A model generated the notes under the pieces. That model was given only the letters and a program-made list of their open reading frames with translations. It was not told where the DNA came from and did no database searches. The translations under genes were made by a program, and so were the position numbers. Shown here piece after piece: positions 1-64,000 of a stretch of 64,000 nt of DNA (position 1 is its first letter; each line of letters begins with the position of its first letter). The stretch covers positions 39,311 to 103,310 of the forward strand of contig JAPKZO010000040.1 of NCBI GenBank assembly GCA_026393755.1, read 5' to 3'. This DNA is from Acidobacteriota bacterium (GTDB taxonomy: Bacteria; Acidobacteriota; Vicinamibacteria; Vicinamibacterales; JAKQTR01).

Positions 1-2
1 AC

Positions 3-722
3 ATCATGATGGCCACCGGCGGCACGCAACTGGCGAAGATCTTTGACGCCAACACGATCGGCGTATGGCAGTTCCACGTCGACTGGAAGAACCCGGCGAA
101 CACCACGGTGACATCGGCCGGGAACGTGGCGGTCGCACCCTACCACTATCTGTGCGACGGGCAGCTCACCAACTGCGTACCCCAACCGGGCATCGAGCGG
201 CGCCTCGACGCGCAGGGCGACAAGATCATGTCGCGGCTGGCCTATCGCAGGATTGGCACGCGCGAGTCGATCGTCGCCGTGCACTCGGTCAACACGGCAG
301 CCGGGGGCGGTGGCGTGCGCTGGTACGAATTCAGGGTCGGCAGAAACCGCACCGTGAGCCTCTATCAGCAAGGGACCTACGCGCCCGATGGCTTCTATCG
401 CTGGATGGCGAGCCCGGCCATCGACCGGCTGGGGAACATCGGTATCGGATACTCATTTGGCGGGACGCCGAACTTCGCGGGCCAGCGGTTCGCGGCGCGG
501 CTGGCCAGCGATCCGCCCGGGCAACTGACGCTGCGCGAAGTGGTGCTCGCCGAGGGCGAGGCCGCGCAAAACGCGCTCCGTTGGGAGGACTACACCCAGA
601 CCGCCATCGATCCGTCCGACGACTGCACGATCTGGTACGTCGGCGACTATCTCAAGAAGGACGCAACCGCCTATTCGTCCCGGATTGGCGCGTTCCGGCT
701 GCCGGGGTGCGCCGGCCGGTGA
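3..722 (+). CDS. hypothetical protein, C-terminal 239 codons (5' end outside the window)
   Basis: The frame is open from the window edge to TGA 720-722. The translation (GVRWYEFRVG, CTIWYVGDYLKKD) has ordinary composition, whereas overlapping frame 65-745 is an Arg/Gly/Pro-rich shadow. A strong hairpin follows. No family recognised by eye. Confidence 0.6.
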   Translation: MMMATGGTQLAKIFDANTIGVWQFHVDWKNPANTTVTSAGNVAVAPYHYLCDGQLTNCVPQPGIERRLDAQGDKIMSRLAYRRIGTRESIVAVHSVNTAAGGGGVRWYEFRVGRNRTVSLYQQGTYAPDGFYRWMASPAIDRLGNIGIGYSFGGTPNFAGQRFAARLASDPPGQLTLREVVLAEGEAAQNALRWEDYTQTAIDPSDDCTIWYVGDYLKKDATAYSSRIGAFRLPGCAGR

Positions 723-732
723 TCAATCGAGA

Positions 733-755
733 AAATGGGGTCTGACCCCATTTTC
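733..755 (+). terminator. intrinsic-terminator-like hairpin
   Basis: AAAATGGGGTC-T-GACCCCATTTT is a perfect 11+11 inverted repeat with A-run/T-run flanks, 11 nt after the stop at 722. Confidence 0.6.
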
Positions 756-783
756 TCGTCTCACCGTCGACACGACATAATGC

Positions 784-806
784 GAAATGGGGCCTGGCCC
801 CATTTC
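784..806 (-). terminator. intrinsic-terminator-like hairpin (sibling of 733-755)
   Basis: GAAATGGGGCC-T-GGCCCCATTTC is a perfect 11+11 inverted repeat. It ends 2 nt from the stop (808-810) of the convergent minus-strand gene. Confidence 0.55.
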
Positions 807-807
807 C

Positions 808-1764
808 CTATCGCAACCGATACGTCACCAGCGTGCGGAGGTTGAAGAAGCCGTCGTTCTGCACGGGCGCAGCGAAGCCGCGCCTGACAGAAAGCGGCGA
901 GTAGAAGGCATCCAGCCCCAGCGTCAACCGGTTGGTCAGCCGGTAGCTGACGCCTCCGCTGGCGGAGACCGCCGTCCCGTGAGACAGATAGTGGGTGTGG
1001 TCGATCATCCCGAACGTCAAGGCATCCACCTGGAACCCCACGTTCATGTACGAGAGTCCAACACCCAGGTGCGGCGAGAGCCTGTTCGAGGCGTCTGGCC
1101 AGAATGCAACAGTGGCCTCGCCCCCCGCATACCGAAGTGCTGCCGCGTCGGACGAGGCTGCCTGACAGCCTTCGGGGTTGCCAGCGGAACCCGGCGCGAG
1201 CGCCGCCGTCCTGACCGGGCAGGTATACGCGCCACGCACCGTGCCGATCTGCCCGTAGACACGAAGACCGACGGCCACCGCCGAGGTCCCGAAGACCGGT
1301 CGTTCGACGGCAAGCGCCAACAGCTTCGTGGTGAGCCCGAACATCGGGATCGGCGGCACGGCCGCAATCACGATCGCCAGGCTGCCCGGCAGACCGATGG
1401 TGACGCGGGGTCTCGGGAAAAATGGCGCCTTGTTGAGATCCTGCGTCTGGGTGCCGTTGTACCCCACCGTCCGTTGGGCGTCGGAAAGCGGAGGCAGCCA
1501 ACCCGCCTCGAGCCCGACGAGCACCGATCCGGGCTTGAGGGCGCGCGGCGTCTCGATCCCGCCTGGCAGCGTGGCCGACGTGAAGTACTTGAGGGCCCAC
1601 GATTCCGGTCTGTCGAACGACAGATGGTCCACCGTGTTCATCACCATCTGGGCGCCGGCTGGCGCCGGGGCGACGAAGCCGAGTGCGGTGCACAGGGTCA
1701 GGCACACGAGTGGAGCAACGAGTCCTGGTCGAAGACGGATGCTACTGCGTGGTTCGCGGTTCAT
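808..1764 (-). CDS. putative outer-membrane beta-barrel protein (family not recognised)
   Basis: 318-aa ORF with a signal-peptide-like N-terminus (LVAPLVCLTLCTALGFVAPAPAGAQ) and a Gly/aromatic-rich alternating pattern. It overlaps the upstream yceI-like gene by 23 nt. ORFs in other frames here are Arg-rich shadows. Confidence 0.7.
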   Translation of the reverse strand: MNREPRSSIRLRPGLVAPLVCLTLCTALGFVAPAPAGAQMVMNTVDHLSFDRPESWALKYFTSATLPGGIETPRALKPGSVLVGLEAGWLPPLSDAQRTVGYNGTQTQDLNKAPFFPRPRVTIGLPGSLAIVIAAVPPIPMFGLTTKLLALAVERPVFGTSAVAVGLRVYGQIGTVRGAYTCPVRTAALAPGSAGNPEGCQAASSDAAALRYAGGEATVAFWPDASNRLSPHLGVGLSYMNVGFQVDALTFGMIDHTHYLSHGTAVSASGGVSYRLTNRLTLGLDAFYSPLSVRRGFAAPVQNDGFFNLRTLVTYRLR

Positions 1765-2425
1765 CTGAGGGCCTCGTTCTAAGGACGAATTGAATGTCGA
1801 GCTCGTCTTTGACGCGAATGGTGCCGCCCGCTGCGGTGACCGGCACCATCCCGAAATCGGTCTGCTTCAGCACGAATGATCCCCGCGCGGTGATGCGGCC
1901 GCCCGGGTCCAGCGTGATGCTCGCCCGGATGGTCATGGGCCGCGCGACTCCGTGCAGCGTCATGTCGCCTTCGATCGAGACGTCCGCGGCGCCGGCTGTT
2001 CGCGCCGTGACGGAGACACGCCGGGATGAGAAGACAATGGTCGGAAACCGCGCAACATCCAGCACCGCCTCGCCCTGCATGACCTTCTGAACGTCGGCGA
2101 TGTCGGCGGGCGGCTCGCCTCTTCCGGTTACGCGCAGAGCGGCCGCGGCGAACTCGAGCTTGACGCTGGCATGCGGCAAGTCGGCCGGATCGAGAACGAC
2201 CCGACCGCGAACGCCGGTGGCTGCCACCTCGTGCGCGTGGCCGGCAAAGCCGAACAGGCCGGCTTTCCCGACCTGGATCAGCACCTGGCTGTTGGCCGCA
2301 TCAATCGCCAGCACGATCGAGCCAACGGGGGCCTGCCCAGCGGCCAACTGGCCCGCACCCAGCGTGATCAGCCAGGCTCCGATTGAAACGTTCCGTAACG
2401 AACCACGCATCATGGCTTGCCTCAC
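1742..2425 (-). CDS. YceI-like periplasmic family protein
   Basis: 227-aa ORF with a signal peptide (IGAWLITLGAGQLAAGQ). The FAGHAHEV and C-terminal GSFVLKQTDFGM segments match my memory of YceI-family proteins. The start could be 2425 or Met codons 12-15 nt downstream. Confidence 0.75.
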   Translation of the reverse strand: MRQAMMRGSLRNVSIGAWLITLGAGQLAAGQAPVGSIVLAIDAANSQVLIQVGKAGLFGFAGHAHEVAATGVRGRVVLDPADLPHASVKLEFAAAALRVTGRGEPPADIADVQKVMQGEAVLDVARFPTIVFSSRRVSVTARTAGAADVSIEGDMTLHGVARPMTIRASITLDPGGRITARGSFVLKQTDFGMVPVTAAGGTIRVKDELDIQFVLRTRPSDEPRTTQ

Positions 2426-2460
2426 CTCTACCCGGACTCGTTGACACCCGTCTCATCCCG

Positions 2461-2478
2461 TTGCAAGAGGTATGCCCC
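2461..2478 (-). promoter_or_regulatory. sigma-54-type (-24/-12) promoter candidate for the yceI-like operon
   Basis: The minus strand reads GGGGCATACCTCTTGCAA, i.e. GGCAT-N5-TTGCA. This has the exact GG-N8-TTGC spacing of the TGGCAC-N5-TTGCA consensus. It lies about 35-40 nt upstream of the start at 2425. Confidence 0.45.
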
Positions 2479-2488
2479 ACTGATTGAA

Positions 2489-2518
2489 CGCGATTGGCGC
2501 GAGGCGTCGTCAATCGCG
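2489..2518. promoter_or_regulatory. inverted repeat, candidate enhancer (UAS) for a sigma-54 activator
   Basis: CGCGATTG-N14-CAATCGCG, with overlapping GGCGCGA/TCGCGCC symmetry. It lies between the two divergent sigma-54-type promoters, about 100-130 nt upstream of the plus-strand one. Confidence 0.3.
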
Positions 2519-2617
2519 CCGGATCCGGCGCTTACCGGCCACGTAGGCGCTTACGTCGTTGGTAAGAGTTCGACACGGAGAATCGAGGAAAACGCCCAAT
2601 CGCAGGGGGCGGGATTG

Positions 2618-2633
2618 CGGCACCACACTTGCT
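2618..2633 (+). promoter_or_regulatory. sigma-54-type (-24/-12) promoter candidate for the cupredoxin gene
   Basis: CGGCAC-CACAC-TTGCT: GG at 2619-2620 and GC at 2631-2632 with consensus spacing. The GC element is about 59 nt upstream of ATG 2691. Confidence 0.5.
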
Positions 2634-2690
2634 CAAGCGTGTGTTGTCCGACAGGACGGCGGGCCACAACGGCTCCCGAAAGGAACGAAG

Positions 2691-3146
2691 ATGAGCTCCC
2701 GAATTTCCTCCCGAATCTCAGTAGCAACGGGCAGCGTGCTCGTGGTCGCGTCGGCCCTGGTTCTTCTCGCCGCGTCGACCCTGGTTGGCTGCAACGGCAG
2801 CGGCGGCAGCTACAGCCCCATGGCACCGACCGGAACGTCGCCCTACACGCCACCGTCGGATCCAGGCTCCGGTGTGGCGGATGTGACGATTTCAATCGTC
2901 GGGATGAACGGCGCCCTCTCGTACTCGCCAAATCCGGCCACGGTGAAGATTGGCCAAACGGTGGCTTGGCGCAACGTCGATAGTGTGCCCCATACGGCGA
3001 CGGCCGACGGGGGAGCGTTCGACACAGGGACCATCGGGGTCGGCGCGAAGAGCAACCCGATCCTGATGGCGACGGCGGGAAGCTTCCCGTATCACTGCGC
3101 CATCCACGGATTCTCGATGACCGGGACGTTGGTGGTCACCCCGTAG
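2691..3146 (+). CDS. cupredoxin (type-1 copper, plastocyanin/azurin-like) lipoprotein
   Basis: ATG 2691 is preceded by purine-rich GGAACGAAG. Lipobox LVGC follows a hydrophobic segment. The C-terminal copper-ligand pattern is YHCAIHGFSM (Cys-x2-His-x3-Met) with an upstream His (VPHTA). The ORF-track start at 2559 adds an Arg-rich leader and was not used. Confidence 0.85.
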   Translation: MSSRISSRISVATGSVLVVASALVLLAASTLVGCNGSGGSYSPMAPTGTSPYTPPSDPGSGVADVTISIVGMNGALSYSPNPATVKIGQTVAWRNVDSVPHTATADGGAFDTGTIGVGAKSNPILMATAGSFPYHCAIHGFSMTGTLVVTP

Positions 3147-3185
3147 GTTCACGCCAACCGGCACAATCCTATCTACGGTTCCGTT

Positions 3186-3210
3186 GGGGCAACCGCCCGG
3201 GGGTTGCCCC
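3186..3210 (+). terminator. GC-rich hairpin after the cupredoxin gene
   Basis: GGGGCAACC-gcccggg-GGTTGCCCC, a 9-bp stem and 7-nt loop followed by TTCCGCTTTCC, between convergent genes. Confidence 0.45.
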
Positions 3211-3246
3211 TTCCGCTTTCCTACCCGGCATAACGATCTTCTGAAT

Positions 3247-3266
3247 GGGCGCGATGAATCGCGCCC
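3247..3266 (-). terminator. hairpin abutting the stop of the NtrC-family gene
   Basis: GGGCGCGAT-GA-ATCGCGCCC. On the minus strand it starts directly after the TAG at 3267-3269. Confidence 0.4.
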
Positions 3267-4655
<1,389 letters not shown>

Positions 4656-4671
4656 GTGATGTCCTTCCGCG

Positions 4672-6489
4672 TCATCCGGCGGCGGCCGCTCGTGGCCCGC
4701 CAGGCGGACTTGGGGGCAGTGCGATGCGGACTTCGGTGCCGCGCGAGATCACACTCGACACGGCGATCGTGCCGCCGAGGCCGTCGACAATGCTGCGGGC
4801 GATCGCCAGCCCAAGCCCGGTGCCCGCCCGCCGGGTCGTAAAGTACGGTTCGAACACGTGCGCCAGCATCTTCGGTTCGATGCCGACGCCCTCGTCGCTC
4901 ACCGTCACGATCACGCCGCCGCCTTCGGCAGACTGGCTGCGGCACGTGATACCCGGTTCGGTGGCCACCGTCGCCGAGTCGGCCCGCGCCGCCTTGACGG
5001 CTTGAGCCGCATTCGACAGCACGTTGACAAGCACGGTGCGCAGGCGGTCGGCGTCGGTGATCACCGGCACCACGTCGGCAGAGAGCGCCAGCGTGATGCC
5101 GATGCCCGACTCTGCCGTCTCGACCGCGCGCACCGACTCCCGGCAGATCTCATTCGGGTCGGCCGTCTGCCACGTGAACGTGATGGGCTTGGCGTAGTCG
5201 AGCACCTCGCTCACAACGCGGTTCAGCCGCGCGATTTCGCCGTCGATGTCCTGGAGCGCCTCGCCAATCGATTCGGGACTCGCGCCGGGCTGACGCAACG
5301 ATCTGACGGCGGTCTTGATGATCATCAGCGGGTTGCGAATCTCGTGGGCCACCACGCTCGACAGTCGTCCGAGCGACGACAACCGCTCGCGCTGCGACGC
5401 TTCCCGCTCGAATCGCGCGATCGACTCGGTCAGCGTATTGAACGTCGACGCCAGCAGGCGCGCATCTTCATCTTCCCATGCCCCCGGCCGAGAGGGGATC
5501 CGTCTGGTGAGATCGCCTGTCGCGGCGACCTCTCGCATCACGGTGGTAATCGCCGCCAGCGGCCTCGTCACCGTTCGCGCGACGGCATAACTCAGGATCG
5601 TGGCCAGCAGCACCGCGACGATCACCATGATTCCAATGCCGGTCTGGATGGGCCCGAGAAATCGCAATTGCTCAGTCCGCGATCGCAGCACCACGACAAA
5701 CGGTCCGCGATCCGCGGTGGCGGCCGATCCGGATCCGATCGAGGCGGGCATGCCCGTGGCCACCGGCTGCGACAGCACCACGTATTCATCGACGCCCAAC
5801 GCCGTCCGCGAGATGCCGACCTGCCGCCGCGCCGTTTCAATCGACGTCCAGACCGCCGACGGCAGCGTCGCCGCCCGGATGCGCCCGTCCAGGCCAAAGG
5901 CGATGTCACTGCCGGTCAGATCCTTGAAATCCTCGGCGCGGGCCCTATCCATCAGGAACCCGAGGCTGAACGTGCCTGCCAGTTCGACCGGATCGCGCCC
6001 AACAGTGATCGGCACGGAAAGCACCTGGAGAATCCCCGCGGGATGGGACCAGAACGACACGCCGCTGATCCCGGTCAGTGCCGTGCGCACCGACGGCAGC
6101 GCGGTGACCGCCGCCGCGTCCAGGGCGACTGGCCCGGCGTTGGCCAGCACGCGGCCCGCGCGATCGGTGACCACCACCAGGCTCGATCGCGTCAGCATCT
6201 GCTGATACTCAACCGCCAGCGGCTGCACAGTCGGGGGATCGCCGGTGGCGGTTGCGGCTTTCAGCTTCGGCAGATCGGCGGTCAGGCGCGCCAGCAGCGT
6301 GAAACTCTCGGACAGCCCCTCGCTCTGCCTGCCGACGACAGCGCCGGCCTCGACGAGCCCGCGATGCAATCCGGCCTCGGCCTCAGCCGTCACGCGCCCG
6401 CTGACAAACCACGCGGTGACTCCGATGGCGACAACCACCAGCAGCGCGGCCGCGAGGAAGATCCGATTGGTGAGTGACGCCAGCAGCAT
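4672..6489 (-). CDS. sensor histidine kinase (periplasmic sensor, HAMP, HisKA, HATPase)
   Basis: Two TM segments bracket a ~260-aa domain. H-box SSVVAHEIRNPL. N/G boxes (VLSNAAQA, DEGVGI, GTGLGLAI). It ends 16 nt upstream of the NtrC-family gene. Confidence 0.9.
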   Translation of the reverse strand: MLLASLTNRIFLAAALLVVVAIGVTAWFVSGRVTAEAEAGLHRGLVEAGAVVGRQSEGLSESFTLLARLTADLPKLKAATATGDPPTVQPLAVEYQQMLTRSSLVVVTDRAGRVLANAGPVALDAAAVTALPSVRTALTGISGVSFWSHPAGILQVLSVPITVGRDPVELAGTFSLGFLMDRARAEDFKDLTGSDIAFGLDGRIRAATLPSAVWTSIETARRQVGISRTALGVDEYVVLSQPVATGMPASIGSGSAATADRGPFVVVLRSRTEQLRFLGPIQTGIGIMVIVAVLLATILSYAVARTVTRPLAAITTVMREVAATGDLTRRIPSRPGAWEDEDARLLASTFNTLTESIARFEREASQRERLSSLGRLSSVVAHEIRNPLMIIKTAVRSLRQPGASPESIGEALQDIDGEIARLNRVVSEVLDYAKPITFTWQTADPNEICRESVRAVETAESGIGITLALSADVVPVITDADRLRTVLVNVLSNAAQAVKAARADSATVATEPGITCRSQSAEGGGVIVTVSDEGVGIEPKMLAHVFEPYFTTRRAGTGLGLAIARSIVDGLGGTIAVSSVISRGTEVRIALPPSPPGGPRAAAAG

Positions 6490-6505
6490 GGGTATCGGTC
6501 GCCGG

Positions 6506-7207
6506 TTACCGGATCACGAAATCGGCCACGACGTCGCCGCCCCGTTCGGGCACGACGACGGGGCGGGTCTCACGCACGTCACCCTCGTACCACACCGCCA
6601 GCGTGTAGGAACCCGGAGGCACGCGAGTGATGCTATAGCGTCCGGCCCCGTCGGTGACAGCGAAGAACCGATGGGCGAAGACGAGGATGAATGCGCGCAT
6701 ATGCGAGTGGATGTCGCAGAACACCTGCACGACGCCGGGCCGATCGAAACGGACGGCCTTCGACAGGCCCCGGGCATACCGGCCCAGGTCGAACGACTTG
6801 GTCTTCGACAGCGAGAACACGTTGTGGAACGTGAGGTCGGCGTTCGGAAAGTCGACGGTGGTCCCGACGGTGATCGCGAGCACGTGCGGAACAAACGTCT
6901 GGTCCAGCTGCTTCATCGTCGCCCGCACCGACTCGTCGGGTTCGAACGCGCCCCGAGGCGCGGTGTCGAGATAGAGGACCGCCGGCCTCAGTTCGGCAGG
7001 CCTGGCCGAGGCGGCGCCAAGCGAGGCCGCGTTGGGACGCTCTTCGATCGTCACGTGGCTCCGCCGCAGATCGACCCGGCCGCCAATCACACCATCCGCC
7101 GATGACACGCGCGCACCGCCCCACACGATCAGTACGGCGGCACCAGCCGCGATGACGGCGAACGCACGAACACGACGGGATGTCACCTGGCGCCACACGA
7201 CGGTCAT
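6506..7207 (-). CDS. cupredoxin-like plus carboxypeptidase-regulatory-like domain protein (often annotated methylamine-utilisation-like)
   Basis: Start moved to ATG 7207, which forms an ATGA overlap with the stop of the upstream gene and gives a TM/signal anchor (AFAVIAAGAAVLIVWGG). Motifs TVDFPNADLTFHNVFSLS and VFCDIHSHM are cupredoxin-like. C-terminal GRYSITRVPPGSYTLAVW is CarboxypepD_reg-like. Confidence 0.8.
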   Translation of the reverse strand: MTVVWRQVTSRRVRAFAVIAAGAAVLIVWGGARVSSADGVIGGRVDLRRSHVTIEERPNAASLGAASARPAELRPAVLYLDTAPRGAFEPDESVRATMKQLDQTFVPHVLAITVGTTVDFPNADLTFHNVFSLSKTKSFDLGRYARGLSKAVRFDRPGVVQVFCDIHSHMRAFILVFAHRFFAVTDGAGRYSITRVPPGSYTLAVWYEGDVRETRPVVVPERGGDVVADFVIR

Positions 7208-8454
7208 AACCAGAACGACAGTTGAACGCCGACCAGGGTGTCGCGGCGGATCTGCCCGCCGTCCCGCCAATGGCTCAACACGGACGACTTCAGCAGCAGC
7301 CCCCGGCGAATCGTGTATCCCAAGCCCAGTTCGACGCGCGAGACGTCCGCATCCCACGTCATGTCACCAGTCGACGTGCGGATCGACGAGAACCAGATGC
7401 GATCGGCGCGAGCCGCGACAAAGAGGCCTGGGCGCACGCGAACCCGCCCCTCCACGTAGCCTCCATGGGCGGCAAGCGGTTTCGTGATTGCCGGCGAGTC
7501 AATCGCCGGCACGGACCACTGGTTCACGACGAACTCACCGCGAACGAGCCACCGATCCCACGAGGTCTCGACATCGACGCCGACGGCCTGCTGGCGGCTG
7601 CTGGTGTCGCGAATGTCGGACCGCGTTGCGAGCACATCGCGGCCGAGCAGCGCGCCACGTGCGGCCGAGAGACCGACGCTCAGGGCGGGCAGGGGCCGCC
7701 AGGCGAGACGGCCTGCGAGCTGCCGACCGGCGTTGTCGTCTCTCACGACCGGATTCGAGAGCGTCCCAGCCGTGACGGCCACGGCCCCTTCGAGCGTCTG
7801 CGTACCGAATCGCGCCTGAATGCCGGTGTCCCAGCGCGACGCGGAGACAATCGGGAGCCCGCTATCCGCGTAGGCGTTTCCGACGGGATAGTGGACGGCC
7901 CATCCCCGGCCACGCATCCGGGCCAAGTCGTCGGCCGATGCAGGCACGGCATCGGCACGCATCGTCGTCAGATACTGGTAGACGAGCGGGACACCGATCA
8001 GCGGATTGTCCTGCGGATAATTGCGGCGCCCGTACGCGCCAAACACCGGAGGAATGCGGCCTGCCTGGATCGTCACCGCGCCGCTGTCGAGTGGATTGAG
8101 CCGGACGTACCACGCGTAGGGCCGTATCCCAAGACCGGTCTCGGCGCGCAGTTCCGCTAACAGGATCAGGCGGCGCGAGACCCGCGCTTCGACAGTCAGC
8201 CCGGCGTGCATCCGGCGCAGCGTGTCGGTTTCGTAATCGGCGTAGGTGAACCAGCCGGGATCGGCGCTGCCATAGGTGACCGATGCGTCACCGGCGACCA
8301 GCAGACGCCCGTCGAACAACGTCACTGGTTGCGTCGGCCAGGATTGAGCGAACGCGTCACCGGCGTGGACGCCGAGTGACGAGACGGCGACCAGCGCAGC
8401 CACTGCGAGCGGCCGAAGATAGCGCAACCGGAGCATGCGGGGTGCCTGATCCAT
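7204..8454 (-). CDS. putative outer-membrane beta-barrel/porin-like protein
   Basis: 416-aa ORF with a signal peptide (LAVAALVAVSSLGVHAGDAFAQ), alternating beta-strand-like sequence and C-terminal GVQLSFWL. It is the first gene of a 4-gene minus-strand unit with the cupredoxin-like, kinase and NtrC-family genes. Confidence 0.7.
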   Translation of the reverse strand: MDQAPRMLRLRYLRPLAVAALVAVSSLGVHAGDAFAQSWPTQPVTLFDGRLLVAGDASVTYGSADPGWFTYADYETDTLRRMHAGLTVEARVSRRLILLAELRAETGLGIRPYAWYVRLNPLDSGAVTIQAGRIPPVFGAYGRRNYPQDNPLIGVPLVYQYLTTMRADAVPASADDLARMRGRGWAVHYPVGNAYADSGLPIVSASRWDTGIQARFGTQTLEGAVAVTAGTLSNPVVRDDNAGRQLAGRLAWRPLPALSVGLSAARGALLGRDVLATRSDIRDTSSRQQAVGVDVETSWDRWLVRGEFVVNQWSVPAIDSPAITKPLAAHGGYVEGRVRVRPGLFVAARADRIWFSSIRTSTGDMTWDADVSRVELGLGYTIRRGLLLKSSVLSHWRDGGQIRRDTLVGVQLSFWL

Positions 8455-8475
8455 TCTATGTGAGAACGCGGGCGC

Positions 8476-8590
8476 GAGATAACCACTCCGGAGTGATTAC
8501 CTGGAAGCGTTTGCCTGCCTGGGCTGGCGATAATCACTCCGGGATTGATTAACTCGGGCTGGCGATAATCACTCCGGGAGAGTGATTATC
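8476..8590. repeat. palindromic repeat cluster A (3 copies)
   Basis: Copies at 8481-8499 (AACCACTCCGGAGTGATTA), 8531-8552 and 8566-8589. The last two sit in a tandem 35-bp unit (8521-8555 / 8556-8590) whose first 24 nt are identical. The stop codon (8586-8588) of the upstream gene lies inside the last copy. Confidence 0.9.
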
Positions 8591-9467
8591 TGTTGATGAC
8601 CGCGCGGAGGGCGCGGATGTGGGCGGGGGTGGTGCCGCAGCATCCGCCGATGATCTGCACGCCCGCGGCCAGCAGTTCAGATGCCCTCGACGCCACTTCG
8701 TCCGGCGTCTCGGGGTACACGGTGGCGCCGTGGCTGATGACGGGCAGGCCCGCGTTGGCCTGGATCGCGATGGGCACGCCGGCGTGTTGTTTGAACGCGC
8801 GCGCAATCTCGACCATCGTTTCGATGCCGAAGCCGCAGTTTGATCCCACGATGTCCGCGCCGGCGGCCTGCAGTCCATTGGCGGCGGCGGGAATCGAGAC
8901 GCCCATCACCGTGAAGAACCCGCGGCGCGTCTTCTCGAAAGTCATGGTGGCGAGGATCGGGACGCGTGGCGCCGCCGCGCGGATGGCCGCGACGGCCATC
9001 GTGGCTTCGTCGAGATCGGTCATCGTCTCGACGCAGAACAGGTCGACGCCCGCGCCGGCCAGCGCCGCCGCCTGTCGCTCGAACGCCGCCGCCATCTGCG
9101 CCGGGTCGGTGTTGCCGAACGGCAGCCGCAGCCGACCGGTCGGCCCCATCGAGGCCGAGACGTAGGCGCGGTCTCCCACCGCCCGGCGAACGGCCGCGAC
9201 GGCCTGGACATTAATCTCCTCAGCGCGGTCCGCGAGAGCGAATGACTCCAGCTTGAGCGGCGATCCGCCGAACGTGTTGGTGGTGATGATCTCGGCGCCC
9301 GCCTCGAGATACAGGGCGGCAATCGCTTCAATCACGTCGGGGCGGTCGAGATTGAACAGTTCCGGCGGTTCGCCGGCCCTCAGTCCGCGCTCCATCAGCA
9401 ACGTGCCCCAGGCCCCGTCGCCGAGGATCACCTCACCCCGCGCCAGCCGTTCGCGAATGTCATCCAT
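8586..9467 (-). CDS. homocysteine-binding S-methyltransferase domain protein (MetH N-terminal module-like)
   Basis: 293 aa. ILGDGAWGT, TTNTFGG and the Zn-ligand cysteines VGSNCGFG and IIGGCCGTTPAHI are typical of the Hcy-binding (S-methyl_trans) domain. Confidence 0.9.
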   Translation of the reverse strand: MDDIRERLARGEVILGDGAWGTLLMERGLRAGEPPELFNLDRPDVIEAIAALYLEAGAEIITTNTFGGSPLKLESFALADRAEEINVQAVAAVRRAVGDRAYVSASMGPTGRLRLPFGNTDPAQMAAAFERQAAALAGAGVDLFCVETMTDLDEATMAVAAIRAAAPRVPILATMTFEKTRRGFFTVMGVSIPAAANGLQAAGADIVGSNCGFGIETMVEIARAFKQHAGVPIAIQANAGLPVISHGATVYPETPDEVASRASELLAAGVQIIGGCCGTTPAHIRALRAVINR

Positions 9468-9473
9468 GCCGCG

Positions 9474-10106
9474 CTACCCCACCAGCGCGCGAGCGCGATC
9501 GACGGCGCTGGCGGCGTCGAACGCGTACGCGTCGGCGCCAATCTCCCGCGCGAAGTCGGCCGACACGGGCGCCCCGCCCACCATGATCTTCACAGACGAT
9601 CGCAGGCCGCGCGACGTGACGAGATCGACGACGTCCTTCATCACGGGCATGGTGGTGGTCAGCAGCGCGGACATGCCGATGATGGACGCACCGTTGGCGA
9701 CGGCGGCATCCACGAATGCCGGCGCGTGGACGTCGGCGCCGAGGTCAACCACCTCGAAGCCGGCTCCCTTCAGCATGATGCCGACCAGGTTCTTGCCGAT
9801 GTCGTGCAGATCGCCGTGCACCGATCCGATGACCACGGTCCCTCTGGTCGGAATGTTCGCCTTGAGCAGCAGCGGCTTTACCAGATCCATGCCGGCGTAC
9901 ATGGCCTTGGCGGCCAGCAGCACGTCGGGCAGGAAGATATCCCTCACGCGGAACTTCTCGCCGACCACGTTCATGCCGCCAATCAGTCCGCGGTCCAGGA
10001 TACGGGCGGGCGGCACGCCCGCATCAATGGCCTCGCGGGTCAGGTCGCGCACGCGCTCGTCGTTGCCCAGTTCGAGATGTTCAGCAATCTGCGCCAGAAT
10101 GTCCAT
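9474..10106 (-). CDS. corrinoid (cobalamin-binding) protein with B12-binding cap and Rossmann domains
   Basis: Start set at ATG 10106 (MDILAQIAEHL), preceded by GGAGAG 7 nt upstream. DxHxxG motif GDLHDIGKN, SALLTTT, MVGGAPV. Confidence 0.9.
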   Translation of the reverse strand: MDILAQIAEHLELGNDERVRDLTREAIDAGVPPARILDRGLIGGMNVVGEKFRVRDIFLPDVLLAAKAMYAGMDLVKPLLLKANIPTRGTVVIGSVHGDLHDIGKNLVGIMLKGAGFEVVDLGADVHAPAFVDAAVANGASIIGMSALLTTTMPVMKDVVDLVTSRGLRSSVKIMVGGAPVSADFAREIGADAYAFDAASAVDRARALVG

Positions 10107-10122
10107 CTGATCTCTCCACTCA

Positions 10123-10815
10123 TCATCGCACCGATCGCATGCGCGGCAGGCATTGCCGCGTGGTGCAGTTCGCACAAAACGAGAACTCGGGGCGGAACCG
10201 GTGAATCGGCGCGGCGCCCGCCACCAGCACGCCCGATACCGACTTGAGCGGCTGCATCAGGCAGCTCTCGTTGAGGCTGATCCCAATCTCGCCCGGCCCC
10301 AGCCGCTCAAACAGCTTGCGCTGTGCGCTGATGTGCCAGCCGCAGTAGCCGGGGCTGTATCCCAGCACGGCGGTTCCCCCGTCCGACACGCGCTCGCGGT
10401 ATCTGGCCGCCAGCCGATCGGCCAACAGATCGGAGGAGACCGACGCGACGGCATCGAGCACATAGCCGCGCGCCATGTCGTCGGCGGCAAACAACTCGGT
10501 GATCCGCGCGCTCACCCGCGCTCCCAGGGTGGCCACAAACAGCGCCAGCGAATCCGCCCGCGGGTAGATCCGCTCGAGCGGCGTCTCGTGACTGTTGCGG
10601 CCTTCGCCCGCATACACCAGGGCGAACGCCTCGGCAGTCACATCATCGACGAGGCCCGTGGGTTCGGCCAGCCGCTCGAACTCCGCGACGGCCGCCTCGA
10701 TCAGCGCATCGGTGCGCGTCGAGACGGGTGCCGGCGATCCCATCCCCATCCGATCGAGGACGTCGCCGCGCGGCGGCATCGCCTCGCCGATCGAGAATAC
10801 GACACGCTCTCTCAC
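10123..10815 (-). CDS. methionine-synthase activation (AdoMet-binding reactivation) domain-like protein
   Basis: 230 aa with a GTG start overlapping the mttB-family stop (GTGA). GYSPGYCGWHISAQ resembles the RPAPGYPACPEH segment of the MetH activation domain. ISLNESCLMQPLKSVSGV also resembles that family. Confidence 0.75.
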   Translation of the reverse strand: MRERVVFSIGEAMPPRGDVLDRMGMGSPAPVSTRTDALIEAAVAEFERLAEPTGLVDDVTAEAFALVYAGEGRNSHETPLERIYPRADSLALFVATLGARVSARITELFAADDMARGYVLDAVASVSSDLLADRLAARYRERVSDGGTAVLGYSPGYCGWHISAQRKLFERLGPGEIGISLNESCLMQPLKSVSGVLVAGAAPIHRFRPEFSFCANCTTRQCLPRMRSVR

Positions 10816-12272
10816 CGTTCGCGCGCCGGCAAGGCCGTCATGCCAAAGCGCCTGGCCTCGCGCTCCATCACCGCGGTCAGATCGCGCCGCGCCTGCTCCG
10901 ATACGCGCGACGGCGTGTAGCCGGCCAGCAGACGCGACACCTCCCGCACGGCCCGATCGCGCAGGGTCAGTCCCCCGTCTTCGAGCCAGCGCGCCTGGTT
11001 CGCCCGGTCAATCACCGGGCCAGGAAACGCGATCTGCTCGCGCAAGTGCCGGCGCGTGTGCTTCGCAATCAGCAGATGCTTCTCGCGCAGCAGTTCCTGG
11101 AACAGCGGCAGCGACGGGAAGTCCTCCCTCGGCTCGATGCCTCTCAGCAGCCGCGCGGTCATGCCGCAGATCTCGTTGTCGACCACGAGCTTCTCGAGGC
11201 TCTGGCAGCTCTCGAAATCGAGCATCCCCGGACCCGAGATGTTGTTGATCCCGGACAGCGCGGCCAGCACCGCGCCAATCCCGGTTTCGAGCCCCGCCTG
11301 CGCATCGAGTTGCTTGGCGTCACTCAGCGAGATGTAGCCCTGTGTGGGCAGGCCCAGCGACTTTCCAATCTCGCTGTTGGCGCAGTCGATCATCATCGTC
11401 TCGATCGCGCCCATCGGCGTGGTCTCGTACCGCACGTCGAAGATGGCCGGCGACCCGCCATAGAGGACCGGATGTCCGGGACTGGTCAGCTGGCTGATCA
11501 CGATCCCGCTCAACGTCTCGGCGGTCTGCTGGATGAGGCTGCCGACCAGTGTCACCGGCGCCATGAACCCGGAGAGCGGCATCGAAATGAACTCCACCGG
11601 GATCGACCACCGGGCGCAGTCGACCAGGTTCTGGCTCGTCACGTCGCTCCACTTGATGGGTGCGGTCGGGCAGCAGGAGAACACGGCCAGCGGCTTGTCC
11701 TTGAGCGCCTGCGCGCTGCCCCGAACGGCCAGCAGCAGGTCCTTCATCACCTCGAACGCCTCGATGGTGAAGGCGCCCGTGACCACGGGCTTTTCGCCGT
11801 AGAGCAGGCTGAGATAGAGACGGTAGCTGTCTGAGATCCGCTCGTGCACATCGCCGGGAATCAGGGCGGTGCTCTGTGACGCAATGTTCGGCAGGCCGCT
11901 GACCACCTTGGCGTACTTCACATAGTCGTCCGTGGTCGGCTTGCGGCTGGTGACGCCGTCCTGGTCGAGAACCTTGATGGCCGCTGATCCGGGCGTGAAA
12001 TAGACGTTGCTGCCGGCGAAATCGTGCGTCTGATTGCCGACGGCGTCATACAGCTTGAACGAGTGCGCCACGGTGCTGAGCGCACGATCGAGAATGTCAG
12101 GCGTGAGGCGCGCGTGCCACGCCTCCAGATTCACATCCGCGCCGTGGCCGGCCAGCATTTCCAGGATAGGCTTGTTGTGGATTTCGACGCCCAGCTTGCA
12201 GAGGATGTCGCGCGCCTCGCCAACGATGCGCTGGATCAACGTGTCGTCCAACAATCTCAAACTCGGTCTCAT
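10812..12272 (-). CDS. MttB-superfamily (trimethylamine methyltransferase family, non-pyrrolysine) methyltransferase
   Basis: Start set at ATG 12272 because AAGGAG lies 5 nt upstream (the ORF-track start 12347 would overlap the upstream gene's 3' end and its stop-abutting hairpin). Full-length similarity by eye to MttB/MtgB-type proteins (ISGPGMLD, VVDNEICG, YETTPMGA). No in-frame TAG. Confidence 0.9.
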   Translation of the reverse strand: MRPSLRLLDDTLIQRIVGEARDILCKLGVEIHNKPILEMLAGHGADVNLEAWHARLTPDILDRALSTVAHSFKLYDAVGNQTHDFAGSNVYFTPGSAAIKVLDQDGVTSRKPTTDDYVKYAKVVSGLPNIASQSTALIPGDVHERISDSYRLYLSLLYGEKPVVTGAFTIEAFEVMKDLLLAVRGSAQALKDKPLAVFSCCPTAPIKWSDVTSQNLVDCARWSIPVEFISMPLSGFMAPVTLVGSLIQQTAETLSGIVISQLTSPGHPVLYGGSPAIFDVRYETTPMGAIETMMIDCANSEIGKSLGLPTQGYISLSDAKQLDAQAGLETGIGAVLAALSGINNISGPGMLDFESCQSLEKLVVDNEICGMTARLLRGIEPREDFPSLPLFQELLREKHLLIAKHTRRHLREQIAFPGPVIDRANQARWLEDGGLTLRDRAVREVSRLLAGYTPSRVSEQARRDLTAVMEREARRFGMTALPARER

Positions 12273-12287
12273 GAGTCTCCTTTTCGC

Positions 12288-12307
12288 GGGCGCAATGCAT
12301 TGCGCCC
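12288..12307 (-). other. intercistronic perfect 20-nt palindrome
   Basis: GGGCGCAATGCATTGCGCCC lies directly after the TAG of the aminotransferase gene and 15 nt before the mttB-family start. Its outer arms match the hairpin at 3247-3266. Confidence 0.8.
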
Positions 12308-13441
12308 CTACAAACCCCTCTGCTGCGGGAACAGTCCCCTGTGCCACAGGAACGCCTCGACGGCGGCCAGGAATTCCGTCAGGTACTCCTCGCTGGTGGC
12401 TCTGCCGAGATGCCCCACGCGGAAGATCTTGCCAGCCAGGTCTCCAAGCCCCCCCGAGATCGCGATGTGCCGCTCATCGAGCAGCCACCCACTGAATTCC
12501 GACACCGTGAACTCGGGCCGCGCGTGAAACGCCGTGACCATCGGCGCAGAGCACGACTCGGCCACGTACGGCACAAACCCCATCCTGATCATGCCTTCGC
12601 GGACGCGGCGTCCGGCGCGGGCGTACTTCGCGAGGTGCGCCGGCATCCCGACGCGGGCAATCGCCCGCAGGCTGGTGAGGACGGCGAGCAGCGTATTCGA
12701 CGACACGGTGACCGGCGTCGGGTGCCACGCGCCCCACTCCTTCGCGTACTGGCGCCATGTCCTGAGGTTCAGGTACCACCCATGGCCGGCGCCAGGGTGG
12801 TCGTCGACCATCTCCCACGCCCGCGGGCTGACACTGATGAAACCGAGGCCGGCCGGCCCTTCGAGGCACTTGTTCGACGCCGTCACGCACACATCAATGC
12901 CCCACGCATCGACCGGAAGCTCCACGCCGCCGAGCGACGAGACCGCATCGACGACCACAACGCGTCCGGCCGCGCGTGCCGCCGCCGCCAGTTCGCGGAT
13001 CGGGTTCAAGACGGTCGTGGAGGTCTCGTGATGCGTGATGGCCACGACTCTGGCGTCCGGGTGCGCGTCGCACACCAGGCGCAACGCAGCAGGATCGAGC
13101 GGCTGGCCAATCGGCGCCTTCAGCGGCACGACATTCAGCGCATGCGCTTCGGCGATATCGGTCAGCCGGTCGCCAAAGAACCCGTTCTGGCCGACGATGA
13201 TCGACTGGCCGATGGGGAGGAGGCTGCCGATCGCCATGTCGAGCGCGGCCGAGCCTGGCCCCGGCACGATGAACAGATCGGCGCCGGTCCCGAAGATCTG
13301 CTTCAGCAGCGTCTGGGCTTCGCCATACGTTGCCTTCCACACGGGGCCGTAGTGACGCTGGACCGGCTGCCCCATCGCGGCGAGCACCTCGTCGTCCACA
13401 TCGCCCGGCCCCGGAATAAAGAGCTTTACGTGATCCGTCAT
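12308..13441 (-). CDS. class-V pyridoxal-phosphate aminotransferase (alanine-glyoxylate/serine-pyruvate family)
   Basis: 377 aa. LFIPGPGDV N-terminus, TASNKCLEGPAGLG (PLP-lysine context), DAVSSLGG. Confidence 0.85.
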   Translation of the reverse strand: MTDHVKLFIPGPGDVDDEVLAAMGQPVQRHYGPVWKATYGEAQTLLKQIFGTGADLFIVPGPGSAALDMAIGSLLPIGQSIIVGQNGFFGDRLTDIAEAHALNVVPLKAPIGQPLDPAALRLVCDAHPDARVVAITHHETSTTVLNPIRELAAAARAAGRVVVVDAVSSLGGVELPVDAWGIDVCVTASNKCLEGPAGLGFISVSPRAWEMVDDHPGAGHGWYLNLRTWRQYAKEWGAWHPTPVTVSSNTLLAVLTSLRAIARVGMPAHLAKYARAGRRVREGMIRMGFVPYVAESCSAPMVTAFHARPEFTVSEFSGWLLDERHIAISGGLGDLAGKIFRVGHLGRATSEEYLTEFLAAVEAFLWHRGLFPQQRGL

Positions 13442-14934
13442 TGGAGTATCCCGGGGGCCATTTCAGCGGGTCTTGCCACAACGGCGAGGGCGCCGCCCTC
13501 GCCAACGATGTAGAACTCGTCGGCCTTGATTGCCAGGCCCACCGGGCGATCGAGGCCGGGGATCGCATGCGCCGCCACCACGGCGTGCGTGGCGAGGTCG
13601 ATCGTCAGCAGTGTGCTGTATGCCGCACTGATCGCGTACAGGCGGCCGCCATCGACAGTGGCCCCCGTCACGTAGTACTCGTCGAGCGAACGCTTGTCGC
13701 CGCTCAACCGCAATCCGGCCTCCCCGGCCAGCGCCGGCATGAACTCCTCCGACAGGGTCAGATCGCGCCGGTCGAAGCGGGAGATCACCAGGCGCTTGAC
13801 CTTCGCATTTGGCACCGTCACAGTGTAAATCGACCTGGTCGCCGGATCGAAGGCGAGCGACATCGTGTACATCATCCGCGCGCGCACCGTCCCCAGACGG
13901 GACCGCGACACCTCGTCGAACCGGTCGAATGATTCCAGGAAGAACCGGAAGTTCTTGTCCGCGTCCGCCTGGTCGTTCTCGCGCAGCACCACGTAGCTCT
14001 TGTTCTCGCCGACCGCCATTACGATCTTGCGCTCGAGGAACGCGGCTCCTGCGAATCGACCCAGGTCGATAGAGAACCCCGGGTCGACCACTGTGTACCG
14101 CGCGATCCGTCCGAGCGAGCCATCAGTAATGTAGACCCCTGATTGCGTGGTCACGAGGAATCGATTGGTGGCCTGCTCGTACGCCAGATCAGTGACCGAG
14201 CCCCGCAGGGGCAGGGCCAGCGTGCGCTGCTCGCGAATCGGCAGCACAGGGAGGCTGGCAAGCGGACCGGCTGCCGGATCGGCCGGCAGGCCCGCCACGC
14301 CCGGCTTCTCAATTGCCCATCGACCGCGCAGCGACGCGGGTGCGGGCGACCACTCCTCGAGCGACCACACCCAGTGCCTCGGGGCGAAGGAGAAGCGGAT
14401 CGGATCGCTCTGGCCCATGTACGGCGGCGGCCCGGTGCTGGCGAACGCCTGAACGATGTTGCCTGCCACGACCACGAGAAAGACGCTGAAGGCGAGCGAT
14501 TCGAGTGGGCGCAGCGTGCGCGGTTCGGCTGGCGTCTCCCCTTCTCTCAGCAGCATCAGCAGCAGGCCCATGGTGACCGTGCAGACCCAGAAGATAAAGA
14601 GCGCCCAGGTGTAGGTGTGGGCGCCGAGGATTTCCAGGCTGAAGCCCTGTCCCACGTCGCGCGCCGCGTGCATCCCCGTGTGCCGCAGCCCCATGAAGAT
14701 GCCCCACGCGCCGAGCAGCACCGACAGTCCGAGGTACTTCGGCCGCGGTCCGTAGCGGAGTACGAACAGCCCCGTCAGCGCGACCAGCACCATGCCCGTG
14801 CGCTGTTCCCAGCACATCACGCACGGCGAGTCGCCGTACACGAACCCGAACAGGAAGACCGCCGCGCCGATCGGGATGAGCGACAGCACGAGGACGGCCA
14901 GCGCCAGCATCGAGTAGATCGCGTTGCGTCTCAC
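13438..14934 (-). CDS. DsbB-like membrane domain fused to a large periplasmic beta-rich domain
   Basis: GTG start with GGGAGGA 7 nt upstream. N-terminal TM bundle with SPCVMCWEQRTG (DsbB/BdbC-type CxxC). A fifth TM is followed by ~320 aa of Cys-free repetitive beta-strand-like sequence. ATGA overlap with the downstream aminotransferase gene. Confidence 0.8.
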   Translation of the reverse strand: MRRNAIYSMLALAVLVLSLIPIGAAVFLFGFVYGDSPCVMCWEQRTGMVLVALTGLFVLRYGPRPKYLGLSVLLGAWGIFMGLRHTGMHAARDVGQGFSLEILGAHTYTWALFIFWVCTVTMGLLLMLLREGETPAEPRTLRPLESLAFSVFLVVVAGNIVQAFASTGPPPYMGQSDPIRFSFAPRHWVWSLEEWSPAPASLRGRWAIEKPGVAGLPADPAAGPLASLPVLPIREQRTLALPLRGSVTDLAYEQATNRFLVTTQSGVYITDGSLGRIARYTVVDPGFSIDLGRFAGAAFLERKIVMAVGENKSYVVLRENDQADADKNFRFFLESFDRFDEVSRSRLGTVRARMMYTMSLAFDPATRSIYTVTVPNAKVKRLVISRFDRRDLTLSEEFMPALAGEAGLRLSGDKRSLDEYYVTGATVDGGRLYAISAAYSTLLTIDLATHAVVAAHAIPGLDRPVGLAIKADEFYIVGEGGALAVVARPAEMAPGILQ

Positions 14935-14952
14935 GCCGGATCCTCCCGCGTT

Positions 14953-15120
14953 CTAATAATTCACACCGGGCAGCATCCCGGTCCGGGTGGCCATCGAAAA
15001 GAGTCCCACCATCAGCAGCACGCTCAACACGAGGAGCCGGAAGGCGAGGCGCTCCTTCTCGGGCTTCCGGAAAATCAGGCGGGCCGTGATGAAGATGAGG
15101 ACGAAATTCAGAAATTCCAC
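14953..15120 (-). CDS. small hydrophobic protein (55 aa), first gene of the corrinoid operon
   Basis: GTG 15120 is preceded by AGGAGG with a 5-nt spacer. Product MEFLNFVLIFITARLIFRKPEKERLAFRLLVLSVLLMVGLFSM has two TM-like segments. The stop is 18 nt before the next gene. The rest of ORF 14953-15264 is an Arg-rich leader. Confidence 0.5.
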   Translation of the reverse strand: MEFLNFVLIFITARLIFRKPEKERLAFRLLVLSVLLMVGLFSMATRTGMLPGVNY

Positions 15121-15257
15121 GCGATCCTCCTGTGGCCTGGCGTCCCGGGGGGCTCGGGGCTCGCGTCTGGCGGGACGGCCGAGTCTATCAGCGGACGGCC
15201 CCGATCGGCAACGCGACGCGCTTGCCACCCCGCCGGGCGCGTGATACAAACGGCCCC

Positions 15258-15367
15258 TAATCACTCCCGGAGTGATTACAGGCGGGCTAATTACTCCCGG
15301 AGTGATTACGGTTTTGTAATTACTCCCGGAGTGATTGCAGGCGGGCTAATTACTCCGGGAGTGATTA
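15258..15367. repeat. palindromic repeat cluster B (4 copies, ~30-bp period)
   Basis: TAATCACTCCCGGAGTGATTA at 15258-15278. TAATTACTCCCGGAGTGATTA at 15288-15308. 15317-15336. 15347-15367 has the central base inverted. A 59-bp higher-order repeat is present (CAGGCGGGCTAATTACTCC occurs twice). The cluster lies in the divergent intergenic region. Confidence 0.95.
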
Positions 15368-15467
15368 TTCGGCCGACTCGCGTTGGGCGGGGACGCGGAG
15401 GAACCGTCGTCCGGCGGCCCGGAGCGTCTGCAGAAAGCAACAGCGAGGGATTCAGGAGAGAACAGAC

Positions 15468-17228
15468 ATGACACTGAAGAGGAAGTTGCTCGTTGTCGGG
15501 ATGACACTGGCAATGGCCGGCATGGCCGTCGCAGCCGCCGTCTCGGTTCGCGCCGCCGGAGAGTCCATCAACTACGGCGATCTCGCCAAGATCAAGGCCG
15601 AGGGCCTCCAGCGATCGCAGGTGATGGAGCTCTGCAGCTGGCTGTCGGATGTCTACGCGCCGCGCCTGACCGGTTCGCCGATGGCGCAGAAGGGCGCCGA
15701 CTGGACCGTCGCGAAGATGAAGGAGTTCGGCCTCACCAACGTGAAGATCGAGCCGTGGGTCAACCGGAACGGGTTTGAACGGGGATGGACCAACGACAAG
15801 TTCTACCTGGCATTCTCCTCGGCCGACGGGAAGTTCCCCATTCCCGGAACGCCAACCGCCTGGACGCCGGGCACCAAAGGACTGGTGACAGGCGGTGTCG
15901 TACTGGTCAGCGCCCCGAGGGAAGAGGAGTGGCTGGCATTCAAGGGCAAACTGCGTGGCAAGTGGATCCTGACCCAGGATGTGCCGGACGTCGCCGCCTA
16001 CTGGGATCCGATTGCGAAGCGGTATACGACCGAACAATTGCAGACCATGGAATTGCAGGCGGCGCCGGGGCCGGAGTTCGGCGTGACGCCTCCGGGCGGG
16101 GGCCGGGGAGGCCAGGTTGGCGCACCGGCGGCGGCGCAGCGCGGTGCGGCAGCCGCTCCCGCAGGCGCGCCAGCTAATGCCGCGCAGCCGGGGCCGATGC
16201 CTCGCAGCGGTCAGGCTGCAGCCGCAGCCCGCAACGCATTCTTCTTTGCCGAAGGTGCCCTCGGCACGATCTCGACGGCACCGCGCGGCCACGGCATCTA
16301 CACGATCGGCGGCAACCGCGCGGCCGATCCCGCGACCACGCTGCCGGCAATCGCGATCGATGCTGAGCACTACAACCGCATCGCCCGCATGCTGGCCAAG
16401 AATGTTGCGGTGACCATTGAGGCCGACATCACAAACACCTTCTATCCCAATCCGGCGGTCTTCAACATCGTCGGCGAGCTTCCGGGCACTGACAAGGCCG
16501 ACGAAATCGTGATGCTCGGGGGCCACTTCGACACGTGGCATGCGGCCACCGGCGCCACCGACGACAACGTGGGCGTGGCTGCGATGATGGAAGCGATGCG
16601 CATCCTGAAGGCCACCGGCGTCAAGCTGCGCCGCACGGTCCGCATCGGACTGTGGGAAGGCGAAGAGCAGGGCTTGCTCGGGTCGCGCGAGTACGTGTCG
16701 GCGCACTTCGCGAGCCGCGGAGCCGCACCGGCGGTCGCGGGCGCTCCTGCGGCCGGCGCCGCGCCAGCCGGCGGCGGGCGGGGCGGCCCGCTGGGCCCGC
16801 TCGAGTTCAAACCCGAGTACGACAAGTTCTCCGTCTACTTCAACATCGACAACGGCACCGGCGCCTTGCGCGGCGTGTATCTGCAGGGCAACGACGCGGT
16901 GGCGCCCATTTTCCGCGAGTGGATGGAGCCGTTCCGCGGGCTCGGCATGACGACGATCACGATTCGGAACACCGGCGGCACCGATCATCAGTCGTTTGAT
17001 GGCGTAGGGCTGCCAGGGTTCCAGTTCATCCAGGACGAGATCGAGTACAGCGCGATGACGCATCACACCAACCTGGATACGTACGAGCGGCTGCAGCCGA
17101 ACGATGTGACGAGGATGGCGACCATCGCCGCGGGCTTCGCGTATCTGGCAGCGAATCGCGACGAGAAGCTCCCGCGCAAGCCGATGCCGGCTCCGGGCCA
17201 GGGCGGCCGAGGACGGGGAGGACTGTAG
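15468..17228 (+). CDS. M28-family metallopeptidase (aminopeptidase), secreted
   Basis: AGGAGAG RBS and a signal peptide (VVGMTLAMAGMAVAAAVSVRA). Zn-ligand contexts LGGHFDTWHAATGATDDNVGVAAMMEA and GLWEGEEQGLLGS. Contains Ala/Gly/Pro-rich insertions. Confidence 0.9.
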   Translation: MTLKRKLLVVGMTLAMAGMAVAAAVSVRAAGESINYGDLAKIKAEGLQRSQVMELCSWLSDVYAPRLTGSPMAQKGADWTVAKMKEFGLTNVKIEPWVNRNGFERGWTNDKFYLAFSSADGKFPIPGTPTAWTPGTKGLVTGGVVLVSAPREEEWLAFKGKLRGKWILTQDVPDVAAYWDPIAKRYTTEQLQTMELQAAPGPEFGVTPPGGGRGGQVGAPAAAQRGAAAAPAGAPANAAQPGPMPRSGQAAAAARNAFFFAEGALGTISTAPRGHGIYTIGGNRAADPATTLPAIAIDAEHYNRIARMLAKNVAVTIEADITNTFYPNPAVFNIVGELPGTDKADEIVMLGGHFDTWHAATGATDDNVGVAAMMEAMRILKATGVKLRRTVRIGLWEGEEQGLLGSREYVSAHFASRGAAPAVAGAPAAGAAPAGGGRGGPLGPLEFKPEYDKFSVYFNIDNGTGALRGVYLQGNDAVAPIFREWMEPFRGLGMTTITIRNTGGTDHQSFDGVGLPGFQFIQDEIEYSAMTHHTNLDTYERLQPNDVTRMATIAAGFAYLAANRDEKLPRKPMPAPGQGGRGRGGL

Positions 17229-17256
17229 GGGCGGCCCCTTGTGGCCGCTCGCTCTC

Positions 17257-17278
17257 GGGTAACCACGGGGGGTTGCCC
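17257..17278. terminator. hairpin between convergent genes
   Basis: GGGTAACC-acgggg-GGTTGCCC (8 bp with one G-U pair). It shares the GGGGGTTGCCCCT arm with the hairpin at 3186-3210. Confidence 0.4.
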
Positions 17279-17587
17279 CTACGGCACCGACTCGACCGGC
17301 GCCGTTGTGCCAGGCGCGGACGTGGTGGCAAGGAACAACGGTTCGACCGAACGCAATTCGCTTCTCGTGATGTGGGCGTCGTCATCCCACAACGCCCCGC
17401 CGCGCCACGCCGGCTGGTAGGCCGCCAGCGTCGCGATGAGCAGCACCGCCAGGAGCAGCCATGCGCGCCAGCGGCGCGTCTTACGCTCGCCGGTCGCGCG
17501 ATGCGGTGTCGCGCGATCCTGTGTGTCGCGCCGAACGCGCGTGTTCGCCGTGCGGTTGAGAGGTGCCGAGCGTCTGCGGGCAACCAT
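17279..17587 (-). pseudogene. N-terminal fragment of a TMTC-like/TPR GT-C glycosyltransferase (truncated remnant)
   Basis: From Met at 17587: a basic leader, a TM helix (WLLLAVLLIATLAAY), then QPAWRGGALWDDDAHITRSE. This is the same N-terminal architecture as the full-length gene at 28816 (VYAPVRHFDFVLLDDPAYVTENP). The frame stops after 102 codons and the peptidase gene follows. Confidence 0.35.
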
Positions 17588-17841
17588 GAGGCGCGAGTCT
17601 ACCTGTTCTCGGTGGCCGAGTCGACGGCCGCGGAACACATCAAGGGCCGACTCTCCAATATTTCGTGCCGGGTTTTCTGACGCTCTCCAGAACTTGGTGT
17701 GACACCGTTGGCCGCTGGCACAGCCGCGAACACTCGCGGGGTCGGCTGCGCACACAAACGGCGTCGGGACACTGGACGGGCCATCATCGTAACCATCATG
17801 TTATCAGTTGGTTAGCCGAACGTGGCCCAAGCGATCTGCTA

Positions 17842-17857
17842 TGGCCTCTCACTTGCA
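17842..17857 (+). promoter_or_regulatory. sigma-54-type promoter candidate for the PAS hybrid kinase
   Basis: TGGCCT-CTCAC-TTGCA has exact -24/-12 spacing. It lies 34 nt (GTG 17891) or 67 nt (ATG 17924) upstream of the possible starts. Confidence 0.4.
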
Positions 17858-17890
17858 ATCAGACTGTGAGTAGCGTCGGGATCCATCAAC

Positions 17891-19492
17891 GTGATCTCAG
17901 TACCATCCGGAGTCCAGATTCTCATGCCCCTTCCAGATGTGCGCCGCCAGTCCCCGCCCGATGACACCGATCGGGACGAGGCCACGCGAGCATTGCGCGA
18001 TTCAGTTGAGCAATTCAAGTCGCTGGTCCAGCATGCGGCGTTCGGAATCTTCCGCACGACCCAGGACGGACGCATCCTCGACGCCAATCCGGCCCTGGTC
18101 CGCATGCTCGGGTACGAGTCAGTCGACGAGGTGATTCGGCTGAACATCGCGACCGATGTGTGGATGGATCCGCCGGAGCGCGCCGGGTTGCTCCCGGATA
18201 CGTCCGGCGGGATCAGAGAAGTCGAAGTGCAGTGGAAGCGGAAGGATGGCTCGCCGATTACCGTCCGGCTGCGCGGCCGCGCCGTCGGCGGCGATCCGAT
18301 GGTGTACGAGGCGTTTGCAGAGGACGTGACGCAGCATCGGCTTCTCGAAGAGCAGTTTCGGCAGATGCAGAAGATGGAAGCGCTCGGCCGGCTGGCGGGC
18401 GGCATTGCGCACGACTTCAACAACCTGCTCAGCTCGATCCTTGGCTATGCCGAGTTGCTGAGCGAGCAGATTGCGGCTGGCGACCCGCGGCTCGATGATG
18501 TGAAGGAAATCCGGAAGGCGGGAGAGCGGGCCGCGGCGTTGACGCGCCAGTTGCTGGCCTGCAGCCGCAGGCAGGTGCTGCGTTCTCGCCAGATCGACCT
18601 GAATCACGTGTTGGCCGGCCTCGACGGCCTGTTGCGCAGCGCCGTCGGACGCGACATCGACGTGCAGTTTCACCTGGCGAACGGGCTTCCGGACATCACC
18701 GCCGATCCATCCCAGATCGAACAGATGGTGACCAACCTGGTCGTCAACGCCCGCGACGCGATGCCGAACGGCGGGAAGCTCGTCATCGAAACGGCAACGG
18801 GCACGCTGGACGCCTCGTGGGCCAGCCATGGGGACACGGTCGTACCCGGACAGTACGTGATGCTGGTGGTCAGCGATACGGGCAGAGGGATGGATGCCGA
18901 CACCAAAACCAAACTGTTCGAGCCGTTCTTCACGACCAAGGATCGGGGACAAGGCGCGGGGCTTGGGCTCGCGACGGTCTACGGCATCGTGAGGCAGAGC
19001 GGTGGACATATCTGGGTCTATACCCAGCAAGGCGTGGGCACGACGTTCAAGATCTTCCTGCCGACGGCCGCGTCGCCCGAACTTCCCGCGCCCCCGGCTC
19101 CGGTGGCTGGGGCTCAGGACGGGAGTGAGACCGTGCTGCTGGTAGACGACGACGAACCCGTGCGCGAGTTGGCTGGCCGGGTGCTCCGCCGGTATGGTTA
19201 CCAGGTGCTCACAGCCGGAAACGCCGCGGAAGCTGAGAAGGTATTCGATCGGCACGCGAATCAGATTCAACTGCTTCTGACCGACATCATCATGCCGCGG
19301 ACGAGCGGGCTCGAGCTGGCGAGTCGTCTCAAGGCGATCAAGCCCGGTCTGCAAGTGGTGTACATGTCGGGCTTCACCGAGGACGCGTTTGCGAATCGGG
19401 ATCCGTTCGATCCCAAGGTGACGCTCATCAACAAGCCGTTCACACCGGACCTGCTGGCGACCCGGGTGCGTCAGGCGCTTGATCGGGTGTGA
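17891..19492 (+). CDS. hybrid sensor histidine kinase/response regulator with PAS domain
   Basis: PAS-like segment (FKSLVQHAAFGIFRTTQDGRILDAN). H-box IAHDFNNLL. HATPase boxes (NLVVNARDAM, DTGRGM, GAGLGLA). C-terminal REC (VLLVDDDEP, LLLTDIIMP). The start may be GTG 17891 or ATG 17924. Confidence 0.9.
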   Translation: MISVPSGVQILMPLPDVRRQSPPDDTDRDEATRALRDSVEQFKSLVQHAAFGIFRTTQDGRILDANPALVRMLGYESVDEVIRLNIATDVWMDPPERAGLLPDTSGGIREVEVQWKRKDGSPITVRLRGRAVGGDPMVYEAFAEDVTQHRLLEEQFRQMQKMEALGRLAGGIAHDFNNLLSSILGYAELLSEQIAAGDPRLDDVKEIRKAGERAAALTRQLLACSRRQVLRSRQIDLNHVLAGLDGLLRSAVGRDIDVQFHLANGLPDITADPSQIEQMVTNLVVNARDAMPNGGKLVIETATGTLDASWASHGDTVVPGQYVMLVVSDTGRGMDADTKTKLFEPFFTTKDRGQGAGLGLATVYGIVRQSGGHIWVYTQQGVGTTFKIFLPTAASPELPAPPAPVAGAQDGSETVLLVDDDEPVRELAGRVLRRYGYQVLTAGNAAEAEKVFDRHANQIQLLLTDIIMPRTSGLELASRLKAIKPGLQVVYMSGFTEDAFANRDPFDPKVTLINKPFTPDLLATRVRQALDRV

Positions 19493-19565
19493 CGTCTCGC
19501 GCGACGTTCTGTCATTTCTCTGATCTGCTGCTCGCGGGTAGTGGCCCAGTTTGTACTCGGTAGAA

Positions 19566-19593
19566 TTGACCTGAATCAGGTTGGGCGTATACT
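19566..19593 (+). promoter_or_regulatory. sigma-70-type promoter candidate
   Basis: TTGACC-N16-TATACT lies 35 nt upstream of ATG 19628, with GGGGGT just before the start. Confidence 0.45.
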
Positions 19594-19627
19594 TGCACCA
19601 GACCCCTGATGGTTCCTGGGGGTAGAA

Positions 19628-19873
19628 ATGCCAGATGTGGATAAGGAATTAGCCGCCTACTCCAGGCTACAGCCCGGCCTCGAGGCCGATCACATGGGTA
19701 AGTGGGTACTGATTCATGACGAGACGCTGATCGGCTTATTCGATTCGTTCGAGGCGGCGGCTGATGACGGGGTCGGACGCTTTGGGCGAGGCCCGTACTT
19801 GATCCGCCAGGTAGGGGCGCCGCCGATTACGCTTCCGGCGTCCGTTGTATTCTTTCCTCTCGTGCATGCCTGA
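19628..19873 (+). CDS. small DUF5678-like protein
   Basis: 81 aa. The HMGKWVLIHDETLIGLFDSFEAA core resembles DUF5678-type small proteins (from memory). Hydrophobic C-terminal tail ITLPASVVFFPLVHA. The 3' end overlaps the next gene by 8 nt. Confidence 0.75.
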   Translation: MPDVDKELAAYSRLQPGLEADHMGKWVLIHDETLIGLFDSFEAAADDGVGRFGRGPYLIRQVGAPPITLPASVVFFPLVHA

Positions 19874-20327
19874 CGTTCAATGCGGTTTCCCAGACGTTGA
19901 GGGCGGCGCTTCCGGTACAGACCTGCTTGTCGCCTACGGACCCACCATAGCGGTTGATATTGGGTTTGATTCGAACTATCGACCGCAGCAAGGCGGAGTG
20001 CCAGTTGCCGGAATCAGCGGGATTCTGGCACTTGTGGACACCGGGGCCACCGAGAGTTGTATCGACAGTCTCTTGGCGGCGCAGCTGAACCTGCCGATCG
20101 TCGATAGGCGAGTCACGTCTGGCGCGCACGGCAGCCGCGAGGTCAATGTTCACCTTGCGCAAATCCACGTTCCAGCGATCCCGTTCACGATCTGGGGCCA
20201 ATTCGCCGCCGTCGATTTGGCGGCTGGTGGCCAACCGCACAAGACGCTTCTCGGGCGGACATTCCTCCGATCGTTCGTGATGCTCTACGTTGGTACCAGT
20301 GGAACCGTGACCATCCGTCGCCCCTAG
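19866..20327 (+). CDS. retropepsin-like (clan AA) aspartic protease
   Basis: Start set at ATG 19866 (MPDVQCG). Catalytic ALVDTGATESCI (D-T-G-A) and the downstream LLGRTFL motif are typical of retropepsin-like proteases. 153 aa implies a homodimeric single-lobe enzyme. Confidence 0.8.
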   Translation: MPDVQCGFPDVEGGASGTDLLVAYGPTIAVDIGFDSNYRPQQGGVPVAGISGILALVDTGATESCIDSLLAAQLNLPIVDRRVTSGAHGSREVNVHLAQIHVPAIPFTIWGQFAAVDLAAGGQPHKTLLGRTFLRSFVMLYVGTSGTVTIRRP

Positions 20328-20345
20328 TCGACGGGGCTGTTTTTC
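20320..20345 (+). terminator. intrinsic terminator candidate
   Basis: GCCCC-tagtcgac-GGGGC followed by TGTTTTTC. The stem includes the last codons and stop of the protease gene. Confidence 0.45.
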
Positions 20346-20376
20346 AAACTGACCCACTATCTGCTCGCGGATGTTC

Positions 20377-20406
20377 TTGTCGACGGGCGCGTGCGTTCGG
20401 TATAAT
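20377..20406 (+). promoter_or_regulatory. sigma-70-type promoter candidate for tRNA-Lys
   Basis: TTGTCG-N18-TATAAT (perfect -10). The -10 ends 66 nt upstream of the tRNA 5' end. Confidence 0.4.
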
Positions 20407-20472
20407 GAAGAATCCCGGTGGTCGAGACGGGGCCGCCGACACGACCTGCAGTCGGCGAGTGCGCATCAGAGT

Positions 20473-20548
20473 GGGCCGCTAGCTCAATTGGTAGAGCAGC
20501 AGACTCTTAATCTGCGGGTTCACGGTTCGATTCCGTGGCGGCTCACCA
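20473..20548 (+). tRNA. tRNA-Lys (anticodon CUU), CCA encoded
   Basis: The cloverleaf folds by hand. Acceptor GGGCCGC/GCGGCTC, D-stem GCTC/GAGC, anticodon stem GCAGA/TCTGC with loop CT-CTT-AA, T-arm CACGG-TTCGATT-CCGTG, discriminator A, CCA at 20546-20548. Confidence 0.95.
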
Positions 20549-20554
20549 GCCTTC

Positions 20555-20724
20555 GCTCTCCCTCCATCACACGGTCGAGCTTCGGCTGGCTACGCCAGCG
20601 GTGACACGCGAAGGCTGCGCGCCGAAGCAGCGGGAGGAGAGGTTCGGACCGCACCGTTGCGAAGGCGGGCCGCTTGCTCTCCCTCCATCACACGGTCGAG
20701 CTTCGGCTGGCTACGCCAGCGGTG
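20555..20724. repeat. 49-bp perfect direct repeat (2 copies, 121-bp period)
   Basis: GCTCTCCCTCCATCACACGGTCGAGCTTCGGCTGGCTACGCCAGCGGTG occurs at 20555-20603 and 20676-20724. Each copy contains the hairpin GCTGGC-TAC-GCCAGC. Copy 1 starts 7 nt after the tRNA. Copy 2 ends 11 nt before the stop of the DUF2442 gene. Confidence 0.95.
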
Positions 20725-20734
20725 GGGCGCTCGG

Positions 20735-20992
20735 TCAGGCGGCCGACTCTGGCACACCTTCCTCAACAACCTGCCATCGTGCTTCAATCGTGTCGGCCGA
20801 CAGATCGGGACCACAATCCCATTCAACGAAGTACCCGCCGTTGAAAACCTTGACGAATTCGCCAGGGTCACGAAGGCCTTCGAATGCCTCATCTCCCAGA
20901 TAGGGACGCACATCAAAGATGCCCACGCGACCGTCGTCCGCAATGACGGACAACGTCCAACCAGACTGTGGACGAAGTTCTTTGATTCTCAT
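20735..20992 (-). CDS. DUF2442 domain protein
   Basis: 85 aa. Sequence (LSVIADDGRVGIFDVRPYL, FVEWDCGPDLSADTI) matches my memory of DUF2442. ATGA overlap with the upstream DUF4160 gene. Confidence 0.8.
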   Translation of the reverse strand: MRIKELRPQSGWTLSVIADDGRVGIFDVRPYLGDEAFEGLRDPGEFVKVFNGGYFVEWDCGPDLSADTIEARWQVVEEGVPESAA

Positions 20993-21261
20993 TGATCGAG
21001 CCCCTTGATTGGAAATGGTGTCTTGCCGTTCGCCGCCAAGTTCCAGTCGGCCAGCAGATCCTCTCGGTGAATCTCAATCCAAGCGACAATCAACTTGTGC
21101 TTGTGGGGTGGCAGTTCGCCGGCCAGAGTCGTTCCATCGAGAATCGAGTACACCGCGATGTCGCCTTGGTAATCAGCGTGTATATGGGGCACGTGATGTT
21201 TCTCACTGTCGCGAAAGAACATTCGAATGAGAATCCCGTAGAACATGGAAATCGTCGGCAT
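20989..21261 (-). CDS. DUF4160 domain protein
   Basis: 90 aa. N-terminus MPTISMFYGILIRMFFRDSEKHHVPHIHADYQG is the characteristic DUF4160 signature. AAGAGG RBS upstream. Confidence 0.85.
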   Translation of the reverse strand: MPTISMFYGILIRMFFRDSEKHHVPHIHADYQGDIAVYSILDGTTLAGELPPHKHKLIVAWIEIHREDLLADWNLAANGKTPFPIKGLDQ

Positions 21262-21298
21262 GTCTCGCCTCTTACGCCATCGGCCGAGTGCGAACTCG

Positions 21299-21327
21299 AT
21301 TCTACGTCACCCAACGACGTGCACCAA
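21299..21327 (-). promoter_or_regulatory. sigma-70-type promoter candidate for the DUF4160/DUF2442 pair
   Basis: The minus strand reads TTGGTG-N17-TAGAAT, 37 nt upstream of ATG 21261. Confidence 0.35.
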
Positions 21328-21517
21328 GGGGATGGGCTTGGTCCGCCTTGGACGACATCTGACGAAAGCCGGATAGGCATTCACATGGACTCGAGTGATG
21401 AGCCCAGGTCGCGGTTGCGCCCGGGTTGCGTCGCCCTGCGTCGCGTTGCCGCATTCTGCAAACCGCGGGCGCGGAATCCTTAGAAACTGGCGCTATTTCG
21501 ATCCTCTGGAGCGGCTT

Positions 21518-21931
21518 TTAATCGTCGAACAACTCCGGCCGCGCGGACCGCAGGGCTGCCCGGACGGAACGGCCCGCAGTCACCGCTGCCCGGCACTCGT
21601 CCTCGAGGTACGAGGGGCCCCCGGGATACCGCGCGATCGTGCCGCCATCGGTCAGTTGCTGACGAAGGCGTGGCGTCAGGATATTCGCCAGGGCCTCGCG
21701 GATGTCGCTCTCCTGGGTCTCCAGGAGACGATCGAAGTTGTGCGTGTACACGAACGCCTGGTTCGCCGACGTCAAGACCGCTTTCAGAAGGCGCTCGGTC
21801 GCACCAGCGGACAACGCGACGGCCTCGTTCCACATCCGGCGCTCGAACGCCGTCTCCGCCAGCTCCAGCTGCCGGTCGGCAGCTGCCACCCACTCCCTCG
21901 CGAGCGTGCGAGCGCGATCGTCAGGCGGCAT
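21518..21931 (-). CDS. HEPN domain protein (putative toxin partner of the MNT gene)
   Basis: 137 aa. LLKAVL, THNFDRLLE and IARYPGG segments fit HEPN (PF05168-type) from memory. Its 5' end overlaps the upstream nucleotidyltransferase gene by 11 nt. Confidence 0.75.
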   Translation of the reverse strand: MPPDDRARTLAREWVAAADRQLELAETAFERRMWNEAVALSAGATERLLKAVLTSANQAFVYTHNFDRLLETQESDIREALANILTPRLRQQLTDGGTIARYPGGPSYLEDECRAAVTAGRSVRAALRSARPELFDD

Positions 21932-22481
21932 ACAACTCGATGCCTTCGCGGCTGGCGGGATGCTCGATCGCCCCCACGCAGTCGCGGCGCCACTCGTACT
22001 CGGAGTGCGTCGTGATCAGAAGGTCGTAGTCGATCGGCACCGATCCGATCGCGACACGCATGTCAATGACCGCGGCTCGGGTGGCGGGTTGCCCGTCGGG
22101 CAGCACGACGAGGATGTCGAGGTCACTGTCCGGACCAGCATCGCCGCGCGCATGTGACCCGAAGAGGACAATCCGTTCCGGATCCCACCGGCGCAGTTCC
22201 GTCACGATACGCTTCAGCGTGGCCGCATCAGCACCGGCCAAGCCCGCCTTGCGCCGGACCTCCTCGTAGGGCACGCGGCCGCGGTCGCGGCGCCCCTTCC
22301 GGGCAGCCTGCGCGTCATCCTGATCTTCGAGGGCTTCCAGACGAGCGAGGTCGGCAACCGAGACGAGCGCCGCGACGGCCTTGCCGTGGCGTTCGAGCAC
22401 GATCCGCTCGCCGCCATAGGCAACGCGGTTGAGGGTGTCACCGAACGTGTCGCGCACGGCCGTGGCAGCCAATCTAGCCAT
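21921..22481 (-). CDS. Phd/YefM-like antitoxin domain fused to a minimal nucleotidyltransferase (MNT) domain
   Basis: The N-terminal ~55 aa (AVRDTFGDTLNRVAYGGERIVLERHGKAVAALVSVADLARLEALED) look like Phd/YefM. A basic linker follows. The C-terminal part carries LFGSHARGDAGPDSDLDILVV, the GS-x9-12-D-x-D nucleotidyltransferase signature. Confidence 0.8.
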   Translation of the reverse strand: MARLAATAVRDTFGDTLNRVAYGGERIVLERHGKAVAALVSVADLARLEALEDQDDAQAARKGRRDRGRVPYEEVRRKAGLAGADAATLKRIVTELRRWDPERIVLFGSHARGDAGPDSDLDILVVLPDGQPATRAAVIDMRVAIGSVPIDYDLLITTHSEYEWRRDCVGAIEHPASREGIELYAA

Positions 22482-22483
22482 AG

Positions 22484-22516
22484 GTGTATATTACACGTTT
22501 CGTACGTTTTGGGCAA
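22484..22516 (-). promoter_or_regulatory. promoter candidate giving a leaderless transcript, with a palindromic operator
   Basis: The minus strand reads TTGCCC-N17-TAATAT-acacct-ATG, so the -10 ends 6 nt before the start codon. Palindrome GTGTA-TAT-TACAC (22484-22496) overlaps the -10. Confidence 0.4.
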
Positions 22517-22654
22517 TTATGTCGCTGGGCTGAGACGAACAGTTCCGATCGGCCGGATAATGGCGAGACCCGGCGTGACCATCACGGTCACGAAACCGTC
22601 GCCACGATCCCCGAAACTGCGTCAAAACGGGCCGCGAGTGGGGTATTGGCTCTC

Positions 22655-23635
22655 CTACCGGCCGGCCGACCATCCGACGAACGCGCCGGCGTCAAACCAG
22701 TCGCGCGTGAACCGGTTGTTTGAGCCGTACGGCCACGTGTGCACGTAGTTGGCCGCGACACCCATCGCCACGGCTCCGCGCGTGACGGTGAGTCGCAGTG
22801 AGGGCACAACGCTCAGGCCCTTTGCGATGAATACGATGTCCTGGCCCGGGTACTTGTCCGGCAGGCTCGTGGTCAGGCGAGCGAGCGTGAGGGGCGAGAC
22901 GTCGATACCAGCAGCCAGGCGCCAACGGCTGGCACCGGCCAAGGTCCGCGCGAGGCCGAACTGCGCCTCCTGGACAGCCGAGATTGTAATTTCCCGATCT
23001 GTGTTGAAGAACCGGCTCTCGGACGGAGGTGTTGAGTGGCGCGTGATGGAATCGCTCGGCCTGAACGCTGACCGGTCCCGCCGGTACACATATCCGACCC
23101 GGCCGGTGAAACCGTGAATCGCCCCCAGGTCCATGTGCTGACCGACGCGAAATCCGCTCACGGAGGTGACGGCGGTCGTGCCATACACGACGGTGTCGCC
23201 ATCGGGCTGAAAGAACGTGTCGTAGTCGTCGCCGACGCCGGTGCCCCGGGGCGCGAATCCCGCGTCAGTTTCCAGCCATCGGCCGAACACATAGTAGCGT
23301 GCCCGCGCGACGATCCAGTGATTACCGGCGTCATACTTCTGCTCGAAGAAGTGCGGCACCAGAGCGGGTGTACTAAAGCTCGAGGGGTGTTCGAAGCGGT
23401 ACCGATGCGTGTCGTCGCGAAACTCCCATCCGAACGTCACGGTCGCGATGTCGGGCGCCACCGACGACGGCGCCGGGGTGGCGGAACTGGCCGGCTGGGC
23501 AGCCGGACGCTGCCCGGCGACGGGCGTGGCGCCGATGGCCATCAACACGGCGCACAAGACAAATAACCGAATGCCGATTGGTTCCCGATTCCAGTCGCAT
23601 CGCGTCCGTCGCTCATCAAACGACGGTTTCACCAC
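22655..23635 (-). CDS. putative outer-membrane beta-barrel protein
   Basis: 326 aa. Signal peptide (LFVLCAVLMAIGATPVAGQ), an Ala/Pro/Ser linker, then aromatic/Gly-rich beta-strand pattern. It is the last gene of the minus-strand glycosyltransferase operon, with a 7-nt overlap with the small upstream ORF. Confidence 0.7.
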   Translation of the reverse strand: MVKPSFDERRTRCDWNREPIGIRLFVLCAVLMAIGATPVAGQRPAAQPASSATPAPSSVAPDIATVTFGWEFRDDTHRYRFEHPSSFSTPALVPHFFEQKYDAGNHWIVARARYYVFGRWLETDAGFAPRGTGVGDDYDTFFQPDGDTVVYGTTAVTSVSGFRVGQHMDLGAIHGFTGRVGYVYRRDRSAFRPSDSITRHSTPPSESRFFNTDREITISAVQEAQFGLARTLAGASRWRLAAGIDVSPLTLARLTTSLPDKYPGQDIVFIAKGLSVVPSLRLTVTRGAVAMGVAANYVHTWPYGSNNRFTRDWFDAGAFVGWSAGR

Positions 23636-23844
23636 CCGCCTCCCGGAAACGGACAGGCGGCCATCAACAGCGCGGCCGCTGCAACACCCACGATCACGAG
23701 CACCAGGCCGGCCTTCTCTCGGTAGGGGTCAAACGGAGGTTCCCCCCATTCCGATCCCCAGCGGCTTCGTAGCTTGGAACCGATCCGGCGTTCAAATTCG
23801 CGACCGACGAAGAACACGACGACTGCCAGAATGACGTATCGCAT
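23629..23844 (-). CDS. small two-TM membrane protein (71 aa)
   Basis: ATG 23844 lies 8 nt after the GT39 stop. Product MRYVILAVVVFFVG...AGLVLVIVGVAAAALLMAA has two hydrophobic helices. The rest of ORF 23629-24066 overlaps the GT39 gene and was rejected. Confidence 0.4.
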   Translation of the reverse strand: MRYVILAVVVFFVGREFERRIGSKLRSRWGSEWGEPPFDPYREKAGLVLVIVGVAAAALLMAACPFPGGGW

Positions 23845-23852
23845 CTCTCGGC

Positions 23853-25547
23853 TCACGCGCTCTTCCTTCTGAGCACCCACACGGAATTCGGACCAGGGGC
23901 TCGGCGCCTCGCCTCGGCGTCCCAGAAATACTCGGACGGCACCCCGGCAGAGCCGATCTCGATGATGCCAACGATGTCGTAGTGTGCCGGGGCATAGCGA
24001 TTGAACCACTCCCGGATGTCGGTCGGCGACTGGGGTGTGGCCAGCCACGACATCGAGACGTTGCAATACAACAGGTACTTGGGCCGTGCCGCCTCAATCT
24101 CGCTCATCATCTCGCGCTGCATCCGCACGTTGTCGGCCTGGGGTTCAACGAGCGGATAGACGTAGAGGTATCCTGTCGCCGATTGCCTTCCTGCGTACAC
24201 GAGAATCTCCGGCTCCGACCCGAGAATGGCGATGGTGTCTGCCGCCGTGGTGTCGCTGGCGATACGCGCCCCAATCGCTTTCGCCTCGACAAACGGGTTG
24301 CCCGCATAGATCTTCCTGCTCACCTCGTCTGGCGGGTCATCAACGTAATAGGCGCGGTCGTTGGCCATCGCGAAGATGCCCATCGCCGCAACCGCAACAA
24401 ACGGCAGCGCCCGGACGACCGAACCGCCACGAACCGACGGAACGAGCCGCGTGAAGAAGTCGAGCGCGATCGCGGCCAGAACGCCGACCGCAGGCAGCAG
24501 CAGAACGAAGTAGTGCTCCCTGAAGTTGAGGCCCGGCAGCACGGCGGCAACCGAGAAGACGGCGAGCGAGGTCACGAGGATCTTCTGGTGCAGCTCGTAC
24601 CTGGCCACCCACACGGCGGCGAGACCCGCCAGCGCCAGCAGCCACACGACCGGGTACTCCCTGAAGATCGGACCGAACGACAGGCGGAACAGCGCTGCCC
24701 CCACGTCCCACGGGGTTTCGGCCGATGCGTAGCTGGTGGCATAGGTGACGGTCCAGAACCAGAACCTGCCGAACGCGCCGTTGGCGGCCATCACGAGGAC
24801 AACGATGCCGTACGGAATCGCCGCGGCGACGACGTACGCCATCACGGCCATGAACATCTTCTTCCAGAGCCACGGGCGGACGGATGCGACGCGCACGAGC
24901 ACCATCAAGCCGCCGAACGCCACGAGGAACACCGCATGCTGCTTCATCAGGAACGCCAGACCGAACATCAACCCGGTAAGCGCGCCTTGCAGCCACGGCC
25001 TGCGCTCATTCCACCGCGAGTAGAACAGCAATCCAAGCAGCGCAAAGAAGTTGACGAAATGGGTCGCGTGGGCCGCGAAACCCAGCAGCGGGCTGCTCAC
25101 CGACAGCAGACCGTACACCGTGGCGGCCACCAGCGCGACCATCGGCGAGAACAGGCGCTTGAAGACGACGAACATCAGCGCGATCGTCGCCAGCGACAGC
25201 AGCATGAAACCCGCATGGACGCCCGCAGGCGAACTGCCAAAGACGGCCATGATCGCGGAGTACATCCCGTAGGTGCCGGGCAGCTTCATGTTGTACGCGT
25301 CGCGGTAGGGCAATCCGCCGTGCAGAATCAGGTTGCCCATGTACGCGTACTCGCCTTCGTCGCGCTCGAACGGCACCGCCAGGAGGCGCAGCCGAATCAC
25401 CGCGATGAGCACCAGCACGGCGGCGAGCGCCACGGTGTGGTAGTCGAATCGCGGAGTCGGGGCTGGCGTCGTGCCCTCGGCGGAAGGACGCGTGCCGTGT
25501 TTGCGATGGTGCGGCTTATGAATCGAGTTGGTCATCTGTTGCCGCAA
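23853..25547 (-). CDS. GT-C fold glycosyltransferase, family 39 / ArnT-PMT_2-like
   Basis: About 12 predicted TM helices. The first periplasmic loop carries PFERDEGEYAYMG, the acidic motif typical of ArnT/PMT-type enzymes. C-terminal soluble domain. The start is TTG 25547 or ATG 25535. Confidence 0.85.
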   Translation of the reverse strand: MRQQMTNSIHKPHHRKHGTRPSAEGTTPAPTPRFDYHTVALAAVLVLIAVIRLRLLAVPFERDEGEYAYMGNLILHGGLPYRDAYNMKLPGTYGMYSAIMAVFGSSPAGVHAGFMLLSLATIALMFVVFKRLFSPMVALVAATVYGLLSVSSPLLGFAAHATHFVNFFALLGLLFYSRWNERRPWLQGALTGLMFGLAFLMKQHAVFLVAFGGLMVLVRVASVRPWLWKKMFMAVMAYVVAAAIPYGIVVLVMAANGAFGRFWFWTVTYATSYASAETPWDVGAALFRLSFGPIFREYPVVWLLALAGLAAVWVARYELHQKILVTSLAVFSVAAVLPGLNFREHYFVLLLPAVGVLAAIALDFFTRLVPSVRGGSVVRALPFVAVAAMGIFAMANDRAYYVDDPPDEVSRKIYAGNPFVEAKAIGARIASDTTAADTIAILGSEPEILVYAGRQSATGYLYVYPLVEPQADNVRMQREMMSEIEAARPKYLLYCNVSMSWLATPQSPTDIREWFNRYAPAHYDIVGIIEIGSAGVPSEYFWDAEARRRAPGPNSVWVLRRKSA

Positions 25548-25618
25548 TCAGGAATCGCGACGCTAGCCATCTTCGAGCTCCATCTTACCGAATGAGCCAA
25601 GGATAAGGCGGAGCTTGA

Positions 25619-27367
25619 CTAGCGCCAGCCGGTCACGACGACGACCGGCAGATTTTCGAACGGGTTCACGCCGGACGGCGACGGCTTCATGACGACTCCC
25701 CCGCCCGTCGCGTGACTCGTAATGAAGTGCCCCGCGCGCATTCCCCAGACAATCGAATAAGGTTCGTCGAACCAGCCCCAGGGATTGTCTGGCGCAGGCC
25801 GGATCTCGGGCGGCGGCGTGCCGTCCAGCGGGATCCCGCCAACCAGCCAGACTCGATTGCCCCGCTGAAGAGTGGTCGCGATGCGCTGCAAGACGACATC
25901 AATCGGTCGCTCCTTCTGAATCTCCACCTTCAGCAAGTCGTACCGATGCAGAAAGTGATCCTCAAGTGGCGGAAGCGTGGTCCATGGAGCCGCACCGGTG
26001 TAGTAACGCGCGAAGGTCGCACCGCAGTACCACGGGTGGACAATGACGTAGTCGCCGAGCGATACCTCGCCGTTGAGCCGCGCGGCAATCATGTCGACAT
26101 TCGTCTGCCGCGTCTCGAGGGCAGGCAGCCCCCACACCAGCGCCGCTATGCCCGCCCAGGCGGCCAGCGCGGTCAGAGCCACCCGCGCCCATCGATGGGT
26201 CGTTGACAAGACCGCATCAAGGCAGACGGCCATAAATGCCATCAGCGTCGTGTAGTACCACGCCTGCGTGGGCAGGTCGGCCGTTTTGAGAAACCCGGCG
26301 AACATCCCCACGGCAACCACCATCGCGACGCCAGCAAACACGCTGAGGTCGCTGCTCTCCTTTTCCGCATATCCGAACGCGCGCCTGTACAGGCTCACAG
26401 TGGCCACGCCGACGGCAGCCGCCGACAGCGCCACCCACACCCAGTTGAACGCCGGCACCGGATAGCCTGTCGCCGATGACAGGTTCAGCCAGCCCCCGGC
26501 CCACTGAAACCCGGCCTTCTCGAGGGCATACCATTCCTGGGCGCGCCGGACGATGTCGAGGTAGGGAAGCAGCGACGCGGCCGCGAGCGCTCCGACACCA
26601 AGGGGCCAGAGCGTCTGGGCCCAGCGCCGACGGAGCAGGAATACGCTCGCGGCTCCGCAGCACGCGGCGAGCACGAAGATGGCATTCTGGTAGAGGCACT
26701 GCACGCTCAGGACCGCGACAGCCGCAGCCACGACGGCACTGGCTCGGGTCGGGCGCTCGACCAGACGCCACATGGCGGCCACGACCAGAATTGCCGACGT
26801 GGCGCCCAGCCCATACCCCCGAAATGAGTCGCCGACGGTAATGATGGTGGCGTTAATGCCCACGAGCGCGAGCAAGAGTACCGGCGGGCGCCGCCGCATC
26901 GCACCCGTGGCGACCCACAATGCCGCAAGTTGCAGCAGCCCGATCAGGAGCCCGAGCACGCGCAGGTGAAGATCCGAATACGCGAGTCCAAGCGACCACC
27001 ACGCCCGGATCGCCAGATGCACCATCGGCGTGCAGTGATCATACGGAAGCCAGCGCCAGACGTCGGAAAGTGACGGCCGCGTCGCGAGCCAGACGGTGCT
27101 GGCCTCATCTCTCCACAGCGCCCCGGCGTGCGTGAGAAAGAGGCCGTGCAAGGCGACCGCGAGGGCGGTCAACAGGCACGCCACCGTCCATTCGACAACG
27201 ACCAGGCGGCGTTCGCCGGCGGGATCCCCGGCGGCGTCTGCATTCATGACGCCGGTCGCCTGCCTCGCCTCTGGGGCCCGCCGGTTCCGAGGACTCCGCC
27301 GCGTCCGCAGCTCGTCGCGACTCGCGGAGGTCTGTCGATCGGCGCGTCCTCGGGTCTTCTTTGCCAT
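25619..27367 (-). CDS. polytopic membrane protein, probable GT-C glycosyltransferase
   Basis: Start set at ATG 27367, 8 nt after the GT9 stop (the ORF-track N-terminal 196 codons overlap the GT9 gene). Basic N-terminus, then many TM helices with LWRDEASTVW in the first loop. C-terminal soluble domain. The alternative start is 27247. Confidence 0.7.
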   Translation of the reverse strand: MAKKTRGRADRQTSASRDELRTRRSPRNRRAPEARQATGVMNADAAGDPAGERRLVVVEWTVACLLTALAVALHGLFLTHAGALWRDEASTVWLATRPSLSDVWRWLPYDHCTPMVHLAIRAWWSLGLAYSDLHLRVLGLLIGLLQLAALWVATGAMRRRPPVLLLALVGINATIITVGDSFRGYGLGATSAILVVAAMWRLVERPTRASAVVAAAVAVLSVQCLYQNAIFVLAACCGAASVFLLRRRWAQTLWPLGVGALAAASLLPYLDIVRRAQEWYALEKAGFQWAGGWLNLSSATGYPVPAFNWVWVALSAAAVGVATVSLYRRAFGYAEKESSDLSVFAGVAMVVAVGMFAGFLKTADLPTQAWYYTTLMAFMAVCLDAVLSTTHRWARVALTALAAWAGIAALVWGLPALETRQTNVDMIAARLNGEVSLGDYVIVHPWYCGATFARYYTGAAPWTTLPPLEDHFLHRYDLLKVEIQKERPIDVVLQRIATTLQRGNRVWLVGGIPLDGTPPPEIRPAPDNPWGWFDEPYSIVWGMRAGHFITSHATGGGVVMKPSPSGVNPFENLPVVVVTGWR

Positions 27368-27375
27368 CCTGTCGC

Positions 27376-28638
27376 TTACCCCTGGTCTGGTTCGGCCACA
27401 ACGGTGTCCCCGCCGGAGACTCGTGCCAGGTAGGCTGCCAGCGTCGCCTCGAACACCTCGTCCACGCTGATGCGCTGCATGCAGATGTTGTCGCGACATC
27501 GGGAGACGCGGTTGTTGAACGCGCTGACGCACGGGCTGCACACGGTTCCAGCCCACAGCACGTGGTTGCGGGGCGTGCGGGCCGCGAAGAGGGCTGGCGT
27601 CTCCGGGCCGAACAGCGTGACAACCTCGATCGAGGTCAGCGCCGCGAAGTGCGCCGGGCCGCTGTCGTTGGTCACCAGCACGCGCGACAGCGAGTAGAGA
27701 GCCAGCAGTTGGGGCAACGTGGTCTTGCCAGCCACCGACACGCAGCGTGGCGAGGCCACCGCCGCCGCCAATGCCTCCACGTCGTGCCTCTCCCCGGGCC
27801 CGCCGGTCAGAAGCACGTGAATCTCGGGAAGTGCGGCAAGCAGTCGTCTCGCCAGTTCGACGTAGCGTCCCGTATCCCATCGACGCAGCGGAAGCAGATC
27901 CCCGGTGTTCGCGTTGAGGAGGATGAGCGGCGGCTCCGCGGCCCCCCTCGTACACTCGCCCACCATGCGCCGCATCATCTCAACGTCAGCGTGTGAGATC
28001 CGGCGCGCTGGCGGCAGGAGTCGCGCCTCCGGGCGCGGCATGCTGCACGCGGGAAAGCGATCGGCCGGATGTGCGAGCGCCTCGACCATCACGAGGAAGA
28101 GGTCGCTCGTGTGGAGATACGGGTTGCACACGAGGCGGTGAGTCATCAGGTCACCCCGCCACGGCCCTTCACCGGCGAAGGAATGGAGTCCAACCCGAAC
28201 ACGGGCACCGCTCAGAAACGTGAGGATCGCTGACGCGCGGGCGAAGAACTCAAGATCGATCGCCGCGTCGATGTGGAGTGCCCGGAGCCGAGCGACGACA
28301 CGCCACACCGAGCGCGCGGCGCTGGGCAGGGAGTCCACATCGAGCGTGAGGACATTCCCGGCGGGGACGAGTTCCATCGCGTCGAGGATGAAGCGGTTCT
28401 CCTGGAACGCAAGGAAGAAGACATTCTCACGGCCAACCTGCTCGATGGCGCGGAGCAGCGCGCCGGCAGCCAGTACGGTCGATCCCTGTTCCGCGAGTTT
28501 GACGAACAGGATTCGTCGAATCGTGGCAATCGGTTCGGAACGCCGGAACACGAGCCTGTACAAGGTCAGGAACCCGCAGCCCGGCACGCCGATCCACCGA
28601 TCTACGGCTCTGAGCGTCGAAACCCGCATCAGGCACAC
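27376..28638 (-). CDS. glycosyltransferase family 9 (heptosyltransferase-like, GT-B)
   Basis: 420 aa. ILFVKLAEQGSTVL N-terminal pattern. C-terminal LVTNDSGPAHFAAL and GTVCSPCV are typical of GT9/ADP-heptose transferases. Confidence 0.85.
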   Translation of the reverse strand: MCLMRVSTLRAVDRWIGVPGCGFLTLYRLVFRRSEPIATIRRILFVKLAEQGSTVLAAGALLRAIEQVGRENVFFLAFQENRFILDAMELVPAGNVLTLDVDSLPSAARSVWRVVARLRALHIDAAIDLEFFARASAILTFLSGARVRVGLHSFAGEGPWRGDLMTHRLVCNPYLHTSDLFLVMVEALAHPADRFPACSMPRPEARLLPPARRISHADVEMMRRMVGECTRGAAEPPLILLNANTGDLLPLRRWDTGRYVELARRLLAALPEIHVLLTGGPGERHDVEALAAAVASPRCVSVAGKTTLPQLLALYSLSRVLVTNDSGPAHFAALTSIEVVTLFGPETPALFAARTPRNHVLWAGTVCSPCVSAFNNRVSRCRDNICMQRISVDEVFEATLAAYLARVSGGDTVVAEPDQG

Positions 28639-28815
28639 GCGCCTTTCTGTAATCGTCGTCAGCCACGCGGCAGGAGCCCGATAAGGCCAGCCGCACCCGC
28701 CATTCTAGTGCAATGAAGGAGACCCACAGCACGTGTGCCGGGCTCCGGCGTGACTGCCCAGCGCGCCGTGGTATTCTCTCAGGCCCGGGATGAAACCGCG
28801 TCACGCGCCATCGCC

Positions 28816-30513
28816 ATGAATCCTGTGTCGAAGGCTCTGTCGGTACTATCAGGGCCCACTCTGTGGCTGCTGCTGACGCTGGCGGCGCTGACGGCCTTCG
28901 TCTACGCACCGGTCCGCCACTTCGACTTCGTGCTCCTTGACGATCCCGCGTACGTCACCGAGAACCCTCACGTGGCGCGCGGGCTGACGCGGGAGGGAAT
29001 CGCCTGGGCGTTCACTACGGGCGACGCGGCCAACTGGCACCCGGTGACGTGGCTGTCGCACATGCTCGACGTCCAGTTGTTCGGCGTCGCCGCGGGGCCG
29101 CATCACCTCACCAACGTGGTCCTGCACATCGCAAACACCCTGCTGCTGTTCGGCGTGCTTCTCACGCTGACCGGCGCCATGTGGCGGAGCGCGTTTGTCG
29201 CGGCCCTGTTCGCCGTCCATCCATTGCATGTCGAATCGGTCGCATGGATTGCCGAGCGCAAGGACGTGCTGAGTACGCTCTTCTGGATGCTCACGCTGTG
29301 GGCCTACGTCCGGTACGTGCGCGCGCCGGGTTCCCCGGCGGGAACGGCAGGCCCTTCCGCCGCCAGTCGCTCCCGGCGCGGGTTCTACCTGCTCATGCTC
29401 GCCTTCTTCGCCCTGGGCCTGATGGCGAAGCCGATGCTGGTGACGCTCCCGTTCGTGCTGCTGCTGCTCGACGTCTGGCCGCTTGAGCGGCTGGCCGTGA
29501 CGGCATCGGACGCCGGGCGGGCGAAGGCGGGCGGCCACGCGTCGGGGCGCGCGGCCGCCGGGTCCTCCAGGGCGGGTGCCGCGAAGGGCCGCGCGAACCG
29601 CCGATTGGCAGGGGCCAGAACGCCCCGGAGATCCGGCCGGCTGCGGGCCGCATGGCCGCTCGTCCGGGAGAAACTCCCGCTGTTCGTCATGGCGGTCGCG
29701 TCGAGCGCCGTCACCTTCGTCGTCCAGCAGCGCGGCGGAGCGGTCAGCACGCTCGAGACGTATCCCTTCGGCTTGCGGCTGCAGAACGCGCTGGTGTCGA
29801 TGGTTGCCTACCTCCGCGATACGCTGTGGCCCGAGGGCTTGACCGTGCTGTATGCGTTCCCCGACGCTATCCCTGGATGGCAGTTGGCCGGCGCGCTCGT
29901 GGTTCTGGGCGGCATCTCCTGGCTGGTGTACGCCCTGGCCCGCCAGCATCCGTACCTGCCGGTGGGATGGCTCTGGTACCTGGGGACATTGATGCCGGTC
30001 GTGGGTCTGGTACAGGTCGGTGTGCAGGCGAGGGCAGATCGCTACACGTACGTGCCGCTCATCGGGATCTTTGTCATGGTCGCCTGGGGTTCCGCCGCGA
30101 TGCTCGAACGCCTGCGTGGCGGACGCCGTGTCGCGATTGTCGCGGCAGTGGTGGTGATTGCCGGCTGTTCGGTGACGACGCGGGCACAAGTCGCGTACTG
30201 GAAGGACAACGTCACGCTCTTCACGCGGGCAACGATGCTCAGCTTGCACATGGACGAATTCGAGGCGCACATGTGGGTGGGGACGGCGGTCGGTGGCCAG
30301 GGGCGGTTGGACGAAGCGATGCGTCACTTCGAGGCGGCCGCGCGCCTGCGGCCGCAGTCCGACGCGGCGCATTGCAGCCTGGGCGTTTCGTTGGCAAAGT
30401 CGGGACGCGCAGCAGACGCGATGCGCGAATTCAACGAGGCGCTGCGTCTGAATCCTGACAATCAGATCGCGCGCCGTGCCGTCGACGGACTGAACCGCCG
30501 CAATCAATTCTGA
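28816..30513 (+). CDS. TMTC-like GT-C glycosyltransferase with C-terminal TPR repeats
   Basis: Start set at ATG 28816 (MNPVSKAL). LLDDPAYVTENP in the first loop. AVHPLHVESVAWIAERKDVLSTLFWML is the DUF1736-type motif of TMTC/PMT_2 proteins. About 10 TM helices and a basic Ala/Gly/Arg-rich insertion. TPR units at the C-terminus. Confidence 0.85.
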   Translation: MNPVSKALSVLSGPTLWLLLTLAALTAFVYAPVRHFDFVLLDDPAYVTENPHVARGLTREGIAWAFTTGDAANWHPVTWLSHMLDVQLFGVAAGPHHLTNVVLHIANTLLLFGVLLTLTGAMWRSAFVAALFAVHPLHVESVAWIAERKDVLSTLFWMLTLWAYVRYVRAPGSPAGTAGPSAASRSRRGFYLLMLAFFALGLMAKPMLVTLPFVLLLLDVWPLERLAVTASDAGRAKAGGHASGRAAAGSSRAGAAKGRANRRLAGARTPRRSGRLRAAWPLVREKLPLFVMAVASSAVTFVVQQRGGAVSTLETYPFGLRLQNALVSMVAYLRDTLWPEGLTVLYAFPDAIPGWQLAGALVVLGGISWLVYALARQHPYLPVGWLWYLGTLMPVVGLVQVGVQARADRYTYVPLIGIFVMVAWGSAAMLERLRGGRRVAIVAAVVVIAGCSVTTRAQVAYWKDNVTLFTRATMLSLHMDEFEAHMWVGTAVGGQGRLDEAMRHFEAAARLRPQSDAAHCSLGVSLAKSGRAADAMREFNEALRLNPDNQIARRAVDGLNRRNQF

Positions 30514-30525
30514 CCGGGCTACGCG

Positions 30526-31290
30526 ATGATTAGGGAAAAGAAGCTGGTCGTCGTGATGCCCGCCTACAACGCGGCGCTCACGATTGAAAAGACCTGGCGA
30601 GAGGTGATCGCCCAGGAGATCGTCGATCTGGTGATCGTCGTGGACGACGCGAGTGGCGACGGCACGTTGTCGCTCGCACGCACCCTCGACAAGGTGCTGA
30701 CCCATGCGCACCCCAGCAATCGCGGCTACGGCGCCAATCAGAAGACCTGCTACCGCCTCGCCCTGGCTCAGGGAGCCGACATCGTCGTCATGGTGCATCC
30801 CGACTACCAGTACTCGCCCAAGCTGATTCCCGCGATGGCGAATCTGGTGGCCAGCGGCCTGTACTCGTGCGTGCTCGGCTCGCGCATCCTCGGCGGTGGA
30901 GCGCTCACCGGGGGCATGCCCGCGTGGCGCTATGTCGCGAACCGGCTGCTCACCTTGGCCGGCAACCTGCTGCTCGGCACCAAGGTGTCGGAGTTTCACA
31001 CGGGCTACCGCGCGTTCTCGCGGGAGTTTCTGGAGCACCTGCCGCTGGACGCCAACTCGGATGATTTCGTGTTCGACAACGAGGTGCTGGCCGAGGCGGC
31101 GTGGCTCGGGTACGCCATCGGCGAGGTCTCGTGTCCAACCCGCTACGCCCCGGACGCTTCGTCCATCACCTTCTGGCGCAGTGTGCGATACGGGTTTGGC
31201 TGTCTGGCGACCGCGTGTGTGTTCCGACTGGCCAAGTGGGGCCTGGTGCGGTCGGCGAGGTTTCCTTCGGCAGTCCACACCGGCGCCTGA
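30526..31290 (+). CDS. glycosyltransferase family 2 (polyprenyl-phosphate sugar synthase-like)
   Basis: VVVMPAYNAALTIEKT, VVVDDASGDGT, NRGYGANQK and VMVHPDYQY match the GT2 Dpm1/ArnC/GtrB-type layout. Confidence 0.85.
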   Translation: MIREKKLVVVMPAYNAALTIEKTWREVIAQEIVDLVIVVDDASGDGTLSLARTLDKVLTHAHPSNRGYGANQKTCYRLALAQGADIVVMVHPDYQYSPKLIPAMANLVASGLYSCVLGSRILGGGALTGGMPAWRYVANRLLTLAGNLLLGTKVSEFHTGYRAFSREFLEHLPLDANSDDFVFDNEVLAEAAWLGYAIGEVSCPTRYAPDASSITFWRSVRYGFGCLATACVFRLAKWGLVRSARFPSAVHTGA

Positions 31291-31359
31291 GAACCGCGCC
31301 TTTTACGCTTGCTGAGCACTGATGACCGATCCGATGAAGATCAGGGGCCGACGTCGGAG

Positions 31360-31875
31360 CTACTTCGCGGCTGACACCTGGATCGGCACGTTGAGGTCGG
31401 CCACCTGCGGCCGGATGCAGAGAACGCCGTTGCAGGCCTGCCAGGTCGCCCTGATGTGCGCGACATGCCTGCCCGGAGCGGTCGTCGCCGCCGCCGCCTT
31501 GAGAGGCACCTTGAAGCTGACGCTCTCGGTGTAGTACTCCGTCTCGGAGTCCTGTGCCTTGTCGAACCCTGTCTCCGGGGCCGGCGCCTCGATCTTGCCG
31601 CCGAGGGTGAACGGCTGGCCGTCTGGCACGGTGATGCGCGTGGGATCGGGCGGGGCCTGCTGGGTCAGCGAGTAGAGATGCCACCCGTCTTCGATGCGGG
31701 CCGTGATCTCGACGCGAACGCTCGCGCCAGCCTTCACCGACGCGTTGACCGACGTAACCGACCAGGTGATCGGCGCCTTCTGCCGGGCCATCACAGCCGG
31801 CTCGCCTGCCAGAGCCATCGCCGCCACTGTCAAGACCAGGACCAACATCCGCCGGGCGCGCATCGGGATCATCAT
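31360..31875 (-). CDS. DsbD N-terminal (alpha) domain-like periplasmic protein
   Basis: Signal peptide. GWHLYS and the C-terminal WQACNGVLCIRP cysteine pair resemble the thiol:disulfide interchange protein DsbD N-terminal domain family. Confidence 0.65.
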   Translation of the reverse strand: MMIPMRARRMLVLVLTVAAMALAGEPAVMARQKAPITWSVTSVNASVKAGASVRVEITARIEDGWHLYSLTQQAPPDPTRITVPDGQPFTLGGKIEAPAPETGFDKAQDSETEYYTESVSFKVPLKAAAATTAPGRHVAHIRATWQACNGVLCIRPQVADLNVPIQVSAAK

Positions 31876-31937
31876 AGGTTCTCCGACTCTATCCGCCAGC
31901 GGCGGGCCCTGTCAAAAGGGCGACAGCCCGGATGGGC

Positions 31938-31994
31938 AATTACTCCCGGAGTAATTGTTCCCGAACGTTCGGTAACAATCACTCCGGGAGTGAT
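31938..31994. repeat. palindromic repeat cluster C (composite 57-bp palindrome)
   Basis: AATTACTCC-C-GGAGTAATT (31938-31956, perfect). Inner perfect palindrome CCGAACGTTCGG (31961-31972). AATCACTCC-G-GGAGTGAT (31977-31994) is in inverted orientation. The cluster ends 5 nt before the stop of the gene at 32000. Confidence 0.95.
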
Positions 31995-31999
31995 CATTT

Positions 32000-34321
32000 T
32001 CACGGGGCCCGGCGCGGCATCAGCGCTCTGGTCTGTCGGATGGCCTCGTTGATTTGGCCGACCATGTCTGTTCGGCCGGTCGCGGTCGCGATGCCGAGCG
32101 CCTTCTCCAGGCTCGCAACCGCTTCCCCAATACGACCCGCCTTCGCATAGGCCTGGGCGGCGAGGTACGGCGCATCGACGGAATCCGGCGACAAACGTCC
32201 CGCTTCCTCGTACTGCCCGATCCCCTCGGCGATTCGGCCGGCCTCACAAAGTGCGTTGCCAAGATTGATGCGGAGACCATAGTTGCCCGGCTGGAGCCGA
32301 ACCGCCTCGCGGAAGTGCCTGAACGCCGCCTCGAAATCCCGGACAGAGGCCAGCGCGAACGCCAGATTGCCGTGTGCCTCGACGTCGTCCGGCTTGAGCG
32401 CCAACGCCTTCTGATACTCGGCAATCGCCTCCTGAACGGCACCCGTCTGCTGAAGCGCCACGGCGAGGTTGTTGTGAGGGCTGGGAGTATCTGGCGCCAG
32501 CGCCATGGCGCGCCGATGCTCGATAATCGCGTCGTTCGACAGGCCCGCCTCCATCAGGGCTAGTCCCAGATTCGAGTGTGCCTCGACCGAACGCGGCAGC
32601 AGCCGCGCCGCTTCCTTGAGGTGCGGAAGGGCCTCAGCCGGCCTGCCCAGGCCCCGCAACAACACTCCGAGCGCGCTGTGCGCTTCGGCGTAATCCGGGC
32701 GCAGGGCGATGGCCCTCGTCAGTTCTTCAAGGGCGGCCTGCGGCTCTCCGGTCTGCCGGTAGGCCTGCCCCAGGCTGAAGTGCGGTTCGGCGAAGGTTTC
32801 GTCCACCGCTGCGGCCTTCAGCAGCACGGAAATCGCGTCGGCGGCTCGCCCGTCCTGTACGAGGAACGCGCCGAGGTTGATGTACGTCTGGTCGTGAACC
32901 ACCTTCATCGGAAGATGCGTGACAACCGCCAACACTCCAGCGGCGGCGAGTCCGGGGATCCATTGTCGCTTCCAGTCCGGGCGCGTCACCGGTCGGCGAT
33001 CGGCCGGCAGTTTTCGCGCATGCCCGCGCTCGCGCCGCCCGGCCGCTGGCTTCGGCGCACTCACCCGCCGGAGGTCAAACACGGCGCCCAACCCGGCCGC
33101 CGAGAAGAGGAGCACGATCGGAACCAGGGGATGCCGATACCGAGCGACGACGAAGAACACGGCCACCGACAGCGCCAGGCCGACGAACATCCCGTACAGG
33201 ACCAGTAACGGTCGCCATCTCCCGCGATGGATCCAGACACCGAGAGCGGCGATCGGCAGCACGACGCCGAAACTGAACCACATCAGCGCACCGAGCATCC
33301 GGGAGGAATCGGCGTATGCCTCAATCGATTCGGTATCCGGGATCTCGGCCGCGTTGAACGTCAGAAGCAGCTTCTTCCCCAGCAGCGCGAGCCACTGAAC
33401 CGGTTGGGCGCGGATGTAGTCAAACGACTGGCGAAGCCAGTAGTCGGACACCTCGCCAGGCGACAGCGGCCGGCCGGCCGCTGTCGACGCGAGTGCGGTG
33501 GCGTCGGCGCGTTCGTAGACCGCGTCACCACGGCCAGGCACCAGGGAGTCGTAACTGCCCGAGGCGTGGGCGTTGTTGCCGATGAAGAAATTCGGCCCGA
33601 GCTGAGAGGTTGACAGGAGGAACTCGCCGCCAACCCGGTAGTTGCGAATGCCTACGGGCAGCAAGACGACCAGCGTGGCGCAGAGGAACGCGGCGGCCCA
33701 CCCGACCCGGCGACGGACGGGGACGTCGCGAAACTGAAACAGCAGCCAAGCCCCGATGACCGGGTAGATGATCCGGGCATTCTCGCGGTTCAGCGTGAGT
33801 GCCGCGGTGGCAGCACCGAGCGCGATCAGCCACCGCCAGCGAGGCTGGTGCTGGAACTCCGCGACGAAGACGATGACCAGTGTGATCAGGAAGATATCCA
33901 GTGACGACTTCTGGATCAGTCCATCGAAGAAGATCGCAGGAGGATAGAACGCCAGCAGCAGCGCGGCAATCACGCCGACCCGGTCGCTGAAGAACCGGCG
34001 GCCCGCCAGGCCGATCAACGCGCAGGATGCTGCACCGAGGATGGCCTGGACAACCCGCACCAGGCCCAGGTTGTGGCCTGCGATCTTGAAGATGGCGGCA
34101 AGACAATACGGATAAAGAGGTGTCTGGTAGAAGATCTCGGTGCCGATCCACTGCCCACCCGCGATCTGTCGCGCCCACTGGTCGTACTGGCGGCTGTCGC
34201 CCATCAGGACGGACAGGAGCGGATTCCCGCTGAGTTCGGCCAGGTAGACAAGCCGGACGGCCAGGGCGACCAGCGCAATCCCTAGCAGGGTGACAGACGG
34301 GCGCAGGTGACGGAGGTTCAT
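32000..34321 (-). CDS. GT-C (PMT_2/ArnT-like) glycosyltransferase with C-terminal TPR array
   Basis: 773 aa. N-terminal polytopic domain with LMGDSRQYDQWA in the first loop. A further TM cluster, then about 8 TPR units (YRQTGEPQAALEELTRAIALRPDYAEAH and similar). Confidence 0.85.
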   Translation of the reverse strand: MNLRHLRPSVTLLGIALVALAVRLVYLAELSGNPLLSVLMGDSRQYDQWARQIAGGQWIGTEIFYQTPLYPYCLAAIFKIAGHNLGLVRVVQAILGAASCALIGLAGRRFFSDRVGVIAALLLAFYPPAIFFDGLIQKSSLDIFLITLVIVFVAEFQHQPRWRWLIALGAATAALTLNRENARIIYPVIGAWLLFQFRDVPVRRRVGWAAAFLCATLVVLLPVGIRNYRVGGEFLLSTSQLGPNFFIGNNAHASGSYDSLVPGRGDAVYERADATALASTAAGRPLSPGEVSDYWLRQSFDYIRAQPVQWLALLGKKLLLTFNAAEIPDTESIEAYADSSRMLGALMWFSFGVVLPIAALGVWIHRGRWRPLLVLYGMFVGLALSVAVFFVVARYRHPLVPIVLLFSAAGLGAVFDLRRVSAPKPAAGRRERGHARKLPADRRPVTRPDWKRQWIPGLAAAGVLAVVTHLPMKVVHDQTYINLGAFLVQDGRAADAISVLLKAAAVDETFAEPHFSLGQAYRQTGEPQAALEELTRAIALRPDYAEAHSALGVLLRGLGRPAEALPHLKEAARLLPRSVEAHSNLGLALMEAGLSNDAIIEHRRAMALAPDTPSPHNNLAVALQQTGAVQEAIAEYQKALALKPDDVEAHGNLAFALASVRDFEAAFRHFREAVRLQPGNYGLRINLGNALCEAGRIAEGIGQYEEAGRLSPDSVDAPYLAAQAYAKAGRIGEAVASLEKALGIATATGRTDMVGQINEAIRQTRALMPRRAP

Positions 34322-34534
34322 GGGGTTCGGCGGACCTATTCTGCCATCAAGTCGCGCAGAGAGAGAGGGCCACGGCCCCGAAATCGAGGCTCCAAGCCAA
34401 TCTATGCGATAATACTCGGAGCATACACGCGTGAAGGGTGGTCGCGAAGCCCGTCGATTGAACCCCTCTGTTGACCGACCTGCCGTCCGGTTTCCCTCGG
34501 ATCAACACCCTGCACGCCTGATACATTCGAGGAA

Positions 34535-35794
34535 TTGACCACATTGACCCCATCGACCTCCCACGAGCAATCGCGACGTCCGCGCCGGCCCGGCGGCCGA
34601 TCCGGCGCGCATCGGCCGGCCCCGACGACCAAACCGCCTGTCACCCTCCCATTTGAGACGCTCGCCCACGACCCGACCCCCATCGATTTCTCGGCATTGA
34701 CGCTGGATCCGCGCATCCGAGTCGGCATCGAGGATCGCGGGTTTACCCGCACGACGCCGATTCAGAGTGCCGTGTTCCCCGTCGTGTTCGCAGGCGCGGA
34801 TTTGATCGCCTGCGCGGAGACCGGGACGGGCAAGACGGCGGCCTTTCTGCTGCCCATCATGCAGCGGCTGCTCGAACAGCCCGTCAGCCAGCCGTGCACG
34901 CGGGTGCTCGTGCTGGCGCCGACGCGCGAACTCGCGGTCCAGATCGAGGACGACTTCCAGGGATTTGCGTATCACACCACGCTCACCAGCGTCGCGGTGT
35001 ACGGGGGCGTCGATGCGGACATGCAGACGCGGGGCCTGAAGTCGGGTGCCGACATCGTTGTCGCCACGCCTGGGCGCCTGCAGGACCTGATGAACTGCGG
35101 TGCGGCGGATTTCACGCGGCTCGAAGTGCTGGTCCTGGACGAGGCGGACCGCATGATGGACATGGGCTTCTGGCCTGATGTGAGCCGCATCGTCGCGACA
35201 CTGCCCAAGGCGCGGCAGACGCTGCTGTTTTCGGCGACCACATCGAGCGACGTCGTCCGGATGGCCGACGAGATCATGCACGCGCCGAAACACGTGCAGA
35301 TCGGCCGTGCCGGTGGACCGGCCACCACGATCACGCACGTGGCGTTCGAGGTGCCGTCGCGGGAGAAGACAGACTGGCTGGCCCAGTTTCTGCGGCGCCA
35401 TCGCGAACCCGCGCTGGTCTTCGTGCGCACGAAGCGATTTGCCGACACGCTGGCCTCCGCGCTGTCGGGCCGCGGCATCAAGTGTGTGGCGCTGCACGCG
35501 GACCGGACGCAGCGGGAACGGACCGCGGCGGTCGAGGGGTTCCGGAGCGGCCGGCACACGGTTCTGGTGGCCACCGACATCGCCGCACGCGGCCTCGACA
35601 TCGACGGCATCTCGCACGTGATCAACTACGAGGTCCCGCACTCGCCGGATGCCTACGTGCATCGCGTCGGCCGCACGGGACGCGCCGAAGCCACCGGAAC
35701 GGCGGTGACGCTGGTGGCTGCCGACGAACTGCCCTACCTGCACGCGATCGAGAAGTCGATCAACATCCGGATGGGCGACGGCCGCGCGGCGTAG
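34535..35794 (+). CDS. DEAD-box ATP-dependent RNA helicase
   Basis: Q-motif region (GFTRTTPIQ), AETGTGKT, VLDEADRMMDMGF, SAT, HRVGRTGRA. The start is uncertain (TTG 34535 or TTG 34544 after GAGGAA). It is preceded by a ~210-nt untranslated region. Confidence 0.9.
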   Translation: MTTLTPSTSHEQSRRPRRPGGRSGAHRPAPTTKPPVTLPFETLAHDPTPIDFSALTLDPRIRVGIEDRGFTRTTPIQSAVFPVVFAGADLIACAETGTGKTAAFLLPIMQRLLEQPVSQPCTRVLVLAPTRELAVQIEDDFQGFAYHTTLTSVAVYGGVDADMQTRGLKSGADIVVATPGRLQDLMNCGAADFTRLEVLVLDEADRMMDMGFWPDVSRIVATLPKARQTLLFSATTSSDVVRMADEIMHAPKHVQIGRAGGPATTITHVAFEVPSREKTDWLAQFLRRHREPALVFVRTKRFADTLASALSGRGIKCVALHADRTQRERTAAVEGFRSGRHTVLVATDIAARGLDIDGISHVINYEVPHSPDAYVHRVGRTGRAEATGTAVTLVAADELPYLHAIEKSINIRMGDGRAA

Positions 35795-35817
35795 GGGATG
35801 TCTGGCTCGCCGTCCAG

Positions 35818-35846
35818 TTGACATCTCCCCCGCCCGGGCGTATCAA
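35818..35846 (+). promoter_or_regulatory. sigma-70-type promoter candidate
   Basis: TTGACA-N17-TATCAA. The -10 ends 44 nt upstream of ATG 35891. Confidence 0.45.
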
Positions 35847-35890
35847 TGCGGCTCGGGAACGATCACGCCCCTCCACTGGAGACGCCTGCG

Positions 35891-36367
35891 ATGCGAACGG
35901 TAGCTTTCACGCTGAATGGCAAGCCCACGCGGCTGACGGTCGACGAGAACCGCATGCTGTTGTGGGTTCTGCGCGACGACCTCGGCCTGACTGGAACCAA
36001 GTTCGGCTGCGGCGCCGCCCTCTGCGGCGCCTGCACGGTGCTGGTCAACAACGAGGCCGTGCGCTCGTGCGCCACGCCGATGCGGGAGGTCGATGGCAAG
36101 AAGGTTCTGACCATCGAAGGCCTCGCCACTGACGGCACCCTCCATCCGCTGCAGGAGGCCTTCGTGAAGCACCTGGCGTTCCAGTGCGGCTTCTGCACGC
36201 CCGGGATGATCCTCGGCGCCTACGCATTCCTGCTGAAGAACCCGAAGCCCACCCACGCCCAGATCATTGAGCACTTGGACGACCACCTGTGCCGCTGTGG
36301 CGCGCACGTCCGGATTGTGGCAGCTGTCGAGACCGCGGCGGCATCGATGAAAGGGGGCGCGCGATGA
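35891..36367 (+). CDS. [2Fe-2S]-binding small subunit of a molybdenum hydroxylase (xanthine dehydrogenase/aldehyde oxidase family)
   Basis: Start at ATG 35891 (GGAGAC upstream). Plant-type ferredoxin cysteines GCGAALCGAC...SC, and the second cluster motif QCGFCTPG...CRCG. Confidence 0.9.
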   Translation: MRTVAFTLNGKPTRLTVDENRMLLWVLRDDLGLTGTKFGCGAALCGACTVLVNNEAVRSCATPMREVDGKKVLTIEGLATDGTLHPLQEAFVKHLAFQCGFCTPGMILGAYAFLLKNPKPTHAQIIEHLDDHLCRCGAHVRIVAAVETAAASMKGGAR

Positions 36368-38529
36368 GCTGGGACGATGACAACGAACTGGTCGTGGACG
36401 GCCCAACCACGTTCCCGGTCGATCGGCGCGACTTCCTGAAGCTCACGAGCACGGGCCTGCTCGTGTTGATGGCGGTCGATCCGGCGCAGGGTCTGCAGGA
36501 AGGGGCGAGGCCGCAGGCAGGCCGGCAGGGCCCTCCGACGGACGTCAATGCGTACCTGCACATCGGCACCGACAACCGCGTCACCTGCTTCGTCGGTAAG
36601 GTCGAGCTTGGCCAGGGGTCGATGACGTCGCTCCCGCAGTTGCTCGCCGAAGAGCTCGACGTGCCGCTCGCATCGGTGGACGTCGTCATGGGCGACACGG
36701 ACGTGTGTCCGTGGGACATGGGCACGTTCGGATCGCTCAGCATCCGCACGTTCGGCCCGATCCTGCGGAACGCAGGGGCCGAGGCGCGCGCGGTGCTGCT
36801 GCTGCTTGCGTCGGAACGTCTGCAGGTGCCCATCGACACCCTGGTCGTCAAGGCGGGCGTCGTGTCGGTCGCGACGGATGCAAACAAGAAGGTGACCTAC
36901 GGCCAGCTCACCGAGGGCAAGCGCATCGAGCGCAAGCTCGAGCAGAAAGCCACCGTCAAGCCCGTCAAGGCGTTCAGGATTGTCGGAATGCCGGCACCCC
37001 GGCGAGATGCGATCGAGAAGGTGACCGGCAAGGCAAAGTACGCGGGCGACATCGTGCCGCCGGGCGGGGCGCTGCACGCCCGCATCCTCCGGCCTCCGGC
37101 TCACGGCGCCACGATGACGCAGGTCGACACGTCGGCTGCCGAGCAGGTGCCGGGCGTTCGCGTGATCCGGGACGGCGACATGGTGGCGGTGCTTCACGAA
37201 CACCGCGACGAGGCGGACAGGGCGCTCGCGCTCATCAAGGCGCAGTTCACGCGGAACGACCCGCCCGTCGACAACCAGACGATCTTCGATCACCTCGTGA
37301 AGAACGCGCCGCAGGGTCAGCGCGCGGCGGCGGGTGGCGATGTCGCGACGTTTGCCGGCGCCACGGCGCAGAAGTTCGACGCGACATATCTGGACAGCTA
37401 TATGGCGCACGCGCCGATGGAGACGCACTCGGCGGTCGCGGCGGTCGAAAACGGAAAGGTGACCGTCTGGGCGGGCACGCAGACGCCGTTTCCCGTCAAG
37501 AGTCAGATTATGGCCGCGCTGAGGCTGCCGGCCGACAAGGTGCGGGTGATCACGCCGTTTGTCGGTGGAGGCTTCGGCGGCAAGTCCGCGTCGCGGCAGG
37601 CCGTCGAGGCGGCGCGGCTCGCCGTGCTCACCGGCAAACCCGTGCGCGTGGTGTTCGGGCGCGATGAGGAGTTCTTCTACGACACGTTCCGTCCCGCCGC
37701 GGTGATGAAGATCAAGTCGGCCATCGACGCCTCGGGCGCGATTGTGCTCTGGGACTATCACGTGTATGCCGCCGGGGAACGGGGCGCGGCGCATTTCTAT
37801 AACATCGCCAACCACCAGACGATGGTCTATGGCAGTTGGGGCGGCGGAGGAGCGGCTGGCTACCATCCGTTTGCGATTGGCCCGTGGCGCGCGCCCGGGG
37901 CGAGTACCAACGCCTTTGCGCGCGAGTCGCACATCGACGTCATGGCGGCCAGGGCCGGCATGGACCCGGTGGCCTTCAGACTGAAGAATCTGACCGACCC
38001 GCGGATGATCCGCGCGCTGGAGGCGGCTGCCAAGCGGTTCGGCTGGACTCCGAAGGCGGCGCCAAGCGGCCGCGGCGTCGGCGTCGCCTGCGGCATCGAC
38101 GCGGGCACCTATGTCACGTTGATGACCGAGGTGGCGGTCGACAAGGCGACCGGCCGGGTGCAGGTCAAGCGGGTGGTATGCGCGCAGGATCAGGGCGTCA
38201 TCGTGAACCGGGAGGGATCGGTGCAGCAAGTCGAAGGCTGCATCACGATGGGTCTCGGCTACACGTTCAGCGAGGAGATTCACTTCAAGGGCGGCGAGGT
38301 GCTCGACAAGAACTTCGACACGTACGGGCTGCCTCTCTTCTCGTGGGTGCCGCGGATCGAGACCGTCTTGATTGACGCGCCAGAGATCCCCGCGGCCGGC
38401 TGCGGGGAGCCGGCCATCGTCCCGGTGGGGGCGGCCGTCGCCAACGCGATCTTCGACGCGGTCGGCGCGCGGCTCAATCAGCTGCCGATGACGCCGGCGC
38501 GCGTCAAGCAGGCCATCGGCCGGAGCTGA
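36364..38529 (+). CDS. molybdopterin-binding large subunit (IorB/aldehyde oxidoreductase-like) with Tat signal
   Basis: ATGA overlap with the small-subunit stop. Twin-arginine motif DRRDFLKLTSTG. GQGSMTSLPQLLAEEL, GGGFGGKS and other xanthine-dehydrogenase-family segments. No FAD-subunit gene is adjacent. Confidence 0.9.
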   Translation: MSWDDDNELVVDGPTTFPVDRRDFLKLTSTGLLVLMAVDPAQGLQEGARPQAGRQGPPTDVNAYLHIGTDNRVTCFVGKVELGQGSMTSLPQLLAEELDVPLASVDVVMGDTDVCPWDMGTFGSLSIRTFGPILRNAGAEARAVLLLLASERLQVPIDTLVVKAGVVSVATDANKKVTYGQLTEGKRIERKLEQKATVKPVKAFRIVGMPAPRRDAIEKVTGKAKYAGDIVPPGGALHARILRPPAHGATMTQVDTSAAEQVPGVRVIRDGDMVAVLHEHRDEADRALALIKAQFTRNDPPVDNQTIFDHLVKNAPQGQRAAAGGDVATFAGATAQKFDATYLDSYMAHAPMETHSAVAAVENGKVTVWAGTQTPFPVKSQIMAALRLPADKVRVITPFVGGGFGGKSASRQAVEAARLAVLTGKPVRVVFGRDEEFFYDTFRPAAVMKIKSAIDASGAIVLWDYHVYAAGERGAAHFYNIANHQTMVYGSWGGGGAAGYHPFAIGPWRAPGASTNAFARESHIDVMAARAGMDPVAFRLKNLTDPRMIRALEAAAKRFGWTPKAAPSGRGVGVACGIDAGTYVTLMTEVAVDKATGRVQVKRVVCAQDQGVIVNREGSVQQVEGCITMGLGYTFSEEIHFKGGEVLDKNFDTYGLPLFSWVPRIETVLIDAPEIPAAGCGEPAIVPVGAAVANAIFDAVGARLNQLPMTPARVKQAIGRS

Positions 38530-38566
38530 CGCGCGCCGTACGCCGGGGAGTTCGACGGCGATCTCT

Positions 38567-38956
38567 CTACAGTCTTCCGGGCCTCGGAACCTCGATCTCG
38601 GGATCCAGGACGGTGACGCCGTTGAACCGCACGTCGTACTTGTAGATACCGGGCAGTAACCCGCGGAGCTTGCAGGCGTGTCCGGTCGGCGTCTTCTTGA
38701 TCTTCTTCTCGGGGAAATTCTGCGCGACCATACGCACGGCGCCCCGGCGAACGCGCACGCGTGTCAAGCCGCTGACCTGTTCAAAATTCCCGACCGTCAC
38801 GTCGACGCCTGCAGGCGCGCCCTGAATGTTCCAGGCCACCGTGTCGCCAGGCAAGGCCGTCGCGTAGTCGGGCACGACGTCGAGCGTGTACGGACCCTTC
38901 GGGAGCGACCGCTGGATGAGGATGGTGATGATGCGAGTAACCCCTTTGTACTTCAT
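38567..38956 (-). CDS. hypothetical small beta-rich protein (129 aa)
   Basis: ATG 38956 with GGAGGAA 5 nt upstream. It lies 55 nt downstream of the kinase gene stop on the same strand. No family recognised. The longer ORF-track version (to 39307) overlaps the kinase 3' end. Confidence 0.7.
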   Translation of the reverse strand: MKYKGVTRIITILIQRSLPKGPYTLDVVPDYATALPGDTVAWNIQGAPAGVDVTVGNFEQVSGLTRVRVRRGAVRMVAQNFPEKKIKKTPTGHACKLRGLLPGIYKYDVRFNGVTVLDPEIEVPRPGRL

Positions 38957-39011
38957 TGCGATTCCTCCATTGGTGAGTGTGACCTCCGCCGTTGGGTGCC
39001 CGGCTGCGCGT

Positions 39012-41618
39012 CTACCGATCTCCGCGCAGCATCTCAGCGACTTTCGGGAGCGTCTTGATCGGATCGAGATCCGCGTCGCCACGCGCGTCTCGCACCGGGT
39101 AATCCTTCTGTAGCGCGCGCTCGAGCCAGATGACCGCGTCGACTGGCTGGCCGAGAAGGCAGTGAACCACGGCGCGTCGGTACAGGACGTACGGGTCGTC
39201 TCGAGCAAGTTCCACGGCCTGACTGGCATGTCGAAGTGCTTCCTCGCGGCGGCCGAGCTTCGCATCATAGAACGCGTGCCGGGCCAGCACCCTCGGTTGA
39301 TGGGCATTGACCCTGATCATGCCCTGCGTGAGCGTCGCGGCCTGTTCGAATTCCCTGAGGGCGCTTGTTCGATCGCCGATCGCCGCGTACGCGTCGGCGA
39401 GGTTGCGGCGCTTGATGTCGTTGCCCGGATCCAACTCCACCGCCTTGGCGCACACGGTTGCCGCTTCACGAAACCGGCCGAGCGCAAAGTAGATCACACC
39501 GATATTTGTGAGGTTGGTAGCGTCTGAGGGCAGCGCCTGGTAACACGCGAGCGCCTGCTCGTAGGCACCAAGATACGCGTGAGCGGAACACCGGTTCGTC
39601 AACGCCCAGGCATTGTCGGGCTGGATCGCCAGAACGCGCCCGAACGTGTCGACTGCGTCCTTGTAGCGCTGGGCCTCCAGCAACATCGCGCCCTGGACCA
39701 GGTGATTGAGGACGTTGTTGGGCCGAAGCCTGATGGCCTGCTGAATCTCCGCATCCGCTTCCTGCTTCCGGCCTTCCGTGTCCAGCGCGTCTGAGAGTAC
39801 GCGATGCGGCTCGTCGTCGAACGGCCGCTTCTCGATCACCTGCCGGATGGCGTTCTCGGCTTGTTCGTTCTTGCCGGTGCTGAGATAGAAACGCGCCAGC
39901 GAGATCCGGATGGCCGGGCTGTCGGGATCCGCGGCGCTGGCATTCACGATCAAGGATCTGGCCTGTTCGATCCATGACGGATCTCTGGTCTCGCCGTACT
40001 GGGCGAGGCACGCGTCGGCCAGGCCGGCCATCGCCGGCGCGCAGGAGGGATCCCGTGCGACGGCAGACCGGAACGCCTTCTCGGCCCTGGCCACATTGCC
40101 GGCGACATCACGGCGGTCGAGCAGCAGGCGTCCAGCCGCGTAATCGGCGTACGAGGCGGCCTGGCACGCGGGCGTCCGGCTCAGCCGGCCTCGATCCGCC
40201 GCCGTCAGGCTGACGTTCAGCGCCGCGACGATATCGGAGGTGGCCTGCGCTTGAGTCCCGGACGTCCCGGTGGTCCAACCGTGATAGGTCTTCTCGGAGA
40301 CGACCTTGCCGCTCGGGTCCTCCACCGCCACAACGAAGCGCGGCACCCCGCTAACCCGGCGCAGACTGCCGCTCACCAGCATGGTCACGCCGTGCTCGCG
40401 GGCGGCCTTTCGCGCATCCCCGGAGTTCGGGGAGATCGCCGGGTCGGCTGGCCGCGAGAGCACGTTCACCGCCGACAGGCCCTCGAGCGCGGAGACAATC
40501 GCCTCTGAAAAGCCAGCGGCGACCGCGTCCTGGGCCGGATCGCCGGTCTGGTTGGCGAACGGCAGGACGGCCACGAACTGCGAGGCAACAGGCGGGACGG
40601 GGAACATTCGCTCCTGAAGAAGGAATCCCGCCGGCACCAACACCGCCGCCACGAGCGCGGCGCCGGCCAGCCCCGCCGTCCACCGGCGGCGCGACGTGAT
40701 CGCCGCCAGACTCGCAGCCAGGCCGACCGTCGATCCGCGCGATCCGGATCGGTCTGGCGTGGCCGCGCACTTGAGCGCCGCCTGCTGAAGATCGTCGGCC
40801 ATCTCCGCCGCCGACCGGTACCGTTCCGCCGGATCCTTGGCCATCGCTTTCGCGACGATCGCGTCCACGACTGGCGGCACGGATCCGTTGACGGCACTGA
40901 CCAGGGGCGTAGGCTTCGCCAGAACCTGGTAGATCACATCGCGCGTGGTCGGCGCGTCGAAGGGCTTCCGCCCGGTGAGCAGTTCGAACAGCGTGGCACC
41001 GAGGCTGTAGATGTCGCTCGAGGGGCTCGCCGGATGCCCACCCAGTTGCTCGGGAGCCATGTAGGCCGGCGTGCCGGCCATGACGCCCGCTCGCGACAGC
41101 GTCACTTCGCACGTGGATGCATCGGCGGATGCCAGATCCTGTTCGAGGTCGCTGACGCGGGCAAGGCCGAAGTCGAGGACCTTGGCCGCGCCGTCCGGTG
41201 TCAGCACGACATTCGACGGCTTGAGATCCCTGTGCACGACGCCCGCCGCGTGCGCGTGCGCCAGTGCGCCCGCCAGCTGCGAGGCGATAGTGAGGACCTG
41301 GTGGCACGGCAGAGGCCCGCGGCTCGCGATGCGAGCGAGCGTCTCGCCCTGCGCGTACTCCATCACGATGCAGGGATGCGCCTCGGTGTCGAGGATGTCA
41401 TAGATCGCCGCGATGTTCGGATGCGTGATCTGGGCGGCGGCGCGCGCCTCACGCAGCAGCCGGCTTCGCGCGTGCGGGGCATCGAGCGACGGATCGGTGA
41501 GGGACTTGAGCGCGACCTTCCGATTCAGACGGGTGTCCACCGCCAGGTAGACCTCACCCATCCCACCGGCTCCCAGCCGTTCGATGATACGGTACGGGCC
41601 GACAGACGAGGGTTCCAT
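39012..41618 (-). CDS. Ser/Thr protein kinase with TM segment, periplasmic domain and TPR array
   Basis: GAGGMGEVY...VALK, HRDLKPSNVVL, DFGLA, APE. A TM helix (AALVAAVLVPAGFLL). A VAVLPFANQTGDP TolB-N-like module. A long TPR region. Confidence 0.9.
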   Translation of the reverse strand: MEPSSVGPYRIIERLGAGGMGEVYLAVDTRLNRKVALKSLTDPSLDAPHARSRLLREARAAAQITHPNIAAIYDILDTEAHPCIVMEYAQGETLARIASRGPLPCHQVLTIASQLAGALAHAHAAGVVHRDLKPSNVVLTPDGAAKVLDFGLARVSDLEQDLASADASTCEVTLSRAGVMAGTPAYMAPEQLGGHPASPSSDIYSLGATLFELLTGRKPFDAPTTRDVIYQVLAKPTPLVSAVNGSVPPVVDAIVAKAMAKDPAERYRSAAEMADDLQQAALKCAATPDRSGSRGSTVGLAASLAAITSRRRWTAGLAGAALVAAVLVPAGFLLQERMFPVPPVASQFVAVLPFANQTGDPAQDAVAAGFSEAIVSALEGLSAVNVLSRPADPAISPNSGDARKAAREHGVTMLVSGSLRRVSGVPRFVVAVEDPSGKVVSEKTYHGWTTGTSGTQAQATSDIVAALNVSLTAADRGRLSRTPACQAASYADYAAGRLLLDRRDVAGNVARAEKAFRSAVARDPSCAPAMAGLADACLAQYGETRDPSWIEQARSLIVNASAADPDSPAIRISLARFYLSTGKNEQAENAIRQVIEKRPFDDEPHRVLSDALDTEGRKQEADAEIQQAIRLRPNNVLNHLVQGAMLLEAQRYKDAVDTFGRVLAIQPDNAWALTNRCSAHAYLGAYEQALACYQALPSDATNLTNIGVIYFALGRFREAATVCAKAVELDPGNDIKRRNLADAYAAIGDRTSALREFEQAATLTQGMIRVNAHQPRVLARHAFYDAKLGRREEALRHASQAVELARDDPYVLYRRAVVHCLLGQPVDAVIWLERALQKDYPVRDARGDADLDPIKTLPKVAEMLRGDR

Positions 41619-42244
41619 GTCGCCTCAGGGCCTGTCAGGAACGGTCGCGCGGTGAATTCGTGCAGAGAATAGCACAAAGGCACCGGGGCGAATTCAATCA
41701 CTCCCGGAGTGATTACAATTCCGTAATTACTCCGGGATGATTGGACACTCAGCCGGGCGATCTGCTTCATGTGGTGGCGGGTGTGGACGAAGTGGAATCG
41801 GCGCCACTGCCCGGCGTCGAGCGGCCCGAGGATCGGATGATTGGCGAGTTTCGTCCGGCGTCCGAACCGCGCTTCGGCCGCCGCCGCCGCACCGTCCAGC
41901 TGCGCCAGGGCCGCCAGGGCATCGTCTCTGACGGTCGGGGCCGGGCTGGGTGACGGGAGGGCCACGGCAGGGGCCTGGGAGCCGGTCGGAAAGTGGCCGA
42001 GATCGACGACCACCCACGCGGCCACTCGCTCCCGCAGCGTAGGTCGCCTGCCCTTCGGCTTGTTCTGCCCCACGCATCGATTGAGGATATACGCCGTGCT
42101 GGTATACGTCCGAAGCAGATGGTCGAGAATCTGGGCGACGGACCAGCGGTCCGGCTGGCGACGACGCCCGATGTCGTCGGGCGCCAGATCAACGGTTGCA
42201 GCGCGCAGCGCGTCTGCGGTGGCCTGCAGGATGGGATGCAGCAC
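41525..42244 (-). CDS. DinB/DUF1569-like protein with an apparent 3' read-through extension
   Basis: Residues 1-165 look like a DinB-fold/DUF1569 protein (WSVAQILDHL, GQWRRFHFVHTRHHMKQI). The last ~75 codons run through repeat cluster D and 94 nt into the kinase gene. The biological C-terminus was probably near 41740. Confidence 0.65.
   Translation of the reverse strand: MLHPILQATADALRAATVDLAPDDIGRRRQPDRWSVAQILDHLLRTYTSTAYILNRCVGQNKPKGRRPTLRERVAAWVVVDLGHFPTGSQAPAVALPSPSPAPTVRDDALAALAQLDGAAAAAEARFGRRTKLANHPILGPLDAGQWRRFHFVHTRHHMKQIARLSVQSSRSNYGIVITPGVIEFAPVPLCYSLHEFTARPFLTGPEATWNPRLSARTVSSNGWEPVGWVRSTWRWTPV
41696..41742. repeat. palindromic repeat cluster D (2 copies)
   Basis: AATCACTCCCGGAGTGATTA at 41696-41715. 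TAATTACTCCGGGA-TGATT at 41724-41742, where one G is missing relative to the other 12 copies. Confidence 0.9.
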
Positions 42245-42253
42245 TTCGAAACC

Positions 42254-43372
42254 TCAGAGCGCCTTGTAGAAGCAGCGCCGGCGCCGATGCTGGCGGTTGG
42301 CGAAATGCTTCCACTGCGACTGCACCTTCTCGTTGGTTTCGAGTTCCGGCCCGGTCTCGGCGTACTTGCTGCCGTTCTTGACGGCCGACTTCCACACCTC
42401 GTTGATCAGCACCGCGTTGACGCCCTTGTTCTGCAAGTCCTGCCGCACCGCCGTCAATAGAAGGTCAAGGCGGTCGTTCTTCTTGAGCGCGCGCAGAATG
42501 CCCACGAATCCAAATGGAAACAACCGCCCGCGGCATCGCTGGAGCGCCTTCGACAGCGACGGCATCGCGACCCCGAAGGCGGCGACCTTCCCCTGCTGGT
42601 CGAGGATGATCTTGACGTACTGGTGATCGAGAAAGCCGAAGAACGCCTTCGTGTAGTACTTGATCTGCGGCTCCGACAGCAGGACGACGCTGTAGAGATC
42701 CTTGTAGGTGTCGTTGATCAGCGCGAAGATCCCATCGATGTACGGCAGCAAATCGCGCTTGCCTTTTGTCTCCAGGAGACGGAGCTTGCAGCGGTCGAGC
42801 ACGATTCGGGCGATGCGGTCGACGTTGTCAGGCATCTCCGCGGGCGTCTCGACCAGGTACTCCACCCAGTCCACGTCCTTGGCGTAGCCGAGCCGCTCGA
42901 GATGAACCGGGTAGTACGGGTGGTTGTAGATCGTGATGAGCATGTCCAGTTCATCGAAGCCGTCGATGAGCATGCCCTCCCGGTCCATGTCGCAGAATCC
43001 CAGCGGTCCGTGCACGCCATCGAGCGACTGCTCTCTCGCCCACTGTTCGACCGCGCCGAGCAGCGCCGCCGACACGTCCGGATCGTCGACAAAATCAATC
43101 CACCCAAACCGGGCCCGGCGCGACTTCCACGTCTCGATGTACCGGCGGCTGATGATGCCGGCGATACGGCCCACCGCCTTGCCGTCCTTGAACGCCATCC
43201 AGTAACGGGCCTCGCAGTACTCGAACGCGGGATTCCGATCCCGGCGGAGCGTGCTCAGCTCGTCATCCACGAGCTTGGGCACGTACTGCGGGTGCCCCCG
43301 ATACATCTTCTCGGAGAACGTCACGAACTGCTTGAGCTCAGATCGCGACTGGACTTCCCTCACCTCAACCAT
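42254..43372 (-). CDS. GNAT-family acyltransferase-like protein (372 aa)
   Basis: Clean 372-aa ORF with a Lys/Tyr/Asp-rich ordinary composition. The central and C-terminal parts (QDLQNKGVNAVLINEVW) look like an acetyltransferase fold. The family assignment is from memory of similar ~370-aa GNAT annotations. Confidence 0.65.
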   Translation of the reverse strand: MVEVREVQSRSELKQFVTFSEKMYRGHPQYVPKLVDDELSTLRRDRNPAFEYCEARYWMAFKDGKAVGRIAGIISRRYIETWKSRRARFGWIDFVDDPDVSAALLGAVEQWAREQSLDGVHGPLGFCDMDREGMLIDGFDELDMLITIYNHPYYPVHLERLGYAKDVDWVEYLVETPAEMPDNVDRIARIVLDRCKLRLLETKGKRDLLPYIDGIFALINDTYKDLYSVVLLSEPQIKYYTKAFFGFLDHQYVKIILDQQGKVAAFGVAMPSLSKALQRCRGRLFPFGFVGILRALKKNDRLDLLLTAVRQDLQNKGVNAVLINEVWKSAVKNGSKYAETGPELETNEKVQSQWKHFANRQHRRRRCFYKAL

Positions 43373-43404
43373 CAGTCACCTCGTGCTGTCGGATTGAGCG
43401 GCGG

Positions 43405-44478
43405 CTACTTCTCCGTGGCTTTGAGCAGACCGGCCAGATGGTCCTTCCACAACGCCGCGATGGTGTGGCTTCCGTGGCCTCGGGTCTTGTCGCCCAGTGG
43501 AATGACGAACGCGGACCCCTTCGCCACGCGTGTGATCTCCCGCTCGAGGATGCGCAGTTCGGGCGGGTTGATGAGGTCGTCCGCTGAGTTCACCGCCACC
43601 AGCGGCGCCTTGATCTTCTCGAGTGCCGGACCCGGATCGTAATCCCAGGACGCCTGAAGCGCGTACAGCACGTTGTTCGCGTCGGCGGTCTTCATGTAGT
43701 TGTTGACGTACGTGTCGAAGGCCTTGTCGGCGGCTTCGAATGTCGGCGCCGCCGCCTGGTGCAGCGCCGGGTTGCTGCTCATCAAGTCCAGCATCCCGGC
43801 CGCCGTGCGCAGCCCCCTCGGCTGAGCCGTGTAGTTTCCGCCCTGCCACTCGGGGTCGCTGCGAATGGCATCGATGGCGATCCTGCGCCACATGCGGTTG
43901 CGCCCCGCGATTTGCGTGGGCAGGCTGGCGAGCGGCATCAGGGCATCCATGAAATCGGGGTACATCTCGCCCCACAGCCAGGAGTGCATCCCGCCCATCG
44001 ATGTGCCCATCACCAGACGCAGGTGGTTGACGCCCAGCCCTTCGGTGAGCAGCCGGTACTGGGCGGTCACCATGTCGCGGTAGCCATACTTCGGAAACGC
44101 CGCGCGCAGGCCGTCGCTCGGCCGGCTCGATCCGCCGTGGCCGATGTTGTCCACCAGGATGAGAAAGTACTTCGACGCGTCCAGCAGCTGGCCCGAGCCA
44201 AACAGCTCACCTGCGAACGACGCCGCGAGGAACTGCGCACCGCTGCCCGTCGTTCCGTGCAGCACGAGCACGGCGTTGCGGACCAGACCCGCGGCGTCTT
44301 TTCGCGGCTGACCGATGGTCCGGTAGTGCATGCGCAACTCGGGCAGACTCCCGCCGCTCGCGAAGGCGAAATTCTTCAGGACGTAGTCGCCCTGCACCGG
44401 CGCGGGATACTCAGCGGCAGCACCGCTCGGCGCGGTGGCAAGCAGCAAGGCAGCGGCTATACAAATCGTCCGTTTCAC
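43405..44478 (-). CDS. secreted alpha/beta hydrolase (MetX/homoserine-acetyltransferase-like fold)
   Basis: Signal peptide (ICIAAALLLATAPSGAAA). Nucleophile elbow GTSMGG. HGTTGSG oxyanion region. C-terminal GHGSH. Confidence 0.8.
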   Translation of the reverse strand: MKRTICIAAALLLATAPSGAAAEYPAPVQGDYVLKNFAFASGGSLPELRMHYRTIGQPRKDAAGLVRNAVLVLHGTTGSGAQFLAASFAGELFGSGQLLDASKYFLILVDNIGHGGSSRPSDGLRAAFPKYGYRDMVTAQYRLLTEGLGVNHLRLVMGTSMGGMHSWLWGEMYPDFMDALMPLASLPTQIAGRNRMWRRIAIDAIRSDPEWQGGNYTAQPRGLRTAAGMLDLMSSNPALHQAAAPTFEAADKAFDTYVNNYMKTADANNVLYALQASWDYDPGPALEKIKAPLVAVNSADDLINPPELRILEREITRVAKGSAFVIPLGDKTRGHGSHTIAALWKDHLAGLLKATEK

Positions 44479-44711
44479 GACAGTGTCCTCCGGAACGGGC
44501 CAGCAGGCATGTGTGCGATGGTGTGTGCACCAGTATATCGACGGCGGCTGCCATCCGTGACGAAGGAAACGCCACGGAGGAGACGGGGCGCGAGCGCCTC
44601 ACCCGCCAGGCCGACTGGAGGCTGCAGAGGAATTCTCCGTGCAATCCGGCAGACTGCGGTCCCTCGGCCTTCGTACAATCCGCATCCATCTGACACTCCG
44701 GGGAGGATGCG

Positions 44712-45827
44712 ATGAGCCCGAGGGCGCAACCGGCGATCGTGATGACCTGTGCGGCGCTCCTGCTGACCAGCGTGCATGCCGGCGCGCAACCGCCGGTCCC
44801 GATTTCAGACGCCGCGAACCAGCAAGAGACCCTGAATGCCGCCGAGCGGCGCAGCGCCGTCAACGGCGCGCTGGCCCGGCTGGCCGATCCGACGCGGCGG
44901 TCGGTCGGCAGCGGACCAGCGCCCACGTTCATCCTCGAAGCGAGTTCCACGACGAAGATTGCCGGCGCACGCATCGGCTTTCAGTACCGGGATTGGCTGC
45001 TCGACATAAAGCTTCAGGGCGTGGTCGACGGCACCTCACGGCAGGCGGTGTTCGCCGATCTCGATGGACTTCGCTACAAGTCGACCGTGGAGTTTGGCCT
45101 GCTCTGGACCAGCTACCCGTCCGCCGTCGCGCGCGAGAAGCTCGATGCCGCGTGCCGTCAGTACGAGCAGGCACAGCAGATCACTCTGCCGAGGCGGCCG
45201 TGCTCGATTCGCGATCTGCGGCATGAAGGTCCGAACGGGGCGCTCGCCGCGGCGGAGACACCGCAGCTGCACGCGGCTGAGGAGGTGGCGCGATGGCTCG
45301 CTCCGCGGCGCCTGTTCCTGGCCGGCGTCAGTTACACGTTCGGCCCGGAGCGGTTCAGCTTCGTCCCCACCCCAACCGCGTCGAGCGAAACCGAAACCCG
45401 CGTCAATTGGGCGCTGACGGCCAGGGCCGGGCTCGTCGCCAGCGAAGCGCTCTCGTACGGAGCGGAGTATGCGCGGGTGGTGGAATACCACGCGGGGAAC
45501 AGCCGCCAGATCTGCGTCCCCCTCGGCGACACGGGCGTGCTTGAATGCGTCAACCGGGCGGTCGGTGGTGTGACGATGGCCCGGACCCACGTCCTGACAC
45601 TGGAAGTTCGCCGGCTCTTCGGCCCGACCGTCGCCGTCAATCCCCGCCTGTCGGTCAATCCGTCATCAGGCGGCGTCCGATTCGACCTGCCGGTGTACTT
45701 CCTGCACAACGCCAAGGGCGGCCTCGCCGGCGGTGTGACGATGAGCTGGCGCCACTTTCGAACGACGGGCTCCACCATCGAATTGACCGCGTTTGTGGGA
45801 CAGGTGTTCGGCCTCATCCTCAGGTAA
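44712..45827 (+). CDS. hypothetical secreted/outer-membrane protein
   Basis: Signal peptide (VMTCAALLLTSVHAGAQ), beta-rich sequence, ends FVGQVFGLILR. No family recognised. Confidence 0.65.
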   Translation: MSPRAQPAIVMTCAALLLTSVHAGAQPPVPISDAANQQETLNAAERRSAVNGALARLADPTRRSVGSGPAPTFILEASSTTKIAGARIGFQYRDWLLDIKLQGVVDGTSRQAVFADLDGLRYKSTVEFGLLWTSYPSAVAREKLDAACRQYEQAQQITLPRRPCSIRDLRHEGPNGALAAAETPQLHAAEEVARWLAPRRLFLAGVSYTFGPERFSFVPTPTASSETETRVNWALTARAGLVASEALSYGAEYARVVEYHAGNSRQICVPLGDTGVLECVNRAVGGVTMARTHVLTLEVRRLFGPTVAVNPRLSVNPSSGGVRFDLPVYFLHNAKGGLAGGVTMSWRHFRTTGSTIELTAFVGQVFGLILR

Positions 45828-45836
45828 GATTCCTAC

Positions 45837-46991
45837 GTGGCGACCGTCACCATTCTGGCCGACGAGAACATCCCGTTCGCTCGGGAGGCGTTCGGCACGC
45901 TCGGCGAGGTGCGCCTGCTGCAGGGGCGCCGGATCACTCGTGATCATCTCCGTGACGTCGATCTGCTCGTCGTCCGGGCGATCACGCGCGTGGACGAGGC
46001 GATGCTGGCGGGCACGCGGGTTCGATTCGTCGGCACCGCCACGTCCGGTTCGGATCACGTGGCGATCGACGATCTAGCGCGGATGGGGATCGCGAGTCAT
46101 GCCGCGCTCGGGTGCAACGCCAACGCCGTCGCCGAATACATCGCTGCCGCGTGGCTCACGCTGGCTCGCCGTCACGGATGCGCGCTCGCCGGAAAGCACG
46201 TCGGCATCATCGGCGTCGGGCACGTCGGTTCGCTGGTTGTCGAAAAGGCGACAGCGCTCGGCATGGTGCCGGTCCTCAACGATCCGCCGAAATCACTCGC
46301 CACCGGGAGCGACATCTATCGCCCGATCGACGAGCTGCTCGACTGCGACATCATCACGTGCCACACGCCGTTGACGTACGACGGGCTCTTTCCCACGTAT
46401 CGGCTCATCGGCGAGCGGTTCTTCTCGCGTCTTAAACCGGGCGCGTGGTTCTGCAACGCCGGGAGGGGCGAGGCCGTCGACGAGAGGGGGCTCGGCCGCG
46501 CCCTCGGAGACGGTCGGCTCGATGCGACAGTCCTCGATGTCTGGGATCACGAGCCGGCCATTGACGGGCAGCTCCTCGCCGACGTCGACATCGGCACACC
46601 TCATGTGGCGGGCTATTCGCTCGAAGGCAAGTTGAACGGCACGGCGATGGTGTACGACGCCGCCTGCCGCTTCCTCGGCGTCGAGCCGGCGTGGCACGCC
46701 GGGGCGACTGCGCTGCCGCCCTCTCTCCCGCCACCCACCGTCAACGCCGCAGGACGAAACGAGGTGGAGGTGCTGGCGGACGTCGTCGCGGCGGTGTGTC
46801 CGATCGCACGCGACCACGAGGCGCTCCGCCGAACGGCGCCGATGACGCCTGGCGAGCGGGCTCTGGTGTTTGACGAGTTGCGCAGCACTTATCAGATGCG
46901 CCGGGAATTCCGCCAGACCACGGTGACCGTCACCGGCGGATCGCCCGAGTTGATCAGCACGCTCCGCGCGCTGCAGTTCCACGTGACCTGA
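45837..46991 (+). CDS. pdxB: 4-phosphoerythronate dehydrogenase
   Basis: GTG start. The N-terminus ILADENIPFAREAFGTLGEV is characteristic of PdxB. NAD-binding GIIGVGHVGS. 384 aa with the C-terminal dimerisation domain. Confidence 0.85.
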   Translation: MATVTILADENIPFAREAFGTLGEVRLLQGRRITRDHLRDVDLLVVRAITRVDEAMLAGTRVRFVGTATSGSDHVAIDDLARMGIASHAALGCNANAVAEYIAAAWLTLARRHGCALAGKHVGIIGVGHVGSLVVEKATALGMVPVLNDPPKSLATGSDIYRPIDELLDCDIITCHTPLTYDGLFPTYRLIGERFFSRLKPGAWFCNAGRGEAVDERGLGRALGDGRLDATVLDVWDHEPAIDGQLLADVDIGTPHVAGYSLEGKLNGTAMVYDAACRFLGVEPAWHAGATALPPSLPPPTVNAAGRNEVEVLADVVAAVCPIARDHEALRRTAPMTPGERALVFDELRSTYQMRREFRQTTVTVTGGSPELISTLRALQFHVT

Positions 46992-47014
46992 CCGGTCGGC
47001 TGCCGGGTCCGGAC

Positions 47015-47069
47015 GATCACTCCCGGAGTGATTGCGTCCGCCGGACAACCAATCACTCCGGGAGTGATC
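47015..47069. repeat. palindromic repeat cluster E (composite 55-bp palindrome)
   Basis: GATCACTCCCGGAGTGATTG (47015-47034) and its exact reverse complement CAATCACTCCGGGAGTGATC (47050-47069) flank an inner palindrome GTCCG-C-CGGAC (47036-47046). The element lies between convergent stops (46991 and 47074). Confidence 0.95.
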
Positions 47070-47073
47070 GTCT

Positions 47074-50000
47074 CTATGTTGCGGAACTGTCGAGTTGCTC
47101 CCGTACCTTGCTGGCCAGGGATGCGGGCGTGAACGGTTTGGCAAGAAACGCGAACGACCCGGTCCCGACTTCCTGGCGGAACATCTGGTCGTCGGTGTAG
47201 CCGGACATGAACAGCACCTTCATGTCGGGGCGCCGGGGCTTCAGACGGCTCGCCAGCTCGGTCCCCCGCATCTGCGGCATCACGATGTCGGTCACCAGTA
47301 TGTCGATCGGTCCCTCATGCCCGGCCTCGAACCCCAGAGCCTCCGGACCGTTTGCCGCTTCGAACACGTCATAGCCGCGCTGGCGGAGGATCGAGGCGGC
47401 CAGCCGGCGCACCTGCACCTCGTCTTCGACCAGCAGTACGACCTCGGATCCTCTCGGCAACTCGACACGCTCCTCGGGCGTTTCTTCGACCTGCGCCGGC
47501 GACGTAGCCACCGGCAGGTCGACGTGGAACGCGGTGCCGCGACCTCGTGCCGTGTCGATCGTGATCTGTCCCCGCAACTGTTTTACGATGCCGTAACAGG
47601 TCGCCAGACCGAGCCCGGTTCCCTTACCGGCTGCCTTGGTCGTGAAGAACGGATCAAAGACGTGAGCGGCCGTCCGTCCGTCCATGCCGGTACCGGTATC
47701 GACCACTGACAGCCTGACGTACGCACCCGGAGGCGTATCAGGTTCACGCGTCGGGTCGCCCTCGGCCATCTCGACGTTCGCGGTGCGGAGTGTCAGCGTG
47801 CCACCGTCCAGCATCGCGTCTCGCGCGTTGACGGCCAGGTTGAGCAGCACCTGTTCGATCTGGGCGGGGTCGACGTGCACGGCCATGGCATCGGGCGCCA
47901 GGATCGTGACCAGCTCGACGTGCTCGCCAATAAGACGCCTCAACATGCGATCGGTCCTCAAGACCAGATCGTTCAGATTCACGGTCCGCGGCTCGACAAT
48001 CTGTTTGCGGGCGAACGCCAGCAGTTGGCGAGTGAGCTTCTCCGCGCGCTCGGCCGCCACCTGGATCTGCCCGACCTCGCCGTGCCGCTCGTCTCCCGGC
48101 TCCAGCGCGTCATCGAGCAGCGACGCATTGCCCATGATGATAGTCAGGAGATTGTTGAAGTCGTGCGCGATGCCTCCCGCCAGACGCCCGACGCTTTCCA
48201 TCTTGTGAGCCTGCTGAAGCTGCGCTTCGAGACGCCGCTGCGCGGTGACATCGAGAATCTGCCAGACCAACGAGGGCTTTCCGCCAATCTCGATCCGCGC
48301 CGGGTAGAGGACGACGTCGGCTACCTCGCCCGACTTGCAGCGCAACTGCGTCTCAATCCGGTGACTTCCATCAGGGTCGTCGAGTGCTGACACTACCGCA
48401 GCGCGATCCTCTGGCCGAATCCAGAAACCGATGTCGGTCACCGTCCTGCCGATCACCTCGTCGTGGGTGTATCCAAAGCGCCGGGCAAACTCCTCGTTGA
48501 TATCGACGATGCGACCCTCTTCGGGCGACGAGATTCCGGTGGCCAGAGGACTGGAATGGAAGATCTGGCTGAATCTCTGCTCTCGCTCCTGGAGTTCGCG
48601 GTGATGCCGCCGGCGGCGAATGCCGAGATTGACGACCAGACCGAGGCTGATGATGCCGAGCGTCGCCATCGGCACGTAGAAAGCCGGGCGCAGGTAGAAC
48701 GGCCGGGCGATGGACACGGGAATCGTCGCCACCGGTCCAGGATGCCCAAGCAGGCCTTTCGCCTGGATACGAACGACATGGTCGCCTGAAGCGAGCGAGC
48801 CGAACCTCCGTGTTCGTTCGGTCGACCACATGGCCCAGGGGCCTTCGTCGATCCGGACACGGGTCGGGACATCGTCTGACGCCAGTTCACCCCACCACGC
48901 AAACGCCCGCCAGCTCACCTGGACCGCGTCGGCTTCGGTCACAGGGGGCTCATTGATCACGATTGGGGGCGGCGATGGATTCCCGACGTCCAGCACGGCC
49001 AGCCCTCCACCGTTGGTTCCGATGTACGCGTAGTCAGCCGCTGGCCGCACGGGCCACACCCTCGTGCTGCGCAGCCCGGCGCGCGTATCGAACGTCGTCC
49101 AATTGCCGTCCTCGAGGACCGACAAGCCTCCGAGGCACGAGACCCACACACGGCCCCGCGCGTCTGGCTGGACCGACCACACGTCATCGCTCGCCAGCCC
49201 ATCGCGGCTGGTGAAGTAGCGAATCGTGTCGCCCTGCAGCCGGCCCAGGCCCCCTTTCGTCTGGTGCCCGAACCACACGGCACCCGACAAGTCCACAGCG
49301 AGGCTGAATATCCTGTCGAACGCAAGTCCCTCCGCGAGCGTCCAATGACGCCACTGGCCGTGGAAAAAGCGGCTCAGACCTCCGCTGGTACCAAACCAGA
49401 ACGCGCCGTCCGGCGCCTCCGCGAAGGCGTAGACCCGGCCGCTCTTCAGTCCTTCGGCCACGCTCCAGCGCGTGATGCGGCCGTCGGGACCAAGCTGGAA
49501 GGCGCCAGGACCATCGATCGGCCGCGTTTCTCCTGCTCCTGCCGTCGACGCGAGACCCAGGAACCACACGCCGCCGCCTGAATCGGAGGCCACGTGATGC
49601 ACGTAAGTACGATCCAGCAGGGGGTCGTCGGTCAACCGGTGCCAGCCCTTCCGGTCAAGCCACCGCACGCCGGTAAAGCTGCCCCCGCTCGAGATCCAGA
49701 GGCGACCCCGGGAGTCCCGCATCACGCCTGTCACGGTGCCGAGGGCTTCCCGACCGATTCGCTGAATGTGTTCGGAGACCTCACCGTTGCGCTGCACCCG
49801 AACAAGCCCATTGGCTGTCGCCAGCCACATGCCGTCGTGGCCTCGATAGATGTCGTTGACACCATTGCGGCCGTCGGCCGACGGGAACGACAGAAATGTC
49901 CATCGGGTGACCGAACGGCTGGCGAGGAACAGGCCGTGGTCCGACGTCACCCACACGTCGCCGTTGGCCCGAACTCCTATCCCATGTGCGTCCGTCATCT

Positions 50001-50916
50001 CGGCGAAGCGTGTGGTCAGCGGGCCCCACGACTGATTGCGGAGGACCGTCAGTTCGCCGGTCTGGTGCGCGGCCAATATATTTCCATCCAGCGTGACGGC
50101 CAGCGACACCGTCTGGCTGAGAATCGGCTGGCGCGTGCCCCGCGGAGCGGTCGAGTTCGAGGTGTCCCACCGCCACAATCCGCGGGCCGACTGTGGGCTC
50201 TCGATGTACGCATACGCCCCCTCGTCAGGCCGCTCAATGACTGTGGAGAGGAGGTACGGATCGGTGCCAGGCGGCATCCGCGAACGCCAGGTCGTCCCGT
50301 CCCAACAGTACAACCCCTGATCGGCACTGATCCATGCTGCTGCCGAGCCCGCCTGGTACAGATTGAGCACGCGGCCAAATCGCGCCCCGGCCTCGTGGGG
50401 TCTGAATGTCTTGCCGTCCCATTCGAACAGCATGCCAGCGTCGTCGAGCAGCAGCAGAGGACCGTTGCGCGCGCCGGCGATGGCCCGCCACCGGCGACTC
50501 GTCCCGTCCGCGGCTGCCTCGGCCACTCGGAAACCGTGGCGATCCCCGACCAGGAGTTGGCTCGGAGCGAGCACGGCCAGCCCGCTGCCTGAGAGGGCCG
50601 CAACGTGGAACGCCCGCTGCTCGAACCCGGCCGGAAGCGGCACTTCTCTCCAGCGGAACCCGTCGAAGTACGCGATGTCCCCGCCGGCGAGCACCCACAT
50701 GGTGCCGTCGTAGGCCTCGACCGCGTCGACGACCCTGTCGGACGGCAGTCCATCGAGGGTCGTGAATCTGGACCAGCGCCAGAGGTCGCCTGGCGCGGTG
50801 GGCTGAGCCTCCGCAGAGGTGGCCAGAACGGCGCCAAGCAGCAGCGCGGCTAGCAACGTCGACAGGCGACATCCGCAGGGATAGAGCGAACGAACGTACA
50901 TCGGCGTGTGTATCAT
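47074..50916 (-). CDS. hybrid sensor histidine kinase/response regulator with periplasmic beta-propeller (two-component regulator propeller-type) sensor
   Basis: Signal peptide. About 700 aa of repeated W/GL-containing propeller-like units. TM, PAS, H-box IAHDFNNLL, HATPase boxes, C-terminal REC (VLLVEDE, ILVTDIVMPQMRG). The start is 50916 or 50901. Confidence 0.9.
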   Translation of the reverse strand: MIHTPMYVRSLYPCGCRLSTLLAALLLGAVLATSAEAQPTAPGDLWRWSRFTTLDGLPSDRVVDAVEAYDGTMWVLAGGDIAYFDGFRWREVPLPAGFEQRAFHVAALSGSGLAVLAPSQLLVGDRHGFRVAEAAADGTSRRWRAIAGARNGPLLLLDDAGMLFEWDGKTFRPHEAGARFGRVLNLYQAGSAAAWISADQGLYCWDGTTWRSRMPPGTDPYLLSTVIERPDEGAYAYIESPQSARGLWRWDTSNSTAPRGTRQPILSQTVSLAVTLDGNILAAHQTGELTVLRNQSWGPLTTRFAEMTDAHGIGVRANGDVWVTSDHGLFLASRSVTRWTFLSFPSADGRNGVNDIYRGHDGMWLATANGLVRVQRNGEVSEHIQRIGREALGTVTGVMRDSRGRLWISSGGSFTGVRWLDRKGWHRLTDDPLLDRTYVHHVASDSGGGVWFLGLASTAGAGETRPIDGPGAFQLGPDGRITRWSVAEGLKSGRVYAFAEAPDGAFWFGTSGGLSRFFHGQWRHWTLAEGLAFDRIFSLAVDLSGAVWFGHQTKGGLGRLQGDTIRYFTSRDGLASDDVWSVQPDARGRVWVSCLGGLSVLEDGNWTTFDTRAGLRSTRVWPVRPAADYAYIGTNGGGLAVLDVGNPSPPPIVINEPPVTEADAVQVSWRAFAWWGELASDDVPTRVRIDEGPWAMWSTERTRRFGSLASGDHVVRIQAKGLLGHPGPVATIPVSIARPFYLRPAFYVPMATLGIISLGLVVNLGIRRRRHHRELQEREQRFSQIFHSSPLATGISSPEEGRIVDINEEFARRFGYTHDEVIGRTVTDIGFWIRPEDRAAVVSALDDPDGSHRIETQLRCKSGEVADVVLYPARIEIGGKPSLVWQILDVTAQRRLEAQLQQAHKMESVGRLAGGIAHDFNNLLTIIMGNASLLDDALEPGDERHGEVGQIQVAAERAEKLTRQLLAFARKQIVEPRTVNLNDLVLRTDRMLRRLIGEHVELVTILAPDAMAVHVDPAQIEQVLLNLAVNARDAMLDGGTLTLRTANVEMAEGDPTREPDTPPGAYVRLSVVDTGTGMDGRTAAHVFDPFFTTKAAGKGTGLGLATCYGIVKQLRGQITIDTARGRGTAFHVDLPVATSPAQVEETPEERVELPRGSEVVLLVEDEVQVRRLAASILRQRGYDVFEAANGPEALGFEAGHEGPIDILVTDIVMPQMRGTELASRLKPRRPDMKVLFMSGYTDDQMFRQEVGTGSFAFLAKPFTPASLASKVREQLDSSAT

Positions 50917-51481
50917 GCCACAGAATCAGGTGCCTCTCTCAGAGCCGTCAGGCTCCACCGGTGTGCCGGAGGCAGGCGGCCTCGAAGCCCCGCCGTCGTC
51001 GCCACGCCCGCGTCGAAGCGAAGACTGGTTGCGCCGGTGGGCCTCTCTCTGGTCCAATACGCCCGTGGGAGTCATTTCCGACGGTCAGCGCGACTTGCTG
51101 CTCGTGCTTGCGGCGCGTCTTGTGCCGGAGGCCGCGCAACTCCCGCATGCCGGTCAGCTGGCCATGCTCGCGCTCATCGACGAGGCGCTCGCCGGCCGGC
51201 CTCCCGGGATGCAGCGCCAGTTCGGTCTGTTTCTCCGCGTTTTGCGGTGGGCGCCAGTCGCGCGCTATGGACGCCGGCTCGACCGCCTCACGCCACAGCA
51301 GCAGGATTCGGCGCTGCGCTGGTTTCAGGACTGCCCTGTCCAGATCATTCGAAGCGGCTTCTGGGGTGTTCGAACGCTCGTGATGATGGGTTACTACGGG
51401 CGGCCCGAGGCGGGCGCATCGATCGGCTACCATCCGTCGGCTGACGGCAACGCGGTGCTCCATGCTCGATCGCGACGCTGA
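50906..51481 (+). CDS. gluconate 2-dehydrogenase subunit 3-like small protein (GMC oxidoreductase partner)
   Basis: The C-terminal two-thirds (FGLFLRVLRW, LTPQQQDSALRWF, FWGVRTLVMMGYYG) resemble the small subunit found upstream of GMC flavoenzymes. The start is uncertain because it overlaps the divergent kinase start. Confidence 0.6.
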   Translation: MCIMPQNQVPLSEPSGSTGVPEAGGLEAPPSSPRPRRSEDWLRRWASLWSNTPVGVISDGQRDLLLVLAARLVPEAAQLPHAGQLAMLALIDEALAGRPPGMQRQFGLFLRVLRWAPVARYGRRLDRLTPQQQDSALRWFQDCPVQIIRSGFWGVRTLVMMGYYGRPEAGASIGYHPSADGNAVLHARSRR

Positions 51482-52970
51482 CATCATCATCATCGGCTCG
51501 GGTGCGGGCGGCGGCACGATCGCCAGCGAACTGGCTTCCCTCTGCCGTGACGGCGCGCGCGTCGTCGTCCTCGAGGCAGGTCCCAAGCTGCGTGACTCGG
51601 AGTTCACCGGCCGCGAGGTCGAGATGGCCCGGCGGCTCTATGTGGACGATGGCGGGTTCCTGACCGAGGACCGATCGATGACGCTGGCGCTCGGCCGAGC
51701 GTATGGCGGATCAACCGTCGTCTACACCGGCACCTCACTCACGATCACCGAACCGACGCTGGCACGATGGGCCGTGCCCGGGTTGACGCACAGCGATGTG
51801 ATCCGTCGATCTCAGAAGTACCTGGCCGCCAACGCCGTCCACCTGCTCGCCGAAGACGATCTCAACGACAACAACCGGCTGTTCGCTGAAGGTTGCCGCG
51901 CGCTGGGCTATCGCGTCGAGCAGTTCCCGTTGAATCTGAAGGGCTGCACCGGATCGAGCCTGTGCAATCTCGGCTGCCCGAGCGGCGCGAAGATGGGCAC
52001 GCATCGCGTGCAGCTGCCTGAAGCCGAACGGCAGGGTGTCTCTGTGGTCACCAACTGCTCCGTCGACCGGATCGACGATCGCGCAGTTGTCGCGACCGTC
52101 CGTGAGCGATCGTACGGCGAGCCGTCCGCCTGGGCTCCCGGTGAGTACCGGGTCCGCGCCAAGGCAGTGGTGGTCGCAGCCGGCGCCGTCGGATCGCCCG
52201 CGCTGTTGCTGCGGTCCCGGTTGCCAGCGCCGCTTCCGGCTCTGGGCCGGTACTTCACGTGTCATCCCGCGCTGATTCTTGTCGGGCAGCACGACCGCCC
52301 CATCACCAACTTCGCCGGACACCCGAAGAGCTTCTACTGCGATCACTTCGCCGATTCGGACGGGTTCCTGCTGGAAACGTGCATGTACTTTCCGTTCACC
52401 ACCGCCAAGAGCCTGACCGGGTTCGGCGCTGAACACAGCCGCCTGATGGGGGCCATGGACCTGCTGCAGATGATTCTGGTGCTGGCCATCGATCCGCCAG
52501 AATCCGACAACCGCGTGATCGTCGATCGCGAGGGCCGGACGGTCGTGCGGTACACGTTCACCGATCGCGTCAAGCGATCGCTCGTGCTCGCCATGCGGGC
52601 ATCGGCGCGCATCTTCTTTGCGGCAGGGGCGGCCCGCATCCACGCGCCGGCGTCGCCGCAGTTCTTCATTGACGCCGCCGACGCGGATCGCGTCGATGAC
52701 TTGATCCCGCTGGATGGGTTCGTGCCGGGCAAGATCGCCATCGCAAGCGCACACCCGATGGGAGGGTGCCGCATGGGCTCGAGCCCGGCCGAGTCGGTCA
52801 CCGACAGCTGGGGCCAGGTCCACGGTGTGCCGTGGCTGTTCGTGGCGGATGGGAGCCTGTTTCCCCGCTGCGCCGAGATCAACCCGTACGTGACCATCAT
52901 GGCACTGGCCGATCGCGTCGCCGAAGGCGTCGGCCGGCAACTGCCGGAACTGCGAGCGCTGCCGTCATGA
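51462..52970 (+). CDS. GMC-family FAD-dependent oxidoreductase
   Basis: N-terminal dinucleotide fold DIIIIGSGAGGGTIASELA. C-terminal ASAHPMGGCRMG and LFVADGSLFP are typical GMC signatures. Confidence 0.9.
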   Translation: MLDRDADIIIIGSGAGGGTIASELASLCRDGARVVVLEAGPKLRDSEFTGREVEMARRLYVDDGGFLTEDRSMTLALGRAYGGSTVVYTGTSLTITEPTLARWAVPGLTHSDVIRRSQKYLAANAVHLLAEDDLNDNNRLFAEGCRALGYRVEQFPLNLKGCTGSSLCNLGCPSGAKMGTHRVQLPEAERQGVSVVTNCSVDRIDDRAVVATVRERSYGEPSAWAPGEYRVRAKAVVVAAGAVGSPALLLRSRLPAPLPALGRYFTCHPALILVGQHDRPITNFAGHPKSFYCDHFADSDGFLLETCMYFPFTTAKSLTGFGAEHSRLMGAMDLLQMILVLAIDPPESDNRVIVDREGRTVVRYTFTDRVKRSLVLAMRASARIFFAAGAARIHAPASPQFFIDAADADRVDDLIPLDGFVPGKIAIASAHPMGGCRMGSSPAESVTDSWGQVHGVPWLFVADGSLFPRCAEINPYVTIMALADRVAEGVGRQLPELRALPS

Positions 52971-54691
52971 AGACGCGGGGATCGGAACTGGTCGTGCGGG
53001 CGCTGGAAGATGCGGGAGCGCGATTCGCGTTCGGGATCCCCGGCACCCACAACATCGAGCTGTACGACGCGCTGCATCGGTCAGAGCAGGTGTTCGCGGT
53101 CCTCGTCACAGACGAACAGAGCGCCGGGTTCATGGCCGATGGCGTCTCGCGCACTTCGACGTCGGTGGGCGTCGTCAACGTCGTGCCCGGAGCCGGCATC
53201 ACGCATAGCCTCTCAGGCATCGCCGAAGCGTACCTGGATGGCATCCCGCTGGTGGTTCTGGCGTGTGGCATCCGCAATGACACGGGCCGCGCGTATCAGC
53301 TGCACGACATCGATCAGCTCGCCCTGCTCAGGCCAGTGACCAAGGCCTGTCTCACGCCGGCGACGCCGGATGACCTCTACCAGGTCGTGCGCCAGGCGTT
53401 CGATCTGGCCCGGGCCGGGACGCCGGGACCAGTGGCTGTCGAGATCCCCGCGAATTTCTATCTCTTGACGCACGAGGTGGCGGCCCACGAGACCTACAGT
53501 CCGGCGACCACCGTGGCCATTGTCGCGTCAGATGCGATCGCCGAGGCCGCGCGCCTGCTGGATGGCGCGACCCGGGTGCTGCTGTATCTCGGATACGGCG
53601 CCCGCAACGCCGGGGCCGCACTGGTCGCGATCGCCGAGGCGCTTGGTTCACCCGTCGCGACGACGATCCAGGGCAAGGGCGTGTTTCCAGAGCATCATCC
53701 GTTGTGGCTGTGGAACGGTCTCGGCCGCTCCGCGCCGCCGTTTGTGCGGACGGTGGCGGGCGAATGCGACGTCATGCTGGCCGTCGGCTGCCGGTTCGGC
53801 GAGGTCGGAACCGGCAGCTGGGGTTTTACCCCTCCGGCCACGCTCATCCACGTCGATATCAACCGCGACGTGTTTCATCGCAACTTCCCGGCGACATTGG
53901 CCATCGAAGCCGATGCGTCGGCGTTCGCGGCGGCGCTGCTGCCGCTCATCACGCCCCGCGGCGAATGGGGCGACGCCACTGAACATATGGCCGTCGGCCA
54001 TCGCGATCTGCGAGAACTGGTCATGCGGGAGCGCAGCGAAACGGGCGTGACGCCGGCGGTCCTGTTCGACGGGCTCCAGCAGCGTTCGCCCGATGCGATC
54101 TATGCCACCGACAGCGGGAACGGGACGTTTCTCGGAATGGAACATCTCAGACTGGACGCGCCGGGCCGGTTTCTCGCGCCGGTGGATTTTTCCTGCATGG
54201 GATATGCGGTGCCGGCGGCCATCGGCGCCAAGCTGGCCAACCCGACTCGTGACGTGGTCGCCCTCCCGGGGGATGGGGCGCTGCTGATGACGGGGCTGGA
54301 GCTGGCGACGGCCGCTTCGTACAGCCTCGGTGTCGTGGTCTGCGTGCTGCGCGACGGCGAACTCGCGCAGATCGCCCAGTTCCAGAGGACCGCGCTTGGC
54401 CGGGAGGAGAACAGCGTGCTCCCGCCGTTCAGCGTGGAGTCGCTTGCAGCCACGGTCGGCGCCGAGTACGTGGCGTGCCGGCAGGACGCCCACGTCCCTG
54501 CCGCGCTCGACCGGGCGTTTGAGGTGGCGCGCGGCGGAAGGCCGGTGATGGTCGAAGTCGCCATCGACTATTCGCGAAAGACATTCTTCACGAGCGGGGT
54601 CGTGGCGAGCACGTTCTGGCGGCTGCCGTGGAGTGATCGCGTGCGGATGCTGGGCCGCGCCGTGTCGCGTAACCTGCAGCGGCTGGATTGA
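52967..54691 (+). CDS. thiamine-diphosphate-dependent enzyme (acetolactate synthase large-subunit-like)
   Basis: Start at ATG 52967 (ATGA overlap with the GMC stop). GSELVVRALEDAGARFAFGIPG N-terminus. TPP-binding GDGALLMTGLEL motif. Confidence 0.9.
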   Translation: MKTRGSELVVRALEDAGARFAFGIPGTHNIELYDALHRSEQVFAVLVTDEQSAGFMADGVSRTSTSVGVVNVVPGAGITHSLSGIAEAYLDGIPLVVLACGIRNDTGRAYQLHDIDQLALLRPVTKACLTPATPDDLYQVVRQAFDLARAGTPGPVAVEIPANFYLLTHEVAAHETYSPATTVAIVASDAIAEAARLLDGATRVLLYLGYGARNAGAALVAIAEALGSPVATTIQGKGVFPEHHPLWLWNGLGRSAPPFVRTVAGECDVMLAVGCRFGEVGTGSWGFTPPATLIHVDINRDVFHRNFPATLAIEADASAFAAALLPLITPRGEWGDATEHMAVGHRDLRELVMRERSETGVTPAVLFDGLQQRSPDAIYATDSGNGTFLGMEHLRLDAPGRFLAPVDFSCMGYAVPAAIGAKLANPTRDVVALPGDGALLMTGLELATAASYSLGVVVCVLRDGELAQIAQFQRTALGREENSVLPPFSVESLAATVGAEYVACRQDAHVPAALDRAFEVARGGRPVMVEVAIDYSRKTFFTSGVVASTFWRLPWSDRVRMLGRAVSRNLQRLD

Positions 54692-54696
54692 CGCGC

Positions 54697-55641
54697 GTGC
54701 ACATCCCTGATGGCTTTCTGAGCGTCGGCGTCGCGACGGCCACCTGGACGGCGGCGGCCATCGGCGTGGCCTCGGCGCTTCGGGCGGAGAAGGCCGACAG
54801 CCATCCCATGCCTGCCGGCATCCTCGGCGCGACCGCGGCGTTTCTGTTCGCGGCGCAGATGATCAACGTGCCGATTGCTCCCGGCGTGAGCGGCCACCTG
54901 GTGGGAAGCGCGCTGGCGGCCGCGCTGGTCGGCCCCTGGCGCGCCTTGATCGCCATGGCAGTGGTGCTGGCCATTCAGGCCGTGCTCTTTCAGGACGGCG
55001 GCATCAGCGCGCTCGGGGCCAACATCTTCGACATGGGTGTGGCGGGCGTCGCGGTCGCCTATGCCGTGGCGGCGCTTGCCGCCCGCTGGTCGCGAAGCCC
55101 ACGCGGCTTTGCGATCGGGGTTGTCATCGGTGCATTCGCGGCCACCACGGCGGCATCGGTGCTGACTGGCATCTGGCTCGGTCTGTCGGGTCTCTATCCG
55201 CTCGGCGCCATCGTTCAGATCATGCTGGTCACCCATGTGGCCGTCGGCGTGCTCGAAGCCGCACTGACCGGAGCCATTGTCGTGACGGTCCTGCGCTGGA
55301 GACCGGACCTGGTGCGCGGACTGAACGCCACTCACACCGTGAGTCACCCGGCCGCTGCGCTGGTCGGCATCCTTGGTGTGGCGATCGTCGTCGCGGCGTT
55401 TGTCTCGCCATTCGCGTCTGCGCTGCCAGACGGTCTCGAACAGGCGGCCGCGCGACTGGGCTTTGCGGGGCGCGCTTACGCCGCGTGGCCGGCGCCGCTG
55501 GCCGGGTACTCGCTGCCATTGGCGGCCTCCGGCCGGGCGGCAACGGCAATCGCCGGAACGCTCGGCACGATTGCGGTGGCCGTGCTCGCCTGGGTCATCA
55601 GCCGCAGCCTTCGATCACACACAGATGCCGTACACCGGTAA
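54697..55641 (+). CDS. cbiM: ECF-type Ni/Co transporter substrate component (CbiM/NikM) fused to a PDGLE domain
   Basis: GTG 54697 gives the N-terminus M-H-I-P-D-G-F-L, the metal-binding N-terminus of the CbiM/NikM family. About 6 TM helices. The C-terminal extension contains ALPDGLE (PDGLE domain, CbiN/NikN substitute) plus a final TM. Confidence 0.85.
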   Translation: MHIPDGFLSVGVATATWTAAAIGVASALRAEKADSHPMPAGILGATAAFLFAAQMINVPIAPGVSGHLVGSALAAALVGPWRALIAMAVVLAIQAVLFQDGGISALGANIFDMGVAGVAVAYAVAALAARWSRSPRGFAIGVVIGAFAATTAASVLTGIWLGLSGLYPLGAIVQIMLVTHVAVGVLEAALTGAIVVTVLRWRPDLVRGLNATHTVSHPAAALVGILGVAIVVAAFVSPFASALPDGLEQAAARLGFAGRAYAAWPAPLAGYSLPLAASGRAATAIAGTLGTIAVAVLAWVISRSLRSHTDAVHR

Positions 55642-56260
55642 GCGCCACGGCGGCGTTCTCGCTTGCGGGCTGGCCGTCATCTCGGCCGCGGCCCTTGCAC
55701 CGGCGGGCTTACAAGGAGATCCCGTGCCCGTCTGGGCGTGGGGTCTGTGGACGCTCAGCTTCGCGACGGCGCTGTGGGCGTTTCACAAGGCCGGCCTGCC
55801 AGGCGCCGAGGCTGTGCGCCGGATCGCGTGGCTGATGCCACTGGTCGCGGCCTTCGCGCTGCCCGCGGCGCTGCTGGCACCAACGCGTGCCCGCTGGTTG
55901 GTGGCGCTCACGCTGTCGGTGCGGGCGCTGGCAGCGGCGGCAGGGGGCGCCGGCATCGCCACATGGCTCGGGCCCAGCGGCATCGTCAACGGCGCGGGCC
56001 AGTTGGGTGCGCCGCAACGATTGGTGGATGTGCTCGAGGCAACGCTGGCCAGCCTCGCGACTGTGCTGCGACAGATCAGAGCGATGCTCCAGGCACGCGA
56101 GGCCAGACGCACGACGTTCGGCGCGTGGAGTGATCTGGCCGCGGAACCGGCAGACACGATCCGCGGATTCGGCAGGGTGGTGGCGGCGCTGCTCCTCCAT
56201 TCGCTCGAACGGGCCGAGGCGCTCGAGCGAGCACGCCGCGCAAGAGGATTCGAGCCATGA
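55625..56260 (+). CDS. cbiQ: ECF transporter transmembrane (T) component, CbiQ-like, short
   Basis: ATG 55625 overlaps cbiM by 17 nt. The hydrophobic protein ends with the ARG-type motif region (ALERARRARGF). The position between M and ATPase genes supports the call. It is shorter (211 aa) than typical CbiQ. Confidence 0.6.
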   Translation: MPYTGKRHGGVLACGLAVISAAALAPAGLQGDPVPVWAWGLWTLSFATALWAFHKAGLPGAEAVRRIAWLMPLVAAFALPAALLAPTRARWLVALTLSVRALAAAAGGAGIATWLGPSGIVNGAGQLGAPQRLVDVLEATLASLATVLRQIRAMLQAREARRTTFGAWSDLAAEPADTIRGFGRVVAALLLHSLERAEALERARRARGFEP

Positions 56261-57036
56261 GCGACGAGGGGGCAACGGCTGTCGGTTTTGAGGTCTCGGG
56301 CCTCACGTACCACTACCCGGACGGGTCGCCCGCGCTCAACGGCATCAGTGTGCGCGTGGCCGCCGGAGAACGCGTCGCGCTGCTGGGCCCCAACGGCGCC
56401 GGCAAGTCCACGCTGCTCCTGCACGTGGCTGGCCTCCTCCCGGAGCGGCGTCGCTACCTGCACGTCCACGAGCACGGGGGCACGGCGCACCGCCACGGCC
56501 GGGTCGGACGCATTGTCGTGGACGGAACGGAACTGACGCCCGGCAGCATCCGACAGATCCGGGCTCTTGCGGGCATCGTGTTTCAGGATCCCGACGATCA
56601 GTTGTTCGGCCTGACGGTCGGCGAAGATGTCGCGTACGGCCCGCGGGCCCGCCGCTGGTCAGCCGTCGCGACCACGCAGGCCGTCGAGGAGAGCCTGGCT
56701 GCCGTGGGATTGTCCGGATTCGAACATCGCTCGCCGCATCATCTCTCGGCCGGCGAGAAGCGACGCGTGTGCCTGGCCGGTGTGCTGGCGTGCCATCCTG
56801 GACTGCTCCTGCTCGATGAGCCGTCGTCCGGGCTCGATCCTCGAGGCCGGCGGGGGCTGGCGGACGTGCTGCGCGGGCTGACAGCGACGATTGTCGTGGC
56901 GAGCCATGACCTGGAATTTGTCACCGCACTCTGCTCGCGCGCCATCGTCGTCGATCACGGAGGCATCGTGGCAGATGGGCCAGTCGTCACGATCCTCGGC
57001 GATCACGATCTGCTGATGAGGCACGGGCTCGCCTGA
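56257..57036 (+). CDS. cbiO: ECF transporter ATPase (CbiO-like ABC ATP-binding protein)
   Basis: Walker A GPNGAGKST, Q-loop FQDPDDQLF, signature LSAGEKRR, Walker B LLLLDEPSSGLD. Carries a His-rich insertion after Walker A. Confidence 0.9.
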   Translation: MSDEGATAVGFEVSGLTYHYPDGSPALNGISVRVAAGERVALLGPNGAGKSTLLLHVAGLLPERRRYLHVHEHGGTAHRHGRVGRIVVDGTELTPGSIRQIRALAGIVFQDPDDQLFGLTVGEDVAYGPRARRWSAVATTQAVEESLAAVGLSGFEHRSPHHLSAGEKRRVCLAGVLACHPGLLLLDEPSSGLDPRGRRGLADVLRGLTATIVVASHDLEFVTALCSRAIVVDHGGIVADGPVVTILGDHDLLMRHGLA

Positions 57037-57080
57037 CGCGTTTTGCCTGAGCTGCGGCGTCATGACACAATCTGGCCGCC

Positions 57081-58088
57081 ATGACTGATGCACTCGTTAC
57101 CATTGACGCGATTCGCGAGGCGGCCGCACGCATCCGCGCGCTGGCCCGAGTGACGCCGCTGCTCGAAGTGACCGATGTCACCGGCGATGCCGAGCCTCCG
57201 GGCCGGCTGTTTCTGAAGTGCGAGAATCTCCAACGCAGCGGGGCGTTCAAGATTCGCGGGGCCGTCAACATGATGCTCAGGCTCACCGAATCGGATCGGG
57301 CCCGCGGCGTCATCACGTTCTCATCCGGCAACCACGGCATCGCGATGTCGCTGGCTGCGAAACTGCTGGGCGTGCCTGCCGTCGTCGTCATGCCGACCAC
57401 GGCGCCGAACGTCAAGGTCGAATCGGCTCGCCGGCTGGGCGCAGAGATCGTGTTCGAGGGCACGACGACGATTGAGCGAAAACGCAGAACGGAGACACTG
57501 GCGGCCGAACGTGGGCTCACCATCGTGCCGCCGTTCGATCACGAGTGGATCGTCGCAGGCCAGGGCACGATGGGCCTCGAGATTCTCGAACAGTGCCCCC
57601 AGGTGTCGGCCGTGTACGTGCCGGCCAGCGGTGGCGGCATGATCGCGGGCGTCGCGACGGCAATCAAGAGCCTGAAGCCGGACGTGCGGATTGTCGGCGT
57701 CGAGCCGTCCGGGTCGAACAGGATGACGCAGTCGCTGCGGGCCGGCCGGCCGGTCACGCTGGCGTCGGCAAGCGGCATCGCGGACGGCCTGCTCGCGGTG
57801 CGGCCCGGCGACATCACGTTCCGGCACGTGCAGGCCTACGTCGATCACATCATCACCGTGGACGACGAGGCCATTGCGCGTGCGGTCCGGTGGGTGTTCG
57901 AGCACGCGAAGCTCGTCGTCGAACCGAGCGGCGCGGCCACAGTCGCCGCTGTACTCGGCCGCCAGGACGCGTCATGGTCGCGCGATGGGTCGGCGCGCGT
58001 GAGCGTCCCGGCAGGAAGCCTGATGGTCGCCGTGCTGAGCGGCGGCAGCGTGGACGCCGCCGCGTACGGACGGTACATCACCGGTTAG
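57081..58088 (+). CDS. PLP-dependent threonine/serine dehydratase family protein (fold-type II, no ACT domain)
   Basis: SGAFKIRGA (PLP lysine), SSGNHG, GGGMIAG glycine loop. 335 aa. Confidence 0.85.
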   Translation: MTDALVTIDAIREAAARIRALARVTPLLEVTDVTGDAEPPGRLFLKCENLQRSGAFKIRGAVNMMLRLTESDRARGVITFSSGNHGIAMSLAAKLLGVPAVVVMPTTAPNVKVESARRLGAEIVFEGTTTIERKRRTETLAAERGLTIVPPFDHEWIVAGQGTMGLEILEQCPQVSAVYVPASGGGMIAGVATAIKSLKPDVRIVGVEPSGSNRMTQSLRAGRPVTLASASGIADGLLAVRPGDITFRHVQAYVDHIITVDDEAIARAVRWVFEHAKLVVEPSGAATVAAVLGRQDASWSRDGSARVSVPAGSLMVAVLSGGSVDAAAYGRYITG

Positions 58089-58123
58089 TACGGAATGACG
58101 GTCGGGAAAGGACGCGGGGGGAC

Positions 58124-59382
<1,259 letters not shown>

Positions 59383-59386
<4 letters not shown>

Positions 59387-60693
59387 TGTTTCAGCCCGAG
59401 CGCCATCGACCGACGGATCTGTTCGGCCATCTTGTTGAGCTTCACGTCAGACCTGAAGCCGACCGACTGTGCCGCGCCAATCATGATTGAGTAGGCCAGC
59501 TTGATCGGCACGTCGATCTGTTTGGCGATGTCGAGGATCACGGCGCTCTCCGAATCGATCAGCGCGCCGTCCGCCAGTGCGATATCGGTGAGGCGCGAAA
59601 GCACGAAGCTCTTGTCGTCGAGCTGGGCCTCGGCGCGAATCTCGGCAATCGCGGCCGGCAACTGGGCGGCGATGACCTCGGGATCCGTCACAATCTCCGC
59701 CTCCGGTTCATCCGTGAACCAGTGATGCAGAATCTGCACAAGGATCTTGACCTCGTCGTCGCCGACCTCGCCATCAGCGGCCAGCAGTCGCGCTCCGGCC
59801 AGCGCAATCACGCGCATGATGGCGCGGTGCCCGGGCTGGAACGGATAGCGGCGAGTCAGTTTTACCAGTTCGTCGACGGCGTCCTCGAGTTCGCCATCGC
59901 CGATCGGCGTTGCCTCGACGGGATATCCGGCGCGCTGCGCCTTGGCCGAGCGCGAGAACAGCTCCGCCGCCCTCAGGCGAATCGGCAGCAGCGGATGCGA
60001 CGCGAACGCCTCCTCGATCAGTTCCGGCCGGCCGCGGATTTCGTCCACCTGGCTCACCAGCGCCTGGATGTCCAGATTCAGGTTGCGCTCGCTCAGGCCG
60101 AACGTCGCTTTCAGCAGCGAGGTGGCCGTGGCCTTGAGATCCCGGCTTGCCAGGACGCTCACGCGGTCGGCGCTGATCTCGGCCTTCTTGCGCCAGCGGA
60201 GAAACAGGCTCTCGCCCAGTGCCGGGAGTACGGTCACCGAGGGATTCGCCGCGTCGGTGGAAATGAGCGCGGCGAGCCGGTTGTTGCCGAACAGGATGTG
60301 GCCAAGCTCGTGGCCGAGAATCGAGGCGAGTTCGGCATCCTCGAGCCGCTCGAGTGCCATGGCGGTGACGCCGACGAGCGAGTAGGTGGTGTCCTTGCGC
60401 ACGTCGAGCAGGGCGAACGCGTTGACCTCCGGCGACGGGAGGCAGAAGACCTCGGCCTGGGCGTCGAGTTCGAGCGCTTTGCAGACGTTTCGGAAGATCG
60501 TATAGATGCGGGGCGACAGGCGCTCGCTCAGACGGATGCCTTCCTTCAGCAGCCGTTCCCGCACGCCGTGGTCCAGCTGCCGGCGGTTCTCTTCGTACGT
60601 CGCGAGGTAGTCGGCCACCCGATATGTTGTCATCAGGTCTTCGACGTCCTTCGCGTCCCCGCGGTAGCGCACGTCGTTCCAATCAATTGCCAT
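59383..60693 (-). CDS. M48-family zinc metalloprotease with a C-terminal TerB-like domain
   Basis: HExxH as ILGHELGHILF. The C-terminal half with repeated acidic helices (DGEVGDDEVKIL, LADGALIDSESAVIL) is TerB-like by inference. Confidence 0.8.
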
Positions 60694-60893
60694 CAGCCCT
60701 CTCCGTATTCATTGCGCCTTCCCGGACGGGGTTTCGGTGCCGCTTCGGGAGTGTCACCACGTCACCCGCGCGACTCTGACGTCCCCATGCACGTCGTGGT
60801 CGATGGAAGATGTAGTCCGCGAGGCGTCAATTGTCAATGAATTACCGACGCGCTGGTTCGGCGCACCCGTGGCGGCTGGCATAGAATAGGGCC

Positions 60894-61823
60894 TTGTCTG
60901 GAGGGCTCTTGAGTGACCTGATCCGACGATCGTTGCTGCCACTGTGCCTGTGCGCGCTGGGGCTTGCGCAGACCGGCTGCTCGATCAGGATGATGGCGAT
61001 CAACACCCTCGGTAACGCTCTGGCTGGCGGTAGTTCCGGCTACGCCAAAGACGATGACCCGGAACTGGTCCGGGATGCGGTGCCATTCGCGCTGAAGACC
61101 ATCGAGGGTCTGATCGACGAATCTCCGAGGCACAAGGGTCTGCTGACGGCCGCCTGCAGCGGTTTCACGCAGTACAGCTATGCGTTTATCCAGCAGGAAG
61201 CCGACTTCGTCGAAGCGCAGGATCTGGACCGCGCAACGGCGATGCGCGTGCGCGCCAAGAAGCTGTACCTGAGAGGTCGCGACTACGGCATCCGGGCCTT
61301 CGAGGTGGAATTTCCACGCTTTGGCGATCGCCTCCGCACGAACACGGATGGTGTGCTGGCCAGACTGAGCAAGAAACACGTCCCCCTGCTCTACTACACC
61401 GCGGCGGCCTGGGCGGCGGCATTTGCGCTGGACATCGCCGACTCGCGCCTTTCCGTCGAGCAGACGCTGTTCGAAAAGATGATGCGCCGGGCGCTGGTGC
61501 TGGACGAAGGCTACGAACTCGGATCGCTGCACGACTTCTTCATCTCGTGGGACGCCGCGCACGCCACCACCGGAAGCTCGATCGAGAGCGCCCGGGAGCA
61601 TTTCGAGCGCGCGAAGGCGCTCGCCCGCGGCCAGCGTGCCTCACTGTTTGTGAGCCTGGCTGAATCCGTGTCGGTCAGCGAGCAGAACAAGAAGGAATTC
61701 GAGCAACTCCTGAACGAGGCGCTGGCGGTCGACATCACACTGGCGCCGGAACAGAAGCTGGCGAACGTCATCTCCCAGCGGCGCGCAAAGTGGTTGCTGT
61801 CGAGGATCGATGAACTTTTCTAG
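60894..61823 (+). CDS. tatT: TRAP-transporter TatT component family lipoprotein (TPR-like)
   Basis: Lipoprotein-type signal (LCLCALGLAQTGC). The body matches my memory of TatT (DPELVRDAVPFALKTIEGL, LYYTAAAWAAAF, SLHDFFISW). The start is TTG 60894 or TTG 60909 (GGAGGG upstream). Confidence 0.8.
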   Translation: MSGGLLSDLIRRSLLPLCLCALGLAQTGCSIRMMAINTLGNALAGGSSGYAKDDDPELVRDAVPFALKTIEGLIDESPRHKGLLTAACSGFTQYSYAFIQQEADFVEAQDLDRATAMRVRAKKLYLRGRDYGIRAFEVEFPRFGDRLRTNTDGVLARLSKKHVPLLYYTAAAWAAAFALDIADSRLSVEQTLFEKMMRRALVLDEGYELGSLHDFFISWDAAHATTGSSIESAREHFERAKALARGQRASLFVSLAESVSVSEQNKKEFEQLLNEALAVDITLAPEQKLANVISQRRAKWLLSRIDELF

Positions 61824-61835
61824 AGAGACAGGATC

Positions 61836-62903
61836 ATGACTGCAGACACACATGGACGCCGTCGTCGCCTGATATCGGCCGCCCTCGCGGGCGCGCTGGT
61901 GGCGGCCGTGCTCGGGTTCACGCCGGCGGCGGCCCCGGCCCAGACCATTACGATCAAGATGGCCACGCTGGTTCCGGAGAACTCGTCGTGGTTCCTGGTG
62001 CTCAAGGACGTGGCCGACAAGTGGGCCAAGATCTCGGGCGGCAAGGTCAAGGTCATCCTCTACCCGGGCGGCCGCAGGGGCGACGACCCCGACGTGGTCC
62101 GCGACATGCGGCTTGGCGGCCTGCAGGGCGCGGTCCTGACGTCGGTGGGTCTGGCCGAAATCGACAAGACGGTGTTCGCGTTGAGCATCCCGATGGCGTA
62201 CGACTCCTACGAGGAGGTGTACGCGGTGCTCGAGAAGATGCGACCGCGCCTCGAAGCGTCGATGGAAGCCAGGGGCTTCGTGGTCGTCAACTGGGCTGAT
62301 GGCGGATGGATGCATTTCTTCACGAAGTCGCCCGTCACCACGCCGGACGACCTCAAGAAGCTGAAGTTCTTCCAATGGGCCGGCGACGCGAAGTCGCTGG
62401 AAATCTGGAAGGCGGCCGGTTTCAACCCGCGGCCGGCACCTTCGACCGAACTGGTCACCGGACTGCAGACGGGATTGTTCGAGGCGTTTGCCGCACCGCC
62501 GCAGGTCTGCGTCATCGCCCGCTACTACGAGCATGCCAGGTACATGACCGACATGAACTGGGGATTGATGATGGCGGCGACGGTCATTGACAAGGGCACC
62601 TGGGCAAGGATTCCGGCCGATCTCAAGCCGGCGCTGCTGCAGGCTGCGCGCGACTCGGGAGCGAAGCTCCAGGCCGAGATTCGCCGGAGCGGTGAGAGGG
62701 ACGTCGAGGCCATGAAGAACTCGCCCTCGAAGCTGGTCGTCGTGCCCGTGGACGCGAAAACGAAGGAGCTCTGGCGCAAACTGGCTGAGAGCACCTATCC
62801 GCGCATTCGGGGAGACTTGTTGTCAGCCGACGCGTTTGACGAAGCTATCAGGTATCGCGACGAGTACCGGAAGGCGCATCCGGCTCAACCGGTCAAGAAG
62901 TAG
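61836..62903 (+). CDS. dctP: TRAP transporter substrate-binding protein (DctP family)
   Basis: Tat/Sec-type signal (RRRRLISAALAGALVAAVL). ITIKMATLVPENSSW and later segments are typical DctP-family. Confidence 0.85.
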   Translation: MTADTHGRRRRLISAALAGALVAAVLGFTPAAAPAQTITIKMATLVPENSSWFLVLKDVADKWAKISGGKVKVILYPGGRRGDDPDVVRDMRLGGLQGAVLTSVGLAEIDKTVFALSIPMAYDSYEEVYAVLEKMRPRLEASMEARGFVVVNWADGGWMHFFTKSPVTTPDDLKKLKFFQWAGDAKSLEIWKAAGFNPRPAPSTELVTGLQTGLFEAFAAPPQVCVIARYYEHARYMTDMNWGLMMAATVIDKGTWARIPADLKPALLQAARDSGAKLQAEIRRSGERDVEAMKNSPSKLVVVPVDAKTKELWRKLAESTYPRIRGDLLSADAFDEAIRYRDEYRKAHPAQPVKK

Positions 62904-62905
62904 CT

Positions 62906-64000
62906 ATGCTGACCGCCTTCTTCAAGCGGACCGAACAGGGCGTCCTGGTGTCGGCGCTCGGCCTGGCCTGCGTCCTCCCGCTCATCGACATTGTCGGCCG
63001 GTTGTTCGGCGGCGGGTTGCATATTCCCGGCAAGGACGCCTACGTCTCTCACCTCACGCTGTGGCTCGCCTTTGTGGGCGGCCTTGCCGCCACGACCCAG
63101 GCCAAGCACCTGACGCTCTCGACGTCGGAGTTCTTCGGAGAGGGGCTGGCGCGCAACCTGTCGCGGTTGTTTGCCTTCTCGGTGGCGGCCGCTGTCGTGG
63201 GCATTCTCGCCTTCTCCAGCTGGGACGTCGTGATGGCCACGCGCGGCGCCGAAGACAAGGTCCTGCCGATTGGTCTGCCCGAGTGGATCAGCCTGCTGGT
63301 GATGCCGACCGCGCTCGCGCTGGCCGCGCTGGTGTTCGCCTGGAAGGCGTCCGACCAGTGGTGGGGCCGGGCGGTGGCGTTTACCACCATCCCGGCTGCC
63401 TTCGCCATCGGCCTTCTGCCGCCGGCGGCGGCCACCTATGTCTGGCCGCTGGTGTTCGTGGTGTTGCTCGCGACGCTGCTCGGAGCGCCCGTGTTCGTGG
63501 CGATGGGCGGGATCGCGCTGGTGCTCTTCTTCCGGGAAGGCGTGCCGGTGTCGCTGGTGTCGTCCAAGGTCTACCAGCTCATTTCGTCGCCGACGCTTCC
63601 CGCCATCCCGCTGTTGACGGCCGCCGGATACGTCCTGGCCGAAAGCACGGCCGCCGAACGGCTCGTCCGCTTCTTCCGCGCCATCTTCGGGTGGATGCCG
63701 GGCGGGATTGCGGTGATGGTGGCGGCTGTCTGCGCGCTGTTCACGACGTTTACCGGCGGCTCCGGCGTCACGATCATCGCGCTCGGGGGCCTGGTCTACC
63801 CGATCCTGCGCAAGGACGGCTATTCCGAGGGCTTCTCACTCGGCCTGGTGACGGCATCCGGCTCGCTCGGCCTGCTGTTTCCGCCGAGCCTCCCTGTGAT
63901 CCTCTACAGCGTCGTCGCGAGCACCCGTGACCAACCCGTGCCGGCCGACCAGCTTTACCTCGCGGGCCTGCTGCCGGGGCTCCTGCTCGTCGTGATCACT
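62906..64000 (+). CDS. TRAP transporter fused small/large permease (DctQ-DctM), 3' end outside the window
   Basis: Not in the ORF track because no stop occurs before the window end. My own translation from ATG 62906 (3 nt after the dctP stop) gives MLTAFFKRTEQGVLVSALGL (DctQ-like 4 TM). It then gives FTTFTGGSGVTIIALGGLVYPIL and GLVTASGSLGLLFPPSLPVILY, typical of DctM. Confidence 0.85.
   Translation, partial: MLTAFFKRTEQGVLVSALGLACVLPLIDIVGRLFGGGLHIPGKDAYVSHLTLWLAFVGGLAATTQAKHLTLSTSEFFGEGLARNLSRLFAFSVAAAVVGILAFSSWDVVMATRGAEDKVLPIGLPEWISLLVMPTALALAALVFAWKASDQWWGRAVAFTTIPAAFAIGLLPPAAATYVWPLVFVVLLATLLGAPVFVAMGGIALVLFFREGVPVSLVSSKVYQLISSPTLPAIPLLTAAGYVLAESTAAERLVRFFRAIFGWMPGGIAVMVAAVCALFTTFTGGSGVTIIALGGLVYPILRKDGYSEGFSLGLVTASGSLGLLFPPSLPVILYSVVASTRDQPVPADQLYLAGLLPGLLLVVIT

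Follow-up and report, generated by a model that had tools for sequence, protein, structure and literature searches.

In the window, by which the whole stretch of 64,000 nucleotides analysed here is meant, two overlapping genes on the forward strand were found to make up a compact unit of about 700 bp (Table 1). The 81-aa and 153-aa reading frames, the 8-nt overlap and the DTGA and LLGRTFL motifs named in the first-pass annotation were all recovered from the ORF list and the sequence. The start codon of the downstream gene lies within the end of the upstream gene, and this overlap (ATGCCTGA) suggests that translation of the two genes is coupled. The ORF list also offered an alternative TTG start at 19845, which would lengthen the downstream frame, while ATG 19866 was taken as the real start because homologues begin at MPxxxCGF. 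That both products begin with MPDV, as had been pointed out, is a coincidence of this copy, since the consensus start is MADxD for the small protein and MPxxxCGF for the larger one.

The pair has its own flanking signals, as had been claimed. A sigma-70-type site with 10 of 12 consensus matches precedes the small gene and would be its putative promoter by this consensus match; three promoter-like sites were counted in the region, against 0.4 expected from shuffled sequence. No operator-like palindrome was found near this site. At the other end, a terminator-like hairpin with a 7-bp stem (5 G-C pairs), followed by GCTGTTTTTC, overlaps the stop codon of the larger gene and closes the two-gene unit. 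A tRNA-Lys gene lies downstream at 20473-20548, with a promoter-like site of its own (20377-20406).

Table 1. Features of the two-gene unit, in positions of the window.
Feature	Position	Strand	Details
Sigma-70-type promoter-like site, TTGACC-N16-TATACT	19566-19593	+	10/12 consensus matches; 35 nt upstream of small-gene ATG
Shine-Dalgarno-like G-run, GGGGGT	19618-19623	+	5-10 nt before small-gene ATG; read from sequence
Small partner gene	19628-19873	+	ATG 19628 to TGA 19873; 81 aa
Conserved C-terminal motif of small protein	19814-19858	+	Residues 63-77, G-A-P-P-x-T-L-P-A-S-V-x-[YF]-x-P; proposed protease contact peptide
Protease gene (predicted)	19866-20327	+	ATG 19866 to TAG 20327; 153 aa
8-nt overlap, ATGCCTGA	19866-19873	+	Protease start codon within small-gene end
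Catalytic motif D58-T59-G60-A61	20037-20048	+	DTGA at residues 58-61
Predicted flap hairpin	20097-20171	+	AF2 strands 78-86 and 89-102; glycine-rich tip S-G-x-H-G
LLGRTFL	20247-20267	+	Residues 128-134
G130-R131-T132-F133-L134	20253-20267	+	Counterpart of retropepsin G-R-N/D motif
Terminator-like hairpin and T-run	20314-20345	+	Hairpin 20314-20335; overlaps protease stop codon

The product of the downstream gene is predicted to be a cytosolic single-lobe retropepsin-like aspartic protease, and here the profile searches, the AF2 model and Foldseek agree with the earlier assignment. About 1,560 homologues were found, with 58-81% identity among the matches listed. Two clan AA families of Pfam were matched above their gathering cut-offs, PF13975 (gag-asp_proteas, 30.5 bits against 28.2) and PF13650 (Asp_protease_2, 26.7 bits against 24.3), both of which are broad families without an assigned function or partner. 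The best NCBIfam matches, TIGR03698 (clan_AA_DTGF, 26.3 bits) and TIGR02281 (clan_AA_DTGA, 16.4 bits), belong to the same clan, but their cut-offs of 57.35 and 57.95 bits were far from reached; of the clan AA families the Pfam ones therefore held, and the protein is a member of neither NCBIfam family. The protein has a pI of 5.7 and no signal peptide, and no membrane segment is expected since the highest 19-residue Kyte-Doolittle value is 1.37.

The AF2 model of the protease (pLDDT 85.7) has a single-lobe retropepsin fold with a flap hairpin. When it was compared with the PDB by Foldseek, the proteases of EIAV, FIV and foamy virus, the RVP domain of Ddi1 and Rickettsia APRc were among the matches, with TM scores of 0.60-0.72 normalised to the target (for APRc 0.60, and 0.52 normalised to the query). 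In a sequence comparison with solved structures, Ddi1 came closest (E 0.03). Among 124 unique pairs of the two proteins, the catalytic motif was conserved at D 100%, T 94%, G 100% and A 98%, and the GRTFL motif at 100% for G and R, 99% for F and 100% for L. The hairpin is read as a flap by analogy with retropepsins, and G86 and G89 of its predicted tip were conserved at 99-100%. The subfamily differs from the two Pfam families in an additional N-terminal segment of about 50 residues with an invariant C6-G7-F8, in Cys65, which lies four residues downstream of DTGA and was found in 100% of the 124 pairs, in a near-invariant His125, and in an obligate upstream partner. By sequence register with HIV-1 protease, Cys65, His125 and the conserved Glu63 would line the substrate cleft. 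With its conserved catalytic D and G, Cys65, the G-R pair and a retropepsin-like predicted fold with flap hairpin, the enzyme looks active.

The upstream gene encodes a small protein of pI 4.8 without a membrane segment. About 1,100-1,120 homologues were found, 58-81% identical among the matches listed, and 1,403 clusters were formed at 50% identity. The first-pass annotation had called this protein DUF5678-like, a label which stands through relatives and predicted fold but not through its own sequence: the copy in the window matched no Pfam or NCBIfam family at E<=1, while PF18929 (DUF5678) was matched by 56 of 143 relatives (best E 1.6e-6) and is present as a precomputed annotation on the close homologues P0398, P0458, P0460, P0484 and P0495. 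The AF2 model (pLDDT 75) consists of a helix (residues 2-21), two strands (26-30 and 33-38), a second helix (41-52) and a further strand (58-61). Against BFVD, the third and fourth matches by Foldseek were DUF5678 proteins of Pandoravirus (TM 0.58-0.67); other Pandoravirus proteins were also among the best matches there. No match was obtained in the PDB, either by Foldseek (best E 1.7) or by sequence profile (best E 0.45), and a DNA-binding fold or family was not recognisable in the Pfam and PDB searches. In PHROGs, a single weak match (E 0.01) was to a family of unknown function. By relatives and predicted fold the small protein is thus a divergent DUF5678, whose subfamily is set apart from PF18929 by a long conserved C-terminal tail. 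The PF18929 family has no known function, and none was found for DUF5678 in the literature; one paper that mentions it (PMC12135032) is a proteomic study of a plant pathogen, unrelated to the pair.

The tail peptide of the small protein reads GAPPITLPASVVFF. Its hydrophobic extreme C-terminus had been put forward as the part that the protease might bind, but conservation lies elsewhere in the tail: the final residues (..PLVHA) are variable, and their codons fall in the overlap that also encodes the conserved N-terminus of the protease. What is kept is ITLPASV together with an aromatic residue, Y or F, at position 75. Among the 124 unique pairs, G63 and S72 were found in 100%, P70 in 99%, A71 in 98%, and L69 and V73 in 92%. 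AF2 predicted no structure beyond residue 61, and pLDDT fell below 50 at residues 68-76, so that the tail (GAPPxTLPASVxY) is near-invariant yet predicted to be disordered. This combination is consistent with a peptide that is bound by the protease. Two homologues without the tail, both in phage-like contexts, had no protease adjacent.

The adjacency of the two genes was kept far beyond the window. In all of the 78 testable loci collected from genomes through the protease, spread over more than 12 phyla, the small gene was adjacent, and in 77 of these it lay upstream in the same overlapping layout. The junctions of the 77 loci consisted of an overlap of 8 nt (25), 14 nt (23) or 26 nt (11), or of a gap of 0-5 nt. 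When loci were collected through the small gene, the protease followed in 74 of 80, and even a distant pair, with a small protein about 32% identical and a DSGA protease, was arranged in the same way. These counts clearly contradict the condition that the first-pass annotation had set for giving up the module, a lack of genomic linkage of the two families elsewhere. A divergent protease at locus L164 (48% identity) is without an upstream small gene. The many homologues of each protein and the conserved adjacency confirm that the pair is more than chance reading frames, and the two genes appear to be one module, inherited and transferred together, as the earlier suggestion of a two-gene module had it.

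That the genes are a retroelement gag-pro relic, or unrelated neighbours by chance, can be regarded as effectively refuted. Chance neighbours are excluded because adjacency was kept in 78/78 loci. A relic would have in its favour the Pfam families matched by the protease, which are named after gag-linked and retroviral proteases, and the small upstream ORF that overlaps the protease in another frame, a superficial likeness to gag-pro. Yet neither reverse transcriptase, integrase nor a repeat family was seen in 80 loci, and the sites that flank the pair are promoter-like and terminator-like sequences of bacterial type. Moreover, the N-terminus of the protease is conserved, and nearly all loci provide an ATG or GTG for it to start from; a programmed frameshift of gag-pro style was rejected for this reason. 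P0290, which appeared to be a natural fusion, and P0329 look like frameshift artefacts. Conserved minus-strand reading frames over the pair (in 71, 33 and 17 loci) were also rejected, as shadows of conserved coding sequence.

The pair was present in Acidobacteriota, Verrucomicrobiota, Alpha- and Gammaproteobacteria, Planctomycetes, Bacteroidota, Chloroflexota, Latescibacterota, CPR bacteria, Spirochaetia, Thermodesulfobacteriota and Gemmatimonadales, with 51-69% identity across all hosts. It appears to be rare: a scan of 185,579 species genomes, limited by its search pattern, gave at least 199 matches. GC3 of the pair in the window was 0.66-0.68 compared with 0.80-0.83 in neighbouring genes. 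Flanking genes varied from locus to locus, with no flanking family in more than 7 of 80 loci, and a third conserved gene, such as a target, a transporter or a modifying enzyme, was not found in these 80 loci. The sequence data thus point to a self-contained, mobile two-gene operon that was horizontally acquired. Sequenced plasmid and phage collections gave no real match to either protein, and the only hit in the phage collection, to a MerR-like gene of a mycobacteriophage (E 0.1), was set aside as chance; in IMG/VR the pair was rare, with 5 matches.

Mobility and patchy distribution are also usual for defence genes, and an anti-phage role had been suggested for the pair. Worked out as abortive infection, infection would remove or titrate the small protein, and the freed protease would kill the cell or cleave phage proteins. 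Some loci lie beside AIPR, TIR, AbiGi, MazF, HicB or Uma2 genes, an XRE-ImmA pair and a large ATPase-like ORF stand at loci where the small gene is orphaned, and in the window the pair is near HEPN/MNT and DUF4160/DUF2442 pairs and beside the tRNA gene. These observations gave no specific pointer to an anti-phage effector. Neither protein matched any family of PADLOC-DB v2 at E<=1, most loci are outside recognisable defence islands, and among 176 small ORFs flanking the pair at 63 loci a Pfam scan returned mostly housekeeping genes with scattered toxin-antitoxin, defence and mobile genes; enrichment in defence islands is accordingly not claimed. The rarity of the pair also speaks against this role, which is improbable and would in any case be a special case of the toxin-antitoxin-like explanation given below and not a separate mechanism. 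In favour of that explanation, other pairs of toxin-antitoxin type (DUF4160/DUF2442, HEPN/MNT, ParE-like, PIN and XRE-ImmA) surround the two genes in the window and also accompany several of the orphans.

Loss of the two genes was one-sided. An intact small gene without any protease was observed at five loci (L084, L088, L101, L132 and L147), and at six others (L089, L095, L107, L139, L140 and L166) the protease was reduced to its first 31-80 codons, while no protease of the close family was without the small gene (0/78). The difference between 10/75 and 0/78 is significant (Fisher p = 6e-4) as a comparison that spans two different collections, genomes and metagenome contigs. Some orphan loci are near-identical copies, so these cases correspond to about 6-7 independent decay events.

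The best explanation, to which a probability of roughly 40% may be given, is a mobile toxin-antitoxin-like module in which the tail of the small protein docks on the protease as a blocker or as a cleavable substrate. As in other retropepsins, the active form of the protease would be a homodimer. Its substrate cleft or its flaps would hold the tail of the partner as a pseudo-substrate, which would either keep the protease silent or turn the partner into a favoured substrate that is cleaved slowly. The module would then act like a type II toxin-antitoxin or addiction module: once the partner is lost or degraded, the protease would be freed and could cut cellular proteins, and by this proposal the protease would not be kept without its partner, while the partner could outlive the protease. 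Such a module, already suggested in the first-pass annotation, is consistent with the gene order, the overlap, the horizontal spread, the foreign GC3 and the one-sided survival of small genes. With type II systems the pair shares a small upstream gene overlapping a downstream effector in an autonomous operon, horizontal transfer, orphan upstream genes, adjoining toxin-antitoxin pairs in the window, and the layout of two adjacent genes inherited jointly in variable contexts.

Several observations count against the toxin-antitoxin reading. The partner is conserved as well as the protease (mean divergence 0.42 and 0.40), while antitoxins usually evolve faster than their toxins. No known antitoxin or DNA-binding fold was found in the partner and no operator-like palindrome at the promoter-like site, although a DNA-binding antitoxin with operator autoregulation is absent from some toxin-antitoxin systems. 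The partner domain also occurs in one lineage as a fusion to an OMP-decarboxylase-like enzyme, which would be unusual for an antitoxin. The null result in PADLOC, the weak PHROGs match, the absence from plasmids and phages, the rarity in IMG/VR, the housekeeping neighbours, the L164 protease without a small gene and the origin of the decay asymmetry in two collections also stand against it. The same holds for the weak covariation between the two proteins, whose top z of about 4 (against 8 within one protein; corrected mutual information, 124 pairs) came from about 100 effective sequences and is too weak a signal to place the tail.

Alternatively, the two proteins might be a non-toxic pair of protease and substrate or adaptor. 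The DUF5678 domain with its tail would then be a portable recognition handle, which the protease would trim or dock on, and in this way the partner or a protein fused to it would be matured, activated or turned over. The pair would be an accessory device of regulated proteolysis and not one of addiction. The equal and strong conservation of both proteins fits such a role, and coupled translation would suggest a fixed stoichiometry. Three diverged clusters contain OMP-decarboxylase-like enzymes that carry the partner domain at their C-terminus, and a DTGA protease follows in each case; neighbouring genes are mostly housekeeping. Tandem duplicates of the small protein also exist; as tandem handles they agree with this role, and they would fit a dimeric partner as well. 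The conserved Y/F-x-P after PASV may weakly resemble the cleavage-site chemistry of retropepsins. On the other side, the sporadic distribution over more than 12 phyla at 51-69% identity, together with the foreign GC3, looks like a selfish or accessory element and not like a pathway component. No third conserved gene goes with the pair, and small genes outlast the protease, whereas proteases of the close family were never seen without a small gene. The adaptor role is possible but rather unlikely.

Among the closest known enzymes, Ddi1 is a cytosolic homodimeric retropepsin that needs ubiquitin as a recognition handle on its substrates (PMC7149228). In Ddi1/Ddi2 the UBL and UBA domains are in the same chain as the protease domain, whereas in the present pair a DUF5678 protein, encoded separately, would be the recognition element, and a ubiquitin-like system is absent. 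APRc, RimB and RloA are bacterial clan AA enzymes with a single lobe like the present protease, but none has a DUF5678 protein as partner. APRc of Rickettsia is membrane-bound, while the present protease is predicted to be cytosolic and is mobile. RloA proteases are secreted and part of the rloABC operon, and RimB of Pseudomonas partners the ATP-grasp enzyme RimK (PMC11957051, PMC11957791). A toxin that is an aspartic protease was not found in the literature and databases searched, and a 2009 survey of toxin-antitoxin systems (PMC2701414) makes no mention of such proteases.

No paper describing a DUF5678/retropepsin pair was found in full-text searches of the literature. To our knowledge, work on retropepsin-like proteases of bacteria covers only a few enzymes (APRc, RimB, RloA, SpoIIGA and PerP), none of which has a dedicated protein partner. 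The present pair is compact and strongly conserved and has spread horizontally among bacteria of soil and water. Should the partner prove to be an inhibitor, a retropepsin would have a natural protein inhibitor in it, and the module would be a new class of toxin; if it acts as a substrate handle, targeted proteolysis of the Ddi1 type would have a minimal counterpart in bacteria. Either outcome would give DUF5678 a function and add to what is known of the control of clan AA proteases before the time of retroviruses. The strongest form of the proposal is doubtful: it would make the pair the first toxin-antitoxin or abortive-infection family with an aspartic-protease effector, held by the pseudo-substrate tail of a DUF5678 partner in its cleft, which would be the first function of DUF5678, with retropepsins circulating as a two-gene cassette in more than 12 phyla. 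The pair can be easily tested, since it is a small and soluble system and a cultured host, Granulicella sp. S156, carries it (locus L049).

Two overlapping genes on the forward strand, as the first-pass annotation had described, were present in the window: a small gene, and a retropepsin-like aspartic protease gene with the DTGA and LLGRTFL motifs. The promoter and terminator that had been assigned to the pair were also found, as a promoter-like site and a hairpin with a T-run ending the two-gene unit. ORF prediction gave an alternative longer start for the protease (TTG 19845); since its homologues start at a conserved MPxxxCGF segment, ATG 19866 was taken as the real start. Both products were acidic, and sequence analysis of both revealed neither membrane segment nor signal peptide. 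A 176-aa ORF antisense to the protease gene (19827-20357, minus strand) was rejected as a gene, being the shadow of conserved coding sequence; such ORFs recurred in 71 loci, solely as shadows of this kind.

Features of the gene pair and its surroundings in the window, and variant loci elsewhere (L, fetched locus)
Feature	Position	Strand	Detail
Promoter-like site	19566-19593	+	TTGACC-N16-TATACT
G-run	5-10 nt ahead of small-gene ATG	+	
Small gene	ATG 19628 to TGA 19873	+	81 aa
Overlap of the two genes	19866-19873	+	8 bases, ATGCCTGA
Protease gene	ATG 19866 to TAG 20327	+	153 aa
Protease Cys6	19881-19883	+	
DTGA motif	protease residues 58-61		
Protease Cys65	20058-20060	+	
LLGRTFL motif	protease residues 128-134		
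Protease His125	20238-20240	+	
Hairpin with T-run	20314-20345	+	end of two-gene unit
tRNA-Lys(CTT)	20473-20548		
Perfect direct repeat	20555-20603 and 20676-20724		49 nt, GCTCTCCCTCCATCACACGGTCGAGCTTCGGCTGGCTACGCCAGCGGTG
DUF4160 + DUF2442	20735-21261	-	90 aa + 85 aa; TA-type pair just past tRNA gene
HEPN protein + Phd/YefM-nucleotidyltransferase fusion	21518-22481	-	137 aa + 186 aa; TA-type pair
OMP-decarboxylase-like fusions	L161 4001-5424; L174 2530-4305; L175 31-1448		
Tail-less homologues	L176 2501-2731; L177 2501-2704		

The pair is, with a probability of about 0.95, a mobile, translationally coupled two-gene operon encoding a predicted retropepsin-like protease, cytosolic and probably active, together with its dedicated partner of DUF5678 fold. 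In a protease-anchored scan (one genome per species; at least 199 relatives, 80 loci fetched), the small gene adjoined the protease in all 78 loci having upstream DNA, which excludes chance adjacency. It lay directly upstream on the same strand in 77 of these, the genes overlapping by 8, 14 or 26 nt or lying 0-5 nt apart, and just downstream on the opposite strand in the exception (locus L040). When metagenome contigs were scanned from the small gene, the protease was downstream in 74 of 80 loci, and the linkage on which the proposed two-component module depended thus holds outside the window. Between the distance matrices of the small protein and the protease, the correlation was r = 0.48. 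At locus L178 (214-1294), a tandem-duplicated small protein (~32% identical) was followed after 5 nt by a very divergent 151-aa retropepsin-like protein (DSGA, Cys, LLGRDFL; hmmsearch E 1.4e-8), indicating that the partnership is older than the close family. Descent from a retroelement was excluded by the conserved pair junctions and the lack of a recurrent flanking family.

Among the small-gene-anchored loci, the small gene was intact and the protease absent in spite of room downstream in L084, L088, L101, L132 and L147; the protease was reduced to its first 31-80 codons in L089, L095, L107, L139 and L140, also in L166, and frameshifted in several further loci. The small gene was missing in none of the 78 protease-anchored loci. 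This asymmetry (10/75 versus 0/78, Fisher p = 6e-4) compares two collections, metagenome contigs and genomes respectively, and, some orphans being near-identical copies, reflects about 6-7 independent decay events. The sole protease found without its partner, a divergent one (48% identity; CGF, DTGS, Cys and GRTFL) on a 65-kb IMG/VR contig (L164, 6235-6711), was not preceded by a DUF5678-like gene; about 500 nt upstream of it lies a 79-aa ORF that by eye resembles an XRE-type HTH protein. Orphan small genes often stood amid TA-type pairs identified by eye (ParE-like, PIN, DUF433/DUF5615, XRE-ImmA). In L089 (2090-5119), the protease ends after about 62-80 residues and is followed by an 892-aa ORF with the nucleotide-binding-loop motif GDNGAGKSG.

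For the window's own small protein, no match was obtained in Pfam, NCBIfam or PADLOC. Its family comprised 1,120 clusters at 90% identity, and a profile search gave 1,403 clusters at 50% identity; PF18929 (DUF5678) was matched by 56 of 143 family representatives, and several close homologues are annotated as DUF5678. In the AF2 model (pLDDT 75), a long helix leads into a beta hairpin, followed by another helix and one more strand; from residue 62 on the chain is unstructured. Structure and profile searches found no PDB counterpart of this fold. The best viral predicted-structure matches in BFVD were Pandoravirus proteins (TM 0.58-0.67, about 2 A rmsd), ranks 3 and 4 being annotated DUF5678, so the fold occurs in giant viruses too; S5WA56, S4VV29, A0A2U7UG46 and A0A2U7UD66, Pandoravirus proteins included, were among the matches. 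The earlier label DUF5678-like is therefore right but indirect, upheld by relatives and predicted fold and not by the protein's own sequence. Best conserved was the tail, G63-A-P-P-x-T-L-P-A-S-V-x-[Y/F] (G63 and S72 100%, P70 and A71 98-99%), which is near-invariant yet predicted to be disordered, as expected for a peptide folding onto a partner. The residues beyond it were variable, and are encoded where the small gene overlaps the conserved N-terminus of the protease.

The protease exceeded the curated Pfam cut-offs of PF13975 and PF13650 and fell far under the NCBIfam cut-offs of TIGR03698 and TIGR02281; its earlier placement in clan AA was thus sustained, outside the two TIGR families that had been named as candidates. 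Its AF2 model (pLDDT 85.7) best matched in PDB the EIAV, FIV and foamy-virus proteases, the Ddi1 RVP domain and Rickettsia APRc, Ddi1 being the nearest solved relative by sequence (E 0.03). Across 124 family members, all non-identical, there was no variation at the catalytic Asp, the DTG Gly, Cys65 or the G-R of GRTFL; conservation was 94% for His125, 88% for Glu63 and 90-97% for the N-terminal C6-G7-F8 (Cys6 95%). Cys6, Cys65 and His125 fall outside the general retropepsin signature; judging from sequence, they might belong to a metal site or a redox site, or be determinants of cleft specificity. In an ungapped alignment to HIV-1 protease, E63, C65 and H125 presumably correspond to D30, V32 and P81, which line substrate pockets in that enzyme; this register would put the three residues at substrate-pocket positions.

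In three diverged clusters of one lineage (P0284, P0355 and P0367), an OMP-decarboxylase-like enzyme carried the small domain and its tail as a C-terminal fusion. A DTGA protease without the N-terminal MPxxxCGF segment lay downstream in 3/3 fusion loci; the one in L161 also has no Cys65. Tandem double DUF5678-like repeats were found in P0241, P0242, P0274, P0337, P0383 and P0388. The homologues P0323 and P0376 had no tail motif and lay within phage-like strings of small genes, one of which included a Sipho_Gp157 gene; an adjacent protease was absent at both loci. Taken as a whole, the variants point to the DUF5678 domain with its tail as the element accompanying the protease, whether as its blocker or as its substrate. 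The best functional reading, held tentatively at somewhat below even odds, is a TA-like module in which the tail would occupy the protease cleft and inhibit the enzyme. A non-toxic pair, with the small protein as substrate or adaptor, is the main rival and somewhat less likely; the equal conservation of both proteins and the enzyme fusions speak for it. A specifically anti-phage form of the TA-like module is improbable and has no direct support: neither protein matched a PADLOC family, and the small flanking genes in the genome loci were mostly of housekeeping type.

The genes are publicly annotated as 'hypothetical protein', 'predicted aspartyl protease' or 'retroviral-like aspartic protease family protein', and neither the pair, a function of DUF5678 nor an aspartic-protease toxin was found described in a full-text literature search and the 2009 TA survey (PMC2701414). 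Among characterised bacterial retropepsin-like enzymes, APRc is a membrane-bound enzyme, RloA a secreted one, and RimB acts with RimK (PMC11957051, PMC11957791), whereas the window protease has no membrane segment or signal peptide and is partnered by a DUF5678-fold protein. The protease clan is already known; the conserved two-gene arrangement is new, and the pair may represent a new toxin class.

The hosts were Acidobacteriota, Verrucomicrobiota, Alpha- and Gammaproteobacteria, Planctomycetes, Bacteroidota, Chloroflexota, Latescibacterota, CPR bacteria, Spirochaetia, Thermodesulfobacteriota and Gemmatimonadales, with 51-69% identity to the window copy across all of them. Annotated neighbourhoods varied between loci: the most widespread flanking family occurred in at most 7 of 80, and the larger recurring flank clusters were antisense shadows of the pair. 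Searches of sequenced plasmids and phages yielded no copy of the pair, and it was rare in IMG/VR. In L167 (6680-12519), an intact pair adjoins AIPR and TIR-domain genes. One of the 80 genome loci (L049, NZ_LMUH01000005.1, 489112-501564) belongs to a cultured isolate, not a metagenome assembly, Granulicella sp. S156, which could serve as a native host in experimental work.

In the window, the pair (GC3 0.66-0.68, versus 0.80-0.83 in neighbouring genes) lies beside a tRNA-Lys gene, a DUF4160/DUF2442 pair, which is probably foreign too (GC3 0.55-0.66), and a HEPN plus Phd-nucleotidyltransferase pair. The first copy of the 49-nt repeat begins 7 nt past the tRNA gene and the two starts are 121 nt apart, a match with zero expected from shuffles; a duplicated attachment site and a small repeat element are both possible origins.

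Follow-up and report, generated by a model that had tools for sequence, protein, structure and literature searches.

Does a dense block of glycosyltransferase genes in a soil acidobacterium encode a system that attaches sugars to proteins of the cell envelope, in the manner of the animal TMTC O-mannosyltransferases? A sequence-only reading of the DNA had proposed such a system, with a GT2 enzyme making the lipid-linked donor and TPR-bearing GT-C enzymes glycosylating periplasmic or outer-membrane proteins. The genes for sugar transfer in the envelope do form a genuine cluster here. We regard it, with confidence slightly on the favourable side of even, as a polyprenyl-phosphate-sugar-dependent periplasmic glycosylation cluster whose TPR enzymes may plausibly O-glycosylate proteins.

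Gene content and organization of the locus

All nine ORFs initially delineated in the window (the whole stretch of 64,000 nt analyzed) are confirmed by an ORF check (Table 1). Eight of them have GC3 values of 0.79–0.89, high as genuine genes should be, and the encoded proteins contain every one of the strings LWRDEAS, PFERDEGEY, LLDDPAY and HPLHVESVAWIAERKDVL. Intergenic spacing on the minus strand, where the GT9 gene is the first of the operon, is 8, 71, 8 and −7 nt, and a 12 nt gap separates the TMTC-like gene from the GT2 gene on the plus strand. The spacings on both strands fit operons, and the gaps of 8–12 nt indicate co-transcription.

Table 1. Features of the glycosyltransferase locus
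Feature	Coordinates	Strand	Characteristics
Omptin-like outer-membrane β-barrel (predicted)	22655..23635	−	326 aa; signal peptide, A/P/S/T-rich linker
71-aa ORF	23629..23844	−	two hydrophobic segments; uncertain gene
PMT_2-type GT-C	23853..25547	−	564 aa; loop-1 ERDEGEY, soluble C-terminal domain; Pfam PMT_2 1e-10
GT-C-like polytopic protein	25619..27367	−	582 aa; invariant W85-R-D-E88 in loop 1
GT9, GT-B glycosyltransferase, heptosyltransferase-like	27376..28638	−	Pfam Glyco_transf_9 2e-22
TMTC-like GT-C glycosyltransferase	28816..30513	+	565 aa; ∼11 TM helices, three C-terminal periplasmic TPRs (predicted)
GT2, Dpm1/Ppm1-like	30526..31290	+	254 aa; no TM domain; Pfam GT2 9e-21
DsbD_N-like secreted protein	31360..31875	−	171 aa; Pfam DsbD_N 3e-13
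PMT_2-type GT-C with ∼8 periplasmic TPRs	32000..34321	−	773 aa; Pfam PMT_2 3e-14, many TPR families

Pfam matches back each of the GT9, GT2, DsbD-N-like, GT39/ArnT-like and TPR-fused GT-C assignments. The count of four GT-C enzymes holds with a distinction: the 564-aa and 773-aa proteins match the PMT_2 clan directly, and the 582-aa and TMTC-like proteins do so at the family level only. All four GT-Cs carry an acidic pair in periplasmic loop 1 (DD, WRDE and ERDE motifs). Within the locus (22.6–34.3 kb) there are neither flippase genes (of the GtrA, ArnE/F or MATE type) nor sugar-nucleotide genes.

A bacterial relative of the TMTC catalytic domain

The TMTC-like product is 100% identical to an NCBI protein from an Acidobacteria MAG. 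Its AF2 model (pLDDT 82, pTM 0.82) consists of 11 TM-length helices followed by six TPR helices stacked at the C-terminus, where Pfam TPR matches also fall. The cytoplasmic loops of the model are positively charged, and the topology, taken from the positive-inside rule, would place the N-terminus in the cytoplasm and the TPRs in the periplasm. The membrane domain has no direct match in Pfam, NCBIfam or the PDB; six of 13 homologs match PMT_2. Invariant positions of the family lie in loop 1 (D42-D43 and W74-H-P-x-T), loop 2 (H135-P-L-H-V-E-S-V...E147-R-K-D150), loop 3 (K205, followed by P206, so that motif M4, KE(T/Q)xxT in EL3 of TMTCs, reads K-P and not K-E) and loop 5 (R409-x-x-Y412), and D42, D43, H135, P136, E140, R148 and D150 are unchanged in 54 homologs.

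Profile comparison by hhalign pairs the family with human TMTC3 (the sequence used being checked only by its PF08409 match and by the residue numbering of Table 4 in PMC7801869) at 95.8% probability and E 8e-9, versus 9.8%, 4.3% and 0.3% when the family is set against the other GT-Cs of the locus. The aligned span takes in DD, WHPxT and HPxHxExV...RxD, with D42/D43 and the H135...D150 region facing D31/D32 and H130...R143/E145 of TMTC3. BLASTP against TMTC3 gives 3e-10 and a collinear second segment (E 0.009) at the ERxxY motif, in which ADRYTYVP aligns weakly with AERVLYVP, the M7 motif of TMTC3. On the strength of these alignments the TMTC-like label stands, and the bacterial protein is, as judged by sequence, truly homologous to the animal TMTC O-mannosyltransferases (CAZy GT105) in their catalytic domain.

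One part of the original assignment is withdrawn. The string HPLHVESVAWIAERKDVL had been called a DUF1736-type motif, and failure of the motif assignment in HMM analysis had been named beforehand as refuting. It does fail: PF08409 has no match in the TMTC-like protein up to E ≤ 10 and none at E ≤ 1 in 13 close homologs, and the control, TMTC3, matches at 1e-31. Since PF08409 maps to TMTC3 residues 259–330, it covers a region other than the quoted motif, and by published definitions (M1 = DD in EL1; M3 = HPxHxExV...RxD/E in EL2; PMC7801869) the string is TMTC motif M3 in loop EL2. The DUF1736/EL4 segment, the TM7–TM8 loop with the DW metal-binding motif, is undetectable in the TMTC-like protein, and hhalign leaves this region unaligned. 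The kinship with TMTCs, as read from motifs M1–M3 and, more weakly, M7, survives despite this failure.

The second TPR-bearing enzyme, of 773 aa, is the one that reaches only 9.8% against the TMTC-like profile and, by this comparison, belongs to a different GT-C family; comparable PMT_2 plus TPR genes lie near the cluster in loci L001 and L172.

The putative donor synthase

The GT2 protein finds its best NCBIfam matches in AglJ, Dol-P-hexose transferase and PpgS, all under cut-off, and matches the PgfS model weakly (6e-7). Its sole PDB sequence match is the Dol-P-Man synthase of Pyrococcus furiosus (5mlz, 2e-6). Orthologs are 62–94% identical across phyla, and an ortholog abuts a TMTC-like gene in 10 of 80 genome loci; in metagenomes the two genes lie within 300 bp of each other in 12 of 35 loci and within 3 kb in 16. 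These family matches and the repeated adjacency support the proposal that GT2 makes the lipid-linked donor, and the enzyme looks like a polyprenyl-phosphate hexose synthase.

Recurrent partners and local neighbors

Related acidobacteria retain GT9 and the 564-aa and 582-aa GT-Cs as partners in the cluster: their TMTC-like, 564-aa GT-C, GT9 and 582-aa GT-C genes group in shuffled order. Orthologs of the 564-aa protein (38–69% identity) adjoin TMTC-like and/or GT2 genes in L001, L010, L013, L025, L051, L057, L073, L172 and several metagenome loci. The 582-aa protein has no direct match in Pfam, NCBIfam or the PDB; it ends in a soluble C-terminal domain of ∼170 aa and belongs to a family of 1833 representative clusters, and nine of 44 homologs match PMT_2 (best 4e-10). 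A homolog adjoins GT9 in L172, and a similar protein with LWQDE adjoins GT2 in L103.

The remaining ORFs behave differently. The call of an outer-membrane β-barrel is borne out by the predicted structure: the AF2 model is all-β with pLDDT 91 and ∼12 long strands, and in the PDB Foldseek matches it best to Pla and OmpT, two omptin barrels (TM 0.62–0.69, E 1e-10). The barrel has no Pfam match and belongs to a small family in which D106-x-D108, H64 and E184 are invariant. The idea that it might be a linked substrate of glycosylation finds no backing, as homologs are absent from 160 related loci, and those in six other contigs (40–72% identity) stand in unrelated neighborhoods, unlinked to GT genes. 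The barrel is probably outside the glycosylation system. No glycoprotein, pilin or S/T-rich acceptor candidate is conserved beside the genes.

The 71-aa ORF, described earlier as a TM protein, is indeed an open frame with two hydrophobic segments; as a gene it is doubtful, with a GC3 of 0.68 versus 0.79–0.89 in its neighbors and no tblastn match in the 160 related loci, a search that is weak at 71 aa. The DsbD_N protein is likewise absent from the 160 related loci. A gap of 124 nt separates its gene from the upstream gene, and the gene has a promoter-like site of its own, though one that does not exceed chance. A link of DsbD_N to the cluster is not supported; it and the barrel are neighbors here only.

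Such findings invite the view that there is no system at all, just unrelated glycosyltransferase genes lying side by side by chance in a GT-C-rich genome. Neither the barrel nor DsbD_N is conserved as a neighbor, TMTC-like genes have no GT2 partner close by in 70 of the 80 loci, and roughly half of the GT2 orthologs have no TMTC-like partner nearby. Chance assembly is nevertheless very improbable: the same four to five families re-cluster, in shuffled order, in L172, L090, L001 and L010, and again across phyla in L013, L027, L058, L073 and L103, and the spacing here indicates co-transcription.

Lipopolysaccharide as a possible alternative acceptor

Heptosylation of the LPS core is the role for which GT9 enzymes are best known. 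The GT9 protein scores 80 bits against Glyco_transf_9 (cut-off 22) and matches RfaF in the PDB (6e-10), and its gene is clustered with GT-C genes here and in L172 and L090 (80–81% identity) and occurs once in a planctomycete array (L089). Conservation of a gene from this family thus points to LPS. The cluster could then be devoted to LPS only, GT9 building the inner core and the GT-Cs, including those bearing TPRs, decorating lipid A or core with the polyprenyl-phosphate sugar made by GT2. ArnT/ArnC, Rhizobium RgtA–E, Francisella FlmK/FlmF and Bordetella LgmA/B are parallels. PMT_2 also includes ArnT-like enzymes, and the phyla of the 80 retrieved loci are presumably all diderm.

Several observations nonetheless make an LPS-only function rather unlikely. 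ArnA/ArnB/ArnD-type sugar-modification genes are absent from the locus and the 20 flanking genes scanned, and the window contains no lpx or kdt genes. Against the NCBIfam models for heptosyltransferases I, II and III, GT9 reaches 64, 62 and 39 bits, far under the cut-offs of 170, 135 and 185, and a homolog of 66% identity sits by itself in unrelated surroundings (L173). Arrays of up to five TPR-bearing paralogs and kinship with protein O-mannosyltransferases are also hard to explain if LPS is the only acceptor.

Relationship to known systems

Animal TMTC1–4 use Dol-P-Man to mannosylate Ser/Thr residues in cadherin-type domains; for the bacterial family no cadherin-type acceptor is known. In both, the bacterial one as modeled, 11 TM helices precede C-terminal TPRs that face away from the cytoplasm. 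They share DD in loop 1, a motif resembling (S/W)H(K/P)..(R)P.T and the loop-2 motif HPxHxExV...RxD/E, and agree less clearly in a loop-3 Lys and in (E/D)RxxYxP of loop 5. Apart from M4 and the unrecognizable DUF1736/EL4 segment, they differ in TPR number (three in the acidobacterial enzyme, about 8–10 in TMTCs), in the donor, which would be a bacterial polyprenyl-P-sugar, and in the tandem paralog arrays of the bacterial family.

A characterized bacterial parallel in architecture is TfpW of Pseudomonas aeruginosa, an 11-TM GT-C with a periplasmic TPR domain that carries out pilin O-arabinofuranosylation (bioRxiv 10.1101/2020.04.19.049825). By description, it shares with the TMTC-like enzyme the loop-1 DDx, the C-terminal periplasmic TPR domain and, as predicted here, a polyprenyl-phosphate sugar donor, and its acceptor is a protein; its Y-x6-P pattern is also present in loop 4 of the TMTC-like protein (Y332...P339). 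However, tfpW immediately follows pilA, and the D-Araf that it uses is made by DprE1/E2-type genes, whereas the present locus has neither a pilin gene nor such genes.

In protein O-glycosylation by streptococcal PgfS/PgfM1, the polyprenyl-phosphate sugar comes from a GT2/GT-A enzyme, and a GT-C attaches this sugar to extracytoplasmic Ser/Thr residues (PMC12041528). This logic of GT2-type donor synthase plus GT-C is shared by actinobacterial Ppm1/Pmt and, as proposed, by the present locus, but the GT-Cs of both systems (PMT/GT39 and YfhO-type) are devoid of TPRs and act in monoderms, whereas the present family is diderm. ArnC/ArnT and the Gtr three-component systems likewise combine a GT2 synthase with a GT-C transferase having a PMT_2-type membrane domain. 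They differ in that the present locus has no flippase and no Ara4N genes, and ArnT and GtrC lack the TPR fusion and the TMTC-specific motifs.

TPR domains are also present in the polysaccharide export proteins BcsC, PgaA and AlgK, and weak NCBIfam TPR matches to BcsC and PgaA are found here. GT2 plus GT-C corresponds to the logic of three-component systems (PMC11127046), so that the cluster might glycosylate side chains of a polysaccharide (O antigen, capsule or exopolysaccharide) in a Gtr-like way, with TPRs binding glycan or export machinery. This is quite unlikely, as no genes to make or export a polysaccharide (Wzx/Wzy, ABC, synthase) and no flippase genes occur in the locus or the related loci examined, and the TMTC-specific motif set favors a protein acceptor.

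Bacterial TMTC relatives are already known and very common. Full-length prokaryotic homologs were published in 2021 (PMC7801869), JGI labels many family members 'protein O-mannosyl-transferase', and the family is very large, spanning at least eight bacterial phyla. The suggestion that such a system is uncharacterized is therefore tempered by these precedents and by TfpW, a characterized bacterial GT-C with TPRs; it stands for the bacterial TMTC-like family itself, which appears uncharacterized, since a functional study of it was not found in the literature.

Proposed pathway and its implications

In the favored reading, protein O-glycosylation is a plausible role of the TPR-bearing enzymes, argued by analogy. 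At the cytoplasmic face, GT2 would use a nucleotide sugar to load polyprenyl phosphate with a hexose, as its family similarity suggests, and the lipid-linked sugar would be flipped by a transporter encoded outside the locus. At the periplasmic face, the four GT-C enzymes would take it as donor. By analogy with TMTC1–4 and TfpW, the TMTC-like enzyme most likely would O-glycosylate secreted, periplasmic or outer-membrane proteins, its TPRs presumably selecting the acceptor, and GT9 and the two TPR-less GT-Cs may serve the same pathway or the LPS core. Tandem arrays of two to five TMTC-like paralogs occur in 34 of the 80 loci; if the proposal is true, these arrays would encode differing acceptor specificities.

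Gene content and limits of the cluster

The GC content of the window is ∼66%, so that six-frame ORF lists are full of artefacts, and real frames were chosen by codon-position GC. By this measure, the long antisense ORFs 28849-31278 (-), 23982-25595 (+) and 34502-35824 (-) are high-GC artefacts, and a longer, 778-aa version of the 582-aa gene does not hold, the added part having a GC3 of 0.53. Gaps between the minus-strand genes are 8, 71, 8 and -7 nt, and 12 nt separate the TMTC-like gene from the GT2 gene; such short gaps indicate probable co-transcription of the minus-strand genes, and of the TMTC-like and GT2 genes. The flanks encode a Phd/nucleotidyltransferase protein, a DEAD-box helicase, a molybdo-oxidoreductase, two-component regulators and a corrinoid methyltransferase cluster. 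These are unrelated, and thus the cluster ends roughly where the sequence-only reading had placed its edges. Likewise, the GT9, GT2, TPR-fused 773-aa GT-C, 564-aa GT-C and DsbD_N proteins named in that reading are all matched by Pfam.

Features of the window and related ORFs in other loci (L numbers, related loci from other genomes or metagenomes found with the window proteins)
Feature	Position	Strand	Evidence
Corrinoid-dependent methyltransferase cluster	8586-13462	-	
DsbB-bearing frame	13438-14952	-	
186-aa ORF	21921-22481	-	
Barrel	22655-23635	-	Supported gene
71-aa ORF	23629-23844	-	Weak, GC3 0.68
564-aa GT-C	23853-25547	-	Pfam PMT_2 1e-10
582-aa polytopic protein	25619-27367	-	PMT_2 at family level
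GT9	27376-28638	-	Pfam 2e-22
TMTC-like GT-C + TPR	28816-30513	+	Pfam TPRs at C-terminus
GT2	30526-31290	+	Pfam 9e-21
DsbD_N	31360-31875	-	Pfam 3e-13
Promoter-like match	31886-31915	-	10/12, TTGACA-18-TAGAGT
773-aa GT-C + TPR	32000-34321	-	Pfam PMT_2 3e-14, ∼8 TPRs
GT2 orthologues	L010, L013, L026, L027, L036, L045, L058, L073, L082, L090		
Methyltransferase-like ORFs	L025:718-1728, L026:4335-5177, L045:10-1029, L050:13665-14507, L051:693-1703		
HMDDPLF polytopic GT-C-like ORFs	L026:6021-7799, L050:15351-17069, L058:9787-11520, L089:2790-4523		

Several neighbouring features deserve mention. The 186-aa ORF beside the cluster combines a Phd/YefM antitoxin (9e-11) with a nucleotidyltransferase NTP_transf_2/Pol-beta domain (6e-13) and resembles an unusual fusion of the toxin-antitoxin type. 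In a stop-to-stop frame of ∼504 codons, a DsbB domain (residues 15-96) is N-terminal, and the other ∼400 residues match no Pfam family. The corrinoid-dependent cluster encodes an MttB-family methyltransferase, a B12-binding protein, a Met_synt_B12-like domain, a homocysteine S-methyltransferase and a class-V aminotransferase, which suggests that this acidobacterium demethylates quaternary amines or methylamines. Directly upstream of the DsbD_N gene lies a sigma-70-like promoter match, suggesting that this gene may have a transcript separate from that of the 773-aa GT-C; matches of this kind are no more frequent in the region than chance would give.

Four GT-C proteins

The count of four GT-C enzymes is acceptable, with unequal evidence: two are matched directly by PMT_2, and two, the 582-aa protein and the TMTC-like membrane domain, have no direct match in Pfam, NCBIfam or PDB. 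For these two, assignment comes from PMT_2 matches among homologues (9/44 for the 582-aa protein, best 4e-10; 6/13 for the TMTC-like protein, best 4e-9) and from two acidic residues, side by side in periplasmic loop 1, that are invariant in each family (W-R-D-E in the 582-aa family, D-D in the TMTC-like family). Compared with PDB sequences, the full-length TPR proteins match TPR proteins only, membrane-domain profiles of the TMTC-like and 582-aa families match nothing meaningful, and TPR and all-alpha matches swamp the Foldseek list of the TMTC-like model against PDB. As a single query against metagenome contigs, the 582-aa protein found no relatives.

Kinship of the TMTC-like enzyme

The control in these comparisons was a sequence that we take to be the N-terminal part of human TMTC3. 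Its numbering agrees with the published D31/D32, S66-P72, R143/E145 and K188-Q190 (PMC7801869, Table 4), and it matches PF08409 (TMTC_DUF1736) at residues 259-330 (E 1e-31). Against this presumed TMTC3 sequence, the TMTC-like family profile gives 95.8% in hhalign (E 8e-9, 145 columns spanning motifs M1, M2 and M3), versus 9.8%, 4.3% and 0.3% against the other three GT-Cs of the locus. Direct BLASTP of the protein against the same sequence gives 3e-10, with a weaker collinear second segment (E 0.009) in which ADRYTYVP/AERVLYVP probably corresponds to M7. The TMTC kinship proposed in the sequence-only reading is therefore real, and the enzyme is, to judge from these alignments, a TMTC homologue.

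The accompanying 'DUF1736-type' label was wrong. PF08409 does not match the protein even at E<=10, and is absent from the 13 close homologues tested and from the Pfam lists of the best 120 relatives. The motif quoted, HPLHVESVAWIAERKDVL, aligns by hhalign and BLASTP to HPIHTEAVTGVVGRAELL of the TMTC3 sequence, which bears M3 in the extracytoplasmic loop EL2, and not to EL4, the TM7-TM8 loop in which DUF1736 lies (PMC7801869). In the EL4/DUF1736 region, hhalign finds no alignment between the TMTC-like family and TMTC3, and M4 in the family is K-P, not K-E. Because the Pfam-defined feature fails, we name the protein 'TMTC-like' and not a TMTC family member.

The AlphaFold model of the TMTC-like protein (pLDDT 82, pTM 0.82) has 11 TM-length helices followed by six C-terminal helices forming three TPRs; loops on the side predicted to be cytoplasmic are strongly basic. 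This predicted topology is that described for TMTCs and for TfpW, the latter with 11 TM helices, a periplasmic TPR and pilin as acceptor (bioRxiv 10.1101/2020.04.19.049825). Residues 221-272, in the predicted cytoplasmic TM6-TM7 loop, form a 50-residue Arg/Lys/Ala/Gly-rich low-complexity insertion (pLDDT <50) that differs in length among homologues.

Spread of the family

TMTC-like homologues are numerous (at least 8000 matches), and many are named 'protein O-mannosyl-transferase' by JGI; the protein studied here is 100% identical to the NCBI entry 'MAG: tetratricopeptide repeat protein [Acidobacteria bacterium]', although look-ups of exact sequences of the window proteins gave no record. In a scan of related loci (one genome per species, at least 600 rows, 80 loci kept), those listed include Acidobacteriota, Desulfobacterota/'delta proteobacteria', Verrucomicrobiota, Planctomycetota, Gemmatimonadota, Nitrospinota, Armatimonadota and Bacteroidota; a Vicinamibacterales MAG is the nearest relative at species level among them. 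Tandem arrays of two to five TMTC-like paralogues occur in 34 of the 80. A further polytopic GT-C-like family of 572-592 aa, with the loop-1 motif HMDDPLF, adjoins GT2 genes and TMTC-like arrays in other phyla.

The existence of bacterial TMTC homologues is already published and is reflected in pipeline annotation: full-length homologues, with transferase and TPR, were described in many poorly characterised prokaryotes, with a deltaproteobacterial example at E 3e-47 (PMC7801869). The system had been called uncharacterised; this holds for function, as no functional study of a bacterial TMTC-like enzyme was found in the literature searched, and not for the homologues themselves.

A conserved GT2 and its linkage

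The GT2 protein has 254 aa and no TM domain. Its sole sequence relative in PDB is the P. furiosus Dol-P-Man synthase (2e-6), and its best NCBIfam matches are AglJ, Dol-P-hexose transferase and PpgS. Orthologues from Acidobacteriota, Gemmatimonadota, Planctomycetota and Desulfobacterota are 62-94% identical, with 62-85% across phyla and a mean column identity of 76%, compared with 45-50% for the neighbouring GT-Cs; constraint on this sequence is, for a GT2, unusually strong.

Of the 80 loci kept around the TMTC-like gene, 10 have a GT2 orthologue beside it, six have an orthologue of the 564-aa GT-C and one has GT9; none has the 582-aa protein, the barrel or DsbD_N. A GT2-seeded metagenome survey (35 loci, each with at least 5 kb of flank) found a TMTC-like gene within 300 bp of GT2 in 12 loci and within 3 kb in 16, and a 564-aa-type GT-C within 300 bp in four. 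At some of the remaining loci, GT2 stands alone amid housekeeping genes, and at others beside different polytopic proteins; in one, L103, a 582-aa-like LWQDE protein precedes a 564-aa-type GT-C and GT2. The overall pattern fits a single donor synthase per genome that would serve many scattered GT-Cs.

In closer acidobacterial relatives, the same gene families cluster again in shuffled order. Locus L172 carries two TMTC-like genes divergent from a 564-aa GT-C (67%), GT9 (80%) and 582-aa GT-C (58%) series, with a second GT9 and a PMT_2+TPR gene nearby; in L090, GT9 (81%) is divergent from TMTC-like (85%) and GT2 (94%); in L001 and L010, a 564-aa GT-C is divergent from two TMTC-like genes, with GT2 also present in L010. 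In L173, GT9 (66% identity) stands alone. That the genes form no functional unit at all is very improbable given these recurrences.

Five loci, but not the window, contain an ORF of 280-339 aa that, to judge by eye from its sequence, resembles SAM-dependent methyltransferases. In L026, L045, L050 and also L125 the GT2 orthologue follows it directly; L025 and L051 have the ORF but lack GT2. Methylation of the sugar or donor could be its role.

The barrel and candidate acceptors

The predicted outer-membrane beta-barrel is borne out by an all-beta AlphaFold model with long strands (38 homologues, pLDDT 91), which among solved structures fits best the omptins Pla and OmpT, with TM 0.62-0.69, E 1e-10 and ∼10% identity. 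Its suggested role as linked substrate is not: homologues at 40-72% identity lie in six neighbourhoods, all unrelated, and 160 related loci give 0 matches, so that conserved partnership was rejected for the barrel. An A/P/S/T-rich N-terminal linker like that of the barrel is frequent among family members and not diagnostic. The family is small (185 matches), has no Pfam model, shares invariant D106-x-D108, H64 and E184, and may represent omptin-like outer-membrane proteases of Acidobacteria that have yet to be described. A MIP aquaporin gene adjoins two homologues.

Large CarboxypepD_reg + OMP_b-brl_4 outer-membrane proteins are encoded 3-6 kb from GT clusters in L001, L002, L172 and L173. They may be candidate acceptors or just abundant in these genomes.

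Proposed function and significance

The domain families, the acidic motifs facing the periplasm, the TMTC-specific motif set and the recurrent GT2/GT-C linkage are the observations on which a working model can be built. The GT2 would make a polyprenyl-phosphate hexose, as suggested by family similarity, short length and lack of a TM domain; a flippase encoded elsewhere would flip the donor across the membrane, and the GT-Cs would transfer the sugar in the periplasm. Such a working resembles the Ppm1/Pmt, PgfS/PgfM1 (PMC12041528), TfpW and Gtr/Arn-type systems. We hold this model, in which the TMTC-like enzyme would most likely act on proteins, to be somewhat probable. Protein acceptors are favoured for the TPR-bearing enzymes because of specific kinship to a protein O-mannosyltransferase family, because TfpW is a characterised bacterial analogue and because the paralogue arrays diversify. 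Modification of LPS only is unlikely, though it is favoured by GT9 as a conserved neighbour and by the resemblance of the TPR-less GT-Cs to PMT_2/ArnT enzymes. A polysaccharide target (EPS or O antigen) is less likely still, as no genes for polysaccharide synthesis or export speak for it.

Beyond protein targeting by the TMTC-like enzyme, a wider proposal is possible, if less likely than not: diderm phyla, among them Acidobacteriota, Planctomycetota, Verrucomicrobiota and Desulfobacterota, would have a general system for protein O-glycosylation, made up of the TMTC-like GT-C+TPR family and one highly conserved Dpm1-like GT2. In it, the TPR of each tandem paralogue would select its own periplasmic or outer-membrane protein acceptors, and the system would be the bacterial counterpart of O-mannosylation by animal TMTCs and might be its evolutionary source.

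As it stands, the locus is mainly a well-annotated example of a family already noticed; new here are the corrected motif mapping, the recurrent module of GT2, 564-aa GT-C and TMTC-like enzyme, the paralogue arrays and the exclusion of the barrel as partner. The practical result is that this module, with its highly conserved GT2, is concrete and testable. If the TPR-bearing enzymes glycosylate proteins, several phyla that are abundant in soil and sediment but little studied would have a large unexplored periplasmic O-glycoproteome, and each genome would use dozens of paralogous enzymes to write it. Human TMTC enzymes are linked to brain malformation and hearing loss, and the bacterial proteins would then be tractable models for substrate choice by TMTC TPRs.
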